Position numbers and translations under genes: made by a program
The notes under the pieces: model-generated
Told to the model about the DNA's origin: nothing
The model's input: the letters and a program-made list of their open reading frames with translations, nothing else
Databases searched by the model: none
Source of the DNA: Escherichia coli
GTDB lineage: Bacteria; Pseudomonadota; Gammaproteobacteria; Enterobacterales; Enterobacteriaceae
Assembly: GCF_048403405.1 (NCBI RefSeq)
Contig: NZ_CP183129.1
Length of the DNA: 64,000 nt
Strand: one strand, 5' to 3'
In this document: positions 1 through 64,000 of the stretch, piece by piece
Layout of the letters: every line of letters starts with the position of its first letter
Numbering within the stretch: position 1 is the first letter of the stretch

Positions 1-7
1 CGCCAGC

Positions 8-856
<849 letters not shown>

Positions 857-884
857 GTGGCTTTTGAAATGGCGAGACAGAACT

Positions 885-1058
885 TTACTGACTCGCCGCA
901 GCCAACTCTTCTTCTGACACCCCGGTAAAACGCAGGGTGTCTGCAAGATGGACTCCGGATTACAGCATTCTTTTGGCAATATCCAGGGCTTCCAGGCGTC
1001 GATCCAATAAATAACCAATCAGGTAACTAATAAGATATTCTCTTTCTGCATCTGTCAT
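885..1058 (-). pseudogene. degenerate duplicate of the rpnA 3-prime tail (32-codon [35 protein letters not shown] followed by stop and out-of-register remnant)
   Basis: About 70 percent nucleotide identity between 949-1000 and rpnA 3-prime region 1140-1195 (shared ttttggcaatat core); translated remnant parallels RpnA C-terminus (MT.AER ... IAK.ML ... LRFT). Confidence 0.45.
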
Positions 1059-1075
1059 TAAAACCATCCTTTACG

Positions 1076-1969
1076 TTATTGATGATTTATTTCAGCAAGG
1101 TCTTCAACCGTCAGGCTGGTAAATCGCAGAACGTCCTCAAGAGAGACTCCGGCATCCAGCATGGTTTTGGCAATATTTAGGGCGTTGGTACGTATACCTT
1201 TCTGAAACCCCTCCTGCCGCAATCTTTCCGCAATAGTCATTAAACTCTCCTTGTGTTTCGGTGAACGTTCGGCCACACCGTCGATAAAATCGTTAAAACG
1301 TACCGCATCGCCAGTTTGCAGTATGTAATTAAACAGCCCTTTGATTTGTCTGTCATTAGCGTATCCACTACTTAATAAGCAGGCCATTTGCTCTACCAGC
1401 CCCATCAGGTCGCGTTGACGAATATGTTTTTGAATTAACTCCAGCAGTGCCATACGTCGGTGCTGCATGATTTCATCATCAGGCATGACGGTGACATCAA
1501 TCAGCGGAAATGCAGAGGCATAAAGCTGCCTTGCCAGGTTGGGATCGGCGAAACAATCAAGCCAACACAGCGAATAGGGATAGGGGCTTTCAATACCGTG
1601 GTAAAACAACAATGGCACCACCATCGGCAAGGTTTTGTATCCGGCATCCAGGTGATTTTGCATTGCGGCAATGGCGTAGCGCATCATGCGAAATGCGATC
1701 AGTTTGTTTGAGGTGCTTTGATGTTCAATCAGACAATAGATGTATCCTGGCCCTTGTTCCGTTTTCACCGACCACAGCACGTCGGAATAGCTTTCACGCA
1801 GATCGTCATCAATAAAGCTGCTCGACTCCAGCTTGAGGGTTTTCATATCACAGAGCGCGTGAATAGGTGCCGGTAAATGGAACGCAAGAAAATCGCGCGC
1901 CGTCTCCGGTTGGCGTAAAAAGAGTTTGAACAGCGCATCGTGTGGGGTGGAACTCTGCTTTTTGCTCAT
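1076..1969 (-). CDS. rpnA: recombination-promoting nuclease RpnA (YhgA-like, transposase_31 / PD-(D/E)XK family)
   Basis: 297-aa ORF matching remembered E. coli YhgA/RpnA; start codon choice uncertain (K-12 annotation slightly shorter, from memory). Confidence 0.85.
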
Positions 1970-2171
1970 GGCGTTCCTTCACCTGTTATTTGAATGCCGC
2001 GACTCTACGCGCCACTCCACACCTGTGCATTAGCCAGTTTTCATCCCTGCGAGACGCTTTCAGAGGAACTTACGTCGCGCTGCAAGAATTGCATTTTTAT
2101 GGAAAGCCGCACGCAAAAAAGCCCGGATGCAAACGCATACCGGGCTTTTCAAAACAGGCGATGGAGTATGG

Positions 2172-2408
2172 TTAACGCAGCGCCCACCACTCGCGCAGAC
2201 AGACTTTGCCTTCCGGGCAGCTTTTACAACTGCCAGAGAGGCAGCCGTCAGGTTCTTCCTGAATCCGCACGGCTTTGCCCATGCTTTCCAGCTGTTGCAG
2301 CATGGCGTTAATCATTGGCTGCGGCGTGTTCAATGTCTGGCTTATCTGGGCCGCTTCCATACGGCCCCGTAACGCCAGCAAATCACGTACCTGAATAAGT
2401 GAAGCCAT
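2172..2408 (-). CDS. feoC: ferrous iron transport regulator FeoC
   Basis: 78-aa protein from second Met of 81-aa ORF; Cys-rich [15 protein letters not shown] segment; directly downstream of feoB. Confidence 0.9.
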
Positions 2409-4729
2409 TAATGGCAATCACCGGTGGTGCTGGCTGCGCAGCAACTGCTTACCGATTTGCGCGTTGCCAGCAGTTCGATATTCACCCGGCTACGCGCGCG
2501 GCGCAGCAGACCGATAACCACGATGTTAAACAGGATAACCGCCAGAATGCACACCAGGCTGTAAGTTGGATGCTGGCTGTAGCTGGCGACTTGATAGAAC
2601 AATGTTGCCAGCGAGTAAGCGATATTCAGCCCCCACAAGATGGAGAAGCCCATCCAGCCACGGCTTGATTCACGGGCGATAGCACCCATCACCGAGATGC
2701 ACGGTACGTACAGCAGGACGAAAATCAGGTAGCTGTATGCGGCAGCTGCGCTACCGAATTTCTGATCCATCACACCCATCGCCCCGGTACCCATTTCGCC
2801 GTCGCCTTTGCTCGCTTCAATCGGGTTCATCAGTACGCTAAGGCTGAAGGTGTCTTTCAGGCTCTGCCAGGTTTCATCTACCGCACTGAACAGCTCTTCA
2901 CCGAGGTTAAATTCCGCCGGATTGAACTCTTCGTCCTGAATATTTTCTGCGGTGTAGAGGGTGTTGAGCGTACCCACCACCACTTCTTTCGCCATTGCGC
3001 CTGTAAACAGGCCAACCGTTGCCTGCCAGTTATCTTCATGCACGCCAATCGGCTTGAAGACTGGGGTGATCACCCGGCTGACGGAAGCCAGCGCCGAGTC
3101 GTTGATGTTATCGACGATTTTCCCGCTCAGAGAGAAGCTGTTGAAAGCACTCAGGAAAATGCTGACGATGATAATCACTTTACCAGCACGCAGAACGAAG
3201 CCTTTCAGACGCTGCCAGGTCTGGATAATCAGGCTTTTAACGTGTGGTACATGGTAGACCGGCAGCTCCATGACAAACGGCGTCGCTTCACCGCGCATGA
3301 TGGTGTACTTGAGCATCAGGCCAGTCAGCACCGCCATCACAATACCGAGCATATACAGCGAGAAGACCGCCAGCGCACCGTTCTGCCCGAAGAAAGCAGC
3401 CGCAAATACTGCGAAGATAGCCAGACGCGCGCCGCAGGACATAAACGGAGCCATCATGATGGTCATCAGACGTTCACGCGGTGCATCAAGCGTACGTGCG
3501 CCCATTACCGACGGTACGTTACAACCGAAACCAACGATCAGCGGTACAAAGGATTTCCCCGGCAAGCCCAGCGCCTGCATCAGACGGTCCATCACAAACG
3601 CCGCACGCGCCATATAGCCGGAGTCCTCAAGGAAGGAGAGGAACAGGTACATCATGCCGATCTGCGGCACCAGTGGCAGCACGGTGTTAATACCGCCGCC
3701 CAGGCCCTGGGCGAGGAAGATAGTCAGCCAGTCCGGGAAGTGGAGCGTGTAGCCAATCCACTGAATACCATGCACAAACAGCGCCACGGAACCGACATCA
3801 AACAGAGGCTGTAACGCCCCGCCGATGTTGATAGCCAGCAGGAACATCAGGTACATCACAAAGAGGAAAATCGGCAGACCGAGGAAACGGTTGAGCACGA
3901 TTTTATCTACCGCAGTGGTGAAACGGCTGGGTTCTGCCGTCAGGGTGTTGCTTACCACATCACAGATGGCAGCAATGCACTGGTAACGCGCATCGGCAAT
4001 GTGCAGCGCCGGATCATCCATCTCATTACGCAGACGGGCGAGGGCGGCATCAAGATGCTGCGACGCTTCACCGGCGTAGGCGCGGCTGTAGATATCGCCT
4101 TCCAGCATTTGCAAGCCCAGCCAGCGACGTTGTTTCAGCGGGATGTCGGAAGGCATCACTTTTGCCAGTGAATCTGCTTCGTTGAGCAGCGGCTGTGCGT
4201 AATGCACCAGTTCCACATTCTCGTTAGCTTTATAGCGATCAATCGCCAGCTTGAGCGCTTCAATACCGCGACCACGGGTTGAAACCAGCGGGATCACCGG
4301 GCAGCCAAGACGCGCCGACAGAGCATCAATTTCAATGCGAATATTTTGCTTCTCGGCAATGTCGAGCATGTTCAGTGCCACGATGCAGGGAATGCCGAGT
4401 TCCAGCAGTTGTAGCGTCAGGTACAGGTTACGCTCAAGGTTAGACGCATCCACCACGTTAATCAGCAGGTCAGCGTCGCCACTCAAAATGTAGTGACAGG
4501 CGATTTGCTCATCGAGCGAGGTCTGCGATGAGATGGTGGTCAGAGAATAGGTGCCGGGCAGGTCCACCAGCGTGACCTGATGATCGGTGGTGGAGAATTG
4601 CCCTTCTTTACGTTCGACGGTAACGCCAGCCCAGTTACCTACACGCTGACGTGCGCCAGTGAGCTGGTTAAATAAGGTTGTCTTGCCAGAATTTGGATTA
4701 CCAATTAAGCCAATGGTTAATTTTTTCAT
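2408..4729 (-). CDS. feoB: ferrous iron transporter FeoB (N-terminal GTPase plus membrane permease)
   Basis: 773 aa from [21 protein letters not shown] (G1 P-loop); long polytopic membrane domain; matches E. coli FeoB. Confidence 0.95.
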
Positions 4730-4745
4730 TGTTGTTATCACCGTA

Positions 4746-4973
4746 TTAACAGGAAACCGCTTCCACTTCTAATAAGGCCAGATCTTTTTTGCGTAATACC
4801 AGGCTCACACGACGGGTTTCGATATGAATGGGGTCGCCGAGTGGAGCGACGCGCACCACATTAAAAGAGGAGCCAGGTAACATGCCTAGAGAAAGCAGTT
4901 TTTGGCGATATGCCGGGCTGATTTCACGGGAAAAGCCAGTGATTTTCCACGCAGTATCTGGAGTGTATTGCAT
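4746..4973 (-). CDS. feoA: ferrous iron transport protein FeoA
   Basis: 75-aa [17 protein letters not shown]..., immediately upstream of feoB. Confidence 0.92.
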
Positions 4974-5086
4974 AGGTGCCTACTTGTTTCTCATTAACTG
5001 GATAACTACCTCATGGGGCGTTTGACAGCGACATGAGACCAGATGATTTGCCAACGAAGGAGAGATTAAATAATCAACAACACAAT

Positions 5087-5105
5087 GATAATGAGAATGG
5101 TTTCT
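5087..5105. promoter_or_regulatory. putative Fur box in feoA upstream region
   Basis: gataatgagaatggtttct matches about 13 of 19 positions of the GATAATGATAATCATTATC Fur consensus; location upstream of feoA is as expected. Confidence 0.35.
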
Positions 5106-5305
5106 ATCAGCAATACTTAAAATGTGTGCGAATGTTGGTTTGAATAATAATCTGACTCAATGTTGATGTGGCTCAAGGTTATATCGCAGCGAAAATATAA
5201 TTCGAATAGCGAATTACCAGGACTGGTTAATGTTTAATTAAGGTTTCAGTTGTTAATGAAGTGATAAATATTAACGGGATATATTGAGAGTTTGGTTGTG
5301 GAATA

Positions 5306-5336
5306 AAAAGGCCGGAGATATTCTCCGGCACTTTTA
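5306..5336 (-). terminator. rho-independent terminator downstream of tex
   Basis: Inverted repeat gccggagatattctccggc followed by a T-run on the minus strand. Confidence 0.7.
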
Positions 5337-5412
5337 TGTCAGGCAAGGCGTTCGTTGCCAGATGCGGCGTGAACGCTTTATCTGGCAGGTTTACGTTTGT
5401 CTATCAGGGCGT

Positions 5413-7734
5413 TTAACGTTTTTTGCCCATTGCCGCCGCCAGCGCATCCATCATCGCGCTGTTACCGGCAGGCTGCGCTTCACGCCCACGCGGTTTGGCT
5501 GCCGGGCGGTTGTTTTGCGGGCGTTCATTACCGCCGCCGCGACGGGCGTTGGTTTCGCCAGGCTGCTCGTCCAGACGCATAGTCAGGGCGATACGTTTGC
5601 GCTGAAGATCCACTTCCAGCACTTTCACCTTCACAATATCGCCCGCTTTCACCACGGTATGCGGATCTTCCACAAACTTATTCGACAATGAAGAGATGTG
5701 AACCAGGCCGTCCTGATGCACGCCGATATCGACAAACGCGCCAAAGTTGGTGACGTTGGTCACTGCGCCTTCGAGGATCATACCCGGTTGCAGGTCGTTC
5801 ATTGTCTCGACGCCATCGGCAAACTGAGCGGTTTTAAATTCCGGACGCGGATCGCGACCCGGTTTTTCCAGCTCTTTGATGATGTCAGTTACTGTCGGCA
5901 CACCGAATTTCTCATCAGTAAAGTCAGACGCTTTCAGGTTACGCAGCTCGCTGCTGTTACCCATCAGATCTTTCAGTGCCTGCTGTGTTGCTGCCAGAAT
6001 GCGTTCCACCACCGGATAGGCTTCCGGGTGAACGGTAGAGGCGTCCAGCGGGTTATCGCCGTGGTTAATACGCAGGAAGCCCGCACACTGCTCGAAGGCT
6101 TTCGGCCCCAGACGGCTCACTTTCAGCAGTTGCTGACGGTTCTGGAACTGACCGTTCTCATCGCGCCAGGCCACGATGTTTTGCGCCATCATGCGCGTCA
6201 GGCCCGCCACGCGGGTTAACAGCGGAACAGAAGCGGTGTTGAGATCGACGCCAACAGCGTTTACGCAGTCTTCTACTACTGCATCCAGTTTGCGGGCCAG
6301 CTGCGTCTGGCTGACGTCATGCTGATACTGACCTACGCCGATAGATTTCGGATCGATTTTCACCAGCTCCGCCAGCGGATCTTGCAAACGACGGGCGATA
6401 GATACCGCGCCACGCAGCGAAACGTCGAGATCCGGGAACTCCTGCGCTGCCAGCTCGGAAGCCGAGTAAACCGACGCGCCTGCTTCGCTGACGATCACTT
6501 TCTGCGCGGTCACTTTCGGGAACTGCTTCTGCACGTCGAGATAGAAACGCTCAGTTTCGCGGGAAGCTGTACCGTTGCCGATCGCCACCAGTTCAACATT
6601 ATGCTTTTCACACAGGGCAGCAACGGTCATCGCTGCTTTTGCGGCTTGTCCGGTGTGCGGGTAAATGGTATCGGTCGCCACCAGTTTGCCAGTTGCATCG
6701 ACCACCGCTACTTTTACCCCGGTACGCAGACCCGGATCGAGGCCCATCGTTGCACGCAGTCCGGCTGGGGCCGCCATCAGCAGATCGTGCAGGTTACGGG
6801 CAAAGACGTTGATTGCTTCATCTTCCGCGCGTTCGCGCACGGTGCCCATCAGTTCGGTTTCCAGATGCATCAGCACCTTGATGCGCCACGTCCAGCTCAC
6901 CACGCCTTTGCGCCAGCTATCCGCCGGGGCATTGTTCAGGCGCAGGCCGAGATGATCCATAATGATTTGCTCGCAATAGCTCTCTTTTGGCGGCTCATCG
7001 AACTGCGGATCGGCATTCAGCGAAAGTTGGAGTACGCCTTCGTTACGCCCACGGAACATCGCCAGCGCGCGGTGAGAGGGCACCGTTGACAGCGGTTCGT
7101 GATGATCGAAATAGTCGCGGAATTTCGCCCCTTCCTCTTCTTTACCACTCACCACCGTAGAAACCAAATGCGCGTTCTTCCACAGATAATCACGTACTTT
7201 TGCCAGCAGCGCGGCATCTTCGGCAAACCGTTCCATCAGGATATAGCGCGCGCCGTCCAGCGCGGCTTTGGTATCTGCCACGCCTTTATCGGCATCAACA
7301 TATTGTGCAGCGGCGACTTCTGGCGTGTGTGACGGATCGCTCCACAGCAGGTCAGCCAATGGCTCAAGCCCTGCTTCAATGGCGATTTGCCCGCGGGTGC
7401 GGCGTTTAGGTTTGTAGGGCAGGTAGAGGTCTTCGAGTTCGGTTTTGCTTAAGGTGGCGTTGATGGCATTCGCCAGATCATCAGTGAGTTTGCCTTGCTC
7501 GGAAATGGATTTGAGGATCGCCTGACGTCTCTCTTCCAGCTCGCGCAGATAGCTCAGACGCGTTTCCAGATTACGCAGCTGCGTGTCATCCAGACCGCCG
7601 GTAATTTCCTTACGATAACGTGCGATAAACGGCACGGTATTCCCTTCGTCAAGCAGGCGAACGGCAGCGTCAACCTGTTCCGGGCGCGCCTGAATTTCAC
7701 CCGCAATAATGCGGCAGAACGAATCATTCATCAT
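5413..7734 (-). CDS. tex: transcription accessory protein Tex (YhgF), S1 RNA-binding domain protein
   Basis: 773-aa ORF matching E. coli YhgF/Tex; C-terminal S1 domain and basic tail. Confidence 0.93.
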
Positions 7735-7830
7735 GGTTTGAGTTCATCTTTTCGGATCAAAAATCAGGGGATAGTTATACGGACTGGCTGGCAAAAATGC
7801 CAGCCATCGGCAGGAGGTTAAGACTCTTCC

Positions 7831-8307
7831 TTACGGTTTCACGTACTCGATAGCATTAACATACCAGCTCGCTTCCCCGGCAGGGGTATTGACCACCGCC
7901 AGGTCGCCCACCTCTTTTTTCAGCAATGCGCGAGCCATCGGGGAATCGATAGAGATGTAATCTTTACGGCCAAAAATTTCATCGTAGCCGACAATACGGA
8001 AACGGTGAGTCACGCCATCGTCGTTTTCAATCTCCACCCACGCGCCAAAAAAGACTTTGCCTTCCTGCTGCGGGGAGTAATCGACGATTTTGAGATTTTC
8101 CATGCATTTAGTGAGATAGCGCACGCGACGGTCGATTTCACGCAGGCGCTTTTTATTATACTGATAGTCAGCATTTTCGCTGCGGTCGCCCAGACTTGCG
8201 GCCCAGGTCACCTTTTTTGTGACCTCCGGGCGTTCTTCACGCCAGAGATAATTAAGCTCTTGCTTGAGTTTTTCATACCCTTCCCGGGTAACCAGGGGCG
8301 TTTTCAT
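7831..8307 (-). CDS. greB: transcript cleavage factor GreB
   Basis: 158 aa from MKTPLVTREGYEKLKQEL (internal Met of the 170-aa ORF); matches E. coli GreB. Confidence 0.93.
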   Translation of the reverse strand: MKTPLVTREGYEKLKQELNYLWREERPEVTKKVTWAASLGDRSENADYQYNKKRLREIDRRVRYLTKCMENLKIVDYSPQQEGKVFFGAWVEIENDDGVTHRFRIVGYDEIFGRKDYISIDSPMARALLKKEVGDLAVVNTPAGEASWYVNAIEYVKP

Positions 8308-8534
8308 CTCGTTGATTCCCTTTGTCTGTTTGATAATGCGCACATTGGGTATAACGTGATCATATCAACAGAATCAATAATGTTTCGCCGAATAAATTGT
8401 ATACTTAAGCTGCTGTTTAATATGCTTTGTAACAATTTAGGCTGAAATTCATACCAGATTTAGCTGGTGACGAACGTGAGCTTTTTTAAGAATACACGCT
8501 TACAAATTGTTGCGAACCTTTGGGAGTACAAACA

Positions 8535-10603
<2,069 letters not shown>

Positions 10604-10610
10604 ATAAAAC

Positions 10611-10637
10611 GGGAGGCGAAGGTGCCTCCTGTTTTTA
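10611..10637 (+). terminator. rho-independent terminator downstream of envZ
   Basis: Hairpin ggaggc-gaaggt-gcctcc followed by tgttttt. Confidence 0.6.
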
Positions 10638-10931
10638 GATTGTTTTCAATTGATTGATAATGAAAGGATTCGCTTGCAAAAGCAGGAGCAATTTTCGGGG
10701 TGCTCCGGTAGGTTGACGGCGTTTGGTTTCCCAGCTTTTGACCAGGTCATAACTTACCCCTACGGCGACAGCAAAATCTTGCTGACGTAAACCCGTTGCT
10801 TCACGGATCGCTTTTACATCGATTTCGCTAAAAGTATGGACGTGCTCTGGTTCAGGCGCTTCTTCACCCTTTTCGATGCGTACCATTTCTTCTGCGCTGG
10901 CAAGAAGATCAGCAAATAATTCGTCTTTCAT
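10635..10931 (-). CDS. putative type II antitoxin, XRE-family helix-turn-helix protein (YiaG/HigA-like)
   Basis: 98-aa ORF; HTH region GLRQQDFAVAVGVSYDLVKSWETKRRQP and C-terminal LLLLLQANPFIINQL resemble E. coli YiaG-type XRE regulators; 58 bp downstream of, and co-directional with, the toxin ORF. Confidence 0.6.
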   Translation of the reverse strand: MKDELFADLLASAEEMVRIEKGEEAPEPEHVHTFSEIDVKAIREATGLRQQDFAVAVGVSYDLVKSWETKRRQPTGAPRKLLLLLQANPFIINQLKTI

Positions 10932-10989
10932 CTGTTTTCAATGCCTCCGTTGGCATTTCGGCCATGGTGGAATTTGTGGAGCTTCAACA

Positions 10990-11307
10990 TTAAAGCAGCT
11001 TCTCGGACAATAGTTTCAATGCCTTTCTTTGTTCTTCTGTTAAATCATCCTGTTCATTTTTAGGATAAATCAACGCCAGATAAATTCGGCCATTGCGTGT
11101 TACGTTGTAATAAATTATCCGAATGCCACCCCGTTTCCCCATTCCAGAACGGTTCCAGCGAATTTTTCTAAAACTGCCTGTGCCTGCGATAATGTCACCG
11201 GCAGTGGGATCTTGAATGAGTAGTTCCTGAAAAGCCCGGAACTCATCATCAGGTAACAATAACTGGCGGCGTTTGCTAAATCCTTGTAGTTCAATAAACG
11301 TGAACAT
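10990..11307 (-). CDS. putative type II toxin, RelE/ParE superfamily (HigB/Gp49-like)
   Basis: 105-aa ORF; motif GGIRIIYY...RIYLALIYPKNEQDDLTEEQ typical of RelE/HigB-like mRNA interferase folds; AGGA about 6 nt upstream of ATG; toxin-first order as in higBA. Confidence 0.6.
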   Translation of the reverse strand: MFTFIELQGFSKRRQLLLPDDEFRAFQELLIQDPTAGDIIAGTGSFRKIRWNRSGMGKRGGIRIIYYNVTRNGRIYLALIYPKNEQDDLTEEQRKALKLLSEKLL

Positions 11308-11331
11308 AATGCATCCTGCGGTCTATTGATA

Positions 11332-11353
11332 ATTATAAGTGTACCGTGTACAT
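11332..11353 (-). promoter_or_regulatory. putative promoter -10 (TATAAT) and adjacent imperfect palindrome (candidate operator) of the toxin-antitoxin operon
   Basis: On the minus strand TATAAT lies about 24 nt upstream of the toxin ATG; tgtac-cgt-gtaca inverted repeat directly upstream. Confidence 0.35.
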
Positions 11354-11376
11354 ATTGGTAGCTAATTAGATATAAA

Positions 11377-11408
11377 AAAACCCCTTATCCGTTTGGATAA
11401 GGGGTCAA
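11377..11408 (-). terminator. rho-independent terminator downstream of pck
   Basis: Hairpin ccccttatcc-gtttg-gataagggg flanked by A/T runs on both sides. Confidence 0.7.
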
Positions 11409-11423
11409 TGAGATTTCAGCTGA

Positions 11424-13046
11424 TTACAGCTTCGGACCAGCCGCTACCAGCGCGGCACCCGCAGGGGTGTCGGTGTATTTATCGAAGTTGTCGATAAACA
11501 GTTTCGCCAGGGTTTCAGCTTTTTCCTGCCACTGTTCCGGAGAAGCGTAGGTATTACGCGGATCGAGGATCTTAGTGTCAACACCCGGCAGCTCGGTCGG
11601 AATCGCCAGGTTAAACATCGGCAGAGTGAAGGTTTCTGCGTTATCCAGCGAACCGTTGAGGATGGCGTCGATAATGGCGCGGGTATCTTTAATCGAGATA
11701 CGTTTGCCAGTGCCGTTCCAGCCGGTGTTAACCAGATACGCCTGCGCGCCTGCCGCCTGCATACGTTTCACCAGCACTTCTGCGTACTGAGTCGGGTGCA
11801 GCGACAGGAATGCCGCGCCGAAGCAGGCGGAGAAAGTTGGCGTCGGTTCGGTGATGCCGCGCTCTGTACCAGCCAGTTTGGCGGTGAAGCCAGAGAGGAA
11901 GTGGTACTGGGTTTGATCGGCAGTCAGACGAGAAACCGGCGGCAGCACACCAAAGGCGTCTGCGGTCAGGAAGATAACTTTAGTTGCGTGGCCCGCTTTG
12001 GAAACCGGCTTAACGATGTTTTCGATGTGATAGATCGGATAAGAAACGCGGGTGTTCTCGGTTTTTGAACCATCATCAAAGTCGATAGTGCCATCTTCAC
12101 GCACGGTGACGTTTTCCAGCAGCGCATCACGACGGATAGCGTTGTAGATTTCAGGTTCCGCTTCTTTCGACAGCTTGATAGTTTTTGCGTAGCAGCCGCC
12201 TTCGAAGTTAAATACGCCGTCATCGTCCCAGCCGTGTTCGTCATCGCCAATCAGGCGACGTTTCGGGTCGGTGGAAAGGGTGGTTTTACCGGTGCCGGAA
12301 AGGCCGAAGAACACCGCAACATCGCCTTTCTCACCAACGTTGGCGGAGCAGTGCATAGAAGCGATACCTTTCAGCGGTAGCAGGTAGTTCATCATTGAGA
12401 ACATCCCTTTCTTCATTTCGCCGCCGTACCAGGTGCCGCCAATCAGCTGCATGCGCTCGGTCAGGTTAAACGCCACGAAGTTTTCGGAGTTCAGACCCTG
12501 TTCTTTCCACTGCGGATTAGTGCACTTCGCGCCGTTCATAACGATAAAGTCTGGTTTGAAACCTGCCAGCTCTTCATCGCTCGGGCGAATAAACATGTTT
12601 TTGACAAAATGCGCCTGCCAGGCCACTTCGGTGATGAAACGGACGGAAAGACGAGTATCCGGGTTCGCACCACAGAAAGCGTCGACAACGAACAGACGTT
12701 TGCCGGAAAGCTGTTTGGTCACCAGGCCTTTCAGATGCTGCCAGGTTTCCGGAGAGAGAGGTTTGTTGTCGTTCTTACCTTTGCCTTTGTCTGCCCACCA
12801 GAAAGTATCGCGAGTGGTATCGTCACGGACGATATACTTATCTTTTGGTGAACGACCGGTGAAGATCCCGGTATCGACGGCAACGGCACCCAGATTAGTT
12901 AACACCCCGCGCTCATAACCTGTCAGGCTCGGATCGAGCTCTTCCTGATACAGCAGGTCGTAGCTTGGGTTGTAAACGATATCATGTACGTCACTGATAC
13001 CATAAGCCTCGAGTTCTTGCGGGGTCAAACCATTGTTAACGCGCAT
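11424..13046 (-). CDS. pck: phosphoenolpyruvate carboxykinase (ATP)
   Basis: 540 aa from [17 protein letters not shown] (internal Met of the 563-aa ORF); kinase P-loop GLSGTGKTT; matches E. coli PckA. Confidence 0.95.
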
Positions 13047-13424
13047 TTCACTGCTCCTTAGCCAATATGTATTGCCTGAATAGTAAAGTCTTTTTGGGGG
13101 TGTTAACCGCGACAAGGCTCATAGATTTACGTATCTGGAGAAATTCATATTTGACAAAAAACTCCGTGATTCCTGTCACGAAACGGTTGCTATTATCGCA
13201 GAAATAGCATTTTAGGTGTGGAAAATGTTCTTAAAAGGTTAAATCTTGGTTTATATGGCGGGAATATTGTGAGTGGAATCGCATTCCTGAATGAAATTGA
13301 TGCAAATTCAATCGGTAAAGTATCGATTCACCACGCTAACTTTTTTTGATTATTTTCTGAAAAAAGCAAAATACTACGGCCCGGATGCGATAATTAACCC
13401 ACTTTTTGATTCTGGATAACTAAC

Positions 13425-15149
13425 GTGGATAACGTTGAACTTTCACCCGCAACACGCTGGGGGATGATTGCTACCGGATTACTTCAGGGTCTGGTTTGCT
13501 ACCTACTGATCGCCGGGCTTGCCGGAAAAAATCTCAGTTGGATTGTTTATGGCGTGCCTGCGACCGTCGCGTTTTCATCCGTTTTACTCTTCTCCGTGAT
13601 CTCCTTTAAACAGAAGCGCTTTTGGGGATGGCTGGCGCTGGTGTTTATTGCCACGCTAGGGATGAGCGGTTGGCTAAAGTGGCAAATTGATGGCATGAAC
13701 CACTGGAGAGCAGAAAAGACGCTTTGGGATTTTGGCTGCTATCTGCTGCTGATGGCAATGTTGTTGCTACCGTGGATACAACAAAGCCTTCGCATCCGCA
13801 ATGACAGTAGCCGCTATCGCTATTTTTACCAGTCAGTATGGCATAACGCACTTATATTACTGGTGATTTTTCTCGCCAATGGCCTGACGTGGCTGGTGCT
13901 TTTACTGTGGGGTGAGTTGTTTAAACTTGTTGGCATCACGTTTTTCAAAACGCTCTTTTTTGCAACCGACTGGTTTATTTATCTCACGTTAGGTCTGGTT
14001 ACCGCGCTGGCGGTGATCCTCGCGCGAACACAGTCACGTTTAATCGACTCTATTCAAAAGTTGTTCACGTTAATCGCCACGGGGTTGCTGCCGTTAGTAT
14101 CATTGCTAACCCTGATGTTTATCATCACCCTGCCGTTTACGGGCCTGAGCGCGATTTCTCGCCACATCTCCGCCGCCGGGCTGCTGTTGACGCTGGCCTT
14201 TTTGCAATTGATCTTAATGGCTATTGTCCGCGATCCGCAAAAATCGTCACTTCCCTGGACGGGGCCGTTGCGTTGCCTGATTAAAACCGCTCTGCTGGCT
14301 GCTCCGCTGTATGTGTTCGTCGCCGCCTGGGCGTTATGGCTGCGGGTCGCTCAGTACGGCTGGACTGTCGACCGCTTGCAGGGCGCGCTGGCGGTGCTGG
14401 TGTTACTGGTATGGTCGCTGGGGTATTTTGTCAGTATCGTCTGGCGTAAAGGGCAAAACCCCCTTGTTCTTCAGGGCAAAGTGAACCTTGCGGTTTCGTT
14501 ATTGGTGTTGGTAATACTGGTGCTTCTTAATTCTCCGGTGCTGGACAGTATGCGCATTAGCGTGAACAGTCATATGGCGCGTTATCAGAGCGGCAAAAAC
14601 ACGCCAGACCAGGTAAGTCTCTACATGCTCGAACAGAGCGGTCGCTATGGACGTGCGGCGCTTGAGTCGCTGAAAAGCGATGCCGGGTTTATGAAAGACC
14701 CGAAACGCGCGCGGGATCTGTTGATGGCGTTAGATGGAGAGCAACATCTTCAGCAACAGATATCGGAAAAAGTATTAGCCGAAAATGTGTTAATTGCCCC
14801 TGGTTCTGGTAAACCGGATGCGACATTCTGGTCGGCCTTAATCCAGGATCGCTATAACGTGATGACCTGTATTGAAAAAGACGCCTGCGTACTGGTCGAG
14901 CAAGATCTGAATAGTGATGGCAGGGCAGAGCGGATCCTCTTTGCCTTTGATGATGAAAGATACATTGTCTATGGCTTTGATCCTGACAAGAAAGAATGGC
15001 AAGAGCTTACGATGAGTTTACTTCCGCGTGATATAACGAAAGAAAAATTACTCACAGCTGCGAAGGATGGAAAACTGGGAACGAAGCCTAAAGCGTGGCG
15101 CGATCTTGTAGTGGATGGTGAAAGGCTGGATGTGAATCTGAATGAGTGA
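13425..15149 (+). CDS. yhgE: inner membrane protein YhgE
   Basis: 574-aa ORF, multiple hydrophobic helices, matches E. coli YhgE position and size. Confidence 0.85.
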
Positions 15150-15211
15150 CAAAGCGCATCAGGTGTATTAGTCGTAAAATCCGGCAGAGCCCTCTCTGCC
15201 GGACATACTCA

Positions 15212-16096
15212 TTAATGAACTTGCGGATCTGCCGGAGACGCGTTGTTGCGGATTTCAGCAATATCCATCGCATTGAACAGATAGTGGTTACCGCAGTAAT
15301 CGCAATGCATGTCAATTTCGCCATCTTCCGCCAGGATGCTATCGACTTCTTCATCCGGCAGCGTTTTTAGCGCGTCGGCGCAACGTTCACGCGAGCAGGT
15401 GCATTTGAACTCCACATCCTGCGGATCGTAAACCGTCACCTCTTCTTCGTGATACAAACGCCACAACACTTCGTTTGCCGGTAAGGTCAGCAGTTCTTCG
15501 GTTTTGATGGTTTCGGTTAGCGTCGCCAGGTGGTCAAAGTCGTCCTGCTGGGCATTTTGCGCAGGCATTACCTGCAACAACATACCGCCTGCAGCCGGTT
15601 TGCCGTCTACGTCGCCGGTGCGAATAAACAGGCGCGTCGGCAGCTGTTCAGAACGCATAAAGTAATCTTCCAGGCAGGCCGCCAGGGTATCACCTTCCAG
15701 ACCCACCACGCCCTGATAGCGTTCACCTTCGCTCGGGGTGATGGTGATCACCACGTAACCATTGCCGACCAGCGTTTTCAGGTCGGCATTTTCCGGAATT
15801 TCGCCCTGCACGCGCGCCACACCGCGCATCTGCTGGTTGTTGTTACCGTTAATAACCGCCAGATTCATCGGACCGTCGCCTTGCAGCTGTACGGTGATAT
15901 CACCATCAAACTTCAGCGTAGCGGTTAACAGGCTGGTCGCAACCAGCAGTTCTGCCAGCACGTTTTTAACGGGCTGTGGATAATCGTGATTCTCAAGGAT
16001 CTGTTGCAAGGTTTCCGAAACGGTTACCAGTTCGCCGCGAACGGCAAAGTTTTCAAACAGATAGCGATGTAATTGGTCATGTTGCGGCATAATCAT
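15212..16096 (-). CDS. hslO: redox-regulated chaperone Hsp33
   Basis: ORF ending ...CTCSRERC...[11 protein letters not shown] (zinc-binding Cys cluster); start at MIMPQ or MPQHD. Confidence 0.93.
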
Positions 16097-16114
16097 CTCT
16101 CTTGCAGGTGACAG

Positions 16115-16516
16115 TTATTCACTGTCGCCGTGTTTAAATCGTAACAGGTCGCGGCGCTCTTTTTTGTCCGGGCGTCGGTCCGGGTGCGGCATGGTTAAGG
16201 CATTAAGTTTACGTGCCAGCGCCATTTTTTCGCGTTTCTCTACACTTTCCGCAGTCTCTTCATACAGCAAGGCTGCCTCGCTGGCGGGGCGACGCTGTTC
16301 AGTAATCGCCTTTACAATCACCGTGCGTTCGTCATTTCCCTGGCGCAGAGTGAGCGTGGCATTCAGCTCGACGATTTTGCTCGGCTTGCTGCGCTGCCCG
16401 TTGTAATGCACCTTACCGCCTTCAATCATTTCACGGGCCAGCGCGCGGGTTTTATAAAAACGGGCAGCCCATAGCCATTTATCCAGTCGAACCTCAACAG
16501 CAGGTTTTTCTTTCAT
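16115..16516 (-). CDS. hslR: ribosome-associated heat shock protein Hsp15
   Basis: 133-aa ORF, S4-like RNA-binding domain, upstream of hslO. Confidence 0.92.
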   Translation of the reverse strand: MKEKPAVEVRLDKWLWAARFYKTRALAREMIEGGKVHYNGQRSKPSKIVELNATLTLRQGNDERTVIVKAITEQRRPASEAALLYEETAESVEKREKMALARKLNALTMPHPDRRPDKKERRDLLRFKHGDSE

Positions 16517-16526
16517 GGCGTCTCCT

Positions 16527-17195
16527 TCACATTAGCGAGGGGATCAGGCGGCGGTAGTCATTCAGTGACGGATGGCGTTGATACTGTTTCTCGGCAATCC
16601 CGGAGTCAGGATTAGTCACGCCGAGGCAGTAACGAATACCAAATTGCGCGGCAGCATCGAGAATCGCTTCGCTGTCATCAATAAACAGCGTTCTTTCAGC
16701 TTTCAGTCCCGTAGCTTCGGCCACCGCATGCCATAACCGCTGATCCTCTTTCGGATAACCAAATGTGTGGGTGGAAAGTAATAAATCAAGGTGTGCGTCC
16801 AGACCGGTATGCTCAAGTTTTACCGCCAGGTTGTGCGGATGAGCATTGGTGAGCAAAATTCGCTGCTTACCGCTGGCTTTCAGTGCCTCAAGAAACGGAA
16901 TGGTATCTTCACGCAGTACGGCACGCGGTCCCATCTCGGTGGTCATCGCACAGATATCCAGACCCAGTTGCTCACTCCAGTAATCAAGACAGTACCAGTT
17001 TAGCGTATGCTGTACGTCGTGATATTGCTGGCGCATATATTCCATCGCTTCCTGTGGCGTAACCCCGTTTTTCGCGCCCCATGTTTCAGGCACCAGCTTT
17101 TGCCAGAAATAGTTATCGAAGGCGAGGTCGAGCAACGTGCCGTCCATATCCAGCAGAACGGTATCTACGTCCTGCCAGGCAATGTTGATATGCAT
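16527..17195 (-). CDS. yrfG: HAD-superfamily nucleotidase YrfG
   Basis: 222 aa from MHINIAWQDVDTVLLDMDGTLLD (HAD motif I DxDGT). Confidence 0.88.
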   Translation of the reverse strand: MHINIAWQDVDTVLLDMDGTLLDLAFDNYFWQKLVPETWGAKNGVTPQEAMEYMRQQYHDVQHTLNWYCLDYWSEQLGLDICAMTTEMGPRAVLREDTIPFLEALKASGKQRILLTNAHPHNLAVKLEHTGLDAHLDLLLSTHTFGYPKEDQRLWHAVAEATGLKAERTLFIDDSEAILDAAAQFGIRYCLGVTNPDSGIAEKQYQRHPSLNDYRRLIPSLM

Positions 17196-17259
17196 GAGGG
17201 AAATCTCCAGAGTGAAGCAATTTGCGCGACAGGGTAGCATAACCTGCCGCGCAAACGTG

Positions 17260-19395
17260 TTATTCGATAAGGCTTTCTGAAGGGGTGATCAGTTGCGGGT
17301 TCAGGCAGCTTTCATAATAGGCCTGAATCTTCATCATGCGAGTACGATGACGCTGGTAACGACGCCAGGCCTGTACGCCATTATAAATGGCGCTACCCAG
17401 CATCGTCAGTAGCAGCAGCGTGGTGCTGAGATAGCGCCACAGGCCGGAACGATCCGGGATCGGATGAAGGCCAATATGCTGCGTACCATTGGCGTCAGTG
17501 AAGATTTTTGTGACGATACCTTCGGCGTTAAACGGCGTATGCATCAGCATTTGTGCCAGTTTCTGGAAAGCGTTCCACTGTTCTTGCGGCGGATAGTCGT
17601 AAAGTGATGCCGAAGGCCAGGGCTGATCAACAAAATCGCTGCCTTCGTCGCTGACAATCAGGAATCCACCGGGAGCCGGACTGTTTAGTGATTGTGCCGC
17701 TCGCGCCGTTTCATGCGTGATAAACGGCGCGGTGGAGGTTGCCACCAGGTTATCCAGTGATTCCGCACTCACCGGGCGTAATAACACATTCACGCCATCG
17801 AGTTTCCCGGCGTTGGCGCGTTTTACCAGCGCGTCCCAGTCTTTACTGTTACCGAGATTGACCAGCGCATTTTTCAGTCGCACACAGTCATCTTTGGCAG
17901 AACACAGATCCGCTGTCTTCAGTACTATGTCGCCAAAATCATCAAGCAATACCATGCCGGATTTTTGAATTGCTGAACGTAATGAGGCGCTGACGCGAGA
18001 TTCATCTTCCGGTTTAGGGTGCAGCTGGCGATTAACTGCTTCGGTCAATGCCGTCGCTTTGTTGACCAATTCAGATTCTGGTAATGGCAATGAGCGGGCG
18101 TCATTCCAGATGATCTGCGAGCAGTCAAACGGTAAAAAAGGTGAGTTGGTTTTCGCGCTCCAGGTACCGGAAGTGCGAATATTACACATTCCCGTACCGC
18201 TAATACGCAATGTATCGCCAACCCGCACGCCAGCGTCAGCCAGTTGTTTCACGCTGGTGGCTTCAATGGTCTGCGCGCCTTTCATCCACGAGAGGGTGAA
18301 TTTCAGCGGCATATCCAGCGGGATCCAGAATAACAGCATAAACAGCACCAGTAGCGAGCCCGCAGCGATAATCGTACTGCGCAGCCAGTGCTGTAACGGA
18401 AAGTTTTTTACTTCATCATGCAGCGAAAGATATCGCCCCTGACGCACTACGTGGCGGTCGAGATAGATATCGATATCGGTTTGTTGACCGAGATCCTGAG
18501 CAATGTATGGCTGCCAGTGTGCGGGGTAGACCAGGTCGATAATACCGAGTGAAATATTGTTGATCTGTTCCTGATCGTTTTCGCCAAACAATCCCCAACG
18601 ACGGGGTGTACCGCGCAGACAATGAATTTCCCGCAGGGAGGATTTTGCCGGGGGCGCGAATAGCCCCCACAGACCTGCGCCCAGCAGCAGTAACGCGCCG
18701 CCTGCCAGCCACGGAACAAATACATCCGGGGTAATCAGGCAGAAAAAGAACATCAGGAATGAGGCGACAATCAGCAACGCTTCACGCAGCCCGCGCGGAC
18801 GACTTAGCGCATACTCTTCGTGCGTTTCTTTGCGAATATTGAGTAGCTCGATTTGCTCACTCTCTTCCCCGCGAATCGACGCCTGTGTTGACGGAACAGG
18901 TTGCAAGGCATAGCCGCGAGTTTCCTGCATGTACTCCTGCAGCGTATGACCGTTGAGTGAAATAACCAGCGGCAGCGAATTGGTATGAATCAGTTCAACG
19001 GTATTCTCATCGTTGATGTACTGCTCCCAGAAAGGGGGCAGGTGGACTTCTACCGAATCGAGGTAGTAACGCCATTTATTCGGATCGTCGGTAGAGATGC
19101 CGTAACGCGTGATAGCGTGTGTCAGCATCATGACGTTGTTGCTTTCGGCATTCAGCGCCAGAGAGATCGGTGCCGCGCTGGCTCCCGTTGGGCCAGGCAC
19201 CTGTAATACCTGCGTCAGGCTCTCAAGATAATTTTCAGCGGCGCTATGTTCTTCAGGTGTGAGTTTACGCGTTTGCGCATCCGCGAAGGCGTTGATCCAG
19301 GGCAGCTGACGCCGTCTGGATCGCACTTTTATCAGCCATCCCGCAAGTAGTGAGCAGGCCAGCAAAGCAGCTAAAAAAATCACAATGGTGCTCAT
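17260..19395 (-). CDS. igaA: Rcs phosphorelay negative regulator IgaA (YrfF)
   Basis: 711-aa membrane protein ORF matching E. coli IgaA. Confidence 0.9.
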   Translation of the reverse strand: MSTIVIFLAALLACSLLAGWLIKVRSRRRQLPWINAFADAQTRKLTPEEHSAAENYLESLTQVLQVPGPTGASAAPISLALNAESNNVMMLTHAITRYGISTDDPNKWRYYLDSVEVHLPPFWEQYINDENTVELIHTNSLPLVISLNGHTLQEYMQETRGYALQPVPSTQASIRGEESEQIELLNIRKETHEEYALSRPRGLREALLIVASFLMFFFCLITPDVFVPWLAGGALLLLGAGLWGLFAPPAKSSLREIHCLRGTPRRWGLFGENDQEQINNISLGIIDLVYPAHWQPYIAQDLGQQTDIDIYLDRHVVRQGRYLSLHDEVKNFPLQHWLRSTIIAAGSLLVLFMLLFWIPLDMPLKFTLSWMKGAQTIEATSVKQLADAGVRVGDTLRISGTGMCNIRTSGTWSAKTNSPFLPFDCSQIIWNDARSLPLPESELVNKATALTEAVNRQLHPKPEDESRVSASLRSAIQKSGMVLLDDFGDIVLKTADLCSAKDDCVRLKNALVNLGNSKDWDALVKRANAGKLDGVNVLLRPVSAESLDNLVATSTAPFITHETARAAQSLNSPAPGGFLIVSDEGSDFVDQPWPSASLYDYPPQEQWNAFQKLAQMLMHTPFNAEGIVTKIFTDANGTQHIGLHPIPDRSGLWRYLSTTLLLLTMLGSAIYNGVQAWRRYQRHRTRMMKIQAYYESCLNPQLITPSESLIE

Positions 19396-19714
19396 GCTTT
19401 CCCCATCTTACTTAGTCTGTCAGGCGTGGTCAGTCGCACCGGACACAATACATGATTCTGCGGTTGGCTATCGGCAAGCGTGGAGTTTAACTTGAGCATC
19501 ATTAAGCACATCACAGTAACCGCTGATCATAGCAAACCCTCTGAAGGCGGAATATCAGCAAATTCCTGGAGTTATTTCAACCTATTGACTTTTAATTTGA
19601 TTTGAGGACGATTATTTATTAAGTTACATAAATGTAAATAACATGCAATTCACATTGCCGAAAGCGTGTCCGATATCGCACAATAACCGCTGATTTCACA
19701 GCATAGATCCCACG

Positions 19715-20275
19715 ATGAGCAAATCATTACAAAAACCCACCATTCTGAATGTTGAAACTGTAGCCCGTTCCCGACTGTTTACCGTCGAAAGCGTGGATCT
19801 GGAGTTCAGCAATGGCGTGCGGCGTGTTTATGAACGAATGCGTCCAACCAACCGGGAAGCAGTGATGATTGTGCCGATTGTGGACGATCACCTGATCCTG
19901 ATCCGCGAATACGCAGTGGGAACTGAATCCTACGAATTAGGTTTTTCGAAAGGATTAATTGATCCGGGTGAAAGCGTCTTCGAAGCCGCAAACCGCGAGC
20001 TAAAAGAAGAGGTTGGATTTGGTGCGAACGATCTGACTTTTTTGAAGAAGCTCAGCATGGCACCGTCTTACTTTTCCAGCAAAATGAATATCGTGGTAGC
20101 GCAAGATCTCTACCCGGAATCACTGGAAGGCGATGAGCCAGAGCCGCTACCACAGGTGCGCTGGCCGCTGGCGCATATGATGGATTTGCTGGAAGACCCT
20201 GACTTCAACGAAGCGCGTAATGTCAGCGCGCTGTTCCTCGTGCGCGAATGGTTGAAAGGGCAGGGGCGGTTGTAA
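19715..20275 (+). CDS. nudE: ADP-compounds hydrolase NudE (Nudix)
   Basis: 186-aa ORF with Nudix box GESVFEAANRELKEEVG. Confidence 0.92.
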   Translation: MSKSLQKPTILNVETVARSRLFTVESVDLEFSNGVRRVYERMRPTNREAVMIVPIVDDHLILIREYAVGTESYELGFSKGLIDPGESVFEAANRELKEEVGFGANDLTFLKKLSMAPSYFSSKMNIVVAQDLYPESLEGDEPEPLPQVRWPLAHMMDLLEDPDFNEARNVSALFLVREWLKGQGRL

Positions 20276-20416
20276 ATGCGTGAAGTTTGCCTGATGCATA
20301 ATGCTTATCAGGCCTGTGCGGCTCCTGCAATATATTGATTTTTCTAGATGTTGCTAGACGGGTAAAGTGTTCACGCCGTATCCGGTATAAACAAAGTGCA
20401 CTTTGTCAGCAAACTT

Positions 20417-20441
20417 AAAAAGGCGCTGAAGCGCCTTTTTA
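20417..20441. terminator. bidirectional rho-independent terminator between convergent nudE and mrcA
   Basis: aaaaaggcgctgaagcgccttttt hairpin with A/T runs on both sides. Confidence 0.6.
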
Positions 20442-20442
20442 A

Positions 20443-22995
20443 TCAGAACAATTCCTGTGCCTCGCCATTATCGATAATGGTCGTTCCCACCTCGTGCACC
20501 GCCTGTTGTGTCGGCTGCGTACCTTCGATGAAATACTCTTCGCGGCTGTTGCCACCATTAGCTAACTGCCCGGTGCTGCGATCGATATTCACCGTCACAA
20601 TACCCGGCGGCGGCGTCAGCGGCTGCTCCGGCACACCTTCAAGAACGGCTTTCATATAAGCGTCCCATGCAGGCTGGGCACTCTTGGCACCGCCTTCGTA
20701 ACCTGAGATCTGATCTTTAATCGCTCCGGAAGCCGTTGTATGACCGAGATTACGACGGTGATCATCAAAGCCAATCCAGACCGAGGTCACAACGCCCGGA
20801 CCGTAACCCGAAAACCACGCATCTTTCGAACTGTTAGTGGTACCGGTTTTCCCGCCGATATCGCGACGCTGCAAATCATGACCTGCACGCCAGCCGGTAC
20901 CCTGCCAGCCTGGTTCACCAAAGATATTGGTGTTCAAAGCACTCTTAATCAGGAATGCCAGCGGAGTGTTGATGACGTGCGGTGCGTACTCCTGCGCGCC
21001 AGTCTTCGCCACTAACGCCTGATTTGCCTGCTCCAGCTGCGGCATTGGTACAGAAACATTCTGCTGCTCGCGGGAGATAGCGACATCTTCAACATCGTTA
21101 TTTTCCAGCACGTTCGATTTCTGCGTATCACCGTAAATCACCGGAATATCGCATTCCGGGCAGGCTACTTTCGGTTTCGCTTCGAAAATCACGCCGCCCT
21201 GATCGTTTTCAATTTTGCTGATAAACCACGGGTCCACCAGGAAGCCGCCGTTCGCCATGACCGCGTAGCCGCGCGCCACCTGCATTGGGGTGAAGGACGC
21301 TGAACCCAGCGCCAGCGATTCGGTGTGGACAATGTTTTGCGCCGGGAAGCCGAAGCGTTGCAGATATTCTGCAGCGTAGTCGACGCCCATCGCCCGCATT
21401 GCGCGTACCATCACCACGTTTTTCGACTGGCCCAGTCCCTGACGTAAGCGAATTGGACCAGCATATTGTGGCGGCGAGTTTTTCGGCTGCCAGTCAGAAC
21501 CGGCACCTGCGTCCCAGCGAGAAATTGGCACATCGTTCAACATACTTGCCAGCGTCAGACCTTTATCCATCGCCGCGGTGTAGAGGAACGGTTTGATGTT
21601 GGAACCCACCTGACGCAGTGCCTGGGTGGCGCGGTTAAACTTGCTCTGATTGAAATCAAAGCCACCGACCAGCGCCATAACGGCACCGTTTTGCGGATTG
21701 ATCGACACCAGCGCCGAGTTCACTTCCGGCACTTGTGCCAGCCACCATGCATCGCCAACCTGACGAACCCAGATTTGCTGACCCGTTTGCAGAACATCGG
21801 TCACTTTACGCGGCGTCGGTCCCTGCTGAGTATCCGAACGGTAAGGACGCGCCCAGCGAACGCCTTCCATACTCAATGCGACGGTCGACCCGTCCGCCAG
21901 CATCGCCGTCGCTTCCTGAGGATTGGCGCTGGTGACTGCGGCAGGCAGCAGCGGACCATAGGTCGGCAGCGCCTTCAGCGTATCGGTAATCTTGTTGTTA
22001 TCCCACGCCGATTCGCCCACTTTCCACAGCACATTTGCCGGGCCGCGATAGCCGTGGCGCATGTCGTAGTCCAGCACGTTATTACGTACCGCCTGCTGTG
22101 CGGCCTGCTGCACTTTGCGGGTGATGGTGGTGTAAATGCGATAACCGTCTTCATAGGCACTTTCGCCATAACGGTTATACATCTCCTGGCGCACCATTTC
22201 GCTCAGGTACGGCGCAGAGAAAGCAATCTCCGGCGCGTGATAGTTAGCGTTAATCGCCTCAGTGCGTGTCTGATCGAACTGTTGTTGGGTGATATACCCT
22301 TCATCCAGCATCCGCGACAGTACGACGTTACGCCGCGCGACGGCACGATCCATTGAGTAGAGCGGATTAAAGGTGGAAGGCGCTTTCGGCAGCCCGGCTA
22401 TCACCGCCATTTCGTTCAGCGTCAGTTGGTCGACCGTTTTACCGAAATAGACTTGTGCCGCAGCACCGACACCATAGGCGCGGTAACCGAGGTAAATCTT
22501 GTTCAGATAAAGCTCGAGGATCTCGTCTTTCGTCAGCAATTGTTCAATGCGAATCGCGAGGAAGACTTCCTTAATCTTACGCATCAGCGTGCGTTCTGGA
22601 CTGAGGAAGAAGTTTCTCGCCAGCTGCTGGGTAATGGTACTCGCCCCTTGTGACGCGTGGCCGGAGAACAGCGCCACACTTGCCGCACGGAAGATCCCCA
22701 CCGGGTCAACGCCGTGATGCTCGTAGAAGCGGCTGTCTTCCGTCGCGATAAAGGCTTTCACCATCTCCGGCGGGATTTGATCCAACGTAACCGGAATACG
22801 ACGTTTCTCACCGTATTGAGCGATCAGCTCGCCATCGGCGCTGTAAATCTGCATCGGAATTTGCAGGCGAACATCTTTTAATGTCGCCACATCCGGCAGT
22901 TGTGGCTCGATGTAGCGGTATAGGCCATAAATCGAGCCTGCTCCCAGCAGAATGCAACAGACTGCAAGGATCAAAAAATACTTTACGAACTTCAC
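20443..22995 (-). CDS. mrcA: penicillin-binding protein 1A (bifunctional glycosyltransferase/transpeptidase)
   Basis: About 850 aa; probable GTG start giving MKFVKYFLIL; ORF track gives 858 aa to ATG at 23019. Confidence 0.93.
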   Translation of the reverse strand: MKFVKYFLILAVCCILLGAGSIYGLYRYIEPQLPDVATLKDVRLQIPMQIYSADGELIAQYGEKRRIPVTLDQIPPEMVKAFIATEDSRFYEHHGVDPVGIFRAASVALFSGHASQGASTITQQLARNFFLSPERTLMRKIKEVFLAIRIEQLLTKDEILELYLNKIYLGYRAYGVGAAAQVYFGKTVDQLTLNEMAVIAGLPKAPSTFNPLYSMDRAVARRNVVLSRMLDEGYITQQQFDQTRTEAINANYHAPEIAFSAPYLSEMVRQEMYNRYGESAYEDGYRIYTTITRKVQQAAQQAVRNNVLDYDMRHGYRGPANVLWKVGESAWDNNKITDTLKALPTYGPLLPAAVTSANPQEATAMLADGSTVALSMEGVRWARPYRSDTQQGPTPRKVTDVLQTGQQIWVRQVGDAWWLAQVPEVNSALVSINPQNGAVMALVGGFDFNQSKFNRATQALRQVGSNIKPFLYTAAMDKGLTLASMLNDVPISRWDAGAGSDWQPKNSPPQYAGPIRLRQGLGQSKNVVMVRAMRAMGVDYAAEYLQRFGFPAQNIVHTESLALGSASFTPMQVARGYAVMANGGFLVDPWFISKIENDQGGVIFEAKPKVACPECDIPVIYGDTQKSNVLENNDVEDVAISREQQNVSVPMPQLEQANQALVAKTGAQEYAPHVINTPLAFLIKSALNTNIFGEPGWQGTGWRAGHDLQRRDIGGKTGTTNSSKDAWFSGYGPGVVTSVWIGFDDHRRNLGHTTASGAIKDQISGYEGGAKSAQPAWDAYMKAVLEGVPEQPLTPPPGIVTVNIDRSTGQLANGGNSREEYFIEGTQPTQQAVHEVGTTIIDNGEAQELF

Positions 22996-23114
22996 TGGAA
23001 ATTTCCCATTTAGTTTCATTTGGGCAGTTTATAAACAAACGCGCGGTAGTATAAAGGCAAGCCAGACGCATTGATATACCCGTCAGAGTGACGGGTGATA
23101 AGGAGATCATCACA

Positions 23115-23894
23115 ATGGCATTTAAGATCTGGCAAATTGGTTTGCATTTACAACAGCAAGAAGCGGTAGCGGTTGCTATCGTGCGGGGCACAAAAGAATG
23201 TTTTTTGCAACGCTGGTGGCGGTTGCCGCTGGAGAACGACATAATCAAAGATGGGCGGATTGTTGATGCGCAGCGGCTGGCTAACACGTTGTTACCGTGG
23301 AGTCGCGAACTGCCGCAGCGTCATCACATTATGTTGGCGTTTCCCGCCAGTCGCACATTACAGCGGTCATTTCCACGCCCGTCGATGTCCCTTGGTGAGC
23401 GGGAGCAAACGGCCTGGCTGTCCGGGACGATGGCCCGCGAGCTGGATATGGATCCGGACTCCCTGCGCTTCGATTACAGCGAAGACTCACTCAGTCCCGC
23501 CTATAACGTGACTGCCGCGCAAAGCAAAGAGTTGGCAACGCTGCTTACTCTGGCAGAAAGGTTGCGTGTTCATGTTAGCGCGATCACCCCGGATGCCAGT
23601 GCATTACAGCGATTCCTGCCTTTTTTACCTTCTCATCAGCAATGTCTGGCCTGGCGTGATAACGAACAGTGGCTGTGGGCGACGCGCTATAGCTGGGGGC
23701 GCAAACTGGCGGTGGGGATAACTAGCGCGAAGGAGCTGGCGGCAGCGTTATCCGTTGATCCCGAAAGCGTCGCGATATGTGGCGAAGGCGGATTTGACCC
23801 CTTGGAGGCGGTTTCTGTTCGTCAGCCGCCGCTACCGCCGCCAGGTGGAGACTTTGCCATCGCGCTGGGGCTGGCGCTTGGGAAGGTGTACTGA
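23115..23894 (+). CDS. hofM: type IV pilus assembly protein HofM (PilM-like)
   Basis: 259 aa from MAFKIWQIGLHL; first gene of hofMNOPQ cluster. Confidence 0.85.
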   Translation: MAFKIWQIGLHLQQQEAVAVAIVRGTKECFLQRWWRLPLENDIIKDGRIVDAQRLANTLLPWSRELPQRHHIMLAFPASRTLQRSFPRPSMSLGEREQTAWLSGTMARELDMDPDSLRFDYSEDSLSPAYNVTAAQSKELATLLTLAERLRVHVSAITPDASALQRFLPFLPSHQQCLAWRDNEQWLWATRYSWGRKLAVGITSAKELAAALSVDPESVAICGEGGFDPLEAVSVRQPPLPPPGGDFAIALGLALGKVY

Positions 23895-24433
23895 TGAACC
23901 CGCCAATTAATTTTTTGCCCTGGCGACAGCAACGCCGGACCGCTTTTCTTCGTTTCTGGTTGCTGATGTTCGTTGCGCCTCTGCTGCTGGCTGTCGGGAT
24001 AACGCTAATACTGCGTCTGACAAGCAACGCCGAAGCACGCGTAGACACCGTTTTGCTTCAGGCGGAACAACAACTCGCCCGCAGCTTACAGATAACGAAA
24101 CCACGTTTGCTGGAACGCCAGCAGTTACGCGAACAGCGTTTGCAAAGGCAGCTCCAGCGACAATTTACCCGTGACTGGCAATCTGCGCTGGAAGCACTGG
24201 CGGCGCTTTTACCCGAACATGCCTGGCTGACAACGATAAGCTGGCAGCAGGGAACGCTGGAGATCAAGGGGCTGACAACAAGCATTACCGCGTTAAACGC
24301 GCTGGAAACGTCACTCCGCCAGGATGCATCTTTTCATCTCAATCAGCGGGGGGCCACGCAGCAGGATGCGCAGGGACGCTGGCAATTTGAGTATCAGTTA
24401 ACAAGGAAGGTTAGCGATGGACATGCTCTTTGA
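23894..24433 (+). CDS. hofN: type IV pilus assembly protein HofN (PilN-like)
   Basis: 179-aa ORF with N-terminal TM helix; ATGA overlap with hofM. Confidence 0.85.
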   Translation: MNPPINFLPWRQQRRTAFLRFWLLMFVAPLLLAVGITLILRLTSNAEARVDTVLLQAEQQLARSLQITKPRLLERQQLREQRLQRQLQRQFTRDWQSALEALAALLPEHAWLTTISWQQGTLEIKGLTTSITALNALETSLRQDASFHLNQRGATQQDAQGRWQFEYQLTRKVSDGHAL

Positions 24434-24857
24434 CTGGTGGTTCGCCACATCACCCCGCCTCCGCCAGCTTTGCTGGGCATTCTGGTTGCTGATGTTAGTT
24501 ACGCTCATTTTTCTGTCATCGACACACCAGGAAGAGAGCGACGCATTAATTCGACTACGGGCGAGTCATCACCAGCAGTGGGCCGCACTGTATCGCCTGG
24601 TAGACACCACTCCCTTCAGCGAAGAAAAAACGCTGCCCTTTTCGCCACTGGATTTTCAGTTATCCGGCGCGCAACTGGTTTCCTGGCGTCCATCCGCGCA
24701 GGGAGGTGAGTTGGCGTTGAAAACGCTGTGGGAAGCAGTGCCGTTGGCATTTACACGGCTGGCAGAGCGCAACGTCAGCGTGAGCCGTTTTTCGTTAAGC
24801 GTGGAAGGTGATGACCTTTTGTTCACGCTACAACTGGAGACGCCGCATGAGGGGTAA
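24417..24857 (+). CDS. hofO: type IV pilus assembly protein HofO (PilO-like)
   Basis: 146-aa ORF overlapping hofN end. Confidence 0.82.
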   Translation: MDMLFDWWFATSPRLRQLCWAFWLLMLVTLIFLSSTHQEESDALIRLRASHHQQWAALYRLVDTTPFSEEKTLPFSPLDFQLSGAQLVSWRPSAQGGELALKTLWEAVPLAFTRLAERNVSVSRFSLSVEGDDLLFTLQLETPHEG

Positions 24858-25251
24858 ACGCTGGTTGTTGGCAGGTATTGCATTGTGCCTTTTAACCGGT
24901 ATGCGTGACCCTTTTAAACCGCCGGAAGATCTATGCCGGATTAGCGAACTTAGCCAGTGGCGCTATCAGGGGATGGTAGGGCGAGGCGAGCGCATCATCG
25001 GTGTAATAAAAGACGGGCAAAAAAAATGGCGACGGGTGCAGCAAAACGATGTGCTGGAAAACGGCTGGACGATCTTACAGCTAACGCCAGACGCACTAAC
25101 GCTGGGAACCGGGACAAACTGCGAACCGCCACACTGGTTGTGGCAACGGCAAGGAGATACAAATGAAGCAATGGATAGCCGCACTACTGTTGATGCTTAT
25201 ACCCGGCGTACAGGCGGCAAAGCCGCAAAAAGTGACGCTGATGGTGGATGA
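24847..25251 (+). CDS. hofP: type IV pilus assembly protein HofP (PilP-like)
   Basis: 134 aa from MRGKRWLLAGIALCLLTG (lipoprotein-like signal). Confidence 0.8.
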   Translation: MRGKRWLLAGIALCLLTGMRDPFKPPEDLCRISELSQWRYQGMVGRGERIIGVIKDGQKKWRRVQQNDVLENGWTILQLTPDALTLGTGTNCEPPHWLWQRQGDTNEAMDSRTTVDAYTRRTGGKAAKSDADGG

Positions 25252-26401
25252 CGTTCCGGTAGCTCAGGTGTTGCAGGCGCTGGCTGAACAGGAGAAGTTG
25301 AACCTGGTCGTGTCGCCAGACGTCAGCGGTACGGTGTCGTTACATCTAACAGATGTTCCCTGGAAGCAGGCACTACAAACTGTAGTAAAAAGCGCCGGAC
25401 TGATAACGCGGCAGGAAGGCAACATTCTCTCGGTGCATTCCGTTGCCTGGCAGAATGACAATATCGCCCGTCAGGAGGCGGAGCAGGCGCGGGCGCAGGC
25501 AAATCTGCCGCTGGAAAATCGCAATATTACTCTGCAATACGCCGACGCCGGAGAGCTGGCGAAAGCGGGGGAGAAGCTACTGAGTGCCAAAGGGAGTATG
25601 ACCGTCGATAAACGCACCAATCGCCTTTTGCTGCGAGATAACAAAGCGGCGTTAAGCGCGCTTGAACAGTGGGTAGCGCAAATGGATCTGCCGGTCGGGC
25701 AGGTTGAGCTGTCGGCGCATATTGTCACCATTAATGAAAAAAGTTTGCGTGAGTTAGGCGTGAAATGGACGTTGGCTGATGCGCAACAAGCTGGTGGCGT
25801 TGGGCAAGTCACCACGCTTGGCAGCGACCTCTCCGTAGCGACGGCGACAACGCATGTCGGTTTTAACATTGGACGCATCAACGGACGTTTACTGGATCTT
25901 GAGCTTTCCGCGCTCGAACAAAAACAGCAGCTGGATATTATCGCCAGTCCGCGTCTGCTTGCCTCACATCTTCAGCCTGCCAGCATTAAACAGGGGAGCG
26001 AAATTCCATATCAGGTTTCCAGCGGGGAAAGTGGCGCGACGTCGGTGGAATTTAAAGAGGCCGTCCTGGGGATGGAAGTTACGCCCACGGTGTTACAAAA
26101 AGGTCGCATCCGGCTGAAATTACACATCAGCCAGAACGTTCCGGGGCAGGTGCTACAGCAGGCCGATGGCGAAGTGTTGGCGATTGATAAGCAGGAGATC
26201 GAAACGCAGGTCGAGGTCAAAAGCGGAGAAACGTTGGCGCTGGGCGGCATTTTTACCCGTAAAAATAAATCGGGTCAGGATAGCGTACCGTTGCTTGGCG
26301 ACATTCCCTGGTTCGGGCAATTATTTCGTCATGACGGAAAAGAAGATGAACGACGCGAGTTAGTGGTGTTTATCACGCCACGACTGGTTTCCAGTGAGTA
26401 A
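25163..26401 (+). CDS. hofQ: secretin HofQ (PilQ/ComE-like outer membrane channel)
   Basis: 412-aa ORF with signal peptide and secretin domain; last gene of hof cluster. Confidence 0.9.
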   Translation: MKQWIAALLLMLIPGVQAAKPQKVTLMVDDVPVAQVLQALAEQEKLNLVVSPDVSGTVSLHLTDVPWKQALQTVVKSAGLITRQEGNILSVHSVAWQNDNIARQEAEQARAQANLPLENRNITLQYADAGELAKAGEKLLSAKGSMTVDKRTNRLLLRDNKAALSALEQWVAQMDLPVGQVELSAHIVTINEKSLRELGVKWTLADAQQAGGVGQVTTLGSDLSVATATTHVGFNIGRINGRLLDLELSALEQKQQLDIIASPRLLASHLQPASIKQGSEIPYQVSSGESGATSVEFKEAVLGMEVTPTVLQKGRIRLKLHISQNVPGQVLQQADGEVLAIDKQEIETQVEVKSGETLALGGIFTRKNKSGQDSVPLLGDIPWFGQLFRHDGKEDERRELVVFITPRLVSSE

Positions 26402-26801
26402 ACAGCCGTAAAAGCGGTAATGTTTTTGCGCTGAACGTGTTTCATCTATTTGACGCGCGCAGGTATTTAGCATACAAGGAGTACCGATTTGAGAGTTGGT
26501 GCTCTTCGCTGCCTGCGTTCCATGATGATGATTTATCATTCAGGCGGCATTTTGCTGTCTTTTTTACGCTAATCTTACCCGGTGATTTATCGCCAGAGCG
26601 GTGGTAGCAAGGCAGCGCGCTTGCAGCGACCAGATATGCAGAGGGATGGGTGATTTATTCAGTTGCCAAACCCGCTGGAGTATTGAGATAATTTTCAGTC
26701 TGACTCTCGCAATATCTTATGAGGTTTCAGTTCATGTCCTGCGGCGCTCTCTGAGCGAAGCGGGTTTATCATTAACGAATAGTCTTAGTAGTACCGAAAA
26801 A

Positions 26802-27323
26802 ATGGCAGAGAAACGCAATATCTTTCTGGTTGGGCCTATGGGTGCCGGAAAAAGCACTATTGGGCGCCAGTTAGCTCAACAACTCAATATGGAATTTTAC
26901 GATTCCGATCAAGAGATTGAGAAACGAACCGGAGCTGATGTGGGCTGGGTTTTCGATTTAGAAGGCGAAGAAGGCTTCCGCGATCGCGAAGAAAAGGTCA
27001 TCAATGAGTTGACCGAGAAACAGGGTATTGTGCTGGCTACTGGCGGCGGCTCTGTGAAATCCCGCGAAACGCGTAACCGTCTTTCCGCACGTGGCGTTGT
27101 CGTTTATCTTGAAACGACCATCGAAAAGCAACTTGCACGCACGCAGCGTGATAAAAAACGCCCGTTGCTGCACGTTGAAACACCGCCGCGTGAAGTTCTG
27201 GAAGCGTTGGCCAATGAACGCAATCCGCTGTATGAAGAGATTGCCGACGTGACCATTCGTACTGATGATCAAAGCGCTAAAGTGGTCGCAAACCAGATTA
27301 TTCACATGCTGGAAAGCAACTAA
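26802..27323 (+). CDS. aroK: shikimate kinase I
   Basis: 173 aa from [22 protein letters not shown] (P-loop); the longer 240-aa ORF is an in-frame upstream extension. Confidence 0.93.
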
Positions 27324-27379
27324 TTCTGGCTTTATATACACTCGTCTGCGGGTACAGTAATTAAGGTGGATGTCGCGTT

Positions 27380-28468
27380 ATGGAGAGGATTGTCGTTACT
27401 CTCGGGGAACGTAGTTACCCAATTACCATCGCATCTGGTTTGTTTAATGAACCAGCTTCATTCTTACCGCTGAAATCGGGCGAGCAGGTCATGTTGGTTA
27501 CCAACGAAACCCTGGCTCCTCTGTATCTCGATAAGGTCCGCGGCGTACTTGAACAGGCGGGTGTTAACGTCGATAGCGTTATCCTCCCTGACGGCGAGCA
27601 GTATAAAAGCCTGGCTGTACTCGATACCGTCTTTACGGCGTTGTTACAAAAACCGCATGGTCGCGATACTACGCTGGTGGCGCTTGGCGGCGGCGTAGTG
27701 GGCGATCTGACCGGCTTTGCGGCGGCGAGTTATCAGCGCGGTGTACGTTTCATTCAAGTCCCGACGACGTTACTGTCGCAGGTCGATTCCTCCGTTGGCG
27801 GCAAAACTGCGGTCAACCATCCCCTCGGTAAAAACATGATTGGCGCGTTCTACCAGCCTGCTTCAGTGGTGGTGGATCTCGACTGTCTGAAAACGCTTCC
27901 CCCGCGTGAGTTAGCGTCGGGGCTGGCAGAAGTCATCAAATACGGCATTATTCTTGACGGTGCGTTTTTCAACTGGCTGGAAGAGAATCTGGATGCGTTG
28001 TTGCGTCTGGACGGTCCGGCAATGGCGTACTGTATTCGCCGTTGTTGTGAACTGAAGGCAGAAGTTGTCGCCGCCGACGAGCGCGAAACCGGGTTACGTG
28101 CTTTACTGAATCTGGGACATACCTTTGGTCATGCCATTGAAGCTGAAATGGGGTATGGCAATTGGTTACACGGTGAAGCGGTCGCTGCGGGTATGGTGAT
28201 GGCGGCGCGGACGTCGCAACGTCTCGGGCAGTTTAGTTCTGCCGAAACGCAGCGTATTATAACCCTGCTCACGCGGGCTGGGTTACCGGTCAATGGGCCG
28301 CGCGAAATGTCTGCGCAGGCGTATTTACCGCACATGCTGCGTGACAAGAAAGTCCTTGCGGGAGAGATGCGCTTAATTCTTCCGTTGGCAATTGGTAAGA
28401 GTGAAGTTCGCAGCGGCGTTTCGCACGAGCTTGTTCTTAACGCCATTGCCGATTGTCAATCAGCGTAA
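27380..28468 (+). CDS. aroB: 3-dehydroquinate synthase
   Basis: 362-aa ORF matching E. coli AroB. Confidence 0.95.
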
Positions 28469-28559
28469 CAACAAGAAAGGTCAGGCCGCTTATCAAGCGG
28501 TCTATTAGCTTCAGGTTAATTGCAACGTGGTAAGCATTAACCTTTTAGTGGGGTGTTAA

Positions 28560-29846
28560 ATGGATGAATTCAAACCAGAAGACGAGCTGAAACCCGATCC
28601 CAGCGATCGTCGTACTGGTCGTTCTCGTCAATCTTCTGAACGTTCTGAGCGTACTGAACGTGGCGAACCGCAGATCAATTTTGATGATATTGAACTTGAT
28701 GACACTGACGATCGCCGTCCGACTCGTGCGCAAAAAGAGCGCAATGAGGAACCGGAACTCGAAGAAGAAATTGACGAATCCGAAGATGAAACCGTGGATG
28801 AAGAGCGCGTAGAGCGTCGTCCGCGTAAGCGCAAAAAAGCAGCCAGTAAACCCGCTTCTCGTCAGTATATGATGATGGGCGTCGGCATTCTGGTTCTCCT
28901 GCTGTTGATCATCGGTATCGGTTCTGCGCTAAAAGCCCCCTCGACCTCTTCCAGCGATCAAACCGCGTCTGGCGAGAAGAGTATTGATCTTGCTGGCAAT
29001 GCGACCGATCAGGCGAATGGCGTGCAGCCAGCGCCGGGAACCACGTCTGCGGAAAATACTCAGCAGGATGTTTCTCTGCCGCCGATCTCTTCTACGCCGA
29101 CTCAAGGGCAAACCCCGGCGGCAATGGATGGTCAACAACGTGTTGAAGTGCAGGGTGACCTGAACAATGCGCTGACCCAGCCACAAAATCAGCAACAGTT
29201 GAACAATGTGGCGGTCAATTCCACGTTGCCGACTGAACCCGCGACTGTCGCGCCTGTTCGCAATGGCAATGCATCGCGTGACACGGCGAAAACGCAAACC
29301 GCTGAACGTCCGGCCACTACGCGTCCAGCTCGCCAGCAGGCGGTGATTGAACCGAAAAAACCGCAAGCAACCGTGAAAACGGAGCCGAAGCCGGTAGCAC
29401 AGACGCCGAAGCGTACTGAACCAGCTGCTCCTGTGGCAAGCACGAAGGCACCGGCTGCGACTTCTACGCCAGCACCAAAAGAGACGGCGACTACGGCTCC
29501 AGTACAGACGGCATCCCCGGCGCAAACCACGGCAACACCAGCCGCTGGAGGGAAGACCGCAGGTAATGTTGGTTCGTTGAAATCGGCACCGTCCAGCCAT
29601 TACACTCTGCAGCTGAGCAGTTCCTCTAACTACGACAACCTGAACGGTTGGGCGAAGAAAGAGAATCTGAAAAACTACGTTGTCTATGAAACGACGCGTA
29701 ATGGTCAGCCGTGGTATGTCCTGGTTTCTGGCGTGTACGCTTCGAAAGAAGAGGCGAAAAAAGCGGTATCTACATTGCCAGCAGATGTTCAGGCCAAAAA
29801 CCCGTGGGCGAAACCGCTGCGTCAGGTACAGGCCGATCTGAAGTAA
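28560..29846 (+). CDS. damX: cell division protein DamX (SPOR domain)
   Basis: 428-aa ORF; acidic N-terminus, TM helix, long P/T/A/Q-rich linker, C-terminal SPOR domain. Confidence 0.92.
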
Positions 29847-29952
29847 TCAAGGTTATCTCCCGCAATGGTTTATCGTTGCGGGAGTTGCCTGAAGCGCTGG
29901 ATGCTGTCGGAGCTTTCTCCACAGCCGGAGAAGGTGTAATTAGTTAGTCAGC

Positions 29953-30789
29953 ATGAAGAAAAATCGCGCTTTTTTGAAGTGGGCAGGGGGCAAGTATCCC
30001 CTGCTTGATGATATTAAACGGCATTTGCCCAAGGGCGAATGTCTGGTTGAGCCTTTTGTAGGTGCCGGGTCGGTGTTTCTCAACACCGACTTTTCTCGTT
30101 ATATCCTTGCCGATATCAATAGCGACCTGATCAGTCTCTATAACATTGTGAAGATGCGTACTGATGAGTACGTACAGGCCGCACGCGAGCTGTTTGTTCC
30201 CGAAACAAATTGCGCCGAGGTTTACTATCAGTTCCGCGAAGAGTTCAACAAAAGCCAGGATCCGTTCCGTCGGGCGGTACTGTTTTTATATTTGAACCGC
30301 TACGGTTACAACGGCCTGTGTCGTTACAATCTGCGCGGTGAGTTTAACGTGCCGTTTGGCCGCTACAAAAAACCCTATTTCCCGGAAGCAGAGTTGTATC
30401 ACTTCGCTGAAAAAGCGCAGAATGCCTTTTTCTATTGTGAGTCTTACGCCGATAGCATGGCGCGCGCAGATGATGCATCCGTCGTCTATTGCGATCCGCC
30501 TTATGCGCCGCTGTCTGCGACTGCCAACTTTACGGCGTATCACACAAACAGTTTTACGCTTGAACAACAAGCGCATCTGGCGGAGATCGCCGAAGGTCTG
30601 GTTGATCGCCATATTCCAGTGCTGATCTCCAATCACGATACGATGTTAACGCGTGAGTGGTATCAGCGCGCAAAATTGCATGTCGTCAAAGTTCGACGCA
30701 GTATAAGCAGCAACGGCGGCACACGTAAAAAGGTGGACGAACTGCTGGCTTTGTACAAACCAGGAGTCGTTTCACCCGCGAAAAAATAA
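29953..30789 (+). CDS. dam: DNA adenine methyltransferase (GATC)
   Basis: 278-aa ORF with DPPY catalytic motif ([10 protein letters not shown]) and FxGxG SAM site. Confidence 0.96.
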
Positions 30790-30806
30790 TTCTCAAGGAG
30801 AAGCGG

Positions 30807-31484
30807 ATGAAACAGTATTTGATTGCCCCCTCAATTCTGTCGGCTGATTTTGCCCGCCTGGGTGAAGATACCGCAAAAGCCCTGGCAGCTGGCGCTGATG
30901 TCGTGCATTTTGACGTCATGGATAACCACTATGTTCCCAATCTGACGATTGGGCCAATGGTGCTGAAATCCTTGCGTAATTACGGCATTACCGCCCCTAT
31001 CGACGTACACCTGATGGTGAAACCTGTCGATCGCATTGTGCCTGATTTCGCTGCCGCTGGTGCCAGCATCATTACCTTTCATCCAGAAGCCTCCGAGCAT
31101 GTTGACCGCACGCTGCAACTGATTAAAGAAAATGGCTGTAAAGCGGGTCTGGTATTTAACCCGGCGACACCTCTGAGCTATCTGGATTACGTGATGGATA
31201 AGTTGGATGTGATCCTGCTGATGTCCGTCAACCCTGGTTTCGGCGGTCAGTCTTTCATTCCGCAAACACTGGATAAACTGCGCGAAGTACGTCGTCGTAT
31301 CGACGAGTCTGGCTTTGACATTCGACTGGAAGTGGACGGTGGCGTGAAGGTGAACAACATTGGCGAAATCGCTGCGGCGGGCGCGGATATGTTCGTCGCC
31401 GGTTCGGCAATCTTCGACCAGCCAGACTACAAAAAAGTCATTGATGAAATGCGCAGTGAACTGGCAAAGGTAAGTCATGAATAA
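30807..31484 (+). CDS. rpe: ribulose-phosphate 3-epimerase
   Basis: 225-aa ORF matching E. coli Rpe. Confidence 0.95.
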
Positions 31485-32235
31485 GTTTGAAGATATTCGC
31501 GGCGTCGCTTTTGATCTCGATGGTACGCTGGTGGACAGTGCTCCTGGCTTGGCTACCGCAGTAGATATGGCGCTGTATGCGCTGGAGTTGCCCGTCGCAG
31601 GTGAAGAACGCGTTATAACCTGGATTGGTAACGGCGCAGATGTTCTGATGGAGCGCGCATTGACCTGGGCGCGTCAGGAACGTGCGACTCTGCGTAAAAC
31701 AATGGGTAAACCGCCCGTTGATGACGACATTCCGGCAGAAGAACAGGTACGTATTCTGCGTAAATTGTTCGATCGCTACTATGGCGAGGTTGCCGAAGAG
31801 GGGACGTTTTTGTTCCCGCACGTTGCCGATACGCTGGGCGCATTGCAGGCTAAAGGCCTGCCGTTGGGCCTGGTCACCAACAAACCGACGCCGTTCGTCG
31901 CGCCGCTGCTCGAAGCCTTAGATATCGCCAAATACTTCAGCGTGGTTATCGGCGGTGATGATGTGCAAAACAAAAAACCGCATCCGGACCCGCTGTTACT
32001 GGTGGCTGAGCGGATGGGAATTGCCCCACAACAGATGCTGTTTGTTGGCGACTCACGCAATGATATTCAGGCAGCAAAAGCGGCAGGTTGCCCATCAGTT
32101 GGCTTAACCTACGGATATAACTACGGCGAGGCTATCGATCTCAGCCAGCCTGATGTAATTTATCAGTCTATAAATGACCTTCTGCCCGCATTAGGGCTTC
32201 CGCATAGCGAAAATCAGGAATCGAAAAATGACTAA
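31477..32235 (+). CDS. gph: phosphoglycolate phosphatase
   Basis: 252-aa ORF, HAD motif [10 protein letters not shown]. Confidence 0.94.
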
Positions 32236-33232
32236 GCCCATCGTTTTTAGTGGCGCACAGCCCTCAGGTGAATTGACCATTGGTAACTACATGGGTGCGC
32301 TGCGTCAGTGGGTAAACATGCAGGATGACTACCATTGCATTTACTGTATCGTTGACCAACACGCGATCACCGTGCGCCAGGATGCACAGAAGCTGCGTAA
32401 AGCGACGCTGGATACGCTGGCCTTGTATCTGGCTTGTGGTATCGATCCTGAGAAAAGCACCATTTTTGTTCAGTCCCACGTGCCGGAACATGCGCAGTTA
32501 GGCTGGGCATTGAACTGCTATACCTACTTCGGCGAACTGAGCCGCATGACGCAGTTTAAAGATAAATCTGCGCGTTATGCCGAGAACATCAATGCTGGTC
32601 TGTTTGACTATCCGGTGCTGATGGCTGCGGACATCCTGCTGTATCAAACTAATCTGGTACCGGTGGGTGAAGACCAGAAACAGCACCTGGAACTGAGCCG
32701 CGATATCGCCCAGCGTTTCAACGCGCTGTATGGCGAGATCTTTAAAGTGCCGGAGCCGTTTATTCCGAAATCTGGCGCGCGCGTAATGTCGCTGCTGGAG
32801 CCGACCAAAAAGATGTCCAAGTCTGACGATAACCGCAATAACGTTATCGGCCTGCTGGAAGATCCGAAATCGGTAGTGAAGAAAATCAAACGCGCGGTCA
32901 CCGACTCCGACGAGCCGCCGGTAGTTCGCTACGACGTGCAGAACAAAGCGGGCGTTTCCAACCTGCTGGATATCCTTTCTGCTGTAACGGGCCAGAGCAT
33001 TCCGGAACTGGAAAAACAGTTCGAAGGCAAGATGTATGGTCATCTGAAAGGTGAAGTGGCTGATGCCGTTTCCGGTATGCTGACTGAATTGCAGGAACGC
33101 TATCACCGTTTCCGCAACGATGAAGCCTTCCTGCAACAGGTGATGAAAGATGGCGCGGAAAAAGCCAGCGCGCACGCTTCCCGTACGCTAAAAGCGGTGT
33201 ACGAAGCGATTGGTTTTGTGGCGAAGCCGTAA
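32228..33232 (+). CDS. trpS: tryptophan--tRNA ligase
   Basis: 334-aa ORF with class I KMSKS motif. Confidence 0.96.
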
Positions 33233-33246
33233 TTTAACATTAATGC

Positions 33247-33273
33247 CAAAAACCGGGGAAACCCGGTTTTTTT
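33247..33273. terminator. rho-independent terminator downstream of trpS
   Basis: aaaaaccggggaaacccggttttttt. Confidence 0.75.
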
Positions 33274-33392
33274 ATCCTCTTTTTGCAATAATCCGAAAAA
33301 ATGTGAAGCGCCTCGCCGTTTCCACATCTCGCAGTTGCCACTTATCTTCATTTTTATGAAGATATAAATATTCACTTTATTGAAAATTTACT

Positions 33393-34298
33393 ATGCGTCG
33401 AACGTTTATCAAAAAAGAAGGCGTCGTCATCACGACACTGGCCCGTTATTTGTTGGGTGAAAAGTGCGGTAATCGACTGAAAACCATAGATGAGCTGGCA
33501 ACTGAATGCCGTTCATCCGTTGGCCTGACGCAGGCCGCGTTGAAAACGCTGGAATCAAGCGGAGCGATACGGATAGAACGCCGTGGGCGTAATGGCAGTT
33601 ATCTGGTGGAAATGGATAACAAAGCGCTGCTGAGTCATGTGGATATCAACAATGTGGTGTGCGCGATGCCCTTGCCCTATACCCGTTTGTACGAAGGCCT
33701 GGCGAGCGGATTGAAAGCTCAGTTTGATGGTATTCCTTTTTACTATGCGCACATGCGCGGCGCGGATATTCGCGTGGAGTGTTTACTTAACGGCGTGTAT
33801 GACATGGCGGTTGTTTCCCGACTGGCGGCGGAAAGTTATCTCACGCAAAAAGGGTTATGCCTCGCGCTGGAGCTGGGGCCGCATACCTACGTTGGCGAGC
33901 ACCAGTTGATTTGCCGTAAAGGCGAGTCCGCAAACGTGAAGCGCGTGGGGCTGGATAACCGTTCGGCGGATCAGAAAATCATGACCGATGTCTTTTTTGG
34001 CGATAGTGATGTGGAACGTGTCGATCTCTCTTATCACGAGAGTTTACAACGCATTGTTAAAGGCGATGTTGATGCGGTGATCTGGAACGTGGTGGCGGAA
34101 AACGAACTGACCATGCTGGGATTAGAAGCGACGCCGCTCACAGACGATCCGCGATTTTTACAGGCCACCGAAGCCGTAGTTTTGACGCGAGTCGATGATT
34201 ACCCAATGCAACAATTGCTGCGTGCAGTTGTTGATAAACAGGCCCTGCTTGCCCATCAACAACGAGTGGTCAGTGGGGAACAGGAACCCAGTTATTAA
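33393..34298 (+). CDS. yhfZ: putative transcriptional regulator YhfZ
   Basis: 301-aa ORF in conserved position after trpS. Confidence 0.8.
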   Translation: MRRTFIKKEGVVITTLARYLLGEKCGNRLKTIDELATECRSSVGLTQAALKTLESSGAIRIERRGRNGSYLVEMDNKALLSHVDINNVVCAMPLPYTRLYEGLASGLKAQFDGIPFYYAHMRGADIRVECLLNGVYDMAVVSRLAAESYLTQKGLCLALELGPHTYVGEHQLICRKGESANVKRVGLDNRSADQKIMTDVFFGDSDVERVDLSYHESLQRIVKGDVDAVIWNVVAENELTMLGLEATPLTDDPRFLQATEAVVLTRVDDYPMQQLLRAVVDKQALLAHQQRVVSGEQEPSY

Positions 34299-34314
34299 AC
34301 GAAAGGCATCTGAA

Positions 34315-34677
34315 ATGGAAACCAGACTCAACCTGCTTTGCGATGCAGGCGTTATTGATAAGGACATCTGCAAAGGCATGATGCAGGTCGTCAATGTCCT
34401 GGAAACAGAGTGCCATCTACCGGTGCGCAGTGAGCAAGGAACGATGGCGATGACACATATGGCGAGTGCACTGATGCGCAGTCGCCGTGGTGAAGAAATA
34501 GAGCCGCTGGATGACGAATTGCTGGCAGAGCTGGCGCAATCCACTCACTGGCCAGCCATTTTACAATTGCATCAGGTGTTGTTGAAGGAATTCGCGCTGG
34601 AAGTTAACCCGTGTGAAGAAGGCTATTTGCTGGCCAACCTTTATGGATTATGGATGGCTGCTAACGAAGAGGTTTGA
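34315..34677 (+). CDS. yhfY: uncharacterised protein YhfY
   Basis: 120 aa from METRLNLLCDAGV (internal start of the 160-aa ORF). Confidence 0.75.
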   Translation: METRLNLLCDAGVIDKDICKGMMQVVNVLETECHLPVRSEQGTMAMTHMASALMRSRRGEEIEPLDDELLAELAQSTHWPAILQLHQVLLKEFALEVNPCEEGYLLANLYGLWMAANEEV

Positions 34678-34760
34678 AGCTCCCGACAAATCCACGTCGC
34701 ATAATCTAAATATTCAGAAAAATGAATATTTAATTCAAGGAACAGAAACGAGGCAACAAG

Positions 34761-35924
34761 ATGTTTGTAGAAGCATTGAAACGCCAGAACCCGGCGCTAA
34801 TTTCCGCCGCACTAAGCTTGTGGCAAAAGGGCAAGATCGCCCCGGACAGCTGGGTGATCGACGTGGATCAGATACTGGAAAACGGTAAGCGGCTGATTGA
34901 GACGGCGCGGCTTTACGGCATTGAACTGTATCTGATGACTAAGCAGTTTGGTCGTAATCCGTGGCTGGCGGAAAAACTGCTGCCATTAGGCTACAGCGGC
35001 ATTGTGGCGGTGGATTACAAAGAGGCGCGAGTCATGCGCCGCGCCGGTTTGCCGGTGGCGCATCAGGGGCATCTGGTACAAATCCCTTGTCATCAGGTTG
35101 CTGACGCCGTTGCACAGGGCACCGACGTCATCACCGTGTTTACTCTCGACAAAGCGCGGGAAGTTTCTGCGGCAGCGGTGAAGGCCGGACGTGTGCAGTC
35201 TGTGCTGCTCAAAGTTTATAGCGACGATGATTTTCTTTATCCGGGGCAGGAGAGCGGTTTTGTACAGCATTCGCTGCACGAGGTGGTTGCTGATATTAAG
35301 AAACTGCCGGGGCTGCATTTAGCCGGACTAACCCATTTCCCTTGCCTGCTTTGGGATGAGGCTGCCGGGAAAGTTTTGCCGACACCGAATCTTCACACGC
35401 TGGTACAAGCACGGGATCAACTGGCGAAATCTGGTATTGCGATTGAGCAACTGAACGCGCCTTCAGCGACCAGCTGCACTTCGCTGCCATTGCTGGCGGA
35501 ATACGGTGTGACTCATGCCGAACCCGGTCATGCGCTGACGGGCACTATTCCGGCAAACCAGCAGGGCGATCAGCCTGAACGTATCGCGATGCTCTGGTTA
35601 AGTGAAATCTCCCATCATTTTCGTGGCGACAGCTACTGCTACGGCGGCGGTTACTACCGTCGTGGTCACGCGCAACATGCGCTGGTGTTTACGCCAGAAA
35701 ATCAAAAGATTACTGAAACCAATCTCAAAACTGTGGATGACAGCAGTATCGACTACACCCTGCCGCTGGCAGGCGAGTTTCCGGTAAGCAGTGCAGTAGT
35801 GCTCTGTTTTCGCACGCAGATTTTTGTCACCCGTAGCGATGTGGTGCTGGTGTCTGGTATTCATCGTGGCGAACCGGAAATCGTCGGTCGTTATGACAGC
35901 CTCGGCAACCCTCTGGAGGCGTAA
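34761..35924 (+). CDS. yhfX: alanine racemase-fold PLP protein YhfX
   Basis: 387-aa ORF matching E. coli YhfX. Confidence 0.85.
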   Translation: MFVEALKRQNPALISAALSLWQKGKIAPDSWVIDVDQILENGKRLIETARLYGIELYLMTKQFGRNPWLAEKLLPLGYSGIVAVDYKEARVMRRAGLPVAHQGHLVQIPCHQVADAVAQGTDVITVFTLDKAREVSAAAVKAGRVQSVLLKVYSDDDFLYPGQESGFVQHSLHEVVADIKKLPGLHLAGLTHFPCLLWDEAAGKVLPTPNLHTLVQARDQLAKSGIAIEQLNAPSATSCTSLPLLAEYGVTHAEPGHALTGTIPANQQGDQPERIAMLWLSEISHHFRGDSYCYGGGYYRRGHAQHALVFTPENQKITETNLKTVDDSSIDYTLPLAGEFPVSSAVVLCFRTQIFVTRSDVVLVSGIHRGEPEIVGRYDSLGNPLEA

Positions 35925-37151
35925 ATGGCGCGATTTGTGGTGTTAGTGATTGATAGCTTTGGCGTAGGGGCAATGAAAGATGTCACGTTGGTGCGTCCGC
36001 AGGATGCCGGGGCGAATACCTGTGGTCACATCCTGAGCCAGTTGCCGCATTTGCAGCTATCAGCGCTGGAGAAGCTGGGGCTAATCAACGCATTGGGTTA
36101 TGCACCAGGTGATATGCAACCGTCAGATTCCGCAACCTGGGGGGTGGCAGAGCTGCAACATGAAGGTGGCGATACCTTTATGGGGCATCAGGAAATTTTA
36201 GGCACGCGCCCGTTACCGCCGCTGCGGATGCCTTTTCGCGATGTGATTGACCGTGTTGAGCAGGCATTAGTATCCGCCGGTTGGCAGGTGGAGCGCCGTG
36301 GCGATGATCTGCAATTTCTGTGGGTCAATCAGGCGGTTGCGATTGGCGATAATCTCGAGGCGGATTTAGGCCAGGTCTATAACATCACCGTCAATCTCTC
36401 TGTGATCTCTTTTGACGACGCAATCAAAATTGGTCGTATCGTGCGTGAGCAGGTACAGGTCGGTCGGGTCATTACATTTGGCGGCCTGTTAACTGACAGT
36501 CAACGCATTCTCGATGCCGCAGAAAGTAAAGAAGGGCGCTTTATTGGCATTAATGCGCCGCGTTCAGGCGCTTATGACAACGGCTTCCAGGTCGTGCATA
36601 TGGGCTACGGTGTTGATGAAAAAGTGCAGGTGCCGCAAAAACTGTATGAAGCGGGCGTGCCAACCGTGCTGGTGGGTAAGGTGGCGGATATCGTCAGCAA
36701 TCCTTATGGCGTGAGCTGGCAAAACCTGGTGGATAGCCAGCGGATTATGGATATCACCCTCGACGAATTTAACACGCATCCGACGGCGTTTATTTGCACC
36801 AATATCCAGGAAACCGACCTCGCTGGTCACGCGGAAGACGTCGCACGTTATGCCGAACGTTTGCAGGTCGTTGACCGTAACCTTGCCCGGCTTATTGAGG
36901 CGATGCAGCCAGATGATTGCCTGGTCGTGATGGCGGATCACGGTAACGATCCGACCATTGGTCACAGCCACCATACCCGCGAAGTGGTGCCAGTGCTGGT
37001 TTATCAGCAAGGGATGGTCGCTACGCAGCTCGGTGTGCGCACCACGCTTTCTGATGTGGGGGCTACCGTGTGTGAATTTTTCCGTGCGCCACCGCCACAA
37101 AATGGTCGCTCTTTTCTTTCCTCCCTCCGGTTTGCAGGAGACACCCTATGA
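35925..37151 (+). CDS. yhfW: phosphopentomutase-like metalloenzyme YhfW
   Basis: 408-aa ORF, start abuts yhfX stop. Confidence 0.85.
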
Positions 37152-38026
37152 GTATTGATCCGACGGGTTACACCCTCGCCCATGAGCATCTGCATATTGA
37201 TCTCTCCGGCTTTAAAAACAACGTGGACTGCCGCCTTGATCAGTATGCGTTCATTTGCCAGGAGATGAACGACCTGATGGCCCAGGGCGTGCGTAATGTG
37301 ATTGAGATGACCAACCGTTACATGGGGCGAAATGCGCAATTTATGCTCGATGTGATGCACGAAACTGGCATCAACGTGGTGGCCTGTACCGGTTATTACC
37401 AGGATGCGTTTTTCCCGCAACATGTGGCGACCCGCAGCGTACAGGAACTGGCGCAGGAGATGGTCGATGAAATTGATCAGGGTATCGATGGCACGGAACT
37501 GAAAGCCGGGATCATCGCGGAGATCGGCTCCAGCGAAGGGAAGATTACGCCGCTGGAAGAGAAGGTGTTTATTGCCGCCGCGCTGGCACATAACCAGACC
37601 GGACGCCCGATCTCCACGCATACGTCGTTCAGCACGATGGGGCTGGAACAACTGGCTCTGTTGCAAGCCCACGGAGTTGATCTTTCGCGCGTCACCGTTG
37701 GTCACTGCGATCTGAAAGACAACCTCGACAACATTTTGAAGATGATCGATCTCGGCGCGTATGTGCAGTTCGACACCATCGGCAAGAACAGTTACTACCC
37801 GGACGAAAGGCGCATTGCGATGCTCCACGCGCTACGTGACCGTGGTTTGCTGAACCGCGTCATGCTGTCGATGGATATTACGCGCCGCTCCCATTTAAAA
37901 GCCAACGGTGGTTATGGCTATGACTATTTATTGACCACCTTTATTCCGCAATTGCGCCAGTCAGGATTCAGTCAGGCCGATGTGGATGTGATGTTACGTG
38001 AAACTCCCTCTCAATTTTTCCAATAA
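37148..38026 (+). CDS. php: phosphotriesterase homology protein (amidohydrolase superfamily)
   Basis: 292-aa ORF starting [20 protein letters not shown] (metal-binding HxH). Confidence 0.9.
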
Positions 38027-38036
38027 GGACAGACTC

Positions 38037-38390
38037 ATGAAAAAGATTGGTGTTGCAGGCTTACAGCGTGAGCAGATTAAAAAAACCATTGAAGCGACGG
38101 CTCCTGGCTGTTTTGAAGTTTTCATTCACAACGACATGGAAGCGGCAATGAAAGTCAAATCCGAGCAACTGGATTACTACATCGGCGCGTGTAATACCGG
38201 TGCGGGCGCGGCATTGTCGATTGCCATCGCGGTGATTGGCTATAACAAAAGTTGCACCATTGCCAAACCAGGCATTAAAGCGAAAGACGAACATATCGCC
38301 AAAATGATCGCCGAAGGGAAAGTGGCGTTTGGGCTTTCCGTTGAGCACGTCGAACACGCGATTCCGATGCTGATTAACCATCTGAAATAA
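38037..38390 (+). CDS. yhfU: uncharacterised protein YhfU
   Basis: 117 aa from MKKIGVAGLQREQ. Confidence 0.78.
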   Translation: MKKIGVAGLQREQIKKTIEATAPGCFEVFIHNDMEAAMKVKSEQLDYYIGACNTGAGAALSIAIAVIGYNKSCTIAKPGIKAKDEHIAKMIAEGKVAFGLSVEHVEHAIPMLINHLK

Positions 38391-38401
38391 AAGGCACGAC
38401 T

Positions 38402-39706
38402 ATGGATCTGTATATTCAGATTATCGTGGTGGCGTGCCTGACGGGTATGACATCGCTTCTGGCGCATCGCTCGGCGGCTGTTTTTCATGACGGTATCCGC
38501 CCGATCCTGCCACAACTGATTGAAGGCTATATGAACCGTCGCGAGGCGGGGAGTATCGCTTTTGGTCTGAGCATTGGTTTTGTGGCCTCGGTGGGGATCT
38601 CGTTTACCCTGAAAACCGGGCTGCTCAACGCATGGTTACTCTTTCTTCCTACCGATATCCTCGGCGTACTGGCGATAAACAGCCTGATGGCGTTTGGTCT
38701 TGGCGCTATCTGGGGCGTGTTGATCCTTACTTGCCTGTTGCCGGTAAACCAGCTGCTGACCGCGCTACCGGTGGATGTATTAGGTAGCCTGGGGGAATTA
38801 AGCTCACCGGTGGTTTCAGCTTTTGCACTGTTCCCGTTGGTGGCGATTTTCTACCAGTTTGGCTGGAAGCAAAGTCTGATCGCCGCCGTGGTGGTACTGA
38901 TGACCCGTGTGGTGGTAGTGCGCTATTTCCCGCATCTCAATCCGGAATCCATCGAAATCTTTATTGGCATGGTGATGCTGCTGGGGATCGCGATAACTCA
39001 CGACCTGCGTCATCGTGATGAAAATGATATTGATGCCAGCGGGCTTTCGGTGTTTGAAGAACGCACGTCGCGGATTATCAAAAACTTACCGTATATCGCT
39101 ATTGTCGGGGCGCTGATTGCCGCCGTTGCCAGCATGAAGATTTTTGCTGGCAGTGAAGTGTCGATCTTCACACTGGAGAAAGCATATTCCGCAGGCGTAA
39201 CGCCGGAACAATCACAAACGCTGATTAACCAGGCAGCTCTGGCGGAATTTATGCGCGGGCTGGGTTTTGTACCGTTGATTGCCACCACCGCGTTAGCCAC
39301 TGGTGTGTATGCAGTTGCGGGCTTTACCTTTGTTTATGCGGTGGGCTATCTCTCGCCGAATCCGATGGTTGCAGCGGTATTAGGCGCAGTGGTTATTTCG
39401 GCGGAAGTCCTGCTGCTTCGTTCGATCGGCAAATGGCTGGGGCGCTACCCGTCGGTGCGTAATGCGTCGGATAACATCCGTAACGCCATGAATATGCTGA
39501 TGGAAGTGGCGTTGCTGGTCGGTTCGATTTTCGCAGCAATTAAAATGGCGGGTTATACCGGATTTTCTATCGCAGTTGCCATTTACTTCCTCAACGAATC
39601 CCTGGGCCGTCCGGTACAGAAAATGGCGGCACCGGTCGTGGCAGTAATGATCACCGGTATTCTGCTGAATGTTCTTTACTGGCTTGGCCTGTTCGTTCCG
39701 GCTTAA
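38402..39706 (+). CDS. yhfT: inner membrane protein YhfT
   Basis: 434-aa polytopic membrane ORF. Confidence 0.85.
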   Translation: MDLYIQIIVVACLTGMTSLLAHRSAAVFHDGIRPILPQLIEGYMNRREAGSIAFGLSIGFVASVGISFTLKTGLLNAWLLFLPTDILGVLAINSLMAFGLGAIWGVLILTCLLPVNQLLTALPVDVLGSLGELSSPVVSAFALFPLVAIFYQFGWKQSLIAAVVVLMTRVVVVRYFPHLNPESIEIFIGMVMLLGIAITHDLRHRDENDIDASGLSVFEERTSRIIKNLPYIAIVGALIAAVASMKIFAGSEVSIFTLEKAYSAGVTPEQSQTLINQAALAEFMRGLGFVPLIATTALATGVYAVAGFTFVYAVGYLSPNPMVAAVLGAVVISAEVLLLRSIGKWLGRYPSVRNASDNIRNAMNMLMEVALLVGSIFAAIKMAGYTGFSIAVAIYFLNESLGRPVQKMAAPVVAVMITGILLNVLYWLGLFVPA

Positions 39707-39717
39707 GGAAGGCACCT

Positions 39718-40803
39718 ATGAAGACGTTTCCTCTGCAAAGCCTGACGATTATTGAGGCGCAGCAAAAGCAGTTTGCGCTGGTGGACACGATTTGCCGCCA
39801 TTTTCCTGGTAGCGAATTTCTTACCTGCGGTGATTTGGGATTAACGCCGGGACTGAATCAACCGCGCATTACCCAGCGTGTGGAACAGGTGCTGGCTGAT
39901 GCATTTCACGCACAGGCTGCGGCGCTGGTACAGGGCGCGGGTACTGGCGCGATCCGTGCGGCGTTGGCGGCTTTGCTCAAACCGGGGCAGCGTCTTCTGG
40001 TGCATGACGCGCCGGTTTACCCGACGACTCAGGTCATTATTGAGCAGATGGGGCTGACGCTTATCACTGCTGATTTCAATGACCTGTTGGCACTGAAGCA
40101 GGTTGTCGACGAGCAACAACCAGATGCCGCGCTGGTGCAGCATACGCGCCAGCAGCCGCAGGACGGGTACATTCTGGCAGATGTGCTGGCAACGTTGCGC
40201 TCGGCTGGCGTTCCTGCATTAACCGATGACAACTATGCGGTGATGAAGGTAGCGCGAATTGGCTGCGAATGCGGGGCAAATGTCTCGACTTTTTCCTGCT
40301 TCAAGCTGTTTGGGCCGGAGGGTGTTGGCGCGGTGGTAGGCGATGCTGATGTTATTAACCGTATTCGCGCCACGCTCTACTCCGGCGGCAGCCAGATTCA
40401 GGGCGCTCAGGCGTTGGAAGTCTTGCGTGGGCTGGTGTTTGCGCCAGTGATGCACGCGGTGCAGGCGGGGGTATCTGAACGGTTGCTGGCCTTGCTCAAC
40501 GGTGGTGCAGTTCCGGAAGTGAAAAGCGCCGTCATTGCCAATGCACAGTCGAAGGTGTTGATTGTCGAGTTTCATCAGCCGATTGCCGCCAGAGTGCTGG
40601 AAGAGGCGCAAAAGCGCGGTGCCTTGCCTTACCCGGTTGGTGCAGAGTCGAAATATGAAATTCCACCGCTCTTTTATCGACTTTCCGGAACGTTTCGCCA
40701 GGTGAATCCGCAACTCGAACATTATGCGATTCGTATTAACCCAAATCGCAGCGGTGAAGAGACGGTGCTGCGGATTTTGCGTGAGAGTATTGCCAGTATT
40801 TAA
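39718..40803 (+). CDS. yhfS: PLP-dependent enzyme-like protein YhfS
   Basis: 361-aa ORF matching E. coli YhfS. Confidence 0.85.
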   Translation: MKTFPLQSLTIIEAQQKQFALVDTICRHFPGSEFLTCGDLGLTPGLNQPRITQRVEQVLADAFHAQAAALVQGAGTGAIRAALAALLKPGQRLLVHDAPVYPTTQVIIEQMGLTLITADFNDLLALKQVVDEQQPDAALVQHTRQQPQDGYILADVLATLRSAGVPALTDDNYAVMKVARIGCECGANVSTFSCFKLFGPEGVGAVVGDADVINRIRATLYSGGSQIQGAQALEVLRGLVFAPVMHAVQAGVSERLLALLNGGAVPEVKSAVIANAQSKVLIVEFHQPIAARVLEEAQKRGALPYPVGAESKYEIPPLFYRLSGTFRQVNPQLEHYAIRINPNRSGEETVLRILRESIASI

Positions 40804-40843
40804 TCTTGTGCATGATGTTTTCGAAAAGAATGCAGAAATAAAT

Positions 40844-40869
40844 ACGCCCTCGGGTAACCCCGAGGGCGT
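40844..40869. terminator. bidirectional terminator between convergent yhfS and yhfL
   Basis: acgccctcgggtaaccccgagggcgt hairpin. Confidence 0.6.
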
Positions 40870-40909
40870 CAGGCAATTAAACCGGTGTTAGCCGATTTCT
40901 GTCAGAGAC

Positions 40910-41077
40910 TTACTGTGCAGTAGGACCGCAACCGCCAATGATTTTAGAAATAGAAATTGCCGGGTGCAGCAGGTAGTCGTAAGAGCAGTTCTTATCACGG
41001 TTTTCAATATGACCAGTACATGCAGTTAACGTAGCCAGTACTGCGCCTACCAGTGCAACTTTAATAAATTTGTTCAT
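40910..41077 (-). CDS. yhfL: small lipoprotein YhfL
   Basis: 55-aa ORF MNKFIKVALVGAVLATLTACTGH... with lipobox LTAC; not in the ORF track (below length cutoff), read manually. Confidence 0.8.
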   Translation of the reverse strand: MNKFIKVALVGAVLATLTACTGHIENRDKNCSYDYLLHPAISISKIIGGCGPTAQ

Positions 41078-41293
41078 TTACATTCCCTATGTATTATATA
41101 TTAATTAATATTCATTGATTATATGAATATAAGCAGACTGCTCATTAAGAACGATACAGGAATATTCAATTAGCGTCAGTGAGCGATTGATTTAATTTTG
41201 TAAGTCGCTGTAACGGTGAATATAACCCATTAGCAGACAATATTTATTAAGGGGGTATCTTTTTATCTGCTGAATATATAAAGAGAGTTGTAA

Positions 41294-41320
41294 ACGAAAA
41301 AGGCCAGACTTCTCTGGCCC
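41294..41320 (-). terminator. rho-independent terminator downstream of cysG
   Basis: ggccagacttctctggcc hairpin followed by T-run on minus strand. Confidence 0.65.
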
Positions 41321-41328
41321 TGGTTAAA

Positions 41329-42702
41329 TTAATGGTTAGAGAACCAGTTCAATTTATCGCGCAGGCCAACAACCCGACCAATAATAATTAGCGATGGACT
41401 GTTCATTTGCTGCGCCAGTTCGCCCAGCTGCGTGAGCGTACCGTCAATCACGCGCTGCGTGACTGCCGTTCCGTTTTCGACAATTGCCACCGGCATTTCG
41501 CCAGGCATACCGTGTTCAATCAGCTTTTGCTGAATAGTCGCAGCCTGATTCAGCCCCATATAAAACACCAGCGTCTGTTTTTCTGCCGCCAGGTTTTCCC
41601 AGTCCAGTTCGCCACCGGTTTTTAAGTGTCCGGTAATTAAGCGTACGCTCTGGGCATAATCGCGATGCGTGAGCGGAATACCCGAATAGGCAGAGCAACC
41701 AGAAGCTGCGGTAATACCCGGAACCACCGAGAACGGAATACCCGCGTTGCACAGTGTTTCCAGCTCTTCGCCACCACGGCCAAAAATAAACGGATCGCCA
41801 CCTTTCAGCCGCACCACGCGTTTGCCTTTTTGCGCTTCCCGCAGCAGGATCTGGTTTATCTCTTCCTGCGGTACGCAGTGGTATCCCGCGCGTTTGCCGA
41901 CGAAAACGCGATCCGCATCGCGGCGTACCAGATTCATAATATCGTCAGAAACCAGACGGTCGTAGACCACCACATCTGCCTGCTGAATTTGTTGCAGTCC
42001 TTTTAGTGTCAGCAGCCCGGCATCGCCCGGACCTGCGCCAACCAGCACCACTTCACCGCGATGGTCGAGCGGTTCGTTGATTAACTGTTCGGTCGTTTCA
42101 GTAATGGCTTTCTGATCGTTGTTTGCCAGCGACTGCGCCAGGCGGTCATTAACGAACAGTTTTTCCCAGAAACGGCGACGCTCACCCATCGTGGCGAACT
42201 GTTGTTTCACTCGCCCGCGTAATTGCCCGGCGTATTTCGCCACCTGGCCCAGATGCAACGGCAGCAGTGATTCAAGTTTTTCGCGTAACAGGCGCGCCAG
42301 AACCGGAGAGGTGCCGCCAGAGGAGACCGCGACCATTAGCGGTGAGCGGTCAATAATCGACGGCATAATAAAGCTGGCGGCTTTCGGCGCATCGACCACG
42401 TTACAGAAGATGCGACGAGCTTCAGCGGCTTCACTGACGCGCTGGTTAAGCGCGTCATCATCCGTCGCAGCAATTGCCAGCCAGCAGGTGTCGAGAAGGC
42501 TTTCATCAAATGGCCCTTCGACGAGGGTTAACATGCCTGCATCTGCCCATGCGGTGAACTGTGGAATAAACGCTAATGCATTCACCGTTAAGCGAGCGCC
42601 TGCGTCTAACAGCAACCTTGCTTTGCGTTCCGCGACATCACCACCGCCGACAATCAGACAGTCGCGATCGCGTAATTGGCAAAATATAGGCAAATGATCC
42701 AC
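41329..42702 (-). CDS. cysG: siroheme synthase (multifunctional)
   Basis: 457-aa ORF matching E. coli CysG. Confidence 0.95.
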
Positions 42703-42720
42703 GTAAAAACCCCTTAGTAA

Positions 42721-43527
42721 TTAACCGGCAGCTGTTTCAGTTTGATTAAATTTGTCCGCAACCGGACGATTCGCTTTCGGCGTAGCATACCAATAACCCA
42801 ATCCCATGAATACGGCACCTGATAAAGTATTACCCAGCGTCACCCACAGCAGGTTATGACCAATACCCGCCAGCGTGTAGGCTTCGCTGTGGTTGCCAAA
42901 CCAGGAGAGGGCGAACAGCGTCATGTTAGCGATGGAGTGCTCGTAGCCGGACGCGATAAATGCCAGCAGACACCACCAGATAGCGATAAATTTCGCCGCC
43001 CCTTCAGTGCGCAGCGCCATCCAGATTGCCAGGCAAACCAGCCAGTTACACAATGCACCTTTGAAGAACAGTACCATTGCCGGTGCAGTGGTTTTTGCCA
43101 GCGCGACGGAGTGAACGATGCTGGTATCTACCGGCAGCAGGCTACCGCCACCCCAGCTATAGAGCATGGCGACAAAGACGGAACCGACCAGGTTACCCAG
43201 CCAGGTTTGCGGCAGGATTGCCCACATTTGCCCGTGGCTGATAGTGCCCGCTTTCACCCCAAAGGTGAGGAACATGGTGTGTCCGGTGAACAGTTCAGAA
43301 CCAGCAATAATGACCAACGTTAAGGCGATACCAAAGGTCGCGCCCATCACCAGAGGACGTACGGACGGGTCGAGCAAATTACCGAGCGTGAAAATCAGGA
43401 TGATCCCAAGACCCACATACGCGCCCGCCATGGCGGAGCTGACCCAGAAGCCGAGCGGGTTATTTGCCGACAGGCGTGCAATGCGCGCAGCGTTAGCCGC
43501 ACACTTATTAATAGTGTCTGTAAACAT
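42721..43527 (-). CDS. nirC: nitrite transporter NirC (formate/nitrite transporter family)
   Basis: 268-aa membrane ORF. Confidence 0.94.
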   Translation of the reverse strand: MFTDTINKCAANAARIARLSANNPLGFWVSSAMAGAYVGLGIILIFTLGNLLDPSVRPLVMGATFGIALTLVIIAGSELFTGHTMFLTFGVKAGTISHGQMWAILPQTWLGNLVGSVFVAMLYSWGGGSLLPVDTSIVHSVALAKTTAPAMVLFFKGALCNWLVCLAIWMALRTEGAAKFIAIWWCLLAFIASGYEHSIANMTLFALSWFGNHSEAYTLAGIGHNLLWVTLGNTLSGAVFMGLGYWYATPKANRPVADKFNQTETAAG

Positions 43528-43611
43528 TTGATTATCCTTTAAAAAATAAAAACAAAAAATAAAACAAAAAGTTTAAAAAATGTCCTGCAATATACCGAAG
43601 GTTATTACAGG

Positions 43612-43643
43612 ACCATGCAAAAAGGGGAGGCATTGCGCCTCCC
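43612..43643 (-). terminator. intercistronic hairpin/terminator between nirD and nirC
   Basis: gggaggcgcaatgcctcccc hairpin followed by T-run on minus strand. Confidence 0.5.
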
Positions 43644-43652
43644 GTTAAAACA

Positions 43653-43979
43653 TTAACCGCGTAGCTGCACCACGCCGTCTTTCACTCGCGCGTCGTAATG
43701 CTTGACGGAAAACTGTTCGTCTTCCATGCACAAGCCGTCGCTTAAGCGAAAACGCTGTTTTTTCAGCGGGCTGGCGACCCACAGCTCGCCCTGGTGTTCC
43801 GCAATCAGCCCGCGTGACAGCACGCTGGACTCGAAGAACGGATCGATGTTGCTGATCGCAAACACCTGGTCGCTGTGATACGGGCGGAAAATCGCTACCT
43901 GCTCGTCACCTAACAGCGCGCAGACGCCGGTTTCAGGCAGGATGTCATCGATTTTGCAGATGTCTTTCCACTGGCTCAT
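43653..43979 (-). CDS. nirD: nitrite reductase small subunit
   Basis: 108-aa Rieske-like ORF overlapping nirB stop. Confidence 0.95.
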   Translation of the reverse strand: MSQWKDICKIDDILPETGVCALLGDEQVAIFRPYHSDQVFAISNIDPFFESSVLSRGLIAEHQGELWVASPLKKQRFRLSDGLCMEDEQFSVKHYDARVKDGVVQLRG

Positions 43980-46519
43980 GCGTTGTCCTCCACCAGAGTT
44001 ACCGGGATACGTTCATACGGCGTTGCCGGACGGTGCTGTTCGCGCTCTGGCACCATCTGCACGTTCGGGTCACGCTTGTCGCTGTTGATGAAGTGTTTGA
44101 AGCGAGTCTGCGCGGACGGTGTATTGACCGTTTCAGTCCACTCACACACTACCGCTTCACGCAGGCGCGCCATCTCTTCTTCCAGATGAGCGTTCAGCCC
44201 CAGTTTGTCGTCAATGATCACCGCTTTCAGGTAATCGATGCCGCCTTCAAGGTTTTCTAACCACGGCGCGGTACGCGTCAGTTTGTCGGCAGTACGGATG
44301 TAGAACATCATGAAGCGGTCGAGATATTTGATCAGCGTTTCGCGATCGATATCCGCCGCCAGCAGATCCGCATGACGCGGTTTCATGCCGCCGTTACCGC
44401 AAACATACAGGTTCCAGCCTTTTTCGGTGGCGATGATACCCACGTCTTTACCCTGGGCTTCTGAACATTCACGGGTACAGCCGGAGACACCGAACTTCAT
44501 TTTGTGCGGCGTACGGATGCCTTTGTAGCGGTTTTCCAGTTCCACGCCGAGGCCGACGCTGTCGCCAACGCCGTAGCGGCACCAGGTGCTACCCACGCAG
44601 GTTTTCGCCATACGCAGTGCTTTCGCATAGGCATGACCGGTTTCGAAGCCAGCTTCAATCAGCTGACGCCAGATCTCCGGCAGATCGTCTTTCTGTGCGC
44701 CAAACATCGCCAGGCGCTGGGAGCCGGTGATTTTGGTGTAGAGATTAAATTCACGCGCGATACGACCTACTGCCATCAGCCCTTCCGGGGTGATTTCACC
44801 GCCCGGAGAACGCGGGATCACCGAGTAGGTGCCGTCTTTCTGGATGTTAGCGAGGAAGTTATCGTTAGAATCCTGCAGCGGAGTATGTTCCGGTTTCAGA
44901 ATGTATTCGTTCCAGCAGGAGGCCAGCAGCGAACCGACGGTCGGTTTACAAACTTCACAACCGTAGCCTTTGCCGTGTTTCGCCAGCAGTTCTTCGAAGG
45001 TTTTAATGCCTTCAACGCGGATTAAATGGAACAGTTCCTGACGCGAATAAGCAAAGTGTTCGCACAGGTTGTTGTTAACTTCGATGCCCTGTTTCGCCAG
45101 TTCCGCGTTCAGTACCTGAGTGACCAGCGGGATACAGCCACCGCAGCCAGTACCCGCTTTGGTTTCAGCTTTCAGCGCCGCAACGGTGTGACAGCCTTTG
45201 TTGATAGCAGCAATCAGGTCGCCTTTGGTGACGTCGAAGCAGGAGCAGATTTGCGCGCTGTCCGGCAGTTTATCAACACCGATAGACGGCTTACCGCTAC
45301 CAGAGTGCGCCGGCAGAATCAGAGAATCCGGGTTTTCCGGCAGCTCGATAGCATTCAGCACCAGTTGCAGCAGGTTGCCGTAGTCGCTGGTATCGCCCAC
45401 CAGTACCGCACCGAGCAGGGTTTTGTTGTCTTCGCTGACAATAAGGCGTTTGTAGATCTCTTTGCTTTCGTCGAGGTAAACGTAGCTACGTGCGCCAGGT
45501 GTGCGACCGTGCGCATCACCAATACCGCCTACGTCTACGCCCAGCAGTTTCAGCTTGGCGCTAAGGTCAGCACCTTCAAAGGCGTTTTCGCTACCGAGAA
45601 TATGGTCAACGGCGACCTGCGCCATTTTGTAGCCTGGTGCTACCAGACCAAATACACGGTTGTTCCAGCTTGCGCATTCACCGATGGCGTAGATATCCGG
45701 ATCGGAAGTCTGGCAGGAATCATTAATGACAATACCCCCACGCGGAGCAACGTCCAGACCACACTGGGTTGCCAGCTTATCGCGCGGACGGATACCGGTA
45801 GAGAAGACGATAAAGTCGACTTCCAGTTCGCTGCCGTCGGCAAAACGCATGGTTTTACGCGCTTCAACACCTTCCTGCACAATCTCAAGGGTGTTTTTGC
45901 TGGTGTGAACGCGCACGCCCATACTTTCGATTTTGCGACGCAGCTGCTCGCCGCCCATCTGATCAAGCTGTTCCGCCATCAGCATAGGGGCAAATTCGAT
46001 AACGTGGGTTTCAATACCTAAGTTTTTCAGCGCGCCAGCGGCTTCCAGACCTAACAGGCCGCCACCAACAACGGCACCGCGTTTGCTGCGACGGGCACAG
46101 GATTCAATGGCGTTGAGGTCTTCAATGGTGCGATAGACAAAGCAGTCCTGAGTATCAGAACCTTTGATTGGCGGGATCCACGGGTAGGAACCGGTCGCCA
46201 TGATCAGCTTGTCATAAAAAACGGTGCGCCCGGCGCTGGAGTGAATCACCTTCTCCTGACGGTTGATGGTGATAGCGCGTTCGCCGACCAGAACTTTGAT
46301 GCCGTGTTTCTCGTAGAAGCCTTCGCGCACCAGCGACAGCTCTTCGGCGGTGTGGTGAGAGAAGTAAGACGAGAGGTGTACGCGGTCATAAGCGATGCGC
46401 GGTTCTTCACAGAAAACGGTAATATCAAAGTTGGCCGCATCAGATTTATCAAGAAGATCTTCGATAAAGCGATGGCCGACCATACCGTTACCGATAATTG
46501 CGAGTCTGACTTTGCTCAT
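43976..46519 (-). CDS. nirB: NADH-dependent nitrite reductase large subunit
   Basis: 847-aa ORF, N-terminal FAD/NAD motif AIIGNGMVG, siroheme/Fe-S domain. Confidence 0.96.
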   Translation of the reverse strand: MSKVRLAIIGNGMVGHRFIEDLLDKSDAANFDITVFCEEPRIAYDRVHLSSYFSHHTAEELSLVREGFYEKHGIKVLVGERAITINRQEKVIHSSAGRTVFYDKLIMATGSYPWIPPIKGSDTQDCFVYRTIEDLNAIESCARRSKRGAVVGGGLLGLEAAGALKNLGIETHVIEFAPMLMAEQLDQMGGEQLRRKIESMGVRVHTSKNTLEIVQEGVEARKTMRFADGSELEVDFIVFSTGIRPRDKLATQCGLDVAPRGGIVINDSCQTSDPDIYAIGECASWNNRVFGLVAPGYKMAQVAVDHILGSENAFEGADLSAKLKLLGVDVGGIGDAHGRTPGARSYVYLDESKEIYKRLIVSEDNKTLLGAVLVGDTSDYGNLLQLVLNAIELPENPDSLILPAHSGSGKPSIGVDKLPDSAQICSCFDVTKGDLIAAINKGCHTVAALKAETKAGTGCGGCIPLVTQVLNAELAKQGIEVNNNLCEHFAYSRQELFHLIRVEGIKTFEELLAKHGKGYGCEVCKPTVGSLLASCWNEYILKPEHTPLQDSNDNFLANIQKDGTYSVIPRSPGGEITPEGLMAVGRIAREFNLYTKITGSQRLAMFGAQKDDLPEIWRQLIEAGFETGHAYAKALRMAKTCVGSTWCRYGVGDSVGLGVELENRYKGIRTPHKMKFGVSGCTRECSEAQGKDVGIIATEKGWNLYVCGNGGMKPRHADLLAADIDRETLIKYLDRFMMFYIRTADKLTRTAPWLENLEGGIDYLKAVIIDDKLGLNAHLEEEMARLREAVVCEWTETVNTPSAQTRFKHFINSDKRDPNVQMVPEREQHRPATPYERIPVTLVEDNA

Positions 46520-46577
46520 TTTTGCCTCGATTTCTTTTCTATTACCGCCTACCTTAACGATTCAGCAACCCCGCTTA

Positions 46578-46591
46578 TTGATGTAAATCAA
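46578..46591. promoter_or_regulatory. FNR binding site of the nirB promoter
   Basis: ttgatgtaaatcaa, perfect TTGAT-N4-ATCAA, about 60-70 bp upstream of nirB ATG. Confidence 0.8.
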
Positions 46592-46604
46592 ATTCACCTT
46601 TATA

Positions 46605-46620
46605 TACTCCTTAAGGGGTA
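46605..46620. promoter_or_regulatory. NarL/NarP 7-2-7 site of the nirB promoter
   Basis: Minus-strand TACCCCT-TA-AGGAGTA inverted heptamers centred 28 bp upstream of the FNR site, matching the known -69.5/-41.5 architecture. Confidence 0.6.
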
Positions 46621-46746
46621 TATTGCTGATTTGTATAAATTTTCTTAAGTCACGGAATTGTCTGACATTTCATGTTTGTGCAAAAAATAGACAAAATGAA
46701 CGGGTTTATAGAAATAGATGCACGTAGCGGGGTAAGAGAGGAAAAG

Positions 46747-46772
46747 GCCGGACGACGATAGTGTCGTCCGGC
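46747..46772 (-). terminator. putative terminator downstream of tsgA
   Basis: gccggacgacgatagtgtcgtccggc hairpin; weak T-run. Confidence 0.45.
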
Positions 46773-46780
46773 ATGAACAA

Positions 46781-47962
46781 TTAATGAGAGGTCAGGGTGT
46801 TATGCTGACGGTGACGGCTGACGAAACCTAACAGGAAGCACATCACAAAGACGACAGCGTACAGACCGTTTGCTGTAAGCAGTGCCGCCTGCGGACCGCT
46901 ATGTTCAACAATCGGGCCGGTAACCACAAAGGTCAACATAGTACCGATGGTCCCGCAGGTCAGGACAAAGTTAACCAGTTTTGGCGATGGTACTTTGGTC
47001 TGCTGTGAACCCAAAGTGATGATGGTGGTATAGATTGCGCTGGAGAAGAAGCCCAGGGCGAGAATTGACCACGCCATATGTGCCGGTGTTCCGGTGTTAA
47101 AGACGTACATCAGAATCGCAGCCAGACCAGCCAGTACGGTCAGGATACGTTGCAAATCGAAGAAGCGAAGAATAAAGCTGAACGCCCACATGCCGACCAT
47201 ATATGACATCCAGAAGTTACTCACCAGCGTGCCCGCGTCGTTCAGGCTCATGCCCAGGCCTTTGGCATACTCCGGCACCCAGGAGATAAAACCTAACTGA
47301 CCGAGGATGTAGCACAGTGCCGCAATGGAGAGAAACAGCACGCCGATCCCCCACTTTTCTTTCTCTACCGGAGCATCCGTTTTTGGCGCATGTTTGCCCA
47401 GCGCCGGGAACTCACAGCCGAAGGTCAGAATAAAAATAGCGACATACACCAACCCGATGCAGGCATAAACCCAGTACCACTCAATGCTGCGCGCCAGTAG
47501 AAACGCGGCGATCATTGGGAAAATCATCCCAGCCATACTGAAGAAGGAGTCGGTAAATAACAGGCGGGAACCGCGCTGACGCCCTTCATACATTTGTGTT
47601 ATCAGGAATGTACCAATCGACATGGTGATGCCGCTGACCACCCCGAGAATGAACATCGCCGCCGAGAACAGCGCCAGGCTGTGGCTGAACATCAAACCGG
47701 CAACCGCCAGCACCATCAGGAGAAAGCCAAAACGTAACTGCGTTTTCAACGGGACGATTTCCATCAGCCAGGCGTTGAGGAAGATAGAGATTAAAATGCC
47801 GGCGTTGAGGAAGGTGAAGGTGTTACTCATACTGGAAACAGGCAGATTGAAATAATCGGCGATATTTCCCATCACCATCCCGGTGACAATAACCAACGCA
47901 CCGGTCAGTGCGTAGGAGAGAAAGCTAATCCATGTGAGCTTAATGCGATTGCTGTTAGTCAT
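46781..47962 (-). CDS. tsgA: MFS transporter TsgA
   Basis: 393-aa membrane [24 protein letters not shown]. Confidence 0.9.
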
Positions 47963-48223
47963 GATTGGCCTGCGTTCAAAAATAAAATGGCATAGCGGGC
48001 TATGCCGCGAGCGGGCGATTTTAGGTGATTTTGTGATCTGATTAAGTGTTTTATTGCAATCGGTTGCTAAATTGCATTTTAAGAGGTGATTTTGATCACA
48101 GAATAAAAAGTGATCGTCAGGTTACATATATTTCAGATACGTAAAATTAGGTAAAGGGATGGCCTTGTTCTTGAAGGCTATTTAGAATCTCTTCACTTGC
48201 TTTTTTTCTGCTCTGTTTGTTAA

Positions 48224-48805
<582 letters not shown>

Positions 48806-48909
48806 TGATTTCTCGCGCGGGCAATCTTGCCCGCGCTTCTGCTCTCCCGGCGTAACCCGGATTTGCCGCTTATACTTGTGGCAAATGGACACGTTCAGGG
48901 AGGCATCAA

Positions 48910-49077
48910 GTGAAGAAACTCACCGATAAGCAAAAGTCCCGTCTCTGGGAGCTTCAGCGTAATCGTAATTTCCAGGCCAGTCGCCGTCTTGAAGGCGTCG
49001 AGATGCCTTTAGTCACTCTTACTGCCGCAGAGGCTTTAGCGCGCCTTGAAGAGCTGAGGAGGCACTATGAGCGATAA
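48910..49077 (+). CDS. yhfG: small protein YhfG, antitoxin-like partner of Fic
   Basis: 55-aa GTG-initiated ORF (manual read) overlapping fic start by 11 nt; contains SRRLEG, matching the SxxxEG inhibitory motif of class I Fic partners. Confidence 0.75.
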
Positions 49078-49669
49078 ATTCGGCGAAGGGCGCGATCCGT
49101 ATCTTTATCCTGGCCTTGATATCATGCGTAACCGGCTGAACATCCGCCAGCAGCAGCGGCTGGAACAGGCCGCTTACGAAATGACGGCGCTGCGTGCTGC
49201 GACCATTGAGCTTGGTCCGCTGGTGCGCGGTTTACCGCATTTGCGCACTATCCATCGCCAGCTGTATCAGGATATTTTCGACTGGGCGGGGCAATTGCGT
49301 GAAGTTGATATTTATCAGGGCGATACGCCGTTCTGCCACTTTGCCTATATCGAAAAAGAGGGCAATGCCCTGATGCAGGATCTGGAGGAAGAAGGTTATC
49401 TGGTTGGCCTGGAGAAAGAGAAGTTCGTCGAGCGGCTGGCACATTACTATTGTGAAATCAACGTGCTGCATCCCTTCCGTGTGGGAAGCGGACTGGCACA
49501 GCGGATCTTCTTCGAGCAACTGGCGATTCATGCGGGCTACCAACTGAGCTGGCAGGGTATCGAAAAAGAGGCCTGGAATCAGGCAAATCAGAGTGGGGCA
49601 ATGGGGGATCTCACCGCACTGCAGATGATATTTAGCAAAGTGGTAAGCGAAGCCGGGGAATCTGAGTAA
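49067..49669 (+). CDS. fic: Fic family protein
   Basis: 200-aa ORF; Fic motif region reads [12 protein letters not shown] (degenerate versus canonical HPFx[DE]GNGRxxR). Confidence 0.9.
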
Positions 49670-49700
49670 AATAGCGCGGTTCTTTCGTACCGGAGCCGCC

Positions 49701-50264
49701 ATGATCCTGCTTATAGATAACTACGATTCTTTTACCTGGAACCTCTACCAGTACTTTTGTGAACTGGGGGCGGATGTGCTGGTTAAGCGCAACGATGCGT
49801 TGACGCTGGCGGATATCGACGCCCTTAAACCACAAAAAATTGTCATCTCACCCGGACCCTGTACGCCAGATGAAGCCGGGATCTCGCTTGACGTTATTCG
49901 CCACTATGCCGGGCGCTTGCCGATTCTTGGCGTTTGCCTCGGTCATCAGGCAATGGCACAGGCATTTGGCGGCAAAGTTGTGCGCGCAGCAAAGGTCATG
50001 CACGGCAAAACCTCGCCGATTACACATAGCGGTGAGGGCGTATTTCGGGGGCTGGCAAATCCACTTACCGTGACACGCTACCATTCGCTGGTGGTGGAAC
50101 CTGACTCATTACCAGCGTGCTTTGAAGTGACGGCCTGGAGCGAAACCCGCGAGATTATGGGGATTCGCCATCGCCAGTGGGATCTGGAAGGTGTGCAGTT
50201 CCACCCGGAAAGTATTCTCAGCGAACAAGGACATCAACTGCTGGCTAATTTCCTGCATCGCTGA
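49701..50264 (+). CDS. pabA: aminodeoxychorismate synthase glutamine amidotransferase subunit
   Basis: 187-aa ORF, GATase class I (catalytic Cys in GVCLGHQ). Confidence 0.95.
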
Positions 50265-50334
50265 TTTCTGATTGCTATTAAGTGATTTTTTATGCATATT
50301 TTGTGATTATAATTTCACATTGGTTTATGCGTAA

Positions 50335-51573
<1,239 letters not shown>

Positions 51574-51583
51574 GACGCATCAG

Positions 51584-51628
51584 GCCAAAGATGTCGGATG
51601 CGGCGTGAACGCTGTATCCGATGGTTTA
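51584..51628. repeat. REP (repetitive extragenic palindromic) element
   Basis: gatgtcggatgcggcgtgaacgctgtatccgat resembles the REP consensus, between convergent argD and yhfK. Confidence 0.55.
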
Positions 51629-51635
51629 GCCTGCA

Positions 51636-53738
51636 TTACGCCTTCGAATCCCGCAACTTGCGACTCAGCCAAATCCCGTGATGCGGTCGCTGACGCCATG
51701 CCATCGACGAAATGGTGTGCATGGTGTTCAGATGACCAATAACCCGCTGTAAATGCTGTTCCAGCGTACCTGCCGCGCCTTCGTGCGGCTGCATCTCCGG
51801 CGCATCCATGATATTGGCATCGCCAGAACTACCCGGTTCGTCATACTCTAGTCGCTGCTGACAACGCTGAATGGCGATTTCACAAGACTGTAAATACTCT
51901 TGTGCCAGTTCAGGTGGCAATGCCCGGTGTTCCCGCGCCAGCGTGGTCATGGCATTAATATGCTCAACAATAAACTGGCTGTGCGTTACCCACAGTTTCA
52001 TATCTGCCAGATAATGGCTGTTAAACGCCGGTTCCTGCATCGCCTGATTCAATGAGTTATACAGAGTGTTATGCGCTTGATTCACCCGCATTCGCTGCCA
52101 GGCCAGTGGCGTAGGTTGCGGATCCTCGCTCAGAATCAAGCGAATCGCTTCCTGATAGGCTTCTAAAGCGTCATGGGCGTTCTTACGCAATAACCCGCTC
52201 TGCCACTGCGGCCACAGCCAGACAGTACCGCCGAAAGCAATTAAACAACCAATAATGGTATCGATAAGACGTGGAAGGATGTACTGCTCACCGTTCAACC
52301 ACAATAGTTGCAGGGTATACACTGCGGTAATGGTAAAACCGACCGTCGCCCAGCCGTAGTTTTTGCGCAATATCAGGTAGCTGGCGAGGGTGGTAATCAG
52401 CATCAGGGTCAGGGTGTAACCTTCGGGAATTTTAAAGTGCAGGGCAACGCCCGCAATGATTAACCCGACCACGGTTCCCACGGAGCGATTCACAATCCTC
52501 AGACGGGTTGCGCCATAGCCATTTTGCGTCACCAGCAATACCGTCATCAGGATCCAGTACGACTTCGGCAGATGCAGTGCGGTGCCCATCAGGCTGGCAA
52601 CGCTTAACATCACACTGAGTCGTCCGGCATTGCGTAGCGCTGGAGACTTTAGTGACAGATAACTTTTCAGCGCCGGAAGTAACGGCATTCGCCGCTGTTT
52701 ATCGGCCAGTAAGTCACGGGCATAGAGCGGTTTTTGGGTGCGCAGCACGCGGGCGATGCGGCTGAAATGCCAGTAGCAGAATTGCCCAACCGGATTATCC
52801 GGATGCTGGCGGGCGATTTTTTCCAGTGCGCCAATTTGCTTCTCCATCGTAAAACGCGTCGGCAGGCGATGGTAAAGAATGTCATCAGCCAGCACGCGCA
52901 GGCGAGCGGCGACGGTTTGCGCATTCCAGCGGATAACTTCTTCCGCATGGCTACGCTCGACCAGTTTTTGCACCTCTTCCGGCTGATGCAAACTGACCGA
53001 AATATGTTCCTGTAAATCCAGCGCCTCCTGGAAAATACGCAGCATCCGCTTGTAATCGGTATTATTTTGCGCGGAAAGCATATGCATTTGCTGATAGCAC
53101 TGGGTAATTAGATCGACCGCTTTTTGCTGGCGCACCAGCAGCGGCGGCAGCGCTTTTTCAGGGTCGGTGTGCTGGGTAAGCAGGCTGTATTTGGCTTCAC
53201 AATAATCTGCCAGTTCGCGGTACAGCAGACTTAGTGACTCGCGCAGCGGTTGTTCGCGCCAGATCCAGAACCAAAACCAGTTAAACAATCCGTACCAGAG
53301 AGTGCCCAACGCATAGATGAGCAACGGTTCCCAGACCGGCATGTATCCTGCCAGACTGAGGGTAAAAATGGCGGCGAGCAGCGATGCGGGAAGCAATTTT
53401 GCGTGCAATGGCCCCAGCTCAGCAGTGACGCCAAGTACCAGCGTTAATCCGGTCAGCAAAAAGGGCAGAGGAACATCTTTTGCCAGTAGTAGCTGTGTCA
53501 GCAAGCTACAGGTGGCAAACAGCGACGCACCAATGATTAAGCGTTTGAAAAAACGTTTATGAGGCGTATCAAGGCCCGCAATATTGCAACAGGCAGGAAC
53601 GAGGGAGAAGAGCAGACCGAATCGTAATTCGCCAAGCATTAACCCAACGGCCACGGGCAAACATAGCACCAGCGTTTGTCGAAGTGCATAGTTGATATCG
53701 GGGTGATAAATCAGTCTGCGCCACATCGGGGGAAACAA
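51636..53738 (-). CDS. yhfK: inner membrane protein YhfK
   Basis: 700-aa membrane ORF. Confidence 0.85.
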   Translation of the reverse strand: MFPPMWRRLIYHPDINYALRQTLVLCLPVAVGLMLGELRFGLLFSLVPACCNIAGLDTPHKRFFKRLIIGASLFATCSLLTQLLLAKDVPLPFLLTGLTLVLGVTAELGPLHAKLLPASLLAAIFTLSLAGYMPVWEPLLIYALGTLWYGLFNWFWFWIWREQPLRESLSLLYRELADYCEAKYSLLTQHTDPEKALPPLLVRQQKAVDLITQCYQQMHMLSAQNNTDYKRMLRIFQEALDLQEHISVSLHQPEEVQKLVERSHAEEVIRWNAQTVAARLRVLADDILYHRLPTRFTMEKQIGALEKIARQHPDNPVGQFCYWHFSRIARVLRTQKPLYARDLLADKQRRMPLLPALKSYLSLKSPALRNAGRLSVMLSVASLMGTALHLPKSYWILMTVLLVTQNGYGATRLRIVNRSVGTVVGLIIAGVALHFKIPEGYTLTLMLITTLASYLILRKNYGWATVGFTITAVYTLQLLWLNGEQYILPRLIDTIIGCLIAFGGTVWLWPQWQSGLLRKNAHDALEAYQEAIRLILSEDPQPTPLAWQRMRVNQAHNTLYNSLNQAMQEPAFNSHYLADMKLWVTHSQFIVEHINAMTTLAREHRALPPELAQEYLQSCEIAIQRCQQRLEYDEPGSSGDANIMDAPEMQPHEGAAGTLEQHLQRVIGHLNTMHTISSMAWRQRPHHGIWLSRKLRDSKA

Positions 53739-53776
53739 AATGGCGCGCTACCAGGTAACGCGCCACTCCGACGGGA

Positions 53777-54409
53777 TTAACGAGTGCCGTAAACGACGAT
53801 GGTTTTACCGTGTGCGGAGATCAGGTTCTGATCTTCCAGCATCTTCAGAATGCGTCCCACGGTTTCACGAGAACAGCCGACAATCTGACCGATTTCCTGA
53901 CGGGTAATTTTGATTTGCATACCGTCCGGGTGAGTCATAGCATCCGGTTGTTTTGCCAGGTTCAGCAGAGTCTGTGCAATGCGGCCCGTCACGTCGAGGA
54001 ACGCCAGGTTGCCCACTTTCTCTGAAGTGACTTGCAGGCGACGCGCCATCTGTGCAGACAGACGCATCAGAATGTCCGGGTTTACCTGAATCAATTGGCG
54101 AAATTTTTTGTACGAAATTTCAGCCACTTCACAGGCGGTTTTCGCACGTACCCATGCGCTACGTTCCTGGCCCTCTTCAAACAGGCCCAGTTCGCCAATA
54201 AAATCACCCTGATTCAGATAGGAGAGGATCATTTCTTTACCCTCTTCGTCTTTGATCAGCACTGCCACAGAGCCTTTAACGATGTAGTACAGCGTTTCCG
54301 CTTTTTCACCCTGGTGAATAAGCGTGCTCTTGGATGGGTACTTATGAATGTGGCAATGAGACAAGAACCATTCGAGAGTCGGGTCTGTTTGCGGTTTGCC
54401 AAGCACCAT
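53777..54409 (-). CDS. crp: cAMP receptor protein
   Basis: 210-aa ORF identical, as far as I can recall, to E. coli CRP (…[30 protein letters not shown]). Confidence 0.98.
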
Positions 54410-54710
54410 GCGCGGTTATCCTCTGTTATAAGCTTTCTCCAGAGCCAGATAACGCCGCTGTCTCTGGATTGCCGAAATATGCTTCCCGCTACCTGGGAAG
54501 GGGCTATCAACTGTACTGCACGGTAATGTGACGTCCTTTGCATACATGCAGTACATCAATGTATTACTGTAGCATCCTGACTGTTTTAGCATAGCTTTCG
54601 CTTTGTGTCTCCTGGTGTCTCGCTTCAGCATGACCCAGGTCGCCTTCCGTTGCGCGATTTGGTTAGTACGCGTACTCTGTCAGGAAAATTGACGCAGTGG
54701 AGTAGCAAAA

Positions 54711-55115
54711 ATGCAAGCGCGAGTGAAGTGGGTCGAAGGGTTAACTTTTCTGGGCGAATCCGCCTCTGGTCTCCAGATTTTAATGGACGGCAACTCAGGC
54801 GATAAAGCACCAAGTCCGATGGAAATGGTGTTGATGGCGGCGGGGGGTTGCAGTGCCATCGATGTGGTTTCTATTCTGCAAAAAGGGCGTCAGGATGTGG
54901 TCGATTGTGAAGTAAAATTGACCTCTGAACGCCGCGAAGAGGCACCACGCCTGTTTACGCACATTAATCTGCATTTTATCGTCACCGGTCGCGACCTGAA
55001 AGACGCAGCGGTTGCGCGTGCGGTTGATCTCTCTGCCGAGAAATATTGTTCAGTAGCGTTGATGCTGGAAAAAGCGGTGAATATTACTCACTCGTATGAA
55101 GTGGTTGCCGCGTGA
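54711..55115 (+). CDS. yhfA: OsmC-family protein YhfA
   Basis: 134-aa ORF divergent from crp. Confidence 0.88.
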   Translation: MQARVKWVEGLTFLGESASGLQILMDGNSGDKAPSPMEMVLMAAGGCSAIDVVSILQKGRQDVVDCEVKLTSERREEAPRLFTHINLHFIVTGRDLKDAAVARAVDLSAEKYCSVALMLEKAVNITHSYEVVAA

Positions 55116-55135
55116 TTTAACTATCCCGTTGTGAA

Positions 55136-55160
55136 GCCGGATAGTATTTTATCCGGCGTA
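55136..55160. terminator. hairpin terminator between convergent yhfA and prkB
   Basis: gccggatagtattttatccggc. Confidence 0.55.
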
Positions 55161-55169
55161 ATAGCAGAG

Positions 55170-56039
55170 TTACTCGATTTTCTTTCCCTCCATCAATCGT
55201 TGCACCAGTGGCAGCATAATTAATTCCATTGCCAGACCCATTTTGCCGCCCGGTACCACTAACGTATTGATGTGGGAAATGAATGAGCCTTGCAACATCG
55301 CCAGCAGCCAGGGGAAATCGATCCCTTCCAGATTACGAAAATGGATCACCACAAAGCTTTCATCCAGCGACGGGATAGCTTTTGCCGCGAACGGGTTTGA
55401 AGTGTCGACGGTGGGAACGCGCTGGAAGTTAAGATGGGTGCGGGAAAACTGCGGTGTGATGTAGTTGATATAGTCTTCCATTGAGCGCACTACCGAGTCC
55501 ATCACTGCTTCTCGTGAGTGCCCGCGCTCGCTGGTGTCGCGGATCAGTTTTTGAATCCACTCAAGGTTAACGATAGGCACCACGCCGACCAGTAAGTCCA
55601 CATGCTGCGCAACGTTATGCTGTGGCGTGACTACGCCGCCGTGTAAACCTTCATAAAACAGTACATCAGTGGGTTCCGGTAAAGGTTGCCAGGGGGTGAA
55701 TGTCCCCGGTACCTGATTCCACGGTACGGCTTCATCGTAGGTATGCAGATATTTGCGAGATTTCCCTTTGCCGCTCTGACCGTATTCAATGAAGGTTTGT
55801 TCCAGCAGGCCGAAGTCGTTCGCTTCGGGGCCGAAGTAGCTGATATGCCGCCCGGCGTCGCGTGCTTTGCGGATCGCCATGTCCATTTCCGGGCGGGTGT
55901 AACGGTGAAAACTGTCGCCTTCCACCTCAGCTGCATGCAGATTTAACTGCGCGAATATTTTACGAAACGCGAGGCTGGTGGTGGTGGTCCCCGCGCCGCT
56001 GGATCCTGTTACCGCAATGACCGGATGTTTGGCAGACAT
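55170..56039 (-). CDS. prkB: phosphoribulokinase homologue
   Basis: 289-aa ORF with P-loop VTGSSGAGTTT. Confidence 0.92.
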   Translation of the reverse strand: MSAKHPVIAVTGSSGAGTTTTSLAFRKIFAQLNLHAAEVEGDSFHRYTRPEMDMAIRKARDAGRHISYFGPEANDFGLLEQTFIEYGQSGKGKSRKYLHTYDEAVPWNQVPGTFTPWQPLPEPTDVLFYEGLHGGVVTPQHNVAQHVDLLVGVVPIVNLEWIQKLIRDTSERGHSREAVMDSVVRSMEDYINYITPQFSRTHLNFQRVPTVDTSNPFAAKAIPSLDESFVVIHFRNLEGIDFPWLLAMLQGSFISHINTLVVPGGKMGLAMELIMLPLVQRLMEGKKIE

Positions 56040-56092
56040 AGTAACTCCATGACTTAGCTATCATTATTATCTCGTCCGCCGACGGTTGCAGG

Positions 56093-56311
56093 CTATTCGC
56101 GAAACTGACTGCGCGGCATGATATTGACCGTTTCGTGCAGCTCCGACCATACCAGCACCGCTTCTCCGCACTGTAGCTGGCGTTTGACGTCGGCGACTTT
56201 CTGTTCAAGTGTACGCTCATGTTCACCATAATCGGTGCCTTCACGTAACACAAAGCTTTCAATTAAATTTTCCAGCGTTTCGGGGGAGAGGTCTTGCCAC
56301 GGAATCAACAT
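56093..56311 (-). CDS. yheU: UPF0270 protein YheU
   Basis: 72-aa ORF. Confidence 0.85.
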
Positions 56312-57327
56312 GATTTCGCCTCCAGATACGTTGTTAACCAGTCAGGAATGCGTGACTCCAGCCACATTTGCGGATGAAGTAATGTACCGCCAATAAAGCC
56401 AACATGACCGCCATGTTCAGTCAGTTGATACTCCACCTGCGGGGGGAGACTTTCCGGTTTCGGGATCACCTGATGATCCATAAACGGATCGTCTTTGGCG
56501 TGAATAATCAGCGTCGGTTTGGCGATCCGGTTCAGCATCGGCATGGCGCTACACTGACGATAATAGTCGATAGCGTCAGCGTAGCCGTGAATCCTGGCGG
56601 TGATTAGATCGTCAAATTCACGGATGCGACGTACCGATTTTAATTGCGCGAGATTTATCGGCAGCGTTCCGGGGTAGGCAGCCAGCTTGCGTGTGGCATT
56701 GGCTTTTAACAGGTTCAGCAAGTAACGCTGATAAACGCGGGAAAAGCCCTTTTCCATATGGTAACTACAGGCTTCCAGCATAAACGGCGCAGAGACAATC
56801 ACCGCCGCATCAACCGGGAGATCATTGCCTTCTTTTGCCAGCAAACAGGCCAGCATATTACCGCCGAGCGAATAGCCGACGGCAGCCGTTGGCGCATGAC
56901 CAAACTCGCGTTGCAGCCAGCGTAAAAACCAACTGGCGTCTTCGGTTTCGCCCGAATGGTAAATGCGGTGCATACGGTTTGGTTCACCGCTGCATCCGCG
57001 AAAATGCATCACCACGCCCAGCCAGCCGCGCTTTTGCGCCGCCTCAACCAGACCGTGGGCGTAAGGGCTATTGAGACTGCCTTCGAGCCCGTGAAACACG
57101 ACTAAACGCGGTTTATGCCGCGCCTGTGCAGGATCTTCACTCCACGCGAGATCGACAAAATCGCCGTCGGGCAACTCCAGTCGCTGCCAGTGCGGGGTGA
57201 ATTTCACCTTGCGACGAAACAGACGCGGCAGCATGGTTTGTAGATGACAATTGCTAAAGCCGCGCATAGGGGTGAATTCAGCACTGCTGCTGAATTCATT
57301 GGCATCGGTCGTCGTTATCTGCGCCAT
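56305..57327 (-). CDS. yheT: alpha/beta hydrolase YheT
   Basis: 340-aa ORF with GYSLGG nucleophile motif. Confidence 0.88.
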
Positions 57328-59240
57328 CAGTTGCTTTGGCCTTCCAGCAGCATCTGCTCAAGCTGCTCCTGGGCTTCCAGCCACGCCATTTCGCACTCTT
57401 CCAGGCCGGATTTGGCGCTGGCTTGCTGTTGCAGGCAGGCGGTCAGTTCTGCTTTACGGCTTTGATCGTACAGTTCGCTGTCGCCGAGTTTCTCTTCCGC
57501 CTGCGCCAGCTGTGCGTTCAGCTTTTCCATCTCTTTTTCCAGACGGGCGATCTCTTTACGCAGCGGTTGGGTTTGCGCACGCAGCTCCGCTTCCCGACGC
57601 TTCTGATCTTTACGTGCCTGGGCGCTGTTTGCGTTCTCTTTTGGCGCTTCGGCGGTCTGGTTTTCCTGCTTTTGTACGTCGCTCAACCACTGTTGATAAT
57701 CTTCCAGATCGCCGTCGAACGGTTCGACTTTACGATCGTGAACCAGGTAGAGATCGTCAGTGGTGGAACGCAGCAAATGACGGTCGTGCGAGACGACAAC
57801 CAGCGCGCCTTCGAACTCGATTAATGCTTCAGTCAGTGCCTGACGCATGTCGAGGTCAAGGTGGTTAGTCGGTTCGTCGAGCAGCAGCAGATTCGGACGC
57901 TGCCAGACAATTAATGCCAGCACCAGGCGGGCTTTTTCCCCACCGGAGAAGCGGCGCGTTTCTTCCGTCACTTTATCGCCCTGGAAACCAAAGCCGCCGA
58001 GGTAGTCACGCAGTTTTTGCTCCAGTTCCTGCGGCGCTAAACGTGCCAGATGTTGAATAGGCGATTCGTCGGCGCGCAGGTATTCCAGTTGATGCTGGGC
58101 GAAGTAGCCGAGCTTGATCCCTTTCGCCAGACCAATTTCACCGCTGACTGGCTCAAGTTCACCGGCTAACAGTTTGATTAATGTCGATTTACCCGCGCCA
58201 TTGCGGCCTAACAGACCAATGCGCGAGCCGGGCACCAGGTTCAGTTTAATCGAGTCGAGAATAATGCGATCGCCATAGCCTGCGCTGACCTTTTCCATCT
58301 TCAGTAACGGATTTGGCAGGCTTTCCGGCGCGCGGAAGCTAAAACGGAACGGGTTGTCGACGTGCGCGGGGGCAATCAGCTCCATACGCTCCAGCATCTT
58401 AATGCGGCTCTGGGCCTGCTTCGCTTTGGTGGCTTTGGCACGGAAACGGTCGATATAACTTTGCAGATGCGCCACGCGTTCCTGCTGGCTTTCGTACATC
58501 GCTTGTTGCTGCGCCAGACGGGTGGCGCGCTGCACTTCAAACGAACTGTAGTTGCCGGTGTACTCGAACATGCTTTGTTGTTCGATATGAATAATTTTAT
58601 CAACGATCGGATCGAGGAAGTCGCGGTCGTGAGAGATCAGGATCAGCGTGCCCTGATAGCTCTTCAGCCATTTTTCCAGCCAGATAACGGCATCGAGATC
58701 GAGGTGGTTAGTCGGTTCGTCGAGCAGCAGCAAGTCTGAACGGCAAATCAGCGCCTGGGCAAGGTTAAGACGCATACGCCAGCCACCGGAGAAATCACTC
58801 ACCGGGCGCTCCAGTTGTTCATTGCTGAAACCGAGGCCGTGCAGCAGGCTGGCGGCACGGGAGCGAATACTCCATGCGTCGATAGCATCCAGCTTGCCAT
58901 GAATGGTGGCGATGGCGTGCCCGTCGTTACGTTCGTTGGCGTCGTGTAGCTGCGCTTCCAGTTGACGATATTCACGGTCGCCGTCAATGACATATTCCAG
59001 CGCCGCTTGCGGTAACGCCGGCGTTTCCTGATTCACCCACGCCAGTTGCCAGCTTCCCGGAAAGGTGTAGCTGCCGCCGTCGGCGCTGATTTCATTTTTC
59101 AGCAATGCCAGCAGGGTAGATTTACCACAGCCGTTTTTACCCACCAGGCCGACTTTCTGCCCGGGGTTGATGGTGGCGGTGGCATTATCCAGCAGGACGC
59201 GCACGCCGCGACGAATTTGTAACGAGGAGAAAACAATCAT
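57327..59240 (-). CDS. yheS: ABC-F family ATPase YheS
   Basis: 637-aa ORF with two ABC cassettes (GKNGCGKST and GRNGAGKST Walker A). Confidence 0.93.
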   Translation of the reverse strand: MIVFSSLQIRRGVRVLLDNATATINPGQKVGLVGKNGCGKSTLLALLKNEISADGGSYTFPGSWQLAWVNQETPALPQAALEYVIDGDREYRQLEAQLHDANERNDGHAIATIHGKLDAIDAWSIRSRAASLLHGLGFSNEQLERPVSDFSGGWRMRLNLAQALICRSDLLLLDEPTNHLDLDAVIWLEKWLKSYQGTLILISHDRDFLDPIVDKIIHIEQQSMFEYTGNYSSFEVQRATRLAQQQAMYESQQERVAHLQSYIDRFRAKATKAKQAQSRIKMLERMELIAPAHVDNPFRFSFRAPESLPNPLLKMEKVSAGYGDRIILDSIKLNLVPGSRIGLLGRNGAGKSTLIKLLAGELEPVSGEIGLAKGIKLGYFAQHQLEYLRADESPIQHLARLAPQELEQKLRDYLGGFGFQGDKVTEETRRFSGGEKARLVLALIVWQRPNLLLLDEPTNHLDLDMRQALTEALIEFEGALVVVSHDRHLLRSTTDDLYLVHDRKVEPFDGDLEDYQQWLSDVQKQENQTAEAPKENANSAQARKDQKRREAELRAQTQPLRKEIARLEKEMEKLNAQLAQAEEKLGDSELYDQSRKAELTACLQQQASAKSGLEECEMAWLEAQEQLEQMLLEGQSN

Positions 59241-59367
59241 AAGGTGCCGTATGTTCAGACTATGTTAACTTATCATTATGATAATGTAATGTATGGGCGA
59301 GCTGCCGCACCGGGCGCAATGGTAGCCCAAAACAGCGACTATACACAAAAACCATACCGGGAGGGGG

Positions 59368-59922
59368 ATGATGTCTCAGCCAGCGAAAGTTTTGCTGCTG
59401 TATGCCCATCCGGAATCTCAGGACTCGGTGGCAAACCGGGTACTGCTTAAACCGGCCACGCAGCTCAGCAATGTTACCGTGCACGACCTTTACGCGCACT
59501 ATCCCGATTTTTTTATTGATATCCCCCGTGAGCAGGCATTACTGCGCGAGCACGAGGTGATTGTCTTTCAGCATCCTCTTTATACCTATAGCTGCCCGGC
59601 GCTACTGAAAGAGTGGCTGGACCGGGTATTAAGCCGTGGTTTTGCCAGCGGGCCGGGAGGAAACCAACTGGCGGGAAAGTACTGGCGTAGCGTGATTACC
59701 ACCGGCGAGCCGGAAAGTGCTTACCGTTATGACGCCTTGAATCGCTACCCGATGAGCGATGTTCTGCGCCCCTTTGAACTAGCGGCGGGCATGTGCCGGA
59801 TGCATTGGTTGAGTCCCATCATTATTTACTGGGCGAGACGGCAAAGCGCACAGGAGCTGGCGAGTCACGCCAGAGCCTACGGTGACTGGCTGGCAAATCC
59901 GCTGTCTCCAGGAGGCCGCTGA
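59368..59922 (+). CDS. kefG: glutathione-regulated K+ efflux ancillary protein KefG
   Basis: 184-aa flavodoxin-like ORF. Confidence 0.93.
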
Positions 59923-61727
59923 TGGAAGGTTCCGATTTTTTACTCGCAGGAGTGTTGTTTCTCTTCGCGGCGGTGGCTGCGGTGCCGCTGGCATCGCGGC
60001 TGGGTATTGGCGCTGTGTTGGGATATTTGCTGGCAGGGATTGCAATTGGCCCGTGGGGGCTGGGTTTTATTAGCGACGTCGATGAGATCCTCCACTTTTC
60101 GGAACTCGGCGTGGTGTTCCTGATGTTTATCATCGGCCTGGAGTTGAATCCCTCCAAGCTTTGGCAATTGCGGCGTTCGATTTTTGGCGTAGGTGCGGCA
60201 CAGGTGCTGTTAAGCGCGGCGTTGCTGGCGGGATTATTGATGCTGACGGATTTCGCCTGGCAGGCGGCGGTGGTCGGTGGCATTGGCCTTGCGATGTCTT
60301 CAACTGCAATGGCGTTGCAATTGATGCGTGAGAAAGGGATGAATCGCAGCGAATCCGGGCAGTTAGGTTTCTCGGTACTGCTGTTTCAGGATCTGGCGGT
60401 GATCCCGGCACTGGCGTTAGTGCCGTTGTTGGCGGGTTCGGCAGACGAACATTTCGACTGGATGAAGATCGGCATGAAGGTGCTGGCGTTTGTCGGCATG
60501 CTGATTGGCGGGCGCTATTTACTGCGTCCGGTATTCCGTTTTATTGCAGCTTCTGGTGTGCGGGAAGTGTTCACCGCCGCGACGCTGCTGCTGGTGTTGG
60601 GTTCCGCATTGTTTATGGATGCGCTGGGGCTGTCGATGGCGCTCGGTACGTTTATTGCGGGCGTGCTGCTGGCGGAAAGTGAATATCGTCATGAACTGGA
60701 AACGGCTATCGATCCCTTCAAAGGCTTGCTGCTCGGTTTGTTCTTTATCTCTGTCGGCATGTCACTCAACCTCGGGGTGCTTTATACCCATCTGTTGTGG
60801 GTAGTGATAGCTGTGGTTGTGCTGGTGGCGGTGAAAATTCTCGTGCTGTATCTGCTGGCGCGATTGTATGGCGTGCGTAGCTCAGAGCGGATGCAGTTTG
60901 CTGGCGTGTTGAGTCAGGGCGGTGAGTTTGCCTTTGTGCTCTTTTCTACCGCTTCTTCACAACGCTTATTCCATGGCGACCAGATGGCGCTGTTACTGGT
61001 GACGGTGACGCTTTCCATGATGACCACGCCGCTGCTGATGAAGCTGGTAGATAAATGGCTATCCCGCCAGTTTAACGGACCGGAAGAAGAAGTCGAAAAA
61101 CCGTGGGTCAACGATGATAAACCGCAGGTCATTGTCGTGGGCTTTGGGCGTTTTGGTCAGGTGATTGGTCGCTTGCTGATGGCAAATAAAATGCGCATTA
61201 CTGTGCTGGAGCGGGATATCAGCGCCGTTAACCTGATGCGCAAATATGGCTACAAAGTTTATTACGGCGACGCCACGCAGGTCGATCTGTTACGTTCTGC
61301 GGGTGCAGAGGCCGCTGAGTCTATCGTCATTACCTGTAACGAGCCGGAAGACACCATGAAACTGGTGGAAATATGCCAGCAGCACTTTCCGCATTTGCAT
61401 ATTCTTGCGCGAGCGCGCGGACGTGTGGAAGCGCATGAGTTATTACAGGCAGGGGTGACGCAGTTTTCCCGTGAAACATTCTCCAGTGCGTTAGAGCTGG
61501 GGCGCAAGACGCTGGTCACGCTTGGCATGCATCCGCATCAGGCACAGCGGGCGCAACTGCATTTTCGCCGCCTGGATATGCGGATGCTGCGAGAGCTCAT
61601 CCCAATGCATGCCGATACCGTACAAATTTCTCGCGCCAGGGAAGCCCGACGCGAACTGGAAGAGATTTTCCAGCGTGAAATGCAACAAGAACGACGCCAG
61701 CTGGACGGCTGGGATGAATTTGAGTAG
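59922..61727 (+). CDS. kefB: glutathione-regulated potassium efflux system protein KefB
   Basis: 601-aa ORF, membrane domain plus C-terminal KTN/RCK domain (VVGFGRFGQ). Confidence 0.95.
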
Positions 61728-61736
61728 AGGGTAAAG

Positions 61737-61937
61737 ATGGCAATCCGAAAACGTTTTATTGCGGGCGCAAAATGCCCGGCCTGTCAGGCGCAGGATTCAA
61801 TGGCGATGTGGCGCGAAAATAATATTGATATTGTTGAATGTGTTAAGTGCGGACATCAGATGCGAGAAGCGGACAAAGAAGCCCGCGATCACGTTCGCAA
61901 AGATGAGCAAGTGATCGGGATTTTTCATCCGGACTAG
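61737..61937 (+). CDS. yheV: small zinc-ribbon-like protein YheV
   Basis: 66-aa ORF with CPACQ...CVKCGH. Confidence 0.85.
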   Translation: MAIRKRFIAGAKCPACQAQDSMAMWRENNIDIVECVKCGHQMREADKEARDHVRKDEQVIGIFHPD

Positions 61938-62031
61938 CGATATGCGCCGAGTTTTTTTAAGCTAGTGAGTACACGGCTGCAGAATTCCGCTACAATCTGC
62001 GCCACTATTCTTCCCATGCTCAGGAGATATC

Positions 62032-62622
62032 ATGAAAGTAGCAAAAGACCTGGTGGTCAGCCTGGCCTATCAGGTACGTACAGAAGACGGTGTGTTGGTT
62101 GATGAGTCTCCGGTGAGTGCGCCGCTGGACTACCTGCATGGTCACGGTTCCCTGATCTCTGGCCTGGAAACGGCGCTGGAAGGTCACGAAGTTGGCGACA
62201 AATTTGATGTCGCTGTTGGCGCGAACGACGCTTACGGTCAGTACGACGAAAACCTGGTGCAACGCGTTCCTAAAGACGTATTTATGGGCGTTGATGAACT
62301 GCAGGTAGGTATGCGTTTCCTGGCTGAAACTGACCAGGGTCCGGTACCGGTTGAAATCACTGCGGTTGAAGACGATCACGTCGTGGTTGATGGTAACCAC
62401 ATGCTGGCCGGTCAGAACCTGAAATTCAACGTTGAAGTTGTGGCGATTCGCGAAGCGACTGAAGAAGAACTGGCTCATGGCCACGTTCACGGTGCGCACG
62501 ATCATCACCACGATCACGACCACGACGGTTGCTGCGGTGGTCATGGCCACGATCACGGTCATGAACACGGTGGCGAAGGCTGCTGCGGCGGTAAAGGTAA
62601 CGGCGGTTGCGGTTGCCACTAA
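62032..62622 (+). CDS. slyD: FKBP-type peptidyl-prolyl isomerase SlyD
   Basis: 196-aa ORF with His/Cys-rich metal-binding C-terminal tail. Confidence 0.96.
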   Translation: MKVAKDLVVSLAYQVRTEDGVLVDESPVSAPLDYLHGHGSLISGLETALEGHEVGDKFDVAVGANDAYGQYDENLVQRVPKDVFMGVDELQVGMRFLAETDQGPVPVEITAVEDDHVVVDGNHMLAGQNLKFNVEVVAIREATEEELAHGHVHGAHDHHHDHDHDGCCGGHGHDHGHEHGGEGCCGGKGNGGCGCH

Positions 62623-62640
62623 TACCGAAAAAGTGACAAA

Positions 62641-62667
62641 AAAGCGGGGGAATCCCCGCTTTTTTTA
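62641..62667. terminator. bidirectional terminator between convergent slyD and slyX
   Basis: aaaagcgggggaatccccgcttttttt. Confidence 0.75.
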
Positions 62668-62671
62668 CGCC

Positions 62672-62890
62672 TCAATAATGTGGCGGTGGCGTTTCTTCAG
62701 CCTGCGACGCGATGTTCGACGGCTGGCTGGCTTTTAGCTTCTCGGTCAGCAGACGCAGATGATCGCGCAGTTTCGCCATCTCCATTTCATGAGCGGTCAC
62801 CGTGACGTTCAGTTCTTCAATGGTGATTTCCTGAAAAGCCAGTCGGCTCTCCAGCTCTGCCAGGCGTGCTTCCAATGATAAATCCTGCAT
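62672..62890 (-). CDS. slyX: protein SlyX
   Basis: 72-aa coiled-coil ORF. Confidence 0.9.
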
Positions 62891-63110
62891 GATTCACCTC
62901 TTTTGTCGAATGGTCGCCGCGGATTCTACTTAACTTTGCTGCCCGAGACAGCACTCATTTCGCGGTCATCGAAACTAATTTAAACAAAAAGAGTCTGAAA
63001 ATAGATGATAATAGGGCGTGTCTGTATGTAGATTTGTTCGACAACGCTTTATAGTACCCTTCTGATAATAGTTAACCCTGGGGTGAGATGCCCCGATCCT
63101 GGAGATATGG

Positions 63111-63925
63111 ATGAAATCACTGTTTAAAGTAACGCTGCTGGGGCGACCACAATGGCCGTTGCCCTGCATGCACCGATCACTTTTGCTGCTGAAGCTGCAA
63201 AACCTGCTACAACTGCTGACAGCAAAGCAGCGTTCAAAAATGACGATCAGAAATCAGCTTATGCACTGGGTGCTTCGCTGGGTCGTTACATGGAAAACTC
63301 TCTTAAAGAACAAGAAAAACTGGGCATCAAACTGGATAAAGATCAGCTGATCGCTGGTGTTCAGGATGCATTTGCTGATAAGAGCAAACTCTCCGACCAA
63401 GAGATCGAACAGACACTGCAAGCATTCGAAGCTCGCGTGAAGTCTTCTGCTCAGGCGAAGATGGAAAAAGACGCGGCAGATAACGAAGCGAAAGGTAAAG
63501 AGTACCGCGAGAAATTTGCCAAAGAGAAAGGTGTGAAAACCTCTTCAACTGGTCTGGTTTATCAGGTAGTCGAAGCCGGTAAAGGCGAAGCACCGAAAGA
63601 CAGCGATACTGTTGTCGTGAACTACAAAGGTACGCTGATCGACGGTAAAGAGTTCGACAACTCTTACACCCGTGGTGAACCGCTCTCTTTCCGTCTGGAC
63701 GGTGTTATTCCGGGTTGGACAGAAGGTCTGAAGAACATCAAGAAAGGCGGTAAGATCAAACTGGTTATTCCACCAGAACTGGCTTACGGCAAAGCGGGTG
63801 TTCCGGGGATCCCACCGAATTCTACCCTGGTGTTTGACGTAGAGCTGCTGGATGTGAAACCAGCGCCGAAGGCTGATGCAAAGCCGGAAGCTGATGCGAA
63901 AGCCGCAGATTCTGCTAAAAAATAA
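63111..63925 (+). pseudogene. fkpA: periplasmic FKBP-type peptidyl-prolyl isomerase FkpA, apparent +2 frameshift in signal-peptide codons (or assembly error)
   Basis: ATG at 63111 encodes MKSLFKVTLL then leaves frame at the GGG run 63141-63143; the rest of FkpA (MAVALHAPITFAAEAAKP... to ...AADSAKK) is in a +2 frame from 63152; deleting two G restores the expected LLATTMAVA. Confidence 0.7.
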
Positions 63926-64000
63926 GCATTAAGAACCGCCGCCTGACCAGGCGGCGGTTTTTTTATTACAGGCCGGATATAATTAGTGCTGGAAAGCGGA

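Follow-up and report, generated by a model that had tools for sequence, protein, structure and literature searches.

A probable nonsense allele of a free-standing RpnA_S-like small gene downstream of rpnA in Escherichia coli

The stops of the convergent genes bioH and rpnA lie 219 nt apart in the stretch of Escherichia coli DNA analysed here (the window, 64,000 nucleotides of contig NZ_CP183129.1), and we asked what this spacer encodes. All five rpn genes of E. coli K-12 yield a small C-terminal protein, RpnS, via an internal start, and RpnS blocks the toxic nuclease RpnL (PMC10400941); a sequence-only reading of the window had described these small antitoxins correctly. For K-12 rpnA, the internal start (M244) and its ribosome-binding site (K240/E241) have been shown experimentally, and RpnA_S is a dimeric three-helix bundle whose long first helix forms the dimer interface in the crystal structure (PMC10400941). 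RpnS pairing specificity is set by how many four-residue repeats helix 1 contains, and one extra repeat abolishes pairing (PMC10400941). Free-standing second copies, termed RpnSs, lie downstream of rpnE (ypaA) and rpnC; they are inferred to derive from the rpn gene that each of them follows, they are described as being lost through deletion or by becoming fused to an rpn N-terminal domain, and RpnL itself has been speculated to start these recombination events (PMC10400941). A copy downstream of rpnA is not named in the main text of that study (Zhong et al. 2023, PNAS; PMC10400941), and we found no literature on RpnS after the 2023 paper and its commentary.

We consider it probable (roughly 0.8) that a free-standing small gene lies directly downstream of rpnA at positions 885-1071 (minus strand), present as a nonsense allele: a diverged second RpnA_S unit equivalent to an RpnSs. 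This reading would explain a 190-bp stretch that is unannotated or misnamed (as a 'transposase' pseudogene) in about one-sixth of complete E. coli genomes, and would extend to rpnA the downstream small-gene pattern of rpnC and rpnE. Nothing that we found falls outside the published Rpn framework.

A second RpnA_S-like unit in the bioH-rpnA spacer

Beyond rpnA, the window continues with feoC and then feoB. The full-length product, RpnA_L, consists of a PD-(D/E)XK Transposase_31 core and a C-terminal tail (tail 1), and matches Pfam PF04754 (E = 2e-91) and the NCBIfam RpnA equivalog (675 bits). Its internal-start ORF, RpnA_S unit 1, is preceded by an AAGGAG ribosome-binding site at 1247-1252, and the window sequence at both the M244 start and the K240/E241 site is the same as in K-12 (Table 1).

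Table 1 Features of the bioH-rpnA interval, in window coordinates
Feature	Position	Strand	Basis or remark
bioH	86..856	+	ORF list; RefSeq annotation; convergent with small gene
In-frame continuation, codons 34-57 and terminal TAA: SGVHLADTLRFTGVSEEELAAASQ, stop; helices 2 and 3	885..959	-	translation
Premature stop TAA, codon 33	960..962	-	sequence
Codons 1-32 of downstream small gene (rpnA_Ss-like); helix 1	963..1058	-	translation; P0001 AF2 model
Repeats YLIS-YLIG-YLLD, codons 8-19, inside helix 1	1002..1037	-	three four-residue repeats
206-nt segment missing from K-12-type genomes	1002..1207	-	alignments; GGG(G) at both edges
Spacer from rpnA stop to ATG, 17 nt	1059-1075	-	sequence
Shine-Dalgarno AAGGA of downstream unit	1067..1071	-	direct reading; 8 nt upstream of ATG 1058
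rpnA, full-length RpnA_L, 297 aa	1076..1969	-	ORF list; RefSeq annotation of identical sequence
RpnA_S unit 1 (tail 1), 54 aa, internal-start ORF from M244	1076..1240	-	sequence

Downstream of rpnA lies a complete unit of 57 codons, running on the minus strand from 1058 to 888 and closed by a terminal stop at 885-887, which is 28 nt from the stop of bioH. The unit begins MTDAEREYLISYLIGYLL. The mechanical ORF list starts this ORF further out, at the ATG at 1067; the start at 1058-1056 and the 32-codon peptide that follows are as the sequence-only reading had described them. The Shine-Dalgarno sequence and the 17-nt spacer between the rpnA stop and the ATG are identical across all two-tail loci aligned, and in alignment this Shine-Dalgarno and start region resembles the rpnA internal-start region.

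That reading had also held that the sequence runs out of register after the stop, which is wrong. Translation across codon 33 reads ...KRML, stop, SGVHLADTLRFTGVSEEELAAASQ, stop, in one frame throughout. Because the frame is kept after the stop, we regard the element as a full unit with one nonsense codon and not as a frame-broken remnant. Codons 34-57 match the K-12 RpnA C-terminus in position and sequence. Three post-stop residues differ from most alleles (P37H, I41T and M42L), one of them in common with locus L011.

Similarity between the two units is well beyond chance. The best ungapped DNA match pairs 924-989 with 1118-1183 (48 of 66 bases, 73%; score 57), about 17 s.d. above the scores of 500 shuffled sequences (16.8 ± 2.3, maximum 26), and a more lenient alignment lengthens the match to 91 bp. 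As proteins, tail 1 and the downstream unit share 51% identity over 39 aa (BLASTP, E = 2e-11). The spacer does, then, contain a same-strand copy of the rpnA 3′ tail, as claimed, and the pairwise comparison that had been proposed as a check of that claim returned a significant match.

Which family the unit belongs to follows from its profile and structure matches. PDB 7TH0 (RpnA-S) matches residues 21-57 (E = 1e-10), and among NCBIfam models the RpnA equivalog scores best (E = 4e-10 over profile positions 257-292). RpnA accounts for all significant PDB and NCBIfam matches, and the protein homologues found for the unit all come from the rpnA locus. Judged by these matches and homologues, the unit appears nearest to the RpnS encoded by rpnA itself and not to those of other rpn paralogues. 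The restored 57-aa sequence and the RpnA_S tail gave no match at E ≤ 1 to DUF4351 (Pfam PF14261), the name under which separate RpnS genes go in some species.

The unit is far nearer to the tail of K-12 RpnA, and to free-standing genes that are intact in other Escherichia, than to the adjacent tail 1. Its description as a decayed copy of the rpnA tail thus captured a paralogy but was misleading about the closest relatives.

Scans of the surrounding sequence added little. Rfam returned no RNA element on either strand of 780-1320, just two eukaryotic families below threshold. Consensus scans of 800-2100 and 1960-2200 yielded zero promoter-like sites, which is weak evidence of absence, and no terminator-like site from rpnA to the small gene. 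Tandem Repeats Finder gave empty output for 850-1300, silent on the 194-bp-period duplication because the units are too diverged.

Intact homologues and the distribution of the stop

To search for homologous proteins, we used the window unit from the ATG at 1067 with E placed at the stop position. Ten distinct clusters of 57-aa proteins were retrieved, 81-93% identical to the query, some of them from E. coli and Escherichia ruysiae records; precomputed Pfam matches assign these homologues (P0001-P0010), and also RpnA tails, to PF27070 (HTH_Rpn_C). On the homologue contigs, the gene order is feoB-feoC-rpnA-[57-aa ORF]-bioH and the ORF starts 17 nt past the rpnA stop. One such intact ORF is carried at this position by the complete E. 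ruysiae genome CP057804.

Codon 33 is open in E. ruysiae and in loci L011, L014, L015, L016 and L017-19. It reads CAA (Q) in E. ruysiae-like alleles, GAA (E) in L014, L016 and the K-12 tail, and TAT (Y) in L015. Two of these loci are metagenome contigs with E. coli-like cores: L015 carries an intact allele beside a core 99.0% identical to that of the window, and L016 retains two units beside a core 100% identical to that of K-12.

AF2 places helices at residues 3-33, 38-45 and 49-56 of the intact homologue P0001 (pLDDT 92.9), and the PDB entry ranked first for this model is 7TH0 (probability 1.00). On this model, the intact form is predicted to encode a 57-aa three-helix HTH_Rpn_C protein. The repeats begin at residue 8, within helix 1, and their number varies among alleles, as it does in RpnSs: P0017 has one extra YLIS, and the copy number of YLISYLLDR differs among the E. 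albertii proteins P0011, P0012 and P0014.

In the window, the TAA coincides with the end of helix 1, and therefore helices 2 and 3 are not made. The ORF as encoded ends at codon 33 and keeps helix 1 alone, short of a three-helix bundle, and the frame is not open across the whole unit. Because helices 2 and 3 are missing, we infer a loss of function. The element in the window is most likely an inactivated pseudogene, and, judged from its sequence, the 32-aa product more probably stems from a pseudogene than acts as an antitoxin. The suggestion of a free-standing small-protein gene has substance: E. ruysiae and some E. coli have intact 57-aa HTH_Rpn_C ORFs at this position, and the element in the window is, on our reading, an allele of that gene in which the ORF stops after helix 1.

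We then compared the spacer across complete E. coli genomes, as the sequence-only reading had proposed. A 601-nt query across the region matched 5,424 of 5,426 genomes. The match was full-length in only 854; in the others, K-12 included, it fell into two pieces spanning 395 nt. The segment that covers both units (window 985-1200) was found in 853 of the 5,426 genomes, always chromosomal and single-copy, and these are, we presume, largely phylogroup B2. A 40-mer across the K-12 junction was present in 4,529 (83%), and about 44 genomes (RM13745-type and similar) had a partial match to the tail 1 segment only. Most RefSeq records carry no annotation for the stretch; that of NU14 has a pseudogene there, 'transposase; internal stop; incomplete'. 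ATCC 11775 is another strain that carries the allele.

The stop itself is nearly uniform among the 853 two-unit genomes. The exact 30-mer around it, with TAA, occurs in 826, and the remaining 27 have one mismatch to this 30-mer. Two of the 27 were inspected individually (L020 and L021); both have TAA and a second stop at codon 35 (GGA to TGA). The exact 30-mer with CAA or TAT occurs in none of the 5,426 genomes. With two of the 27 one-mismatch genomes inspected, no open codon 33 was seen in a two-unit complete genome.

Constraint differs between the parts of the locus. Across sampled loci, pN/pS of the rpnA core was 0.03 (calculated without L017, which has an indel in the core), and tail 1 had zero non-synonymous differences among 297-aa alleles. 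The intact downstream unit had pN/pS of about 0.7, so it is either weakly constrained or diversifying. Among TAA alleles, pN/pS was 0.39 before the stop and 0.28 after it, from counts too small to separate the two parts.

The K-12 tail and other fusion states

K-12-type genomes lack 206 nt that comprise rpnA codons 255-297 and the stop, the 17-nt spacer and small-gene codons 1-19, so that the stretch matched by 601 nt in the two-unit arrangement is 395 nt in K-12. K-12 RpnA (292 aa) consists of core residues 1-254 joined to downstream-unit codons 20-57; its C-terminus (…EQSKALHIAKIMLESGVPLADIMRFTGLSEEELAAASQ) runs on into the counterpart of the window's downstream unit. The window and K-12 share identical DNA from ~40 nt before the end of the unit through the 28-nt spacer up to bioH. 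By these alignments, the K-12 tail, the source of the RpnA_S structure and biochemistry, corresponds to the supposed remnant and not to the in-frame tail of the window strain. The RpnA_L/RpnA_S tail of the window strain differs from that of K-12, and K-12 pairing findings may therefore not transfer directly to such strains.

Locus L014 connects the two arrangements. It holds the K-12 segment EQSKALHIAK within a complete small gene, and in alignment a single 206-nt deletion between the GGG(G) runs would convert it to the K-12 form.

Other fusions are seen at the same locus. RM13745 has a single RpnA tail with a tail 1-like start and a downstream-unit-like end, LRFT being the junction; beside its rpnA sits an inserted PemK/MazE toxin-antitoxin pair. 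The fusion in E. albertii is larger: an ORF of 78-96 aa links RpnA residues 42-69 with the downstream unit, and the number of its YLISYLLDR repeats varies. The metagenome contig L102 has a third type of in-frame tail, with HRQG/VQQG/VQQG repeats, and the start of its downstream unit repeats the rpnA internal-start region almost exactly, an alignment that supports duplication of a small-protein unit as the probable origin of the downstream unit.

A contig search with RpnA returned mainly 40-66% paralogues (Photorhabdus, Xenorhabdus, Erwinia and others); there was no Salmonella or Citrobacter orthologue among its matches, and the sole informative Escherichia locus from it was that of E. whittamii (L023). 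E. whittamii has a single K-12-type tail, and outgroups alone therefore do not fix the direction of change.

Across Escherichia, the locus is found in an intact two-unit state, in a nonsense two-unit state and in several in-frame fusions to the core. The tail exchange that had been suggested for the window is seen in other lineages, K-12 included, whose cores are fused to the downstream unit; the window itself is in the unfused two-unit state and no tail exchange happened there.

Alternative explanations and possible roles

The order of events could be the reverse of the one we prefer: a single K-12-type tail would be ancestral, and two units would have come later, either by tandem duplication or because an imported foreign tail displaced the original one downstream. 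Single tails in 83% of complete E. coli genomes and in E. whittamii agree with this, as does the inference that RpnSs copies derive from their own upstream gene (PMC10400941), and the likeness of the downstream SD/start region to the rpnA internal-start region, near-exact in L102, fits duplication. However, the two-unit state is common to E. coli and E. ruysiae, with tail 1 almost invariant. L014 holds the exact sequence found to the right of the K-12 junction, so that one deletion of 206 nt at GGG(G) microhomology suffices, whereas the reverse would take an insertion of exactly 206 nt to supply a stop, a spacer, a Shine-Dalgarno sequence and 19 codons. On alignment, we prefer deletion, starting from an ancestor with two units, to insertion, starting from one with a single tail, and hold the single-tail ancestor to be unlikely, if still a serious alternative. 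It also concerns the older origin of the duplication, in which respect it is compatible with later deletions.

The remaining alternatives concern the element in the window. A 32-aa helix-1 product could be made and be functional, acting on RpnA_L or RpnA_S as a minimal modulator or a decoy, with the nonsense allele kept by selection. The TAA is present across the two-unit complete genomes examined (853 surveyed), the Shine-Dalgarno sequence and ATG are intact and identical, and the reading frame intact, in all sampled TAA alleles, and the codon-35 TGA of L020 and L021 comes after the first stop, without effect on the 32-aa ORF; helix 1 of RpnA_S is, moreover, the dimer interface, in which repeats set specificity (PMC10400941). 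Yet inheritance within one clade of close relatives explains the uniform TAA equally well. Helix 1 of the unit (YLISYLIGYLLD...) is very unlike that of the strain's own RpnA tail, in a family in which a single extra repeat abolishes pairing (PMC10400941), and a lone amphipathic helix of 32 aa may be unstable. RefSeq treats the region as a pseudogene, and TAT (Y) alleles that reopen the 57 codons suggest that the full-length form matters. We regard a functional 32-aa peptide as improbable. Far less credible is a recent, decaying duplicate of the strain's own rpnA 3′ end with no history as a gene, although the unit is on the same strand, directly adjacent and clearly similar: it is 73% identical to the adjacent tail, compared with 81-93% protein identity to intact 57-aa genes, it shares its last ~40 nt and the bioH spacer exactly with K-12, and it starts from a Shine-Dalgarno sequence and ATG of its own, has distinct repeats towards the N-terminus and bears a single lesion. 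The alignments with K-12 and with the intact homologues contradict such an origin. RefSeq names ('transposase', 'ISNCY family transposase') and an NCBIfam Rpn-paralogue model called 'ISNCY family transposase' might point to a transposase or IS fragment, but the match is confined to the C-terminal HTH tail (RpnA profile 257-292) with no catalytic domain, and each genome has one chromosomal copy, always at this locus. On these two grounds we rejected a transposase or IS identity, the least probable of all.

A nonsense allele of an RpnSs-equivalent gene leaves the role of the intact gene to be considered. We propose that the intact gene would be carried on the rpnA transcript and on the short internal one of rpnA_S, because no terminator-like site separates it from rpnA, and that it would be translated from its own Shine-Dalgarno sequence. 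By analogy with RpnS, the 57-aa protein may pair with the RpnA_L or RpnA_S tail through its long first helix, and the four-residue repeats in that helix may set its pairing specificity.

The downstream unit resembles RpnE_Ss (YpaA) and RpnC_Ss in being a small, separate ORF on the same strand directly downstream of an rpn gene, in having its own ribosome-binding site and start codon, in its homology to the C-terminal RpnS unit of its host gene, in the variation of its helix-1 repeats and in its strain-dependent presence. It differs in its location at rpnA, which the main text of PMC10400941 does not name for such copies, and in the stop at codon 33, with no open frame seen among the 853 two-unit genomes. 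YpaA has been detected by tagging (PMC10400941). Compared with K-12 RpnA_S (7TH0), whose residues 13-49 align with residues 21-57 of the downstream unit, the fold is the same three-helix one, as judged from the model of the intact homologue. K-12 RpnA_S is, however, translated from within rpnA, whereas the downstream unit is a separate ORF with a start of its own (MTDAEREYLISYLIGYLL), a different and longer helix 1 and, in the window, a truncation.

The tandem units might further act as a one-shot cassette, in which recurrent in-frame deletions swap the tail of RpnA_L and RpnA_S in one step and so reset pairing specificity; K-12 RpnA and RpnA_S would be switch products and the copy in the window an unused cassette. 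We offer this tentatively and think it rather unlikely; were it true, the widely studied K-12 RpnA/RpnA_S pair and the solved structure would be those of switch products. As an analogy only, Neisseria pilE/pilS likewise places a paralogous segment, silent or separately expressed, beside an expressed gene, with mosaic or fused alleles in the population. Unlike pilE/pilS, deletions at the rpnA locus use up the cassette, and we obtained no sign of reversible or programmed switching. The natural alleles (intact, nonsense and several fusions) suit tests of how Rpn toxin-antitoxin specificity evolves. Deletions of this kind may occur under phage pressure and may be promoted by the RpnA nuclease itself; their junctions differ among the K-12-type, RM13745-type and E. 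albertii arrangements.

An apparent near relative of the K-12 allele and variation within the tail

One metagenome contig (L016) carries an rpnA whose codons 1-243 are 100% identical to those of K-12, in which the RpnA core is fused to the last part of the downstream unit and has a single tail. Despite this identity, the contig retains both units, including an intact 57-aa small gene that matches the K-12 tail exactly in its C-terminal part. The locus looks like a near relative of the pre-fusion K-12 allele.

Tail 1, the in-frame C-terminal tail of the window's rpnA, differs in length between alleles by 12 nt (four residues) at codons 261-264, where the window has a 10-residue stretch and L003, L006, L016 and RM13745 have IRAIAK. 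This difference is in line with published variation of four-residue repeats in helix 1 of RpnS, the small C-terminal antitoxin made from an internal start.

In two two-unit genomes (L002 and L006), one number is missing from the RefSeq locus tags between those of bioH and rpnA (RS13565 to RS13555 and RS20860 to RS20850), suggesting that a feature was formerly called there and has since been removed; in K-12-type genomes the two tags are consecutive.

Other forms of the rpnA locus

In E. albertii, rpnA is a shortened chimeric ORF of 78-96 aa, in which RpnA residues 42-69 are joined to the downstream unit, and the number of YLISYLLDR repeats varies among strains. A metagenome contig (L102) has an in-frame RpnA tail of a third type (…EGHRQGVQQGVQQGRRLEALDIAQTMLKAGIPHEDIILFTSLTMEELKEIIH). 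In the downstream unit behind it, the SD and first 11 codons are an almost exact copy of the internal-start region of rpnA. The third-type tail was not found in 5,426 complete E. coli genomes, which gave only 70-79% matches, to other tails. On an E. ruysiae-like contig (L010), the part of rpnA encoding the nuclease core seems to be frameshifted, as the gene is called as two ORFs of 200 and 109 aa; the small gene downstream is intact.

Coordinates of features at the rpnA locus in the window and compared loci
Feature	Location	Remark
Two-unit locus with K-12-identical core	L016 (ERZ27273576) 602-1674	
Tail 1 length difference	window ~1178-1189	
Chimeric rpnA ORF, E. albertii	L101 (CP034212) 2001-2237	proteins P0011, P0012, P0014
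Third-type RpnA tail	L102 291-657	
Split rpnA	L010 2089-2983	
PemK/MazF-MazE toxin-antitoxin pair	L004 (E. coli RM13745) 587-1215	inside bioH-rpnA interval
IS3-family element	L007 (strain 2017.10.01CC) 263-1491	inside bioH-rpnA interval
IS200/IS605-type TnpB-like ORF, 376 aa	L023 (E. whittamii) 2260-3390	splits rpnA at ~codon 215
Insertion end	L102 1-153	same as for the L023 TnpB-like ORF
G+C-rich inverted repeat GCCCGG … CCGGGC	window 2121-2145	between feoC and rpnA; A-run and T-run flanks

Insertions and flanking features

The bioH-rpnA interval, though short, is also a site of other insertions, and rpnA itself is interrupted in E. whittamii. On the other side of rpnA, the inverted repeat looks like a two-way terminator between the feo operon and rpnA; the terminator scan made no call at this repeat, probably because its loop is long. 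The E. coli genome searches also returned one bioH-rpnA region match and one K-12 junction match on a plasmid-classed record.

Follow-up and report, generated by a model that had tools for sequence, protein, structure and literature searches.

The 820-bp interval that separates the end of envZ (position 10603) from the end of pckA (position 11424) in this Escherichia coli strain very probably holds a toxin-first, chromosomal type II toxin–antitoxin (TA) operon of the HigBA2 family, which would work by a mechanism like that of its Vibrio cholerae counterpart and would be an old occupant of the site. The two genes lie within a stretch of 64,000 nucleotides (hereafter, the window) and, as an earlier note on this DNA had described, are co-directional on the minus strand: the upstream gene (10990–11307) encodes a 105-aa toxin and the downstream gene (10635–10931) a 98-aa antitoxin. 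The small size, the toxin-first order, and the 58-nt gap between the genes (10932–10989), on which that description relied, are all confirmed from the sequence. The pair is an ordinary HigB2/HigA2-family TA module, which the RefSeq PGAP pipeline already annotates as a "type II toxin-antitoxin system RelE/ParE family toxin" and a "NadS family protein." Experimental work on the envZ–pckA cassette was not found in the searchable literature, either through the RefSeq protein accessions or through envZ/pckA combined with toxin–antitoxin.

The toxin, which contains ...KRGGIRIIYYNVTRNGRIYLALIYPKNEQDDLTEEQ..., is of the HigB-2 type (Pfam PF06296, RelE/ParE superfamily). In a phmmer search of the PDB, residues 3–100 (98 of the 105) matched V. 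cholerae HigB-2 (5JA9/5JA8) with E = 1.3e-23. The match to PF06296 was weak in this single-sequence comparison (i-E = 1e-5, 26.2 bits) and was the sole Pfam-A family reported at E ≤ 10; a match to PHROG 5869 was also obtained (E = 1e-33), and none was returned by the NCBIfam models or by the PADLOC defense-system models. The AF2 model of the toxin (pLDDT 89.1, with a dip in confidence at residues 51–60) has the order of elements beta1, alpha1, alpha2, beta2, beta3, beta4, alpha3 that, together with a flexible basic beta2–beta3 loop, characterizes the RelE-like (BECR) fold, and Foldseek places it closest to HigB2 (TM 0.83–0.87, 43–47% identity), with RelE structures ranking next. Residues R50, R63, Y81, and K83 are invariant across 14 toxin homologs and align to the catalytic residues R51, R64, Y82, and K84 of VcHigB2, on which activity depends according to mutagenesis (PMC5416850). 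The "sliding" strand IIYY corresponds to I64-I65-Y66-Y67. The earlier assignment to a RelE/HigB/Gp49-like toxin thus stands for the RelE/ParE superfamily and not for the Gp49 or classical HigB Pfam families: only PF06296 was found among Pfam-A matches, and separate HigB families, PF05015 and PF09907, are listed elsewhere (PMC11980606). By homology with VcHigB2, the protein is predicted to be a ribosome-dependent mRNA endonuclease of the HigB-2 type, which would enter the ribosomal A site and cut translating mRNA by means of R50, R63, Y81, and K83. Its gene is preceded by an AGGA ribosome-binding site (11314–11317, minus strand), read from the sequence 6 nt upstream of the ATG and kept in relatives as (G/T)CAGG(A/G)A.

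The antitoxin is of the HigA-2/NadS type, as indicated by NCBIfam, Pfam, PDB, and AF2/Foldseek comparisons. Over residues 5–96 of 98 it matches the NCBIfam model NadS (NF041265) with 75.2 bits, above the curated cutoff of 60, and it also matches Pfam HTH_31/HTH_3. Similarity to HigA-2 in the PDB reached E = 2.7e-4 with the single sequence and 3.1e-10 with a profile (residues 3–94). In its AF2 model (pLDDT 86.6), for which the best Foldseek matches are the HigA2 entries 5JAA, 8A0X, and 5J9I, an N-terminal helix (residues 2–20) is joined by a linker to a five-helix C-terminal XRE helix-turn-helix (HTH) domain (residues 39–97). By homology with V. cholerae HigBA2, the helix is presumed to be the toxin-neutralizing segment, which would fold onto the toxin and switch it off, and the antitoxin would dimerize through its C-terminal domain. 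The proposal that this protein is an XRE-type HTH protein resembling YiaG/HigA was well founded, with one refinement: its score against the YiaG equivalog model PRK10072 is 65.6 bits, below the cutoff of 110, so it is a paralog and not YiaG itself. A blastn search detected no paralog of the antitoxin gene in K-12 at that sensitivity. Identity as MqsA was considered and rejected, given that TIGR03830 scored 31.3 bits (E = 1.4e-7), short of its cutoff of 61.8, PF15731 gave E = 0.11, and the protein has no cysteine. The literature searched did not reveal where the name "NadS" comes from. A Shine-Dalgarno-like GGAGG motif lies 12 nt upstream of the antitoxin ATG, in the intercistronic spacer (minus strand), whose length varies from 58 nt here to 52 nt in Citrobacter and about 8 nt in Kluyvera; folding of the 58-nt spacer yielded no significant RNA structure or regulatory hairpin (z = −0.42).

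The predicted promoter of the operon has a consensus −10 hexamer, TATAAT (11332–11337, minus strand), and a poor −35 at 17-nt spacing (TACCAA, 2/6 positions); because of this weak −35, the promoter was missed by an automatic consensus scan. Relatives located elsewhere in their genomes carry TTGAAT or TTGATT as the −35, likewise at 17-nt spacing. Directly upstream of the −10, in the promoter spacer, lies the palindrome T-GTAC-ACG-GTAC-A (11340–11352, core 11341–11351), which bears out the claim of a palindrome-bearing promoter. The 64-kb window has a single GTAC-N3-GTAC motif. Across related loci totaling 183 kb, the motif occurs 49 times, always in a cassette promoter, and 28 of 29 cassettes have it; it is also kept in Klebsiella aerogenes and in Yersinia ruckeri pYR4. 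This position next to the −10 and this specificity to cassette promoters make the palindrome a likely operator, with a spacing unlike that of the V. cholerae operator. The antitoxin or the TA complex would bind this single site between −35 and −10 and so repress the operon. Copies at the pckA–envZ site carry a single operator and are unique in having neither the distal operator nor a canonical −35.

Each end of the cassette is marked by a hairpin, in agreement with the view that the pair sits between two separate terminators. The first, AAAACGGGAGGC-GAAGGT-GCCTCCTGTTTT (10606–10635), is a bidirectional intrinsic terminator that scored on both strands, is also present in K-12, and terminates envZ on the plus strand and the TA operon on the minus strand. 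Its T/A tract overlaps the stop codon of the antitoxin gene (10635–10637). The second, GACCCCTTATCC-AAAC-GGATAAGGGGT followed by T7 (11379–11406, minus strand), is the pckA terminator and is situated between pckA and the cassette promoter. The operon would thus be insulated from pckA and would end at the bidirectional envZ terminator. Where E. albertii, Citrobacter, and Kluyvera carry the cassette, the pckA hairpin is kept; it is missing from K-12 and from cassette-free Citrobacter. In total, the terminator scan returned four terminator-like sites, against 1.3 expected from shuffles. The match of the toxin to a solved structure (E = 1e-23) and the single occurrence of GTAC-N3-GTAC in the window argue that the cassette is not a product of chance. 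An Rfam scan of positions 10400–11600 found no known RNA element (best E of about 0.9, far under the gathering scores).

Alignment to K-12 (NZ_CP014272.1) confirms that the corresponding spacer is short, as the earlier note had stated (under about 100 bp): envZ and pckA are 75 bp apart with no gene inside, and both cassette genes are missing. In the alignment of the whole window, positions 10636–11422 stand in place of 43–44 nt of K-12. As for gene-sized gains relative to K-12, the suggestion that the window has no other accessory gene content is upheld: just one further gain was seen, of 216 nt at 992–1207. The window is without the K-12 frl operon, and no similarity was found between the ORF at 764–1018 and RpnA.

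The closest characterized system is the V. cholerae HigB-2/HigA-2 pair (VCA0468/0469; PDB 5JA8, 5JA9, 5JAA, 5J9I, 8A0X), which is also a toxin-first operon. The two toxins share, along with the 43–47% identity given above, the fold, the four active-site residues, and the IIYY strand. The antitoxins are only about 24–26% identical, with a common N-terminal (D/E)LFA(D/E)L segment and C-terminal XRE HTH domain for dimerization and DNA binding. Both operons have one inverted-repeat operator with TGTAC half-sites between −35 and −10, and the footprinted VcHigA2 operator (PMC11006873) has the same position relative to the −10 as the operator predicted in the window. However, the spacing differs (GTAC-N3-GTAC in the window, TGTACGC-N5-GCGTACA in V. 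cholerae), as do three of the four base-contacting residues (R68/E71/N72/R77 against D62/K65/S66/R71), so DNA recognition cannot be carried over directly from V. cholerae. Moreover, the V. cholerae module is located in the superintegron, whereas the window cassette lies between housekeeping genes and has a 58-nt spacer between its own two genes.

Other systems are more distant. The HigBA2 module of Acinetobacter baumannii plasmid pAB120 belongs to one homologous family with the window cassette; its genes are in reverse order, its toxin is an RNase, and its promoter is repressed by the antitoxin or the complex (PMC5906591). Unlike the window cassette, it is plasmid-borne and stabilizes plasmids. 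E. coli MqsR/MqsA is also toxin-first, the C-terminal HTH of its antitoxin is distantly similar (PDB 3FMY, E = 0.009), and the MqsA operator AACCT-N3-AGGTT, a short palindrome with a 3-nt spacer (PMC4894380), resembles TGTAC-N3-GTACA in geometry. However, the window antitoxin does not have the zinc-binding CxxC N-terminal domain of MqsA, and the two toxins fall in different branches of the RelE superfamily (PF06296 for the window toxin, PF15723 for MqsR). K-12 YiaG (PRK10072) and stand-alone NadS-family proteins have the size and HTH family of the window antitoxin; they are annotated without a partner toxin, as in toxin-null alleles, whereas the window antitoxin is paired with an intact toxin.

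The cassette was found in 1330 of 5426 complete E. coli genomes (24.5%), and about 1,200 sequenced genomes, O104:H4 among them, have it in intact form. In 107 E. coli genomes, which include CFT073, Nissle 1917, ABU 83972, ATCC 25922, E2348/69, and others, the toxin carries a stop codon, at E22 in CFT073, and the operator a 7-bp deletion, while the antitoxin is intact. One operator repeat unit is deleted in this CFT073-type allele, which presumably relieves auto-repression. Toxin-first order was observed in all 27 related species-level loci. The toxin is broken and the antitoxin intact in five of these 27, with antitoxin-only derivatives in Kluyvera sichuanensis, Phytobacter, Photorhabdus bodei, Photobacterium, and Enterobacteriaceae B14; among 22 loci with an intact toxin, none was without an intact antitoxin. 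This asymmetry of decay, in which the antitoxin outlives the toxin, would be expected of a toxin that is truly toxic, and the loss of the cassette probably passes through toxin inactivation first.

Both genes evolve under purifying selection, as estimated from coding-sequence comparisons with Citrobacter and Kluyvera: dN/dS is 0.04–0.06 for the toxin and 0.010–0.016 for the antitoxin, with dN of 0.11–0.14 and 0.04–0.06, respectively. Within the Enterobacterales loci, amino-acid identity is 69–83% for toxins and 83–94% for antitoxins. One reading of this difference, which we regard as possible though unlikely, is that the antitoxin and not the toxin is the selected part in enterobacteria, as a free-standing regulator or as immunity against plasmid HigB2-type toxins, and that the pckA–envZ copies represent a regulatory variant in the course of being domesticated. 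That reading cites the housekeeping-like dN/dS of the antitoxin (about 0.01) and its repeated survival of toxin decay, as in CFT073, Nissle 1917, and E2348/69.

A rival reading, which we consider improbable, holds that the cassette is a domesticated remnant, with a toxin that is non-toxic or unexpressed and an antitoxin that is useful alone, as a transcription factor or as anti-addiction immunity against HigB2-type toxins of plasmids. The higher conservation of the antitoxin, the weak −35, and the recurrence of antitoxin-only derivatives across species and in the 107 E. coli genomes would all fit such a remnant, as would the dN/dS of 0.04–0.09 of antitoxins at toxin-null loci, measured against their nearest intact relatives. 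Homologous toxins are also present on 900 plasmid records (306 from Acinetobacter, 99 from Klebsiella, and 36 from Escherichia), all of them less than 60% identical to the window toxin apart from two mislabeled chromosomal records. However, the toxin ORF of the window is intact, retains all catalytic residues, and has a dN/dS of about 0.05, and its protein is identical in this strain and in the phylogroup B1 strain of serotype O104:H4. In addition, the dN/dS at toxin-null loci spans the time before the toxin was lost and is thus no proof of later constraint.

The earlier note had described the module as inserted between envZ and pckA, a polarity that is probably wrong. In Citrobacter and Kluyvera, the space between pckA and envZ holds a homologous cassette that shares its junctions, its upstream hairpin, and its single operator with that of E. 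coli, at saturated synonymous divergence (pS 0.69–0.82 in the cassette against 0.47–0.60 in flanking genes). Citrobacter itself is polymorphic: among strains whose PckA proteins are identical, some have the cassette and others do not, and a REP-like element unrelated to the K-12 spacer fills the empty Citrobacter site. The shared site and junctions, the saturated divergence, and the polymorphism in Citrobacter together suggest that the cassette is probably ancient, with a probable loss in K-12. Local alignment detected no signal of a cassette remnant in the 44-nt K-12 spacer (428 of 500 shuffles gave an equal or higher score), which points to a replacement and not to a clean indel.

The opposite polarity, in which the envZ–pckA spacer was ancestrally empty and the cassette entered it recently in particular lineages, also seems improbable, even though several observations are in its favor. 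The spacer is short in K-12 and in about 75% of E. coli genomes, and that of Klebsiella is short with a single hairpin. Close relatives of the cassette occupy many genomic contexts among the 27 species-level loci, which indicates that it moves, and between E. coli and E. albertii the cassettes share 98–99% identity and the flanks 92–94%, which points to recent horizontal exchange. Furthermore, a neighbor-joining tree of concatenated toxin and antitoxin proteins did not recover the pckA-site copies as one clade, owing to short internal branches, and so a single ancestral insertion is not established. However, a search of the flanks for direct or inverted repeats that would point to transposition or integration was negative, and neither target-site duplications nor mobility genes were found at the cassette. 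The replacement of unrelated sequence in K-12 and the junction architecture common to three genera with saturated dS also argue against recent insertion, as do the divergence among E. coli cassette alleles (up to about 2.5%, near the roughly 3% of the flanks) and the lack of homology between the empty E. coli and the empty Citrobacter alleles. From these sequence comparisons, the cassette is most likely an old resident of the site that was lost or replaced in K-12-like strains; it was probably an old occupant in the Escherichia, Citrobacter, and Kluyvera lineages and now persists as a presence/absence polymorphism in E. coli.

Least probable is that the operon is mainly an anti-phage abortive-infection module, in which infection would free the HigB2-type RNase and shut down translation: RelE/ParE-superfamily toxins have been discussed as defense toxins (PMC11980606), members of the toxin family are found in phages and prophages (PHROG 5869 and 2104; nine phage records), and the within-species distribution is patchy and recombination-driven, but the toxin matched none of the PADLOC models and the locus is set between two housekeeping genes, outside any defense island. 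The most likely biological role of the operon would be addiction, in the sense of selfish persistence, and it may also protect against related toxins carried by plasmids.

As a routine member of its family, the cassette has mostly little wider consequence, with a modest value as an uncharacterized E. coli TA locus. Since K-12 does not carry it, it is missing from the usual catalog of E. coli TA systems, as well as from the multi-deletion strains constructed on the basis of that catalog. The natural toxin-null, operator-deleted alleles offer a ready series on chromosomal TA loss and on the function of orphan antitoxins. Partial matches in HS-02, considered as possible deletion intermediates, were rejected as an artefact, as the locus there belongs to a low-quality assembly full of homopolymer runs. 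Partial cassette matches were also seen in strain BS-04.

The stop codons of envZ (10603) and pckA (11424) enclose two co-directional minus-strand ORFs: a toxin gene of 105 aa (10990-11307) and, after an intergenic gap of 58 nt, an antitoxin gene of 98 aa (10635-10931). This agrees with the earlier note, whose description was correct in all details checked. The short K-12 spacer that it described is real, since envZ and pckA are 75 bp apart in that genome with no annotated genes between them; when the whole window was aligned to 69 kb of K-12, positions 10636-11422 replaced 43-44 nt. Both flanking terminator hairpins that it described were recovered by a terminator scan (10606-10635, both strands; 11406-11379, minus strand). 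The envZ terminator scores as bidirectional, and its T/A tract is overlapped by the antitoxin stop codon. Folding of the 58-nt spacer revealed no significant RNA structure, and no Rfam family matched the cassette region.

The 105-aa protein matches the sequences of Vibrio cholerae HigB-2 crystal structures (E=1.3e-23, residues 3-100), Pfam PF06296 (i-E=1e-5) and PHROG 5869 (E=1e-33). HigB-2 is the prototype of PF06296, with toxin-first gene order and ribosome-dependent mRNA cleavage (PMC11980606). In an AlphaFold model built with 14 homologues (pLDDT 89.1), the structural elements follow one another as in HigB2, with low confidence in the basic beta2-beta3 loop, and Foldseek ranks HigB2 structures first (TM 0.83-0.87, 43-47% identity), ahead of RelE structures, that of E. 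coli among them. In V. cholerae HigB-2, replacement of Arg51, Arg64, Tyr82, or Lys84 by alanine reduces activity 170- to 3000-fold (Hadzi et al., PMC5416850); the equivalents here, R50, R63, Y81, and K83, are invariant among the 14 homologues. Similarly, the strand 65-IIYY-68, which slides upon antitoxin binding (PMC5416850), aligns with I64-I65-Y66-Y67. The earlier proposal of a RelE/HigB/Gp49-like toxin therefore holds as to a toxin family, which is HigB-2/PF06296 and not Gp49 or classical HigB.

With the NCBIfam NadS model, the 98-aa protein scores 75.2 bits, above the curated cutoff of 60; it remains below the cutoffs of YiaG (65.6 bits, cutoff 110) and MqsA (31 bits, cutoff 61.8). It contains an XRE HTH (residues 39-76) and matches V. 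cholerae HigA-2 over essentially its full length (E=2.7e-4 alone, E=3.1e-10 with a 13-sequence profile), which bears out the likeness to YiaG/HigA noted previously, YiaG being a sub-threshold relative. In the model, a linker connects an N-terminal helix (2-20) to a five-helix HTH domain, and the closest fold matches are HigA2 structures. Judged from the homology and predicted folds of both proteins, the gene pair is a HigBA2-family type II toxin-antitoxin operon.

The promoter region has the anatomy of such an operon. On the minus strand, the pckA stop is followed by a strong hairpin with a T7 tract (11406-11379), the palindrome T-GTAC-ACG-GTAC-A (11352-11340), a TATAAT two bases beyond it (11337-11332), an AGGA (11317-11314), and the toxin ATG (11307). 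The 64-kb window has a single GTAC-N3-GTAC; 183 kb of related loci have 49, all of them in promoters of homologous cassettes, and 28 of 29 loci have it. Most relatives carry two copies approximately 30 bp apart, which bracket a TTGAAT/TTGATT-type -35 located 17 nt from the -10. Cassettes at the pckA-envZ site (E. coli, E. albertii, Citrobacter, and Kluyvera) have the proximal copy only, the distal position being occupied by the pckA terminator, and a poor -35 (TACCAA in E. coli), which is why the automatic promoter scan did not call this promoter. The footprinted operator of V. cholerae HigA-2, TGTACGC-N5-GCGTACA, likewise lies between -35 and -10 (PMC11006873); the TGTAC half-site is common to both, whereas the spacing differs, and among the base-contacting residues R68, E71, N72, and R77 (here D62, K65, S66, and R71) only R71 is kept. 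In geometry, the predicted operator resembles the MqsA palindrome AACCT-N3-AGGTT (PMC4894380).

By analogy with what is described for V. cholerae and Acinetobacter baumannii HigBA2, the toxin would cleave mRNA in the ribosomal A site, the antitoxin N-terminus would fold onto the toxin and neutralize it, and the operon would be auto-repressed at the palindrome. As for a putative physiological role, we prefer selfish persistence, possibly with an anti-addiction benefit; phage defence is possible but unsupported.

Of 5426 complete E. coli genomes, 1330 (24.5%) contain the cassette, in every case on the chromosome and almost always in single copy, with 95-100% identity (90-95% in one record). Its distribution is patchy, with O104:H4 C227-11 among the carriers and K-12 and one O111:H11 strain among the non-carriers. 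The pair belongs to a well-known kind of module but is experimentally uncharacterised; automatic annotation already names its genes "type II toxin-antitoxin system RelE/ParE family toxin" and "nadS: NadS family protein". In the "complete" genome of E. coli HS-02 (related locus L040, 2013-2546), the annotation gives a 177-aa hypothetical protein for this region, which is degraded into homopolymer runs; it was rejected as a biological allele and put down to assembly quality.

A toxin-seeded scan of one genome per species gave 27 close-relative loci, all with the antitoxin directly downstream of the toxin. Flank clustering revealed many different genomic contexts (e.g., yfhL-murR in Klebsiella aerogenes), and 900 plasmid records carry homologues, so over long timescales the cassette does move. 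No accompanying mobility genes or terminal repeats were found. The PLSDB "plasmid" records NZ_OL790696.1, LR134122.1, LR134124.1, and CP125156.1 represent whole or partial chromosomes (4.8-Mb E. coli, 5.4-Mb K. pneumoniae, and K. aerogenes NCTC10006 fragments), so that apparent plasmid matches at at least 80% identity are chromosomal.

The earlier note was supported overall in its interpretation, with two corrections: the toxin family and the age of the cassette. The module it called inserted is indeed absent from K-12, but is probably an old polymorphic resident of pckA-envZ and not a new insert. The same site is occupied in E. albertii, Citrobacter gillenii, C. portucalensis, Kluyvera ascorbata, and K. 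sichuanensis, and all copies have the upstream hairpin CCCCTTATCC-N4-GGATAAGGGG and the single-operator promoter. Between E. coli and Citrobacter/Kluyvera, synonymous sites of the cassette are saturated (pS 0.69-0.82, compared with 0.47-0.60 in pckA and envZ), and both genes are under strong purifying selection (dN/dS 0.04-0.06 for the toxin, 0.010-0.016 for the antitoxin). Among Citrobacter strains whose PckA protein is identical, some have the cassette and others do not. The cassette-free Citrobacter site carries a REP-like element unrelated to the 44-nt segment of K-12, that segment has no detected similarity to the cassette, and the Klebsiella spacer is different again, with a single hairpin. 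Since filled alleles are homologous between genera and empty ones are not, long residence with repeated loss or replacement is the most economical reading of these sequences; it is not proven, given the fast turnover of intergenic DNA and a neighbour-joining tree that leaves the cassettes unresolved. Homologous exchange between E. coli and E. albertii apparently also happens, given a cassette 98-99% identical (dS 0.05-0.11) beside a pckA approximately 93% identical (dS 0.35).

The Citrobacter REP-like element, GCCGGATGGCGG...GCCTTATCCGGCCTAC (L041, L043-L048, 4124-4197), shares the 9-mer CCTTATCCG with the pckA hairpin of cassette-bearing Citrobacter alleles, which may be coincidence; E. coli has only CCTTATCC of it. 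In E. albertii NBRC 107761 (L005, 3700-6315), only the last ~80 codons of envZ, with a frameshift, remain downstream of the cassette, and a 73-nt pckA-like fragment and unrelated ORFs come next; the envZ side of this locus is thus rearranged or an assembly chimera.

In 107 complete genomes, GATGAG has become AAGTAG in the toxin gene, a stop at codon 22 (window equivalent 11241-11246), and one operator repeat, GTACACG, is missing (7 bp, 11345-11351), which destroys the palindrome. Carriers include CFT073 (L039), Nissle 1917, ABU 83972, ATCC 25922, E2348/69, and O25:H1 CU39ES-1 (L035); their toxin gene is a pseudogene according to PGAP, and their antitoxin gene is intact. Likewise, at five species-level loci (Photorhabdus bodei, Enterobacteriaceae B14, Photobacterium, Phytobacter, and K. 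sichuanensis) the antitoxin is intact and the toxin is frameshifted, truncated, or has an internal deletion, and at all 22 loci with an intact toxin the antitoxin is intact too. Since the toxin served as the seed of the scan, ascertainment does not explain this asymmetry; it is to be expected if the toxin is truly toxic, and it suggests a route of loss in which the toxin is inactivated first and the remainder can then be deleted. This null allele in several widely used strains, the unusual conservation of the antitoxin, and the single-operator variant at pckA-envZ are small surprises.

Elsewhere in the window, positions 992-1207 (216 nt) have no K-12 counterpart and form the 3' end of the rpnA/yhgA ORF (1076-1969, minus strand; 297 aa vs. 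292 aa in K-12). The K-12-type 3' end (107 nt) is still present just downstream (~885-991), so the C-terminal segment looks to have been replaced or displaced, leaving a remnant. The fructoselysine operon frlABCD-frlR of K-12 (~5.2 kb, yhfL to yhfS) is missing, and the yhfL-yhfS junction is only 29 nt (40805-40833). The yhfZ-yhfS block (33235-40804) is only 95.5% identical to K-12, whereas the remaining sequence reaches 97-98%, and the trpS-yhfZ interval is longer by ~130 nt in K-12 (window 33235-33249).

What the first reader, a model, noticed from the sequence alone, without database searches (positions are those of the whole stretch)
11325..11360. Candidate autoregulatory operator overlapping the TA promoter
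On the minus strand a perfect TATAAT hexamer (plus-strand 11332-11337) lies about 24 nt upstream of the toxin ATG with AGGA as RBS. Immediately upstream is the imperfect inverted repeat tgtac-cgt-gtaca (11340-11352), where a -35/spacer operator would sit. Type II TA operons are usually autorepressed by the antitoxin binding such a palindrome. The arms are short (5 bp), so this is suggestive only.
Basis: inference. Interest (0 to 1): 0.3.

Follow-up and report, generated by a model that had tools for sequence, protein, structure and literature searches.

The report
Conserved toxin-antitoxin promoter operator site
The short palindrome is real and is almost certainly the DNA site where the antitoxin of a HigB2/HigA2-type toxin-antitoxin pair sits to shut off its own promoter, which is an ordinary arrangement for such gene pairs.

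Summary
On the minus strand the sequence reads TACCAA-ta-TGTACacgGTACA-ct-TATAAT, then 14 nt, AGGA, 6 nt and the ATG.

In this one sequence the palindrome is no better than chance: 53% of shuffles give an equal one. Comparison changes that. In 27 related loci from about 20 genera plus the window (92 kb), all 45 GTAC-N3-GTAC sites lie 21-98 nt upstream of the toxin start. None lies elsewhere. In 22 loci the 13-bp site sits exactly 2 nt from the -35 hexamer position and 2 nt from a TAnnnT -10, filling the 17-bp spacer. The GTAC columns never vary and the 3-nt spacer varies freely. Eighteen loci carry a second site.

The genes are a HigB2-like toxin (PF06296) and a NadS/HigA2-like helix-turn-helix antitoxin. 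Across about 100 wider family members, GTAC-N3-GTAC occurs only with antitoxins whose recognition helix carries SWE..RR. Other helices go with other N3-spaced palindromes.

The geometry matches MqsA (AACCT-N3-AGGTT) and is close to Vibrio cholerae HigA2. It is a new member of a known kind, of modest interest.

Side note: 107 ST73-type E. coli genomes (CFT073, Nissle 1917) match an allele with a 7-bp half-site deletion. In the two genomes I read, this goes with a toxin nonsense mutation.

The parts
11340..11352 (.). Operator: TGTAC-N3-GTACA, with the invariant GTAC cores at 11341-11344 and 11348-11351. It fills 13 of the 17 bp between the -35 position and the -10.
   Evidence: It is the only GTAC-N3-GTAC in the 64-kb window. 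The same site sits at the same offset in 22 loci, and the GTAC columns carry full information content.
11332..11337 (-). -10 hexamer TATAAT, 2 nt downstream of the operator.
   Evidence: A TAnnnT hexamer is present exactly 2 nt after the site in 22 of 22 anchored loci.
11355..11360 (-). -35-position hexamer TACCAA. It is weak (2 of 6 matches to TTGACA) and lies 2 nt upstream of the operator.
   Evidence: Relatives outside the pckA-envZ site have TTGAnn at this exact position. The scan tool did not call it.
11361..11378 (-). A+T-rich tract between the upstream terminator and the -35 position. It may act as an UP-like element. It takes the place of the distal operator found in most relatives.
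   Evidence: The function is inferred only.
11379..11406 (-). Hairpin of an intrinsic terminator downstream of pckA; its T-run follows at 11372-11378. It lies immediately upstream of the toxin-antitoxin promoter and is part of the inserted island.
   Evidence: 12 pairs followed by TTTTTTT. It is absent from the empty envZ-pckA site of strain NQ3.
11314..11317 (-). Ribosome-binding site AGGA, 6 nt before the toxin ATG. The transcription start is inferred near 11323-11326.
   Evidence: Relatives have cAGGGA at the same place. The transcription start is an inference from the -10 position.
10990..11307 (-). Toxin gene, 105 aa, HigB2-like member of the RelE/ParE superfamily.
   Evidence: PF06296 at 27.6 bits against a cutoff of 27. 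V. cholerae HigB-2 structures match at E 1.3e-23.
10635..10931 (-). Antitoxin gene, 98 aa, NadS/HigA2-like. It has an N-terminal toxin-binding tail and a C-terminal XRE helix-turn-helix domain. The recognition helix lies around residues 61-73 (SYDLVKSWETKRR).
   Evidence: NadS NF041265 at 75.2 bits against a cutoff of 60, plus HTH_3 and HTH_31. HigA-2 in the PDB matches at E 2.7e-4. The AlphaFold model has pLDDT 85, and its best fold matches are HigA2 entries 5JAA, 8A0X and 5J9I (rmsd 1.1-1.5 A over 60 residues).
10606..10635 (.). Bidirectional terminator hairpin shared by envZ (+) and, presumably, the toxin-antitoxin operon (-).
   Evidence: terminator-like sites on both strands.

Best explanation
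The 13-bp element TGTAC-N3-GTACA (11340-11352) is the operator of a chromosomal higB2-higA2 (nadS)-type toxin-antitoxin operon on the minus strand.

A dimer of the antitoxin most likely places one helix-turn-helix recognition helix (SYDLVKSWETKRR) on each GTAC. The dimer could be free or bound to toxin. The site fills the spacer between the -35 position and the TATAAT -10, so a bound repressor would exclude RNA polymerase and the operon would repress itself.

- **Shown:** the sequence anatomy, the gene families, the conservation and exact positioning of the site, and its link to the antitoxin helix class.
- **Inferred:** that the antitoxin is the binding protein, that binding represses, that the promoter is the one drawn, and where transcription starts.
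For: **1. Gene identity.**
- Toxin: PF06296, and HigB-2 structures at E 1e-23.
- Antitoxin: NadS family at 75 bits, an XRE helix-turn-helix, and a full-length match to HigA-2. The predicted fold is closest to the HigA2 structures, including the HigB2-HigA2-operator complex 8A0X.

**2. Restriction to the promoter zone.** In 27 loci from other genera plus the window (92,123 bases) there are 45 GTAC-N3-GTAC sites. About 1.4 would be expected from uniform base frequencies. All 45 lie between -98 and -21 of the toxin ATG, and none lies elsewhere.

**3. Exact architecture.** In 22 loci the layout is -35 position, 2 nt, TGTAC-N3-GTACA, 2 nt, TAnnnT. The GTAC columns are invariant. The spacer and flanks carry about 0 bits.

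**4. A second site.** Eighteen loci have one, 29-31 bp upstream in 15 of them. In the three marine loci the spacing is 23-42 bp and the arrangement differs, yet the motif is kept.

**5. A matching conserved helix.** The recognition helix is nearly invariant wherever the motif is kept. Among 98 non-redundant family loci, 32 of 35 with an SWE..RR helix have the motif, against 0 of 63 with other helices. Those others carry different N3-spaced palindromes: CTAC/GTAG, TTAC/GTAA, CGGG/CCCG, CGCC/GGCG and CTCC/GGAG.

**6. Experimental precedent in relatives.**
- V. cholerae HigA2 footprints a single inverted repeat running from the -35 over the -10 and represses (PMC11006873).
- A. baumannii HigA2 represses, with the toxin as corepressor (PMC5906591).
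- MqsA binds AACCT-N3-AGGTT, the same 5-N3-5 geometry (PMC4894380).

**7. Natural variation.** 1,220 of the 1,330 E. coli carriers match the 65-nt promoter segment at 95% identity or more. The variant alleles I inspected have no change in the GTAC cores. The 107 genomes with a 7-bp deletion of one half-site match the allele group that carries a toxin nonsense mutation, confirmed in the two genomes read.
Against: - No binding, footprint, reporter or transcription-start data exist for this module or any close relative, and I found none in the held library.
- This locus has one site and a poor -35 hexamer (TACCAA), so promoter strength is uncertain.
- Three of the four base-contacting residues of V. 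cholerae HigA2 differ here (R68 to D, E71 to K, N72 to S; R77 kept). Specificity therefore cannot be transferred from the crystal structure.
- The contacted tetramers would be centred 7 bp apart, against 9 bp in V. cholerae.
- The loci compared are related to each other, so the Fisher P of 1e-22 overstates independence.
Confidence: 0.85

Rival explanations
1. It is a chance palindrome with no function. A 5-bp inverted repeat next to an A+T-rich promoter-like stretch is expected by accident.
For: From this sequence alone it cannot be told from chance. 53% of shuffles of the 71-nt region contain an equal repeat. 25% of window shuffles contain a GTAC-N3-GTAC.
Against: There are 45 sites in 92 kb of related loci, all within the 78-nt promoter zone. 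The cores are invariant next to freely varying spacers, and the offset to the -10 is fixed.
Confidence: 0.02
2. It is a binding site for a factor not encoded by the module. Candidates are a host global regulator, or another antitoxin such as YefM, whose operators have TGTACA cores.
For: On the minus strand the window site contains a TGTACA hexamer. YefM-YoeB operators are built from TGTACA cores that overlap the -10 (PMC1802561).
Against: The motif travels with the module. It is found in unrelated chromosomal contexts, on plasmids and on viral contigs, and in genera from Escherichia to Psychromonas. It also tracks the module's own antitoxin helix. YefM needs paired TGTACA cores 12 bp centre to centre, whereas here the GTAC cores are 7 bp apart. 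TGTACA is not conserved either: relatives have TGTACC, TGTACG or TGTACT.
Confidence: 0.05
3. It is an RNA-level element: a small hairpin in read-through transcripts from pckA, or in a leader, acting on termination, stability or translation.
For: It lies just downstream of the pckA terminator, and its arms can pair.
Against: The hairpin is worth only -2.5 kcal/mol, no better than shuffles (z 0.14; 111 of 200 fold as well). Across loci the arms are conserved in sequence with no compensatory change. The site lies upstream of the conserved -10, so it is not in the operon's own transcript.
Confidence: 0.02
4. It is a core-promoter or DNA-structure feature rather than a repressor site. The GTAC pair might shape the spacer for RNA polymerase, or the repeat might be a scar from insertion of the island.
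For: The proximal site always occupies the -35/-10 spacer.
Against: Identical sites also occur upstream of the -35 hexamer in 15 loci, and downstream of the -10 in the Amphritea and Thalassolituus loci. Spacer sequence has no known need for a specific palindrome. The site is not at the island boundaries. Other helix classes put different palindromes at the same place.
Confidence: 0.04

Closest known systems
Vibrio cholerae higBA2 operator, bound by HigA2 (TGTACGC-N5-GCGTACA; PMC11006873; PDB 8A0W/8A0X)
   Same: - Same toxin family (E 1e-23) and same antitoxin architecture and fold.
- Toxin-first operon.
- A single inverted repeat lying between the -35 and the -10.
- The antitoxin acts as a dimeric XRE-type repressor.
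   Different: - The arms are 4-5 bp with a 3-nt spacer, against 7 bp with a 5-nt spacer. The conserved tetramer therefore sits at positions 2-5 from the dyad, against contacts at positions 3-6 in V. cholerae.
- The shared letters TGTAC are in a different register, so the resemblance is coincidental.
- Three of the four base-contacting residues differ.
- The Lys/Thr cluster of the disordered tail that boosts DNA affinity in V. cholerae (residues 24-32, KLTLKTHHV) is acidic and proline-rich here (EEAPEPEHV).
Escherichia coli MqsR/MqsA and its palindrome AACCT-N3-AGGTT (PMC4894380)
   Same: - Identical 5-N3-5 operator geometry.
- Toxin-first operon.
- The antitoxin binds DNA through a C-terminal XRE helix-turn-helix domain. 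The MqsA-family model TIGR03830 hits residues 28-95 at E 1.4e-7, below its cutoff. The MqsA C-terminal domain 3FMY aligns with a TM-score (target-normalised) of 0.77.
   Different: - MqsA has an N-terminal zinc-binding domain that binds the toxin, not a disordered tail.
- MqsR is not a PF06296 protein.
- The recognised tetramer is ACCT, not GTAC.
- Whether the promoter holds one or two palindromes was not checked here.
Acinetobacter baumannii plasmid higBA2 (PMC5906591)
   Same: Same family. Reporter assays show repression by the antitoxin, with the toxin as corepressor.
   Different: The operator was not mapped in that paper. An A. baumannii plasmid homologue fetched here carries TACTAC-AAT-GTAGTA, and its antitoxin has a different recognition helix.
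yefM-yoeB operators (paired TGTACA cores, 12 bp centre to centre; PMC1802561)
   Same: GTAC-containing palindromes that overlap the -10 of a toxin-antitoxin promoter.
   Different: The antitoxin fold is unrelated (Phd/YefM, stated from my own knowledge). The core spacing is 12 bp against 7 bp. The flanking bases that make up TGTACA are not conserved here.

Membership tests
HigB2/HigA2 (higBA2-type) type II toxin-antitoxin module | The toxin belongs to the HigB2 branch of RelE/ParE (Pfam PF06296). | tested here: met
   PF06296 at 27.6 bits against a cutoff of 27. V. cholerae HigB-2 chains match at E 1.3e-23 over residues 3-100.
HigB2/HigA2 (higBA2-type) type II toxin-antitoxin module | Reverse gene order: the toxin gene comes first and the antitoxin gene second, on one strand. 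| tested here: met
   Toxin 11307-10990, then antitoxin 10931-10635, both on the minus strand, 58 nt apart.
HigB2/HigA2 (higBA2-type) type II toxin-antitoxin module | The antitoxin has an N-terminal toxin-binding tail and a C-terminal XRE helix-turn-helix dimerisation and DNA-binding domain. | tested here: met
   Full-length alignment to HigA-2 at E 2.7e-4. NadS NF041265 at 75 bits against a cutoff of 60, plus HTH_3 and HTH_31. The model matches the HigA2 C-terminal domain at rmsd 1.1-1.5 A.
HigB2/HigA2 (higBA2-type) type II toxin-antitoxin module | The toxin arrests growth (ribosome-dependent mRNA cleavage) and the antitoxin neutralises it. | not testable with these tools
   Needs expression and rescue assays. 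Indirect hint only: toxin genes carry premature stops in several lineages while the antitoxin stays intact.
Autoregulatory operator of a type II toxin-antitoxin promoter | An inverted repeat that overlaps the core promoter elements. | tested here: met
   The site fills the spacer, 2 nt from the TATAAT and 2 nt from the -35 position.
Autoregulatory operator of a type II toxin-antitoxin promoter | Conserved in sequence and position across orthologous loci, beyond the conservation of its surroundings. | tested here: met
   45 of 45 sites lie in the promoter zone. The GTAC columns are invariant while the spacer and flanks vary.
Autoregulatory operator of a type II toxin-antitoxin promoter | Site specificity follows the DNA-reading residues of the module's own antitoxin. 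| tested here: met
   SWE..RR helix: 32 of 35 loci have the motif. Other helices: 0 of 63, and they carry different N3-spaced palindromes. The loci are not phylogenetically independent.
Autoregulatory operator of a type II toxin-antitoxin promoter | The antitoxin, or the toxin-antitoxin complex, binds the site, and binding lowers transcription. | not testable with these tools
   Shown only for relatives: V. cholerae (PMC11006873) and A. baumannii (PMC5906591).
Sigma-70 promoter | -35 and -10 hexamers 16-18 bp apart that meet the consensus thresholds. | tested here: inconclusive
   The -10 is a perfect TATAAT and the spacer is 17 bp. The -35 hexamer TACCAA matches 2 of 6, so the scan did not call it. 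Relatives have TTGAnn at that position. The transcription start has not been mapped.
MqsR/MqsA family | The antitoxin has an N-terminal CxxCG zinc-binding domain and reaches the TIGR03830 cutoff. | tested here: not met
   TIGR03830 scores 31.3 bits against a cutoff of 61.8 and covers only the helix-turn-helix part. The 98-aa antitoxin contains no cysteines.

The most novel reading that the evidence does not exclude
The NadS-type antitoxin may do more than repress itself. In ST73 strains (CFT073, Nissle 1917, ATCC 25922) the toxin is dead and half the operator is deleted, yet the antitoxin is intact. It could be kept as an orphan regulator of other GTAC-N3-GTAC sites, or as immunity against incoming HigB2-type toxins on plasmids and phages. 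Loss of the operator half-site might even have come first and selected for the toxin nonsense mutation.
Probability: 0.1. Interest if true: 0.45.

Novelty: new member of a known kind. Interest (0 to 1): 0.3.

Why it matters
About a quarter of complete E. coli genomes (1,330 of 5,426) carry this uncharacterised module between envZ and pckA. The result gives it a precise, testable 13-bp operator.

The same site (GTAC-N3-GTAC) applies to a whole clade of HigA2/NadS antitoxins in Enterobacterales, in marine gammaproteobacteria, on plasmids and on viral contigs. The family-wide pairing of recognition helices with N3-spaced palindromes is a ready-made data set on how small XRE repressors change specificity. 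It could also supply orthogonal repressor-operator pairs.

It does not change how toxin-antitoxin autoregulation is understood.

Tried and rejected
- **Promoter scan.** It did not call this promoter, because the -35 hexamer is too weak. The promoter assignment therefore rests on the comparative alignment.
- **Larger palindrome.** The 28-bp imperfect palindrome at 11319-11346 (I1, 75% complementary) is not conserved in related loci. I dropped it.
- **RNA hairpin reading.** Rejected: -2.5 kcal/mol, z 0.14.
- **YefM cross-binding.** Rejected on geometry and because TGTACA is not conserved.
- **Transferring V. cholerae HigA2 specificity.** Rejected, because three of the four contact residues differ. 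The shared TGTAC is in another register.
- **A second nadS paralogue in E. coli.** PGAP annotates one in K-12 BW25113 (PMC12350097). A blastn search found only the envZ-pckA copy, so a diverged paralogue could not be examined.
- **Strain HS-02.** Its fused 177-aa ORF at this site is an assembly artefact caused by homopolymer errors.
- **PADLOC.** No defence-system assignment for the toxin.
- **Literature.** Searches for a study of this E. coli module or of a GTAC-N3-GTAC operator found nothing in the held library.
- **L026 (Pseudomonas).** A partial match with no site; I treated it as not orthologous.

Full report
**What is in the sequence.** The window is Escherichia-like. ompR-envZ lie on the plus strand and end at 10603. 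pckA lies on the minus strand and ends at 11424. Two small minus-strand genes sit between them.

Read on the minus strand, the finding region is: terminator hairpin (11406-11379) plus T-run; an A+T-rich stretch; TACCAA (11360-11355); ta; TGTACACGGTACA (11352-11340); ct; TATAAT (11337-11332); 14 nt; AGGA (11317-11314); 6 nt; ATG (11307).

The arms are perfectly complementary. The element is really two GTAC tetramers 7 bp apart, so it is both an inverted and a direct repeat.

**Is it more than chance?** Not on its own.
- Shuffles of the 71-nt region contain an equal 5-bp-arm repeat 53% of the time.
- GTACNNNGTAC occurs once in the 64 kb, against 0.30 expected.
- The consensus promoter scan did not call the promoter, because the -35-position hexamer is poor.

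**What the genes are.**
- The first gene (105 aa) reaches Pfam PF06296. It matches the V. cholerae HigB-2 toxin structures at E 1e-23.
- The second gene (98 aa) is a NadS-family protein (75 bits, cutoff 60) with an XRE helix-turn-helix. It aligns over its full length with V. cholerae antitoxin HigA-2.
- An AlphaFold model (pLDDT 85) is closest to the HigA2 structures. These include the HigB2-HigA2-operator complex 8A0X and the C-terminal domain 5J9I (rmsd 1.1-1.5 A). The MqsA C-terminal domain ranks further down.

This is therefore a toxin-first higBA2-type module. It is present at this site in 1,330 of 5,426 complete E. coli genomes. The empty site has only a 75-bp envZ-pckA spacer.

**Comparative test.** A scan of one genome per species returned 27 loci with toxins 57-100% identical. 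They include E. albertii, Leclercia, Citrobacter, Klebsiella, Kluyvera, Yersinia, Photorhabdus, Budvicia, Edwardsiella, Psychromonas, Amphritea, Thalassolituus and Photobacterium.
- In these loci plus the window (92,123 bases) there are 45 GTAC-N3-GTAC sites, against about 1.4 expected. All lie between -98 and -21 of the toxin ATG, and none lies elsewhere.
- I anchored 22 loci on the site. The layout is constant to the base pair: -35 hexamer (TTGAnn in most), 2 nt, TGTAC-N3-GTACA, 2 nt, TAnnnT.
- The GTAC columns are invariant. The 3-nt spacer and everything outside the promoter hexamers carry almost no information.
- Eighteen loci have a second site. In 15 of them it lies 29-31 bp upstream, beyond the -35 hexamer. 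In the three marine loci the two sites are 23-42 bp apart. In Amphritea and Thalassolituus they straddle the -10.
- Loci at the pckA-envZ site (the window, E. albertii, Citrobacter, Kluyvera) have only the proximal site, a degenerate -35 hexamer and a stronger -10.

**Link to the antitoxin.** The antitoxin's recognition helix (VSYDLVKSWETKRRQPTG) is almost invariant across these loci.

I widened the set with eight plasmid loci and 80 viral-contig loci, with toxins down to about 37% identity.
- Among 98 non-redundant loci, 32 of 35 antitoxins with an SWE..RR helix have GTAC-N3-GTAC within 150 nt upstream. None of the 63 with other helices does.
- Of the three misses, two come from my start-codon calls (L019 and L024 do have sites). 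The third, L044, has one-mismatch sites.
- Other helix classes carry other palindromes with the same 3-nt spacer, such as CTAC/GTAG, TTAC/GTAA, CGGG/CCCG, CGCC/GGCG and CTCC/GGAG.
- The clade with a V. cholerae-like helix carries 7-N5-7 repeats, for example TATACGC-N5-GCGTATA.

The loci are related to each other, so the nominal P value overstates independence. The pattern is still the one expected if the module's own antitoxin reads the site.

**Mechanism.** Known relatives work this way.
- V. cholerae HigA2 footprints a single inverted repeat running from the -35 over the -10. It binds as a dimer through helix alpha-3 and represses a reporter (PMC11006873).
- A. baumannii HigA2 represses its promoter, with the toxin as corepressor (PMC5906591).
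- MqsA binds AACCT-N3-AGGTT (PMC4894380).

I infer that an antitoxin dimer reads the two GTACs and blocks RNA polymerase by occupying the spacer. In the dyad frame, the conserved tetramer lies at positions 2-5. In V. cholerae the contacts lie at positions 3-6. The geometry is therefore close to V. cholerae and identical to MqsA.

Specificity cannot be copied from V. cholerae, because three of its four contact residues differ here. The lysine-rich part of its disordered tail that boosts DNA affinity is acidic here.

**Rivals.**
- The RNA hairpin is negligible, and the arms show sequence conservation rather than covariation.
- A host factor or YefM (paired TGTACA, 12 bp apart) does not fit. The motif travels with the module, and TGTACA is not conserved.
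- A pure promoter-structure role does not explain identical sites outside the spacer.

**Natural variation.** The 65-nt promoter segment is at least 95% identical in 1,220 of the 1,330 carriers. In the variant alleles I inspected, the changes avoid the GTACs.

A group of 107 genomes has a 7-bp deletion of one GTACACG unit. It includes ATCC 25922, Nissle 1917, CFT073 and ABU 83972. The deletion removes a half-site and shortens the spacer to 10 bp. Both genomes of this group that I read also have an E22 stop in the toxin, and the antitoxin is intact.

**Verdict.** It is a new, well-defined member of a known kind, an autoregulatory toxin-antitoxin operator. I found no study of this module or motif in the held library. 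Interest is modest.

Noticed in passing
window 11340-11352, compared with L036 (ATCC 25922) and L123: 107 E. coli genomes of the ST73 type (CFT073, Nissle 1917, ABU 83972, ATCC 25922) carry a 7-bp deletion of one GTACACG unit. It removes one operator half-site and shortens the -35/-10 spacer from 17 to 10 bp. The two genomes I read also have a toxin E22 stop, while the antitoxin protein is intact.
   Followed up: partly
window 11372-11406: The hairpin terminator downstream of pckA is missing from E. coli genomes that lack the module (strain NQ3, 75-bp envZ-pckA spacer). It belongs to the roughly 0.8-kb inserted segment and shields the toxin-antitoxin promoter from pckA read-through. The same hairpin precedes the module in Citrobacter and Kluyvera.
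   Followed up: partly
L028-L035 and L040-L119, upstream of the toxin starts: Across the HigB2/HigA2 family, the palindromes upstream of the toxin keep a 3-nt spacer but change their core tetramer with the antitoxin recognition helix. Examples are GTAC, CTAC, TTAC, CGGG, CGCC and CTCC. A V. cholerae-like clade uses 7-N5-7 repeats.
   Followed up: partly
L024, L025 and L027 (also L022 and L023): Several species have a truncated toxin gene (28-58 codons). L024, L025 and L027 keep an intact antitoxin and perfect GTAC-N3-GTAC sites. For L022 and L023 my script recovered no antitoxin ORF.
   Followed up: no
L004 and L005 (Citrobacter), just downstream of the -10: The Citrobacter loci have an extra lone GTAC 2 nt after the TATAAT (TATAATttGTAC), which is absent from the window. 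It may be a third half-site or may be chance.
   Followed up: no
L121 (record labelled E. coli DH5alpha, 4.83 Mb): A record labelled DH5alpha carries the intact module between envZ and pckA. Its size and this content look unlike K-12, so the label may be wrong. Separately, PGAP annotates a nadS gene in K-12 BW25113 (PMC12350097) that blastn with this antitoxin gene does not find.
   Followed up: no
window 10932-10989: A 58-nt gap separates the toxin stop from the antitoxin start. In relatives the gap ranges from a 4-nt overlap to 85 nt. I did not examine whether it holds an internal promoter or a translational signal. It contains no GTAC-N3-GTAC.
   Followed up: no

Follow-up and report, generated by a model that had tools for sequence, protein, structure and literature searches.

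The yhfZYXW-php-yhfUTS cluster of Escherichia coli most likely imports and degrades a phosphorylated, amine-bearing sugar-like nutrient. We assign a probability of roughly 0.5 to the whole reading: a horizontally mobile catabolic module made up of two regulated units, whose pathway would handle an esterified or lactonised amino-sugar or polyol phosphate under regulation by YhfZ and the control of CRP and the PTS. Gene content, the conservation of folds and residues, operator footprints and co-occurrence were observed; from these we infer the catalytic steps, the identity of the substrate and the protein that binds the palindromes. Uptake and catabolism of a modified amino or phospho compound had been proposed in the first-pass annotation of this DNA, and our analysis supports the proposal. 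What is added here, for a known cluster, is a set of testable parts, such as the operators, the probable PRD domain of YhfY, the fold of YhfU and the recurrent neighbors.

The window (the whole 64-kb stretch of DNA analysed) is 100% identical to E. coli MS 69-1, in whose RefSeq annotation the same eight genes appear. The cluster is a known, already annotated E. coli cluster, and is intact. The eight co-directional + strand ORFs reported between 33393 and 40803 were recovered, with coordinates that agree with the MS 69-1 annotation:

yhfZ, 33393-34298, + strand: regulator combining an HTH_41 winged helix with a ligand-type domain, YhfZ_C
yhfY, 34315-34677, + strand: probable stand-alone PRD domain protein of 120 aa
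yhfX, 34761-35924, + strand: fold-type III (alanine-racemase-fold) PLP enzyme
yhfW, 35925-37151, + strand: phosphopentomutase-like metallo-phosphomutase
php, 37148-38026, + strand: binuclear-metal amidohydrolase of the phosphotriesterase family
yhfU, 38037-38390, + strand: DUF2620 protein with the RpiB/LacAB fold, Cys-x-Thr-Gly motif kept
yhfT, 38402-39706, + strand: polytopic membrane protein, presumed permease
yhfS, 39718-40803, + strand: fold-type I PLP enzyme, accessory to the module

The intergenic gaps from yhfZ to yhfS are, in order, 16, 83, 0, −4 (an overlap), 10, 11 and 11 bp. The mechanical ORF for yhfY, which starts at 34195 and encodes 160 aa, is over-extended; the annotated start is 34315 (120 aa). 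YhfY and YhfU had been left undescribed earlier; the former is probably a PRD domain protein, and the latter has the RpiB fold. With the exception of YhfY, all of the proteins (7/8) matched curated families far above chance (Pfam E values from 1e-19 to 1e-180; NCBIfam), and the earlier family assignments agreed with the Pfam, NCBIfam and PDB comparisons. The frames are uninterrupted, as had been claimed, which is accompanied by the curated-family matches of seven proteins, low dN/dS and invariant catalytic residues.

The first-pass annotation was supported only in part: its families, its frames and the idea of uptake and catabolism stood, whereas its single operon between two terminators was not fully borne out, as the 3′ hairpin faces yhfL and a near-invariant palindrome precedes yhfX. 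The noncoding features are as follows:

trpS intrinsic terminator, upstream boundary of the cluster, 33247-33273, + strand: stem AAAAACCGGG/CCCGGUUUUU, then a U-run
CRP-like site, predicted, 33302-33317, + strand: TGTGA-N6-TCGCC, ~84 bp upstream of the yhfZ ATG
operator-like palindrome O1, 33343-33364, + strand: TATCTTCA-N6-TGAAGATA
operator-like palindrome O2, 33368-33387, + strand: ATATTCA-N6-TGAAAAT
operator-like palindrome O3, 34707-34732, + strand: TAAATATTCA-N6-TGAATATTTA, 29 bp upstream of the yhfX ATG
GC-rich hairpin between the convergent yhfS and yhfL, 40844-40869, − strand: T-tract on the − strand only

The hairpin at 33247-33273 (−15.1 kcal/mol, z −3.6, U7 tail) is the canonical trpS terminator, and is kept in Escherichia and Citrobacter. 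The one at 40844-40869 has an 11-bp stem with 9 GC pairs (−25.6 kcal/mol on the − strand, −23.8 on the + strand). Because the U-tract lies on the − strand, it is the canonical yhfL terminator; it may also stop + strand transcripts, as a bidirectional terminator.

The CRP-like site matches the CRP consensus perfectly in its left half and at 3/5 positions in its right half. Among 12 genera its TGTGA never changes, nor does the TC of the right half, while the flanks vary (alignment A7). The 9-nt arms of O1 are 100% complementary, and the palindrome, which belongs to the TTCA-N6-TGAA motif family, is kept in 12 genera. O2 lies 24 bp from O1 and ends 6 bp before the yhfZ ATG; the tandem pair is present in most Enterobacteriaceae loci. 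O3 has 10-nt arms that are 100% complementary, and is near-invariant in 14 genera, with unconserved surrounding DNA (alignment A8). The palindrome consensus common to both units is ATATTCA-N6-TGAAGAT. Three of the four occurrences of TTCA-N6-TGAA in the 64-kb window fall in the two cluster promoter regions, and over 85 loci the same holds for 102 of 174 matches, in 2.5% of the DNA. A promoter scan found no sigma-70 promoter on the + strand before yhfZ or yhfX, a point against the proposed reading. A RegulonDB-derived table lists yhfZY separately from the remaining six genes. Since the 83-bp gap between yhfY and yhfX holds a conserved palindrome, a single eight-gene operon is neither the sole nor the best reading, and the cluster probably consists of two regulated units, yhfZY and yhfXW-php-yhfUTS.

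YhfZ matched PF14502 and PF14503 in Pfam and passed the equivalog model NF041241 (YhfZ_full, 374.1 bits against a cut-off of 260), which makes it a GntR-type regulator. The structure of its C-terminal domain is PDB 2OZZ, and its gene has a dN/dS of 0.028 against a K-12-like strain. E. coli YhfY gave a weak match to TIGR03582 (E 7e-6, 26.4 bits, under the cut-off of 69.35) and no PF00874 (PRD) match in the Pfam search, and firmicute orthologues in the same gene position do match PF00874. RefSeq labels the protein in the K-12-like strain 'PRD domain protein'. H48-x3-A52-x2-R55 and E101 are invariant among the orthologues, while a second His is retained in Firmicutes and replaced by Asn in gamma-proteobacteria. 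Judged by its sequence, YhfY is probably a single-domain PRD protein, and its His48 is invariant.

The N-terminal barrel of YhfX matched PF01168 (76.7 bits against 24.1), with a further match to PF21279, and its structure is PDB 4KBX. The PLP lysine K61 is invariant in 76 sequences, in agreement with fold type III. The nearest relatives of the family profile are alanine racemases (E 4e-5), followed by D-threonine aldolase (5e-3); D-3-hydroxyaspartate aldolase is also touched. Assignment of YhfX as the ornithine racemase Orr was not supported (NF040742, a weak match of 31.3 bits against a cut-off of 480). YhfW matched PF01676, and PDB phosphopentomutases at E 3e-30. Residues D10, D83-T84, D298, H302, D338-H339 and H350 are conserved in 61 sequences and include alkaline-phosphatase-type metal ligands and a Thr nucleophile, roles that we presume from the B. 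cereus PPM. The two DeoB models were matched under their cut-offs (NF003766, 178.9 against 256; TIGR01696, 142.1 against 341.2) and do not support a DeoB identity. The RefSeq name 'phosphopentomutase' stems from NF009049, which YhfW passed end to end with 735 bits and which we regard as modelling the YhfW subfamily.

Php matched PF02126 (E 2e-143, 477.6 bits against a gathering score of 22.4) and NF007373 (646 bits against 486), and is represented by PDB 1BF6 and 4LEF. The metal ligands H12, H14, E125, H158, H186 and D243 are invariant in 65 sequences, as are K213, Y216 and R246. Neither the organophosphate hydrolase OPH (NF041153, 99.7 bits against a cut-off of 500) nor a phospho-furanose lactonase (NF045706, a weak match of 96.5 bits against 630) was accepted as its identity. 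Php reportedly cleaves phosphorylated glyceryl acetates, with a requirement for the substrate phosphate, and the lactones assayed by Raushel's group are reportedly not hydrolysed, which speaks against the proposed pathway. YhfS matched PF22475 and PF00155, corresponds to PDB 4J8L, and has D170 and K196 invariant among its orthologues.

YhfU has the RpiB/LacAB fold. Its C52 and T54 align with C66 and T68 of the catalytic C-G-T-G loop of RpiB; C52, located in a glycine-rich loop where a helix has its N-terminal end, is invariant, and position 54 is Thr or Ser. The profile reached RpiB structures at E 0.2-0.6 only, and the Pfam search returned DUF2620 alone, with no match to LacAB_rpiB. The protein, at 117 aa, is ~30 residues shorter than RpiB/LacAB and lacks the C-terminal phosphate-binding helices. 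An orthologue alignment showed no conserved His or Asp at the positions expected for RpiB His99 and Asp9. Because of the missing helices and these unconserved positions, YhfU may not be an isomerase. It was rejected as a PTS EIIB, which would have the EIIB fold with a phospho-Cys in the first beta-alpha loop.

YhfT matched PF10797 (E 1e-180) and belongs to a rare family, whose members in a set of 1.84 billion proteins form 305 clusters at 50% identity. Sequence similarity to PTS EIIC families was not found: 0/20 family members matched EIIC Pfam models at E up to 10, no PDB chain was matched, and hhalign against UlaA gave a probability of 0.1. yhfU lies directly 5′ of yhfT in 81 of 84 loci.

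Against the K-12-like strain, dN/dS was 0.008-0.20 for seven genes, yhfS not among them, with the lowest value for yhfT (0.008); YhfS is 96.4% identical in amino acids. The catalytic residues do not vary among 28-76 orthologues; metal ligands, nucleophile and PLP lysines are kept even where identity falls to 33-45%. The module was found in Enterobacterales, Vibrionaceae, Sebaldella, Bacillota (Clostridia, Bacillales) and metagenomes, with shuffled gene order. yhfU-yhfT-yhfX are present in every locus, while yhfS is optional: no Yersinia-group or Vibrionaceae locus has it, nor do 4/9 Bacillota/Fusobacteriota loci. yhfW is missing from some Yersinia, as are php, yhfZ and yhfY from some Enterovibrio; neither the hydrolase nor the mutase step is therefore universally needed. 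The conserved gene set contains no kinase.

Several accessory genes adjoin the module elsewhere: an HPr gene immediately 3′ of the cluster in three Clostridia loci and an enzyme I gene in a further one, a nagB equivalog directly downstream in two Bacillales families (293.6 bits against a cut-off of 236.9), a cellobiose/chitobiose-type PTS EIIABC at 9 loci, and a secreted CBM5/12 (chitin-binding) protein at 5 loci (Photobacterium and one Enterobacter sp.). The HPr and enzyme I genes, together with the invariant PRD His, connect the module with the PTS, and the nagB, chitobiose-type PTS and CBM5/12 neighbors connect it with amino sugars. None of these genes adjoins the E. coli cluster, and, being present in a minority of loci, they could be coincidental.

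In the pathway that we propose, YhfZ would bind the three palindromes through the consensus ATATTCA-N6-TGAAGAT, and would sense the inducer with its C-terminal domain. Two of the sites overlap the presumed yhfZ promoter and 5′ end, which would allow autoregulation, and the third lies just upstream of yhfX. Catabolite and PTS control may act through the predicted CRP-like site and YhfY, whose His48 might be phosphorylated by HPr or an EIIB. YhfT would be the permease, with YhfU as its partner. The substrate would be a sugar, sugar acid or polyol that is phosphorylated, bears an amine and contains an ester or lactone bond. Relatives of Php and the mutase family of YhfW act on phosphorylated substrates, as judged from family and structure comparisons. 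Php may open or remove the carboxylate ester; YhfX, the only enzyme never absent, would racemise, epimerise or eliminate at the amino-bearing carbon; and YhfW would move the phosphate to a position accepted by central metabolism. YhfU, as an RpiB-like isomerase with catalytic Cys/Thr, may turn an aldose phosphate into a ketose phosphate, and YhfS, when present, could transaminate the amino-acid-like product or carry out an elimination on it. A literature search covering 8 million papers returned only peripheral screen matches and no pathway paper. The earlier statement that no substrate or pathway has been established holds insofar as no validated pathway was found, and in view of the reported activity of Php on phosphorylated glyceryl acetates it applies to the physiological substrate only.

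An unlikely alternative is that YhfT and YhfU form a new PTS-like group translocator, in which HPr, via an EIIA, phosphorylates Cys52 of YhfU and the substrate is phosphorylated on entry. Import would then supply the phosphate needed by Php and YhfW. The lack of a kinase in the module, the near-constant yhfU-yhfT adjacency, the placement of the invariant Cys52, the PRD protein, and the HPr and enzyme I genes beside some clusters are consistent with it, and the ula system, a PTS followed by a phospho-lactonase, is a precedent. We regard as doubtful, and improbable on balance, an amino-aldonolactone or amino-aldonate phosphate substrate, such as a glucosaminate derivative of oxidised chitin or chitosan. 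Php would be a lactonase or deacylase, and YhfX and YhfS D-amino-acid ammonia-lyases yielding a 2-keto-3-deoxy sugar acid phosphate for Eda. In favor of this, Php weakly matches the phospho-furanose lactonase model, some relatives in the PTE family are phospho-pentonolactonases, the PLP lyase of the Salmonella dga operon acts on D-glucosaminate-6-P, the YhfX profile touches the two aldolases named above, and the CBM5/12 protein and chitobiose-type PTS stand beside Vibrionaceae loci. However, the weak lactonase match of Php is far under the cut-off, the conserved set lacks an aldolase and a KDG kinase, the phosphomutase and RpiB-like protein would be superfluous, and the nagB neighbor indicates GlcN-6-P, not KDPG.

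It is very unlikely that the substrate is glycerol or ribitol phosphate esterified with an amino acid such as D-alanine, derived from teichoic acids or aminoacyl-phosphatidylglycerol, from which Php would free the amino acid, with YhfX racemising it and YhfW converting sn-glycerol-1-P to sn-glycerol-3-P. Alanine racemases are nearest to YhfX, the mutase family moves phosphate between hydroxyls, Php reportedly cleaves acetyl esters of glycerol-3-phosphate only when the phosphate is present, and the hosts include gut, marine and Gram-positive bacteria. The reasoning is purely chemical, however; no support comes from neighboring genes (glycerol-P dehydrogenase, GlpQ, D-Ala enzymes), and the RpiB-like protein and the nagB and chitin-related neighbors are left unexplained. 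Little probability likewise attaches to a cryptic, decaying E. coli remnant, or to a system for organophosphate detoxification or nucleoside salvage, which the product names (phosphotriesterase, phosphopentomutase) would imply. No growth phenotype is known, the screen matches are peripheral, RefSeq calls YhfW a phosphopentomutase, and 324 of 5426 complete E. coli genomes (~6%) have no match, with ~7% lacking most of the cluster. Against decay, 5059 of the 5426 keep at least 80% of the query, purifying selection is strong with invariant catalytic residues, and the operator and CRP-like footprints are conserved; against the names, the OPH and DeoB equivalog models score far under cut-off, and the mutase name rests on NF009049.

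The K-12 locus (b3376-b3383) has the same genes in the same order, encoding proteins 95-99.8% identical, four of which have crystal structures (2OZZ, 4KBX, 1BF6/4LEF and 4J8L). The cluster here abuts yhfL-cysG directly, whereas K-12 has frlABCDR between; the trpS-yhfZ spacer is 160 bp, compared with 290 bp in K-12. Synonymous divergence of the cluster from the K-12-like strain is 2-6 times that of flanking genes. The ula regulon is controlled by a dedicated repressor and CRP, and its hydrolase acts on a phosphorylated cyclic ester. It resembles the yhf cluster in having a transporter, then a metal-dependent hydrolase, then sugar-phosphate rearranging enzymes, but has a recognisable PTS EIIC/EIIB/EIIA and no PLP enzymes or mutase. 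YhfT and YhfU have no sequence similarity to UlaA and UlaB, and UlaG is a metallo-beta-lactamase-fold enzyme, whereas Php is of the PTE family.

The NagA/NagB and Aga systems likewise pair an amidohydrolase-superfamily hydrolase, acting on a phosphorylated amino sugar, with an aldose-ketose isomerase/deaminase. Php is not NagA, though, YhfU has the RpiB fold and not that of NagB or SIS, and nag/aga have no counterpart of the two PLP enzymes and the phosphomutase. RpiB/LacAB proteins are ~150 aa, compared with the 117 aa of YhfU, which is always paired with a membrane protein. Phosphotriesterase-like and phospho-sugar lactonases (cog1735) share with Php the (beta/alpha)8 binuclear-metal scaffold and its ligands; the bridging ligand of phosphotriesterases is a carboxylated Lys, and that of Php is Glu E125. 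The EF_0829/AHA_3910 cluster (TIGR03577-TIGR03582) comprises a stand-alone PRD protein, small soluble and membrane proteins, a PLP enzyme and an amidohydrolase. YhfY weakly matched its PRD model, and YhfU and YhfT matched none of its NCBIfam models. On sequence grounds, it is a parallel system, distinct from the yhf cluster.

Over the query, the window shows 100% identity to the chromosome of a human colon isolate, E. coli MS 69-1. The eight-gene yhf cluster follows aroK-aroB-damX-dam-rpe-gph-trpS (+ strand), and the coordinates and intact reading frames assigned to it in the first-pass annotation are correct. The cluster and its boundaries comprise the following features:

33247-33273, + strand: intrinsic terminator of trpS (-15.1 kcal/mol, U7 tail)
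33393-34298, + strand: yhfZ
34315-34677, + strand: yhfY (120 aa)
34761-35924, + strand: yhfX
35925-37151, + strand: yhfW
37148-38026, + strand: php
38037-38390, + strand: yhfU
38402-39706, + strand: yhfT
39718-40803, + strand: yhfS
40844-40869: very stable hairpin with its T-tract on the minus strand
40910-41077: yhfL, convergent to yhfS

The intergenic spacings, in order from yhfZ to yhfS, are 16, 83, 0, -4, 10, 11 and 11 bp. Seven of the eight proteins matched curated families far above chance, and YhfY gave a weak match to a PRD model. A 160-aa ORF starting at 34195 was rejected as yhfY, being a mechanical over-extension. Solved structures exist for four products (YhfZ C-terminal domain, 2OZZ; YhfX, 4KBX; Php, 1BF6 and 4LEF; YhfS, 4J8L). 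Of the two terminators previously proposed to bound the cluster, the upstream one stands, as the + strand terminator of trpS. The T-tract of the downstream hairpin lies on the minus strand, which identifies the hairpin as the terminator of yhfL, the convergent gene; on yhfS transcripts it would act at most bidirectionally.

Among 5426 complete genomes of E. coli, 5059, or about 93%, carry the module, with at least 80% of the stretch present. The dN/dS ratios relative to a K-12-like strain, computed for the seven genes other than yhfS, ranged from 0.008 (yhfT) to 0.20 (yhfX); the YhfS protein is 96.4% identical to its K-12-like counterpart. Residue conservation was judged over 28-76 orthologues per protein, down to 33-45% identity. 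The residues invariant or nearly so were H12, H14, E125, H158, H186 and D243 in Php; D10, D83-T84, D298, H302, D338-H339 and H350 in YhfW; K61 in YhfX; and D170 and K196 in YhfS. The yhf cluster is thus not a decaying remnant.

The cluster is more divergent from the K-12-like strain (DNA identity 92.6-97.0%, dS 0.11-0.21) than the flanking genes at 25163-33232 and 40910-46519 (97.4-99.5%, dS 0.016-0.083), and only 7 of 5102 matching genomes showed at least 99% identity over it, which together suggest an old allele that recombines separately from its flanks. The fructoselysine operon frlABCDR, about 5.3 kb and located between yhfS and yhfL in K-12, is absent from the spacer 40804-40909, so that yhfS directly adjoins yhfL-cysG; the megablast matches that span this junction in one piece (H1-H6) likewise lack frl. 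The trpS-yhfZ spacer (33233-33392) measures 160 bp, compared with 290 bp in K-12. A paper describes BIME/REP repeats in K-12 in the region upstream of yhfZ; this repeat appears to be missing here. In E. coli B strain C2566 (NZ_CP014268.2, match H7), the cluster matched in three pieces covering about 8.5 kb for a 7.6 kb query, which suggests that this laboratory strain carries about 0.9 kb of inserted DNA.

The two non-coding gaps of the cluster contain three palindromes, each built on a TTCA-N6-TGAA core:

33343-33364: palindrome O1, before yhfZ
33368-33387: palindrome O2, before yhfZ
34707-34732: palindrome O3, 29 bp upstream of the yhfX ATG

The core occurs four times in the 64-kb window, against about 1.2 expected by chance. 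Across 85 related loci, the cluster promoter regions make up 2.5% of the sequence and hold 102 of the 174 core occurrences, a roughly 50-fold enrichment, with the motif found in Vibrio, Photobacterium and Sebaldella too. In alignments of 12 and 14 genera, the palindromes form near-invariant islands within otherwise unconserved spacers, and an invariant TGTGA-N6-TC at 33302-33317 resembles a CRP half-site. From these sequence patterns we infer that the palindromes are YhfZ binding sites and that the yhfZ promoter may be CRP dependent. Two regulated units, yhfZY and yhfXW-php-yhfUTS, probably fit better than the single eight-gene operon originally assumed. The sole other exact match to the core in the window, at 54305-54318 (TTCACCCTGGTGAA), has a GC-rich centre unlike those of the cluster operators and is therefore probably a chance match. 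A promoter scan returned no + strand promoter before yhfZ; a conserved TTGCCA at 33335-33340 was considered as a -35 element, but no good -10 lies at the proper spacing. An Rfam scan of 33000-41400 revealed no riboswitch, RAT or leader element, its sole match (E 0.24) being due to chance.

YhfY aligns with stand-alone PRD proteins, and its orthologues match PF00874. Its H48-x3-A-x2-R motif does not vary; Firmicutes retain the second PRD histidine, and gamma-proteobacteria have Asn in its place. PRD domains are targets of phosphorylation by HPr or EIIB, so YhfY is most likely a link between YhfZ and the PTS.

The comparison of modules covered 80 loci in genomes together with eight contigs from metagenomes or assemblies. 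The 80 loci were found with a 5-sequence YhfT alignment, biasing them toward relatives at least 54% identical, while remoter loci came from an encoding-contig lookup; 20- and 9-sequence YhfT alignments contained no conserved stretch. With shuffled gene orders, the module occurs in Enterobacterales, Vibrionaceae, Sebaldella, Clostridia and Bacillales. Its core comprises yhfU, yhfT and yhfX, present in every locus with enough flanking sequence. The other genes are not found everywhere: php, yhfZ and yhfY are absent from Enterovibrio, yhfW from six of seven Yersinia-group loci, and yhfS from all Yersinia-group and Vibrionaceae loci and about half of the Bacillota loci. The conserved gene set contains no kinase. 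Natural reduced modules include the Yersinia loci L039, L041-L044, L047 and L048, several species lacking yhfW, and the Enterovibrio loci L060, L067 and L070, which retain yhfU-yhfT-yhfX-yhfW alone.

An HPr gene lies directly downstream of the cluster in three Clostridia loci and an enzyme I gene in a fourth; a nagB equivalog takes this position in Thalassobacillus and Melghirimyces. Nine loci adjoin a cellobiose/chitobiose-type PTS EIIABC, usually with DUF7916 and sometimes with its own YhfZ paralogue, and five adjoin a secreted CBM5/12 protein. A Cof-type sugar phosphatase and periplasmic acid phosphatases are neighbours in single lineages.

Among individual loci, EIIB-EIIC-EIIA genes of this type with DUF7916 accompany the cluster in Photobacterium L063 (about 14000-21270) and L064, and also in L051, L071 and L072. 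A second YhfZ-family regulator stands with the PTS genes of L063 and L064, raising the possibility that regulators of the YhfZ type control PTS modules too. The secreted protein (600-770 aa, in L059 at 13942-16125, L040, L063, L064 and L085) carries a CBM5/12 chitin-binding module at its C-terminus and has an N-terminal part without assignment; its hosts are Photobacterium and one Enterobacter sp. In a distant cluster without yhfW (L003, 11815-16353), yhfX is followed by three paralogous ATP-grasp enzymes and an MFS transporter.

The RefSeq product name of YhfW, 'phosphopentomutase', is based on NF009049, an end-to-end match of 735 bits. YhfW scored below the cut-offs of both DeoB equivalog models, and the name is probably an over-annotation. 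On model cut-offs, we rejected the assignments of YhfW as a true phosphopentomutase and of Php as an organophosphate hydrolase. Nemmara et al. 2018 reportedly found that Php acts on phosphorylated glyceryl acetates and requires the phosphate. Literature searches found no validated pathway for the cluster. Mentions were at the level of screens or peripheral: a screen for peptide resistance featured YhfZ, yhfW turned up in a screen for antibiotic survival and in a proteome table, and ΔyhfS was named in a biofilm screen.

We propose, at a probability of about 0.5, that the cluster is a YhfZ-regulated catabolic module, under CRP/PTS control, for a sugar, sugar acid or polyol that bears a phosphate and an amine and contains an ester or lactone bond. 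YhfT and YhfU would import the compound, Php would cleave a carboxylate ester, YhfX would act at the amino carbon and YhfW would reposition the phosphate. YhfU might also isomerise the resulting aldose phosphate, and YhfS could serve as an optional transaminase or lyase. The earlier reading, uptake and catabolism of a modified amino or phospho compound, was largely right, with the corrections described here.

Several alternatives were weighed. A PTS-like group translocator operating via YhfU Cys52 seems unlikely. The YhfT profile had no match in the PDB, the Pfam EIIC families or UlaA, and YhfU had none to UlaB, leaving the PTS-permease idea without sequence support. We consider it quite unlikely that YhfT and YhfU form an unrecognised uptake system. 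In that scheme, a rare permease would be obligatorily accompanied by a truncated RpiB-fold partner, and the invariant Cys of this partner would either accept a PTS phosphoryl group or bring about substrate isomerisation at the membrane. Such a system would be under split PRD/HTH control by YhfY and YhfZ, and the pathway it fed, so far undescribed, would be for an amino-sugar(-acid) or polyol phosphate in esterified or lactonised form, originating from chitin, peptidoglycan or teichoic acid. An amino-aldonolactone route is very doubtful, and a D-alanyl-glycerol-phosphate route improbable. It is equally improbable that the genes are a cryptic remnant or perform the functions implied by their product names; the prevalence of the stretch, the low dN/dS and the retained catalytic residues speak against a remnant.

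As a feature, the cluster is already known: annotations of every E. coli genome include it, and it has long been an orphan. Eight conserved genes of the best-studied bacterium have yet to be given a physiological role, despite crystal structures for four of their products. The present analysis contributes footprints of the predicted operators and of a CRP-like site, an RpiB fold for DUF2620, the interpretation of YhfY as a PRD protein, the division of the module into core and accessory genes, and its amino-sugar and PTS neighbours. Its presence in most E. coli and its spread over Proteobacteria, Fusobacteriota and Bacillota suggest that its substrate is probably a real nutrient, one met repeatedly in gut and marine habitats. 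The predicted operator, the CRP/PTS link, the DUF2620 fold with its candidate catalytic residue, the core set and the neighbours narrow the substrate search and make this orphan pathway more directly testable.

YhfT belongs to a rare family: at 50% identity, it amounts to 305 clusters in a set of 1.84 billion proteins. In 81 of the 84 loci, the gene directly upstream of yhfT is yhfU. The YhfU fold was predicted by AlphaFold2 with a 27-sequence alignment (pLDDT 96), and a single-sequence model (pLDDT 44) was discarded. YhfU falls about 30 residues short of the length of RpiB and lacks its other catalytic positions, and we therefore file the modelled protein as RpiB-fold rather than as a proven isomerase; in weak profile matches and in an hhalign comparison, its invariant Cys52-x-Thr54-Gly maps to the catalytic Cys66-Gly-Thr68-Gly of RpiB.

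Follow-up and report, generated by a model that had tools for sequence, protein, structure and literature searches.

The frl-free junction between yhfS and yhfL in an Escherichia coli genome as a probable ancestral-type allele

In the 64-kb stretch of Escherichia coli DNA analyzed here (hereafter, the window), the convergent genes yhfS and yhfL are separated by a spacer of 106 bp (40804..40909), an arrangement that very probably represents the ancestral-type, unoccupied allele of this site, with the frlABCDR locus found there in other strains being an old insertion and with no Frl route available in the present strain. In K-12, frlABCDR is responsible for the catabolism of fructoselysine and psicoselysine (Wiame et al. 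2002, 2004, as cited in PMC5996543). The case for this polarity is carried by a 29-bp sequence in the spacer that is conserved in other species of Escherichia and is missing from the frl-positive alleles compared, and by the recurrence of the empty arrangement in many genera of Enterobacteriaceae.

Layout of the junction and its hairpins

The conserved cluster yhfZ-yhfY-yhfX-yhfW-php-yhfU-yhfT (33392..39706, plus strand; positions transferred from the annotation of strain 118UI) lies 5' of yhfS (39718..40803, plus strand), which encodes a PLP-dependent aminotransferase-like protein of 361 aa and the stop codon of which ends at 40803. From the other side, the spacer is approached by yhfL (40910..41077, minus strand), which encodes a DUF4223 lipoprotein of 55 aa, with the conserved neighbour cysG (siroheme synthase; 41329..42702, minus strand) and, beyond it, nirC, identified using tblastn. 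When the K-12 proteins were compared with the window (tblastn), the proteins of the yhf cluster showed 95–99.8% identity to their K-12 counterparts, YhfS 96% and YhfL 100%, and the nucleotide difference from K-12 in yhfS was 7.5%; FrlA, FrlB, FrlC, FrlD and FrlR produced no match within the 64-kb window. As in an unoccupied allele, yhfS and yhfL are direct convergent neighbours, with zero genes between them. A sequence-only reading of the window had placed the stop of yhfS at 40803 and that of yhfL at 40910, 106 bp apart, and these coordinates are exact. It had also taken the strain to be distinct from K-12, in agreement with the blastn comparison, in which the flanks are about 98% and the yhfZ-yhfS region 95.5% identical to K-12.

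Neither an IS element nor a fragment of frl was found in the 106-bp spacer, every base of which can be aligned to the spacers of outgroup Escherichia, so that the earlier remark on the lack of an frl remnant or IS scar holds from end to end. The marks of a deletion scar, namely, gene remnants, an IS element and a junction absent from outgroups, were likewise not found at the spacer. A promoter scan detected no sigma-70-like site in 40600–41400, and no Rfam family was detected in 40300–41500 (scan at E ≤ 1).

The spacer harbors two hairpins on the yhfL strand. The larger one (40844..40869, minus strand) has a stem of 11 bp, 9 of its pairs being G-C, that closes a 4-nt loop and is followed by the tail AUUUAUUUCU; it is predicted to be a canonical intrinsic terminator for yhfL only. 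It was reported on the minus strand only by a terminator consensus scan, its fold energy z-scores are -4.3 and -4.4, and two of its pairs show compensatory changes across Escherichia. On the plus strand, the sequence 3' of the stem is CAGGCAAUUAAACC, and thus the U-tract on both strands that characterizes a bidirectional terminator is not present; a bidirectional role is not clear, and the hairpin might still impede transcription of yhfS. The second, smaller hairpin (40879..40898, minus strand) is a conserved element of the yhfL 3' UTR that has a 7-bp stem, is included in the MFE structure, and has one pair that is changed from G-C to A-U in 3 of 10 sequences. Across the ten Escherichia alleles, 97% of the hairpin cells are paired and three pairs show compensatory changes, which exceeds the shuffled and slid controls in this small sample (10 alleles). 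The spacer had previously been described as containing one bidirectional hairpin terminator: a hairpin is indeed present, its T-rich tail lies on the minus strand only, and the conserved hairpins number two.

The occupied allele and the polarity of the site

In the annotation of K-12 MG1655, nirBDC-cysG-yhfL-frlA-frlB-frlC-frlD-frlR precedes yhfS...yhfZ, which is encoded on the other strand; from yhfL to yhfS, this is the K-12 gene order that the sequence-only reading had given. The stop codons of yhfL and yhfS in MG1655 are 5,319 bp apart, with frlABCDR in between, compared with the 106 bp of the window, which bears out the central claim of that reading, that frlABCDR is missing between yhfS and yhfL. 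The K-12 locus and the window are flanked in the same way, by nirBDC-cysG-yhfL at one end and by yhfS...yhfZ-trpS at the other, and are also alike in the first 76 nt past the yhfL stop, terminator included. In the blastn alignment of the window with K-12, a 5,242-bp segment present only in K-12 stands opposite 29 bases present only in the window (40805–40833), which we consider ancestral filler and which are replaced in the frl-positive strains K-12, E69 and EDL933. As measured in K-12, the replacing segment consists of frlA-frlB-frlC-frlD-frlR together with REP and boxC-like repeats, and these repeats form the end of the insert that adjoins yhfS.

On the yhfL side, the breakpoint falls between 40833 and 40834, 76 nt beyond the stop of yhfL. 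Side-by-side comparison of the sequences shows that all three frl-positive alleles (K-12, EDL933 and E69) depart exactly after ...GTATTTGTTTCT and hence have their left breakpoint in common. All the empty alleles read ...GTATTT(G/A)TTTCT-GCATTCTTTTCGAAAA...-TTA, where TTA is the stop of yhfS, and the frl-positive alleles diverge right after ...TTTCT. Inspection of the K-12 sequence revealed neither direct repeats nor mobility genes at the ends of the insert, and its G+C content is not foreign (53.8% vs 53–57% in the flanking genes other than yhfL). The O157:H7 strain EDL933 (NZ_CP008957.1, 4300452–4318495) has the cysG-yhfL side and the yhfL terminator in common with the window, and its gene order is cysG-yhfL-frlABC-frlD pseudogene (internal stop)-frlR, with trpS directly thereafter. 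Unlike the window, EDL933 lacks the entire yhfS-yhfZ cluster, and its frlR-trpS arrangement constitutes a third allele of the locus.

Several differences from K-12 were observed elsewhere in the window. The interval between envZ and pck contains, on the minus strand (10635–11307), a gene for a RelE/ParE-family toxin (10990–11307, 105 aa) and, beside it, a gene for a NadS/HTH antitoxin-like protein (10635–10931, 98 aa); K-12 lacks this 779-bp insert with its toxin/antitoxin-like pair, which 1,324 of the 5,426 complete E. coli genomes contain. About 100 bp of the window (~991–1093) did not align to K-12, and about 130 bp of the K-12 trpS-yhfZ sequence is missing from the window near 33250; these small indels are probably REP-type repeats.

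The state of the site in outgroups was examined by a scan of YhfS relatives, with one genome per species and tblastn searches with K-12 proteins, in which 80 loci with flanks were recovered and 47 of them tabulated. In E. whittamii, Escherichia sp. MOD1-EC7003, ‘E. coli’ SCPM-O-B-8794 and E. albertii, yhfS directly precedes yhfL and/or cysG, and the same frl-free synteny was observed in seven Citrobacter loci, in Enterobacter, Buttiauxella and Superficieibacter, and in other genera, for a total of at least 30 outgroup loci with the empty arrangement among the 47 tabulated. The yhfZ-yhfT cluster that leads up to yhfS likewise adjoins yhfL/cysG in the outgroups. Among these 47 loci, frl was detected in the flank of up to 10 kb that follows yhfS only in ‘E. 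coli’ E69. The entire 106-bp spacer, including the 29-bp filler, is conserved in the alignment of E. whittamii, MOD1-EC7003, SCPM-O-B-8794 and E. albertii, so that the window spacer has its homologues in species taken never to have carried frl. Because the filler is conserved in other Escherichia, the empty site appears to be ancestral, and the insertion of frl would have replaced approximately 29 bp; the site bears no scar for the same reason, being an unoccupied ancestral allele rather than the product of a deletion. The empty junctions of other Escherichia (E. albertii, E. whittamii and cryptic-clade genomes) resemble the window in the convergence of yhfS with yhfL-cysG, in the full-length alignable spacer and in the presence of both hairpins, and differ from it only by point substitutions and small indels. 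In Citrobacter, Enterobacter and Buttiauxella, the convergence is equally direct, but the spacer is shorter and non-alignable, and some genera lack yhfL. In the same scan, the proteins in the yhfU/yhfT positions of some Citrobacter, Buttiauxella, Providencia and other loci were found to be 31–45% identical to those of E. coli, compared with 65–85% for their neighbours, which suggests that the yhf cluster contains one of two alternative transporter modules.

The following scenario would account for these observations. In the ancestor of Escherichia, as in many other Enterobacteriaceae, yhfZ...yhfS would have converged on yhfL-cysG over a short spacer containing the yhfL terminator. In what we infer to be a single ancient insertion event, a 5.2-kb segment, carrying frlA-frlB-frlC-frlD-frlR with their own promoter region and the trailing REP and boxC-like repeats, would have entered early on, 76 nt past the stop codon of yhfL, and replaced the ~29 bp adjoining the yhfS stop. 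The present outcome would be the coexistence of the occupied allele, which K-12 possesses, and the unoccupied allele among complete E. coli genomes.

Age of the alleles and rival explanations

E69 (CP089930.1), a divergent ‘E. coli’, carries frlABCDR at the same breakpoints as K-12, and its frl genes have diverged from those of K-12 by 4–9%. Because this divergence is comparable to that of the flanking genes of the same strain (5.5% for cysG and 6.7% for yhfT), the frl insertion appears to be old rather than a recent transfer. The window diverges most from K-12 at the junction, by 6.6% in 40000–41000, compared with 4–5% in yhfZ-yhfS and about 2% elsewhere. The nucleotide divergence of yhfS is 7–9% between E. 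coli lineages, against 2–3% for cysG and nirC, and 10–11% between E. coli and other Escherichia species. It is possible, if rather unlikely, that the site harbors an ancient presence/absence polymorphism that is older than the diversification of E. coli, with both alleles long maintained or repeatedly introgressed; this reading draws on the proportional divergence of frl in E69, the empty allele in other Escherichia and the high divergence of yhfS. Such maintenance may involve, for example, diet- or niche-dependent balancing selection on the use of Amadori products, or introgression from other Escherichia.

Within E. coli, complete (100%) identity to the junction of the window is confined to ST69 genomes (e.g. 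118UI), which belong to phylogroup D (PMC8900328; PMC8454413), and to the MS 69-1-like lineage. The match to 118UI is complete over the 1.1 kb of the junction and drops to 98.7% over 41 kb, whereas TUM1226, OX030728, strain 4621, MS 69-1, TUM14771 and GN02461 show 100% identity to the window throughout the compared 24.5 kb. No usable phylogroup or ST was found in the literature for MS 69-1, GN02461 and the TUM strains. The window is identical to ST69 genomes (118UI) over approximately 40000–42000 and differs from them by 1–3% in the neighbouring DNA on both sides, so that this patch has the appearance of a recombination tract that both share and that has the junction at its centre, and the allele of the window lineage may have arrived by homologous recombination rather than by uninterrupted vertical descent.

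The patch brings up an explanation under which an frl-positive ancestor would have lost the locus secondarily, by receiving an empty allele from another lineage of E. coli through homologous recombination within yhfS on one flank and yhfL/cysG on the other, with an outcome that would look identical to the ancestral allele. The ST69 identity of the patch and the difference on either side of it are compatible with such an exchange, as is the age of the frl-positive allele, in that the proportional divergence in E69 implies that both alleles have long been available. However, a mosaic pattern of divergence is ordinary for E. coli and is silent on which state was replaced, and all haplotypes listed as nearest over 24.5 kb are empty, so that nothing points to a recent frl-positive ancestor; we consider secondary loss improbable for this lineage. 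A clean, scarless deletion that removed frlABCDR from an arrangement like that of K-12, for instance, by illegitimate recombination, is implicit in describing the locus as absent and, judged from the window alone, would be compatible with the 5.2 kb missing relative to K-12. Such a deletion cannot recreate the 29 bp that are absent from every frl-positive allele and conserved in other Escherichia, and the empty arrangement is common to many genera, making this route extremely unlikely.

The 64-kb window alone cannot argue against a relocation of frl to another site in the genome or to a plasmid, or against the junction being an assembly artefact. Therefore, chimeric queries were assembled from 2 kb of the window junction and K-12 frl segments placed on the opposite strand, and compared with complete genomes by blastn with a word size of 11; with such queries, the target genomes rank first, and the number of places per record exposes additional frl matches. 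The sensitivity of this search extends, at the DNA level, down to approximately 65–70% identity. With the frlB/frlC, frlA and frlD/frlR pieces alike, only the junction place was found in all six genomes identical to the window and in the ST69 genomes, and frlABCD was found on none of the plasmid records of the collection. The possibility, raised together with the original observation, that frl resides elsewhere in the genome is thus answered in the negative at the DNA level, by way of six independent, complete, window-identical genomes. An artefact is further contradicted by the contiguity of the same junction in 2,105 complete genomes, and no support was found for either relocation or artefact, which we regard as barely conceivable. 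The ancestral-type unoccupied allele, which as judged through the window-identical genomes appears to be accompanied by no frl genes anywhere in the genome, is accordingly the reading retained below.

Distribution and significance of the frl-negative state

A 1.1-kb query spanning the frl-free junction was contiguous in those 2,105 of the 5,426 complete E. coli genomes (~39%), and the K-12 frl segment was essentially complete in 3,297 (~61%), the two classes together covering all but about 20 genomes. The coding DNA of frlABCD was detected in 3,300 genomes; its location was chromosomal throughout, with one place per genome except for a few cases in which it is split by an IS. The haplotype of the window is unlike the majority frl-negative one, being approximately 94.5% identical to most empty junctions. 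The junction architecture of frl-negative uropathogenic genomes, such as U15A, is the same as in the window, and the B2 strain LF82, like the window, has zero frl coding DNA. In the O145 strain RM12522-C8, which has an frl-negative junction, the neighbouring yhfT is annotated as frameshifted.

The frl-negative state is an already known, ordinary gene-content polymorphism. The absence of frl has been described as a signature of phylogroup B2/ExPEC (PMC5996543, Fang et al. 2018; bioRxiv 10.1101/2025.09.14.675865), and genome-scale models, in which the frl trait is used to separate B2/ExPEC-like from A/B1/E strains, predict loss of growth on fructoselysine and psicoselysine in frl-negative strains (PMC5996543; see also bioRxiv 10.1101/2025.09.14.675865). 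The gene content of the B2/ExPEC frl-negative genotype is the same as that of the window, without the fructoselysine transporter, kinase and deglycase. A pangenome study placed Amadori degradation among the genes exclusive to the B2/D-side phylons (PMC11774025); this statement conflicts with the other papers and with the genome counts reported here, and was set aside as a matter of wording. Also set aside, as evidence on phylogroup D, was an frl-positive record labelled ‘E. coli 042’ (NZ_CP042934.2, 4.69 Mb, Switzerland), the identity of which with the reference strain EAEC 042 is doubtful.

Because the allele is unoccupied and frl is absent elsewhere, the strain would lack the route for fructoselysine and psicoselysine that comprises the FrlA transporter, the FrlD kinase, the FrlB deglycase and the FrlC epimerase, and we infer from its gene content that it would fail to grow on fructoselysine via Frl. 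For annotation, the gain is that the strain can be counted among the E. coli without an Frl pathway (roughly 39%), which has little import beyond strain typing; the only mildly new point is the polarity, that is, the probable ancestral state of the empty site and the status of frl as an old insertion. Mutations in frlR, frlA and frlC recur in the mouse gut, where frl is under selection (bioRxiv 10.64898/2026.05.27.728231), and the absence of frl, although well documented, is therefore ecologically meaningful.

Follow-up and report, generated by a model that had tools for sequence, protein, structure and literature searches.

The yhfG-fic pair of Escherichia coli is best read as a domesticated, non-toxic derivative of a class I FicTA module, which would be expressed under sigma-S, locked by YhfG and no longer able to AMPylate from ATP while probably still being an enzyme. 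We put the probability of this reading at roughly 80%. The copy studied here lies in a window of 64,000 nucleotides (contig NZ_CP183129.1), to which all coordinates below refer, and is an ordinary allele of the core E. coli yhfG-fic locus. Since 2016, the literature has covered the motif of Fic, its lock by YhfG, the structure, the synteny and the descent from canonical AMPylases. With motif, lock and structure already described (PMC5033356), the initial annotation was right to present the locus as noteworthy biology and not as novelty. Indeed, the window locus is already known and adds nothing beyond K-12 to the question of Fic function.

Layout, identity and expression signals of the locus

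The gene order in the window is nirB, tsgA, ppiA, yhfG, fic, pabA, argD and yhfK. The following features were located, the reading frames and their overlap being given by the list of open reading frames and by the raw sequence.

48815-48836, plus strand: GC-rich hairpin just 3' of the ppiA stop codon (RNA fold -20 kcal/mol, z = -4.2)
48863-48884, plus strand: fic promoter core, the 22-nt block TTGCCGCTTATACTTGTGGCAA, with the -10 hexamer TATACT at 48871-48876
48897-48903, plus strand: Shine-Dalgarno sequence AGGGAGG of yhfG, 6 nt 5' of the GTG, read from the sequence
48910-49077, plus strand: yhfG (ficA / EcFicA), GTG start, 55 aa
48979-48996, plus strand: SRRLEG, codons 24-29 of YhfG, the (S/T)xxxE(G/N) inhibition motif, whose Glu28 locks Fic Arg146
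49056-49062, plus strand: Shine-Dalgarno sequence GAGGAGG of fic, within the 3' end of yhfG, read from the sequence
49067-49077, plus strand: overlap of yhfG and fic, 11 nt, ATGAGCGATAA
49067-49669, plus strand: fic (ficT / EcFicT), ATG start, 200 aa, class I FIC-domain protein
49469-49504, plus strand: degenerate Fic signature motif, codons 135-146, the sole such motif in the protein
49670-49700, plus strand: spacer of 31 nt between fic and pabA, from the list of open reading frames and the terminator scan
49701-50264, plus strand: pabA, on the same strand as fic and directly 3' of the spacer

The length of 55 aa that had been reported for YhfG and its 11-nt overlap with fic were thus found in both sources. 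Since the Shine-Dalgarno sequence of fic lies inside yhfG and the two genes overlap by 11 nt, their translation would be coupled. The Shine-Dalgarno sequence AGGGAGG of yhfG is kept in nearly all species in the alignment of the upstream regions. Further downstream, the argD reading frame (50350-51573) encodes 407 aa in the window and is annotated at the same length in strain TUM14771; in K-12 it encodes 406 aa, and the nucleotide alignment with the window contains one gap.

The window region shows 100% nucleotide identity with six complete E. coli genomes, where the two genes are annotated as yhfG/fic or ficA/fic. Moreover, a copy of yhfG-fic is present in 5425 of the 5426 complete E. coli genomes and is almost always single and chromosomal. 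Over the 8.5 kb around the pair, identity with K-12 MG1655 is 98.3%, and the ppiA-yhfG intergenic region is the same at 104 of 104 nt. Each protein differs from its K-12 counterpart by a single residue, namely residue 118 of Fic (E in the window, A in MG1655) and residue 51 of YhfG (R in the window, S in K-12), E118 and R51 being the commoner states across species. Hence EcFicT/EcFicA of K-12 has the same locus, motif, overlap, promoter region and neighbours as the window pair, from which it differs in allelic polymorphisms at variable positions only. The view that the motif is the normal state of E. coli Fic was confirmed by the identical motif of MG1655 and by the near-universal presence of the locus. 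No more than 213 genomes reach 99% identity with the window region. The idea that the window carries an unusual allele was nevertheless rejected because of the 98.3% identity with K-12 and the single amino-acid differences.

The hairpin that follows ppiA is kept across genera despite changes in its sequence, and it is likely to be the ppiA terminator, parting ppiA from the yhfG-fic transcription unit. It was not called by a simple terminator scan because its tail is poor in T. Downstream of this hairpin, the block at 48863-48884 is the only part of the ppiA-yhfG intergenic region that is conserved across genera; its core GCTTATACT was found in 73 of the 80 species loci described below and the 22-nt pattern in 59, while the flanking intergenic DNA diverges. 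The fic promoter has been reported to be strictly sigma-38 dependent (PMC3089606, PMC3141248). When the -157 to +99 BanI-to-primer fragment of PMC3089606 is mapped onto the window, the +1 of fic would fall at about 48882, 28 nt upstream of the yhfG start codon. A consensus scan of the intergenic region found no sigma-70-like promoter before yhfG, which is consistent with a sigma-S promoter lacking a -35 element. The conserved block also contains an imperfect inverted repeat (TTGCC...GGCAA) that flanks TATACT. Its conservation may reflect promoter constraints, or could reflect an operator for a regulator.

On the other side of the pair, the consensus scan found no terminator-like site between fic and pabA, so that read-through from fic into pabA, and with it co-transcription of the genes, is likely. 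The function of Fic might be linked to this putatively co-transcribed gene and thereby to PABA and folate. Early work by Komano et al. in 1991 reportedly linked fic to PABA/folate; a literature search combining fic, pabA and folate yielded hardly anything relevant, FIC also standing for fractional inhibitory concentration. Rfam gave no match at gathering thresholds in the whole 64-kb window.

The degenerate Fic motif and its inhibitory partner

The family assignments of YhfG and Fic are unambiguous. Fic matches Pfam PF02661 (E=5.9e-14, 53.1 bits for a cut-off of 24) and the NCBIfam equivalog NF007672 (E=6.4e-130, 430.8 bits for a cut-off of 181), and YhfG matches Pfam PF10832 (E=1.6e-24) and the NCBIfam equivalog NF007573 (E=7.7e-38, far over the cut-off). 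Furthermore, Fic and YhfG are at least 98% identical to chains A and B of entries 5JFF and 5JFZ, the EcFicT/EcFicA co-crystals of Stanger, Harms, Dehio and Schirmer (PLoS One 2016; PMC5033356). Fic is identical at 197 of 200 residues to the Fic part of 5JFZ chain A and at 196 of 200 to that of 5JFF (E about 1e-133), and YhfG at 54 of 55 residues to 5JFF chain B. H27, A118 and in addition G2 are found in the crystallised constructs; residue 27 is R in both MG1655 and the window, and residue 118 is E in the window. The deposited 5JFF/5JFZ sequence therefore differs from MG1655 at residue 27 (H27 as against R27). Natural variation at these two sites (R27/H27, E/D/A118) is common across species.

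YhfG corresponds to the small, separate upstream protein of a class I module, and its SRRLEG at residues 24-29 follows the pattern (S/T)xxxE(G/N). Together with the near identity to 5JFF chain B, this motif bears out the initial annotation, in which YhfG had been described as a class I inhibitory partner. In the crystal structure, Glu28 of YhfG is salt-bridged to Arg146 (R2) of Fic, and EcFicA embraces EcFicT as VbhA embraces VbhT (PMC5033356). The complex with its inhibitory Glu-R2 salt bridge extends to the window pair by the match to 5JFF/5JFZ. When the 80 species loci and the window were compared, with a truncated Escherichia albertii copy (L005) set aside, Ser24 was found in 80 of 80 YhfG sequences, Glu28 in 79 and Gly29 in 74.

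In Fic, the FIC fold is indicated by a catalytic His placed in an HPF...G.G loop and by the solved near-identical chain 5JFZ_A. The catalytic His135 and the second Arg (R2, Arg146) are present, and the Pro, the Phe, Arg138 and both glycines of the motif are retained as well. Three positions depart from the canonical form: Val139 is found where the acidic Mg2+-coordinating residue is expected, Ser141 at the central Asn of GNG, and Leu143 at the first Arg (R1), the ligand of the ATP beta-phosphate. An alignment with characterised Fic proteins had been proposed as a check. With HMMER, the motif aligns column by column with HPFREGNGRAQR of Fic-1 (8WT0) and HPFREGNGRTLR of VbhT, the degenerate motif standing opposite two canonical ones, and V139, S141 and L143 stand opposite the E, N and R of both proteins. 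The earlier statement that the acidic residue and the GNGR are missing therefore needs refinement: acidic residue, Asn and Arg are indeed replaced by Val, Ser and Leu, but both glycines of GNGR are kept. A canonical motif elsewhere in the protein had been named as an argument against this description. Regular-expression searches of the whole Fic protein found no match to H.F.[DE]GNGR..R, no GNG and one H.F only. Gly55, the site of the classical fic-1 mutation G55R, is wild type in the window.

The expectation that such a motif would abolish or change AMPylation agrees with the published biochemistry. Indeed, neither auto- nor target-adenylylation by EcFicT was demonstrable, even after mutation of the inhibition motif, and ATP was argued to be probably not bound, given L143 at the R1 position and a hydrophobic residue at the acidic one (PMC5033356). 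According to the same study, close homologues of EcFicT occur in Enterobacteriaceae only and are syntenic between ppiA and pabA, from which vertical inheritance of the clade was argued. The clade is described there as derived from canonical AMPylases and as having gained a conserved groove (A36, T40, Y67, F71, V139) for a substrate still to be found, its members being probably enzymes. The fic knockout is reported to be viable like the wild type (PMC5033356), hence any function of Fic would be conditional. The filamentation phenotype of fic-1 (G55R) is still without explanation (PMC5033356), and the mechanism is termed elusive in a paper of 2026 as well. Window Fic carries the residues of the EcFicT-like subgroup 3 of Stanger et al. 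2016 (A36, T40, Y67, F71, V139 and L143), a pattern common to most of the 81 aligned sequences, and shares the subgroup's position between ppiA and pabA. A review table of 2020 groups E. coli FicT with the gyrase/Topo IV adenylylators (PMC7758455), which conflicts with the statement of the primary authors that no adenylylation was found (PMC5033356). The RefSeq gene name still reads 'putative adenosine monophosphate-protein transferase'.

The closest canonical relative with a solved structure is Fic-1 of Pseudomonas bijieensis 2P24 (8WT0). It likewise belongs to class I, has about 200 aa and is preceded by a small inhibitor, AntF, as in the window. Window Fic aligns with Fic-1 over residues 1-196 (E=1.2e-48), and the two proteins share the numbering of H135, R146 and the inhibitor E28. 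[quoted passage not shown] The inhibitor Glu28 and Fic Arg146 and His135 are all found in the window pair. However, the motif of Fic-1 is canonical whereas window Fic has V139, S141 and L143, and the negative cleft is replaced by Q29, A36 and V139. VbhT/VbhA of Bartonella schoenbuchensis (3SHG, 3ZC7, 3ZCB) shares the FIC fold and the Glu-R2 mode of inhibition with the window pair. Unlike window Fic, VbhT actively AMPylates gyrase and Topo IV; its motif is canonical, it bears a BID secretion domain at its C terminus, and it is carried by a mobile element whereas fic occupies a fixed chromosomal site. The Doc kinase and the phosphocholine transferase AnkX provide precedent for motif changes that retune the FIC fold to another donor, although their motifs and substrates are unlike those of E. 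coli Fic.

Conservation across the Enterobacteriaceae

The species survey took one genome per species and yielded 80 loci, all from Enterobacteriaceae, or 81 sequences with the window included. The gene ppiA lies upstream in 80 of 80 loci, the distance from fic to the pabA start is about 30-36 nt in about 70, the 11-nt overlap of yhfG and fic is found in 78, and Fic has 200 aa in 73. Hence the mobility and patchy distribution of type II toxin-antitoxin modules are not seen here, the position between ppiA and pabA being fixed across the 80 loci.

Within the motif, H135, the Pro, the Phe, R138, G140, G142, Q145 and R146 are invariant in the 81 sequences. Position 139 is I, L or V in 77 of them and D in one (Edaphovirga), and position 141 is divided between N (41), S (39) and T (1). 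At position 143, L, I, M or V is found in 73 sequences and R in 8; the absence of the first Arg from 73 of 81 sequences again supports the reading of the degenerate motif as the normal state. The residue at 143 covaries perfectly with two others, since all eight sequences with R143 have E36 and F67 and all 73 without it have A, S, M or T at 36 and Y67. The acidic residue is gone in 7 of the 8 sequences that still carry R143, which suggests that its loss preceded that of R1.

Nei-Gojobori estimates of dN/dS, for the window against nine taxa and with the overlapped codons of fic and yhfG left out, were 0.02-0.11 for fic, 0.04-0.13 for yhfG and 0.03-0.11 for pabA. Thus fic and yhfG are similar in this respect to their housekeeping neighbour. 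Given the conservation of the motif, the covariation and the low dN/dS across species, the degenerate motif is a selected state and not the product of decay.

A natural yhfG knockout is found in E. albertii. In the type strain NBRC 107761 (L005, 2344-2511), yhfG is cut short by a stop at codon 13, so that the inhibitory motif is not reached, and fic is intact, with 200 aa and the same motif as window Fic. The same loss of yhfG with fic kept has been described for E. albertii TW07627 (PMC5033356). It follows that un-inhibited Fic is tolerated in this species, which argues against a toxin activity.

Some loci differ in their surroundings. Enterobacter sp. kpr-6 (L026, 3143-3929) has an insertion of about 800 bp between fic and pabA, and a similar spacing is seen in L034. 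The insertion holds two minus-strand reading frames of 159 aa and 117 aa, with an Xre-like helix-turn-helix sequence in the latter; it looks like a mobile two-gene cassette beside the domesticated pair, and this cassette is possibly a type II toxin-antitoxin pair. In Dryocola boscaweniae (L064, 3608-4777), a reading frame of 389 aa with a signal-peptide-like N-terminus lies 3' of fic instead of pabA, which was not found downstream of fic at this locus; this species belongs to the minority with Arg at position 143. Finally, E. coli SCPM-O-B-8794 (L002) shows a synonymous divergence from the window of 0.26-0.36 for ppiA, fic and pabA, as large as that of E. whittamii, while K-12 is 98.3% identical to the window. 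This strain is probably a divergent Escherichia lineage and not a typical E. coli.

Possible functions of the YhfG-Fic pair

In the mechanism that we favour, yhfG-fic (ecficA-ecficT), a chromosomal, vertically inherited module of the Enterobacteriaceae, would be a toxin-antitoxin pair that has been domesticated. It stands behind the sigma-S-dependent fic promoter, at its fixed site between ppiA and pabA. YhfG binds Fic and places Glu28 of SRRLEG against Arg146, as in the crystals of near-identical proteins. In Fic, the fold and the catalytic His135 are retained, as are Arg146, the structural Phe and the two glycines of the anion-binding loop, while the hydrophobic Val139 and Leu143 stand in place of the Mg2+-binding acid and of the Arg for the ATP beta-phosphate, with compensating changes at Ala36 and Tyr67. 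Such a protein would no longer AMPylate gyrase or Topo IV from ATP and would be non-toxic, and Fic and its lock would be held together under strong purifying selection. Most likely, it would act in stationary phase as an enzyme that is gated by YhfG and moves a phosphate-containing group onto a target hydroxyl, from a donor that may be less charged or more hydrophobic than ATP. The weakest part of this domesticated-FicTA view is that Fic would still be an enzyme, a suggestion drawn from a catalytic His, an anion nest and a lock that are all conserved. Moreover, the E. albertii nonsense allele counts against the view, the lock being dispensable in at least one lineage.

It is conceivable, although we consider it unlikely, that Fic is instead a catalytically dead scaffold, that is, a binding or regulatory protein to which YhfG would be a structural partner. 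Binding is how some Bartonella Bep FIC domains act whose motifs are non-canonical. Such a role would agree with the loss of two phosphate- or metal-binding residues from Fic and with the loss of yhfG in E. albertii while fic stays, as well as with the failure to demonstrate auto- or target-adenylylation and the fic knockout without a growth phenotype (PMC5033356). However, residues that would serve only catalysis or its control (His135, Gly140, Gly142 and Arg146 of Fic, Ser24 and Glu28 of YhfG) are invariant or nearly so over 80 species, the clade-specific conserved groove (A36, T40, Y67, F71, V139) adjoins the active-site loop, and the structure authors themselves favour probable enzymes (PMC5033356). 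A dedicated eraser has also to be weighed, namely a deAMPylase that has lost the forward reaction and strips AMP from GyrB or ParE modified by a foreign FicT. The activity of Fic-1 (8WT0), the nearest canonical solved relative, which deAMPylates GyrB with AntF, points in this direction, and Glu28 and Ser24 of YhfG and Arg146 and His135 of Fic are all conserved. In the acidic cleft, by contrast, E29, E36 and E139 of Fic-1 correspond to Q29, A36 and V139 of window Fic, and among the aligned sequences Ala predominates at position 29 and occupies position 36 in 68 of 81, and position 139 is hydrophobic in 77 of 81. We regard this activity as quite improbable, since only one of the four acidic residues of the cleft is left; furthermore, Fic-1-AntF needs a divalent metal, whose usual acidic ligand is missing from window Fic, and E. 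albertii does without YhfG.

The reading that finds least room in these data is that of a conventional, active type II FicTA addiction module, in which Fic would AMPylate gyrase and Topo IV once YhfG is degraded. The architecture is typical of such modules: a small gene overlaps the one downstream, and its product carries an inhibitory motif and binds the partner tightly. The review table that places E. coli FicT among gyrase/Topo IV adenylylators (PMC7758455) also speaks for this reading. We nonetheless hold it to be extremely improbable, given three canonical motif positions that are not occupied as required, R1 included, the reported lack of adenylylation, even in a mutant of the inhibition motif (PMC5033356), a fixed and vertically inherited place in 80 species that is unlike that of mobile toxin-antitoxin modules, and a natural E. 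albertii yhfG nonsense mutant with an intact fic.

Returning to the domesticated, YhfG-locked derivative, a more specific proposal can be offered, to which we give tentative credence and somewhat less than even odds. The EcFicT-like clade would be made of active enzymes that carry out a new chemistry on the FIC fold, with a non-ATP donor held in the groove, gating by Glu28 and a sigma-S-dependent use in stationary phase. The donor groove, clade-specific and hydrophobic, may in this case be formed by A36, T40, Y67, F71, V139 and L143. In a narrower variant, YhfG-Fic may be a dedicated de-modifying enzyme.

E. coli Fic is the namesake of the FIC family, and the question of its own biochemical activity is more than 40 years old. 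The chief indication of a role other than AMPylation comes from the degenerate motif. The value of the present analysis lies in a correct annotation of the locus and in a warning against labelling Fic as an 'adenosine monophosphate-protein transferase' or as an active toxin.
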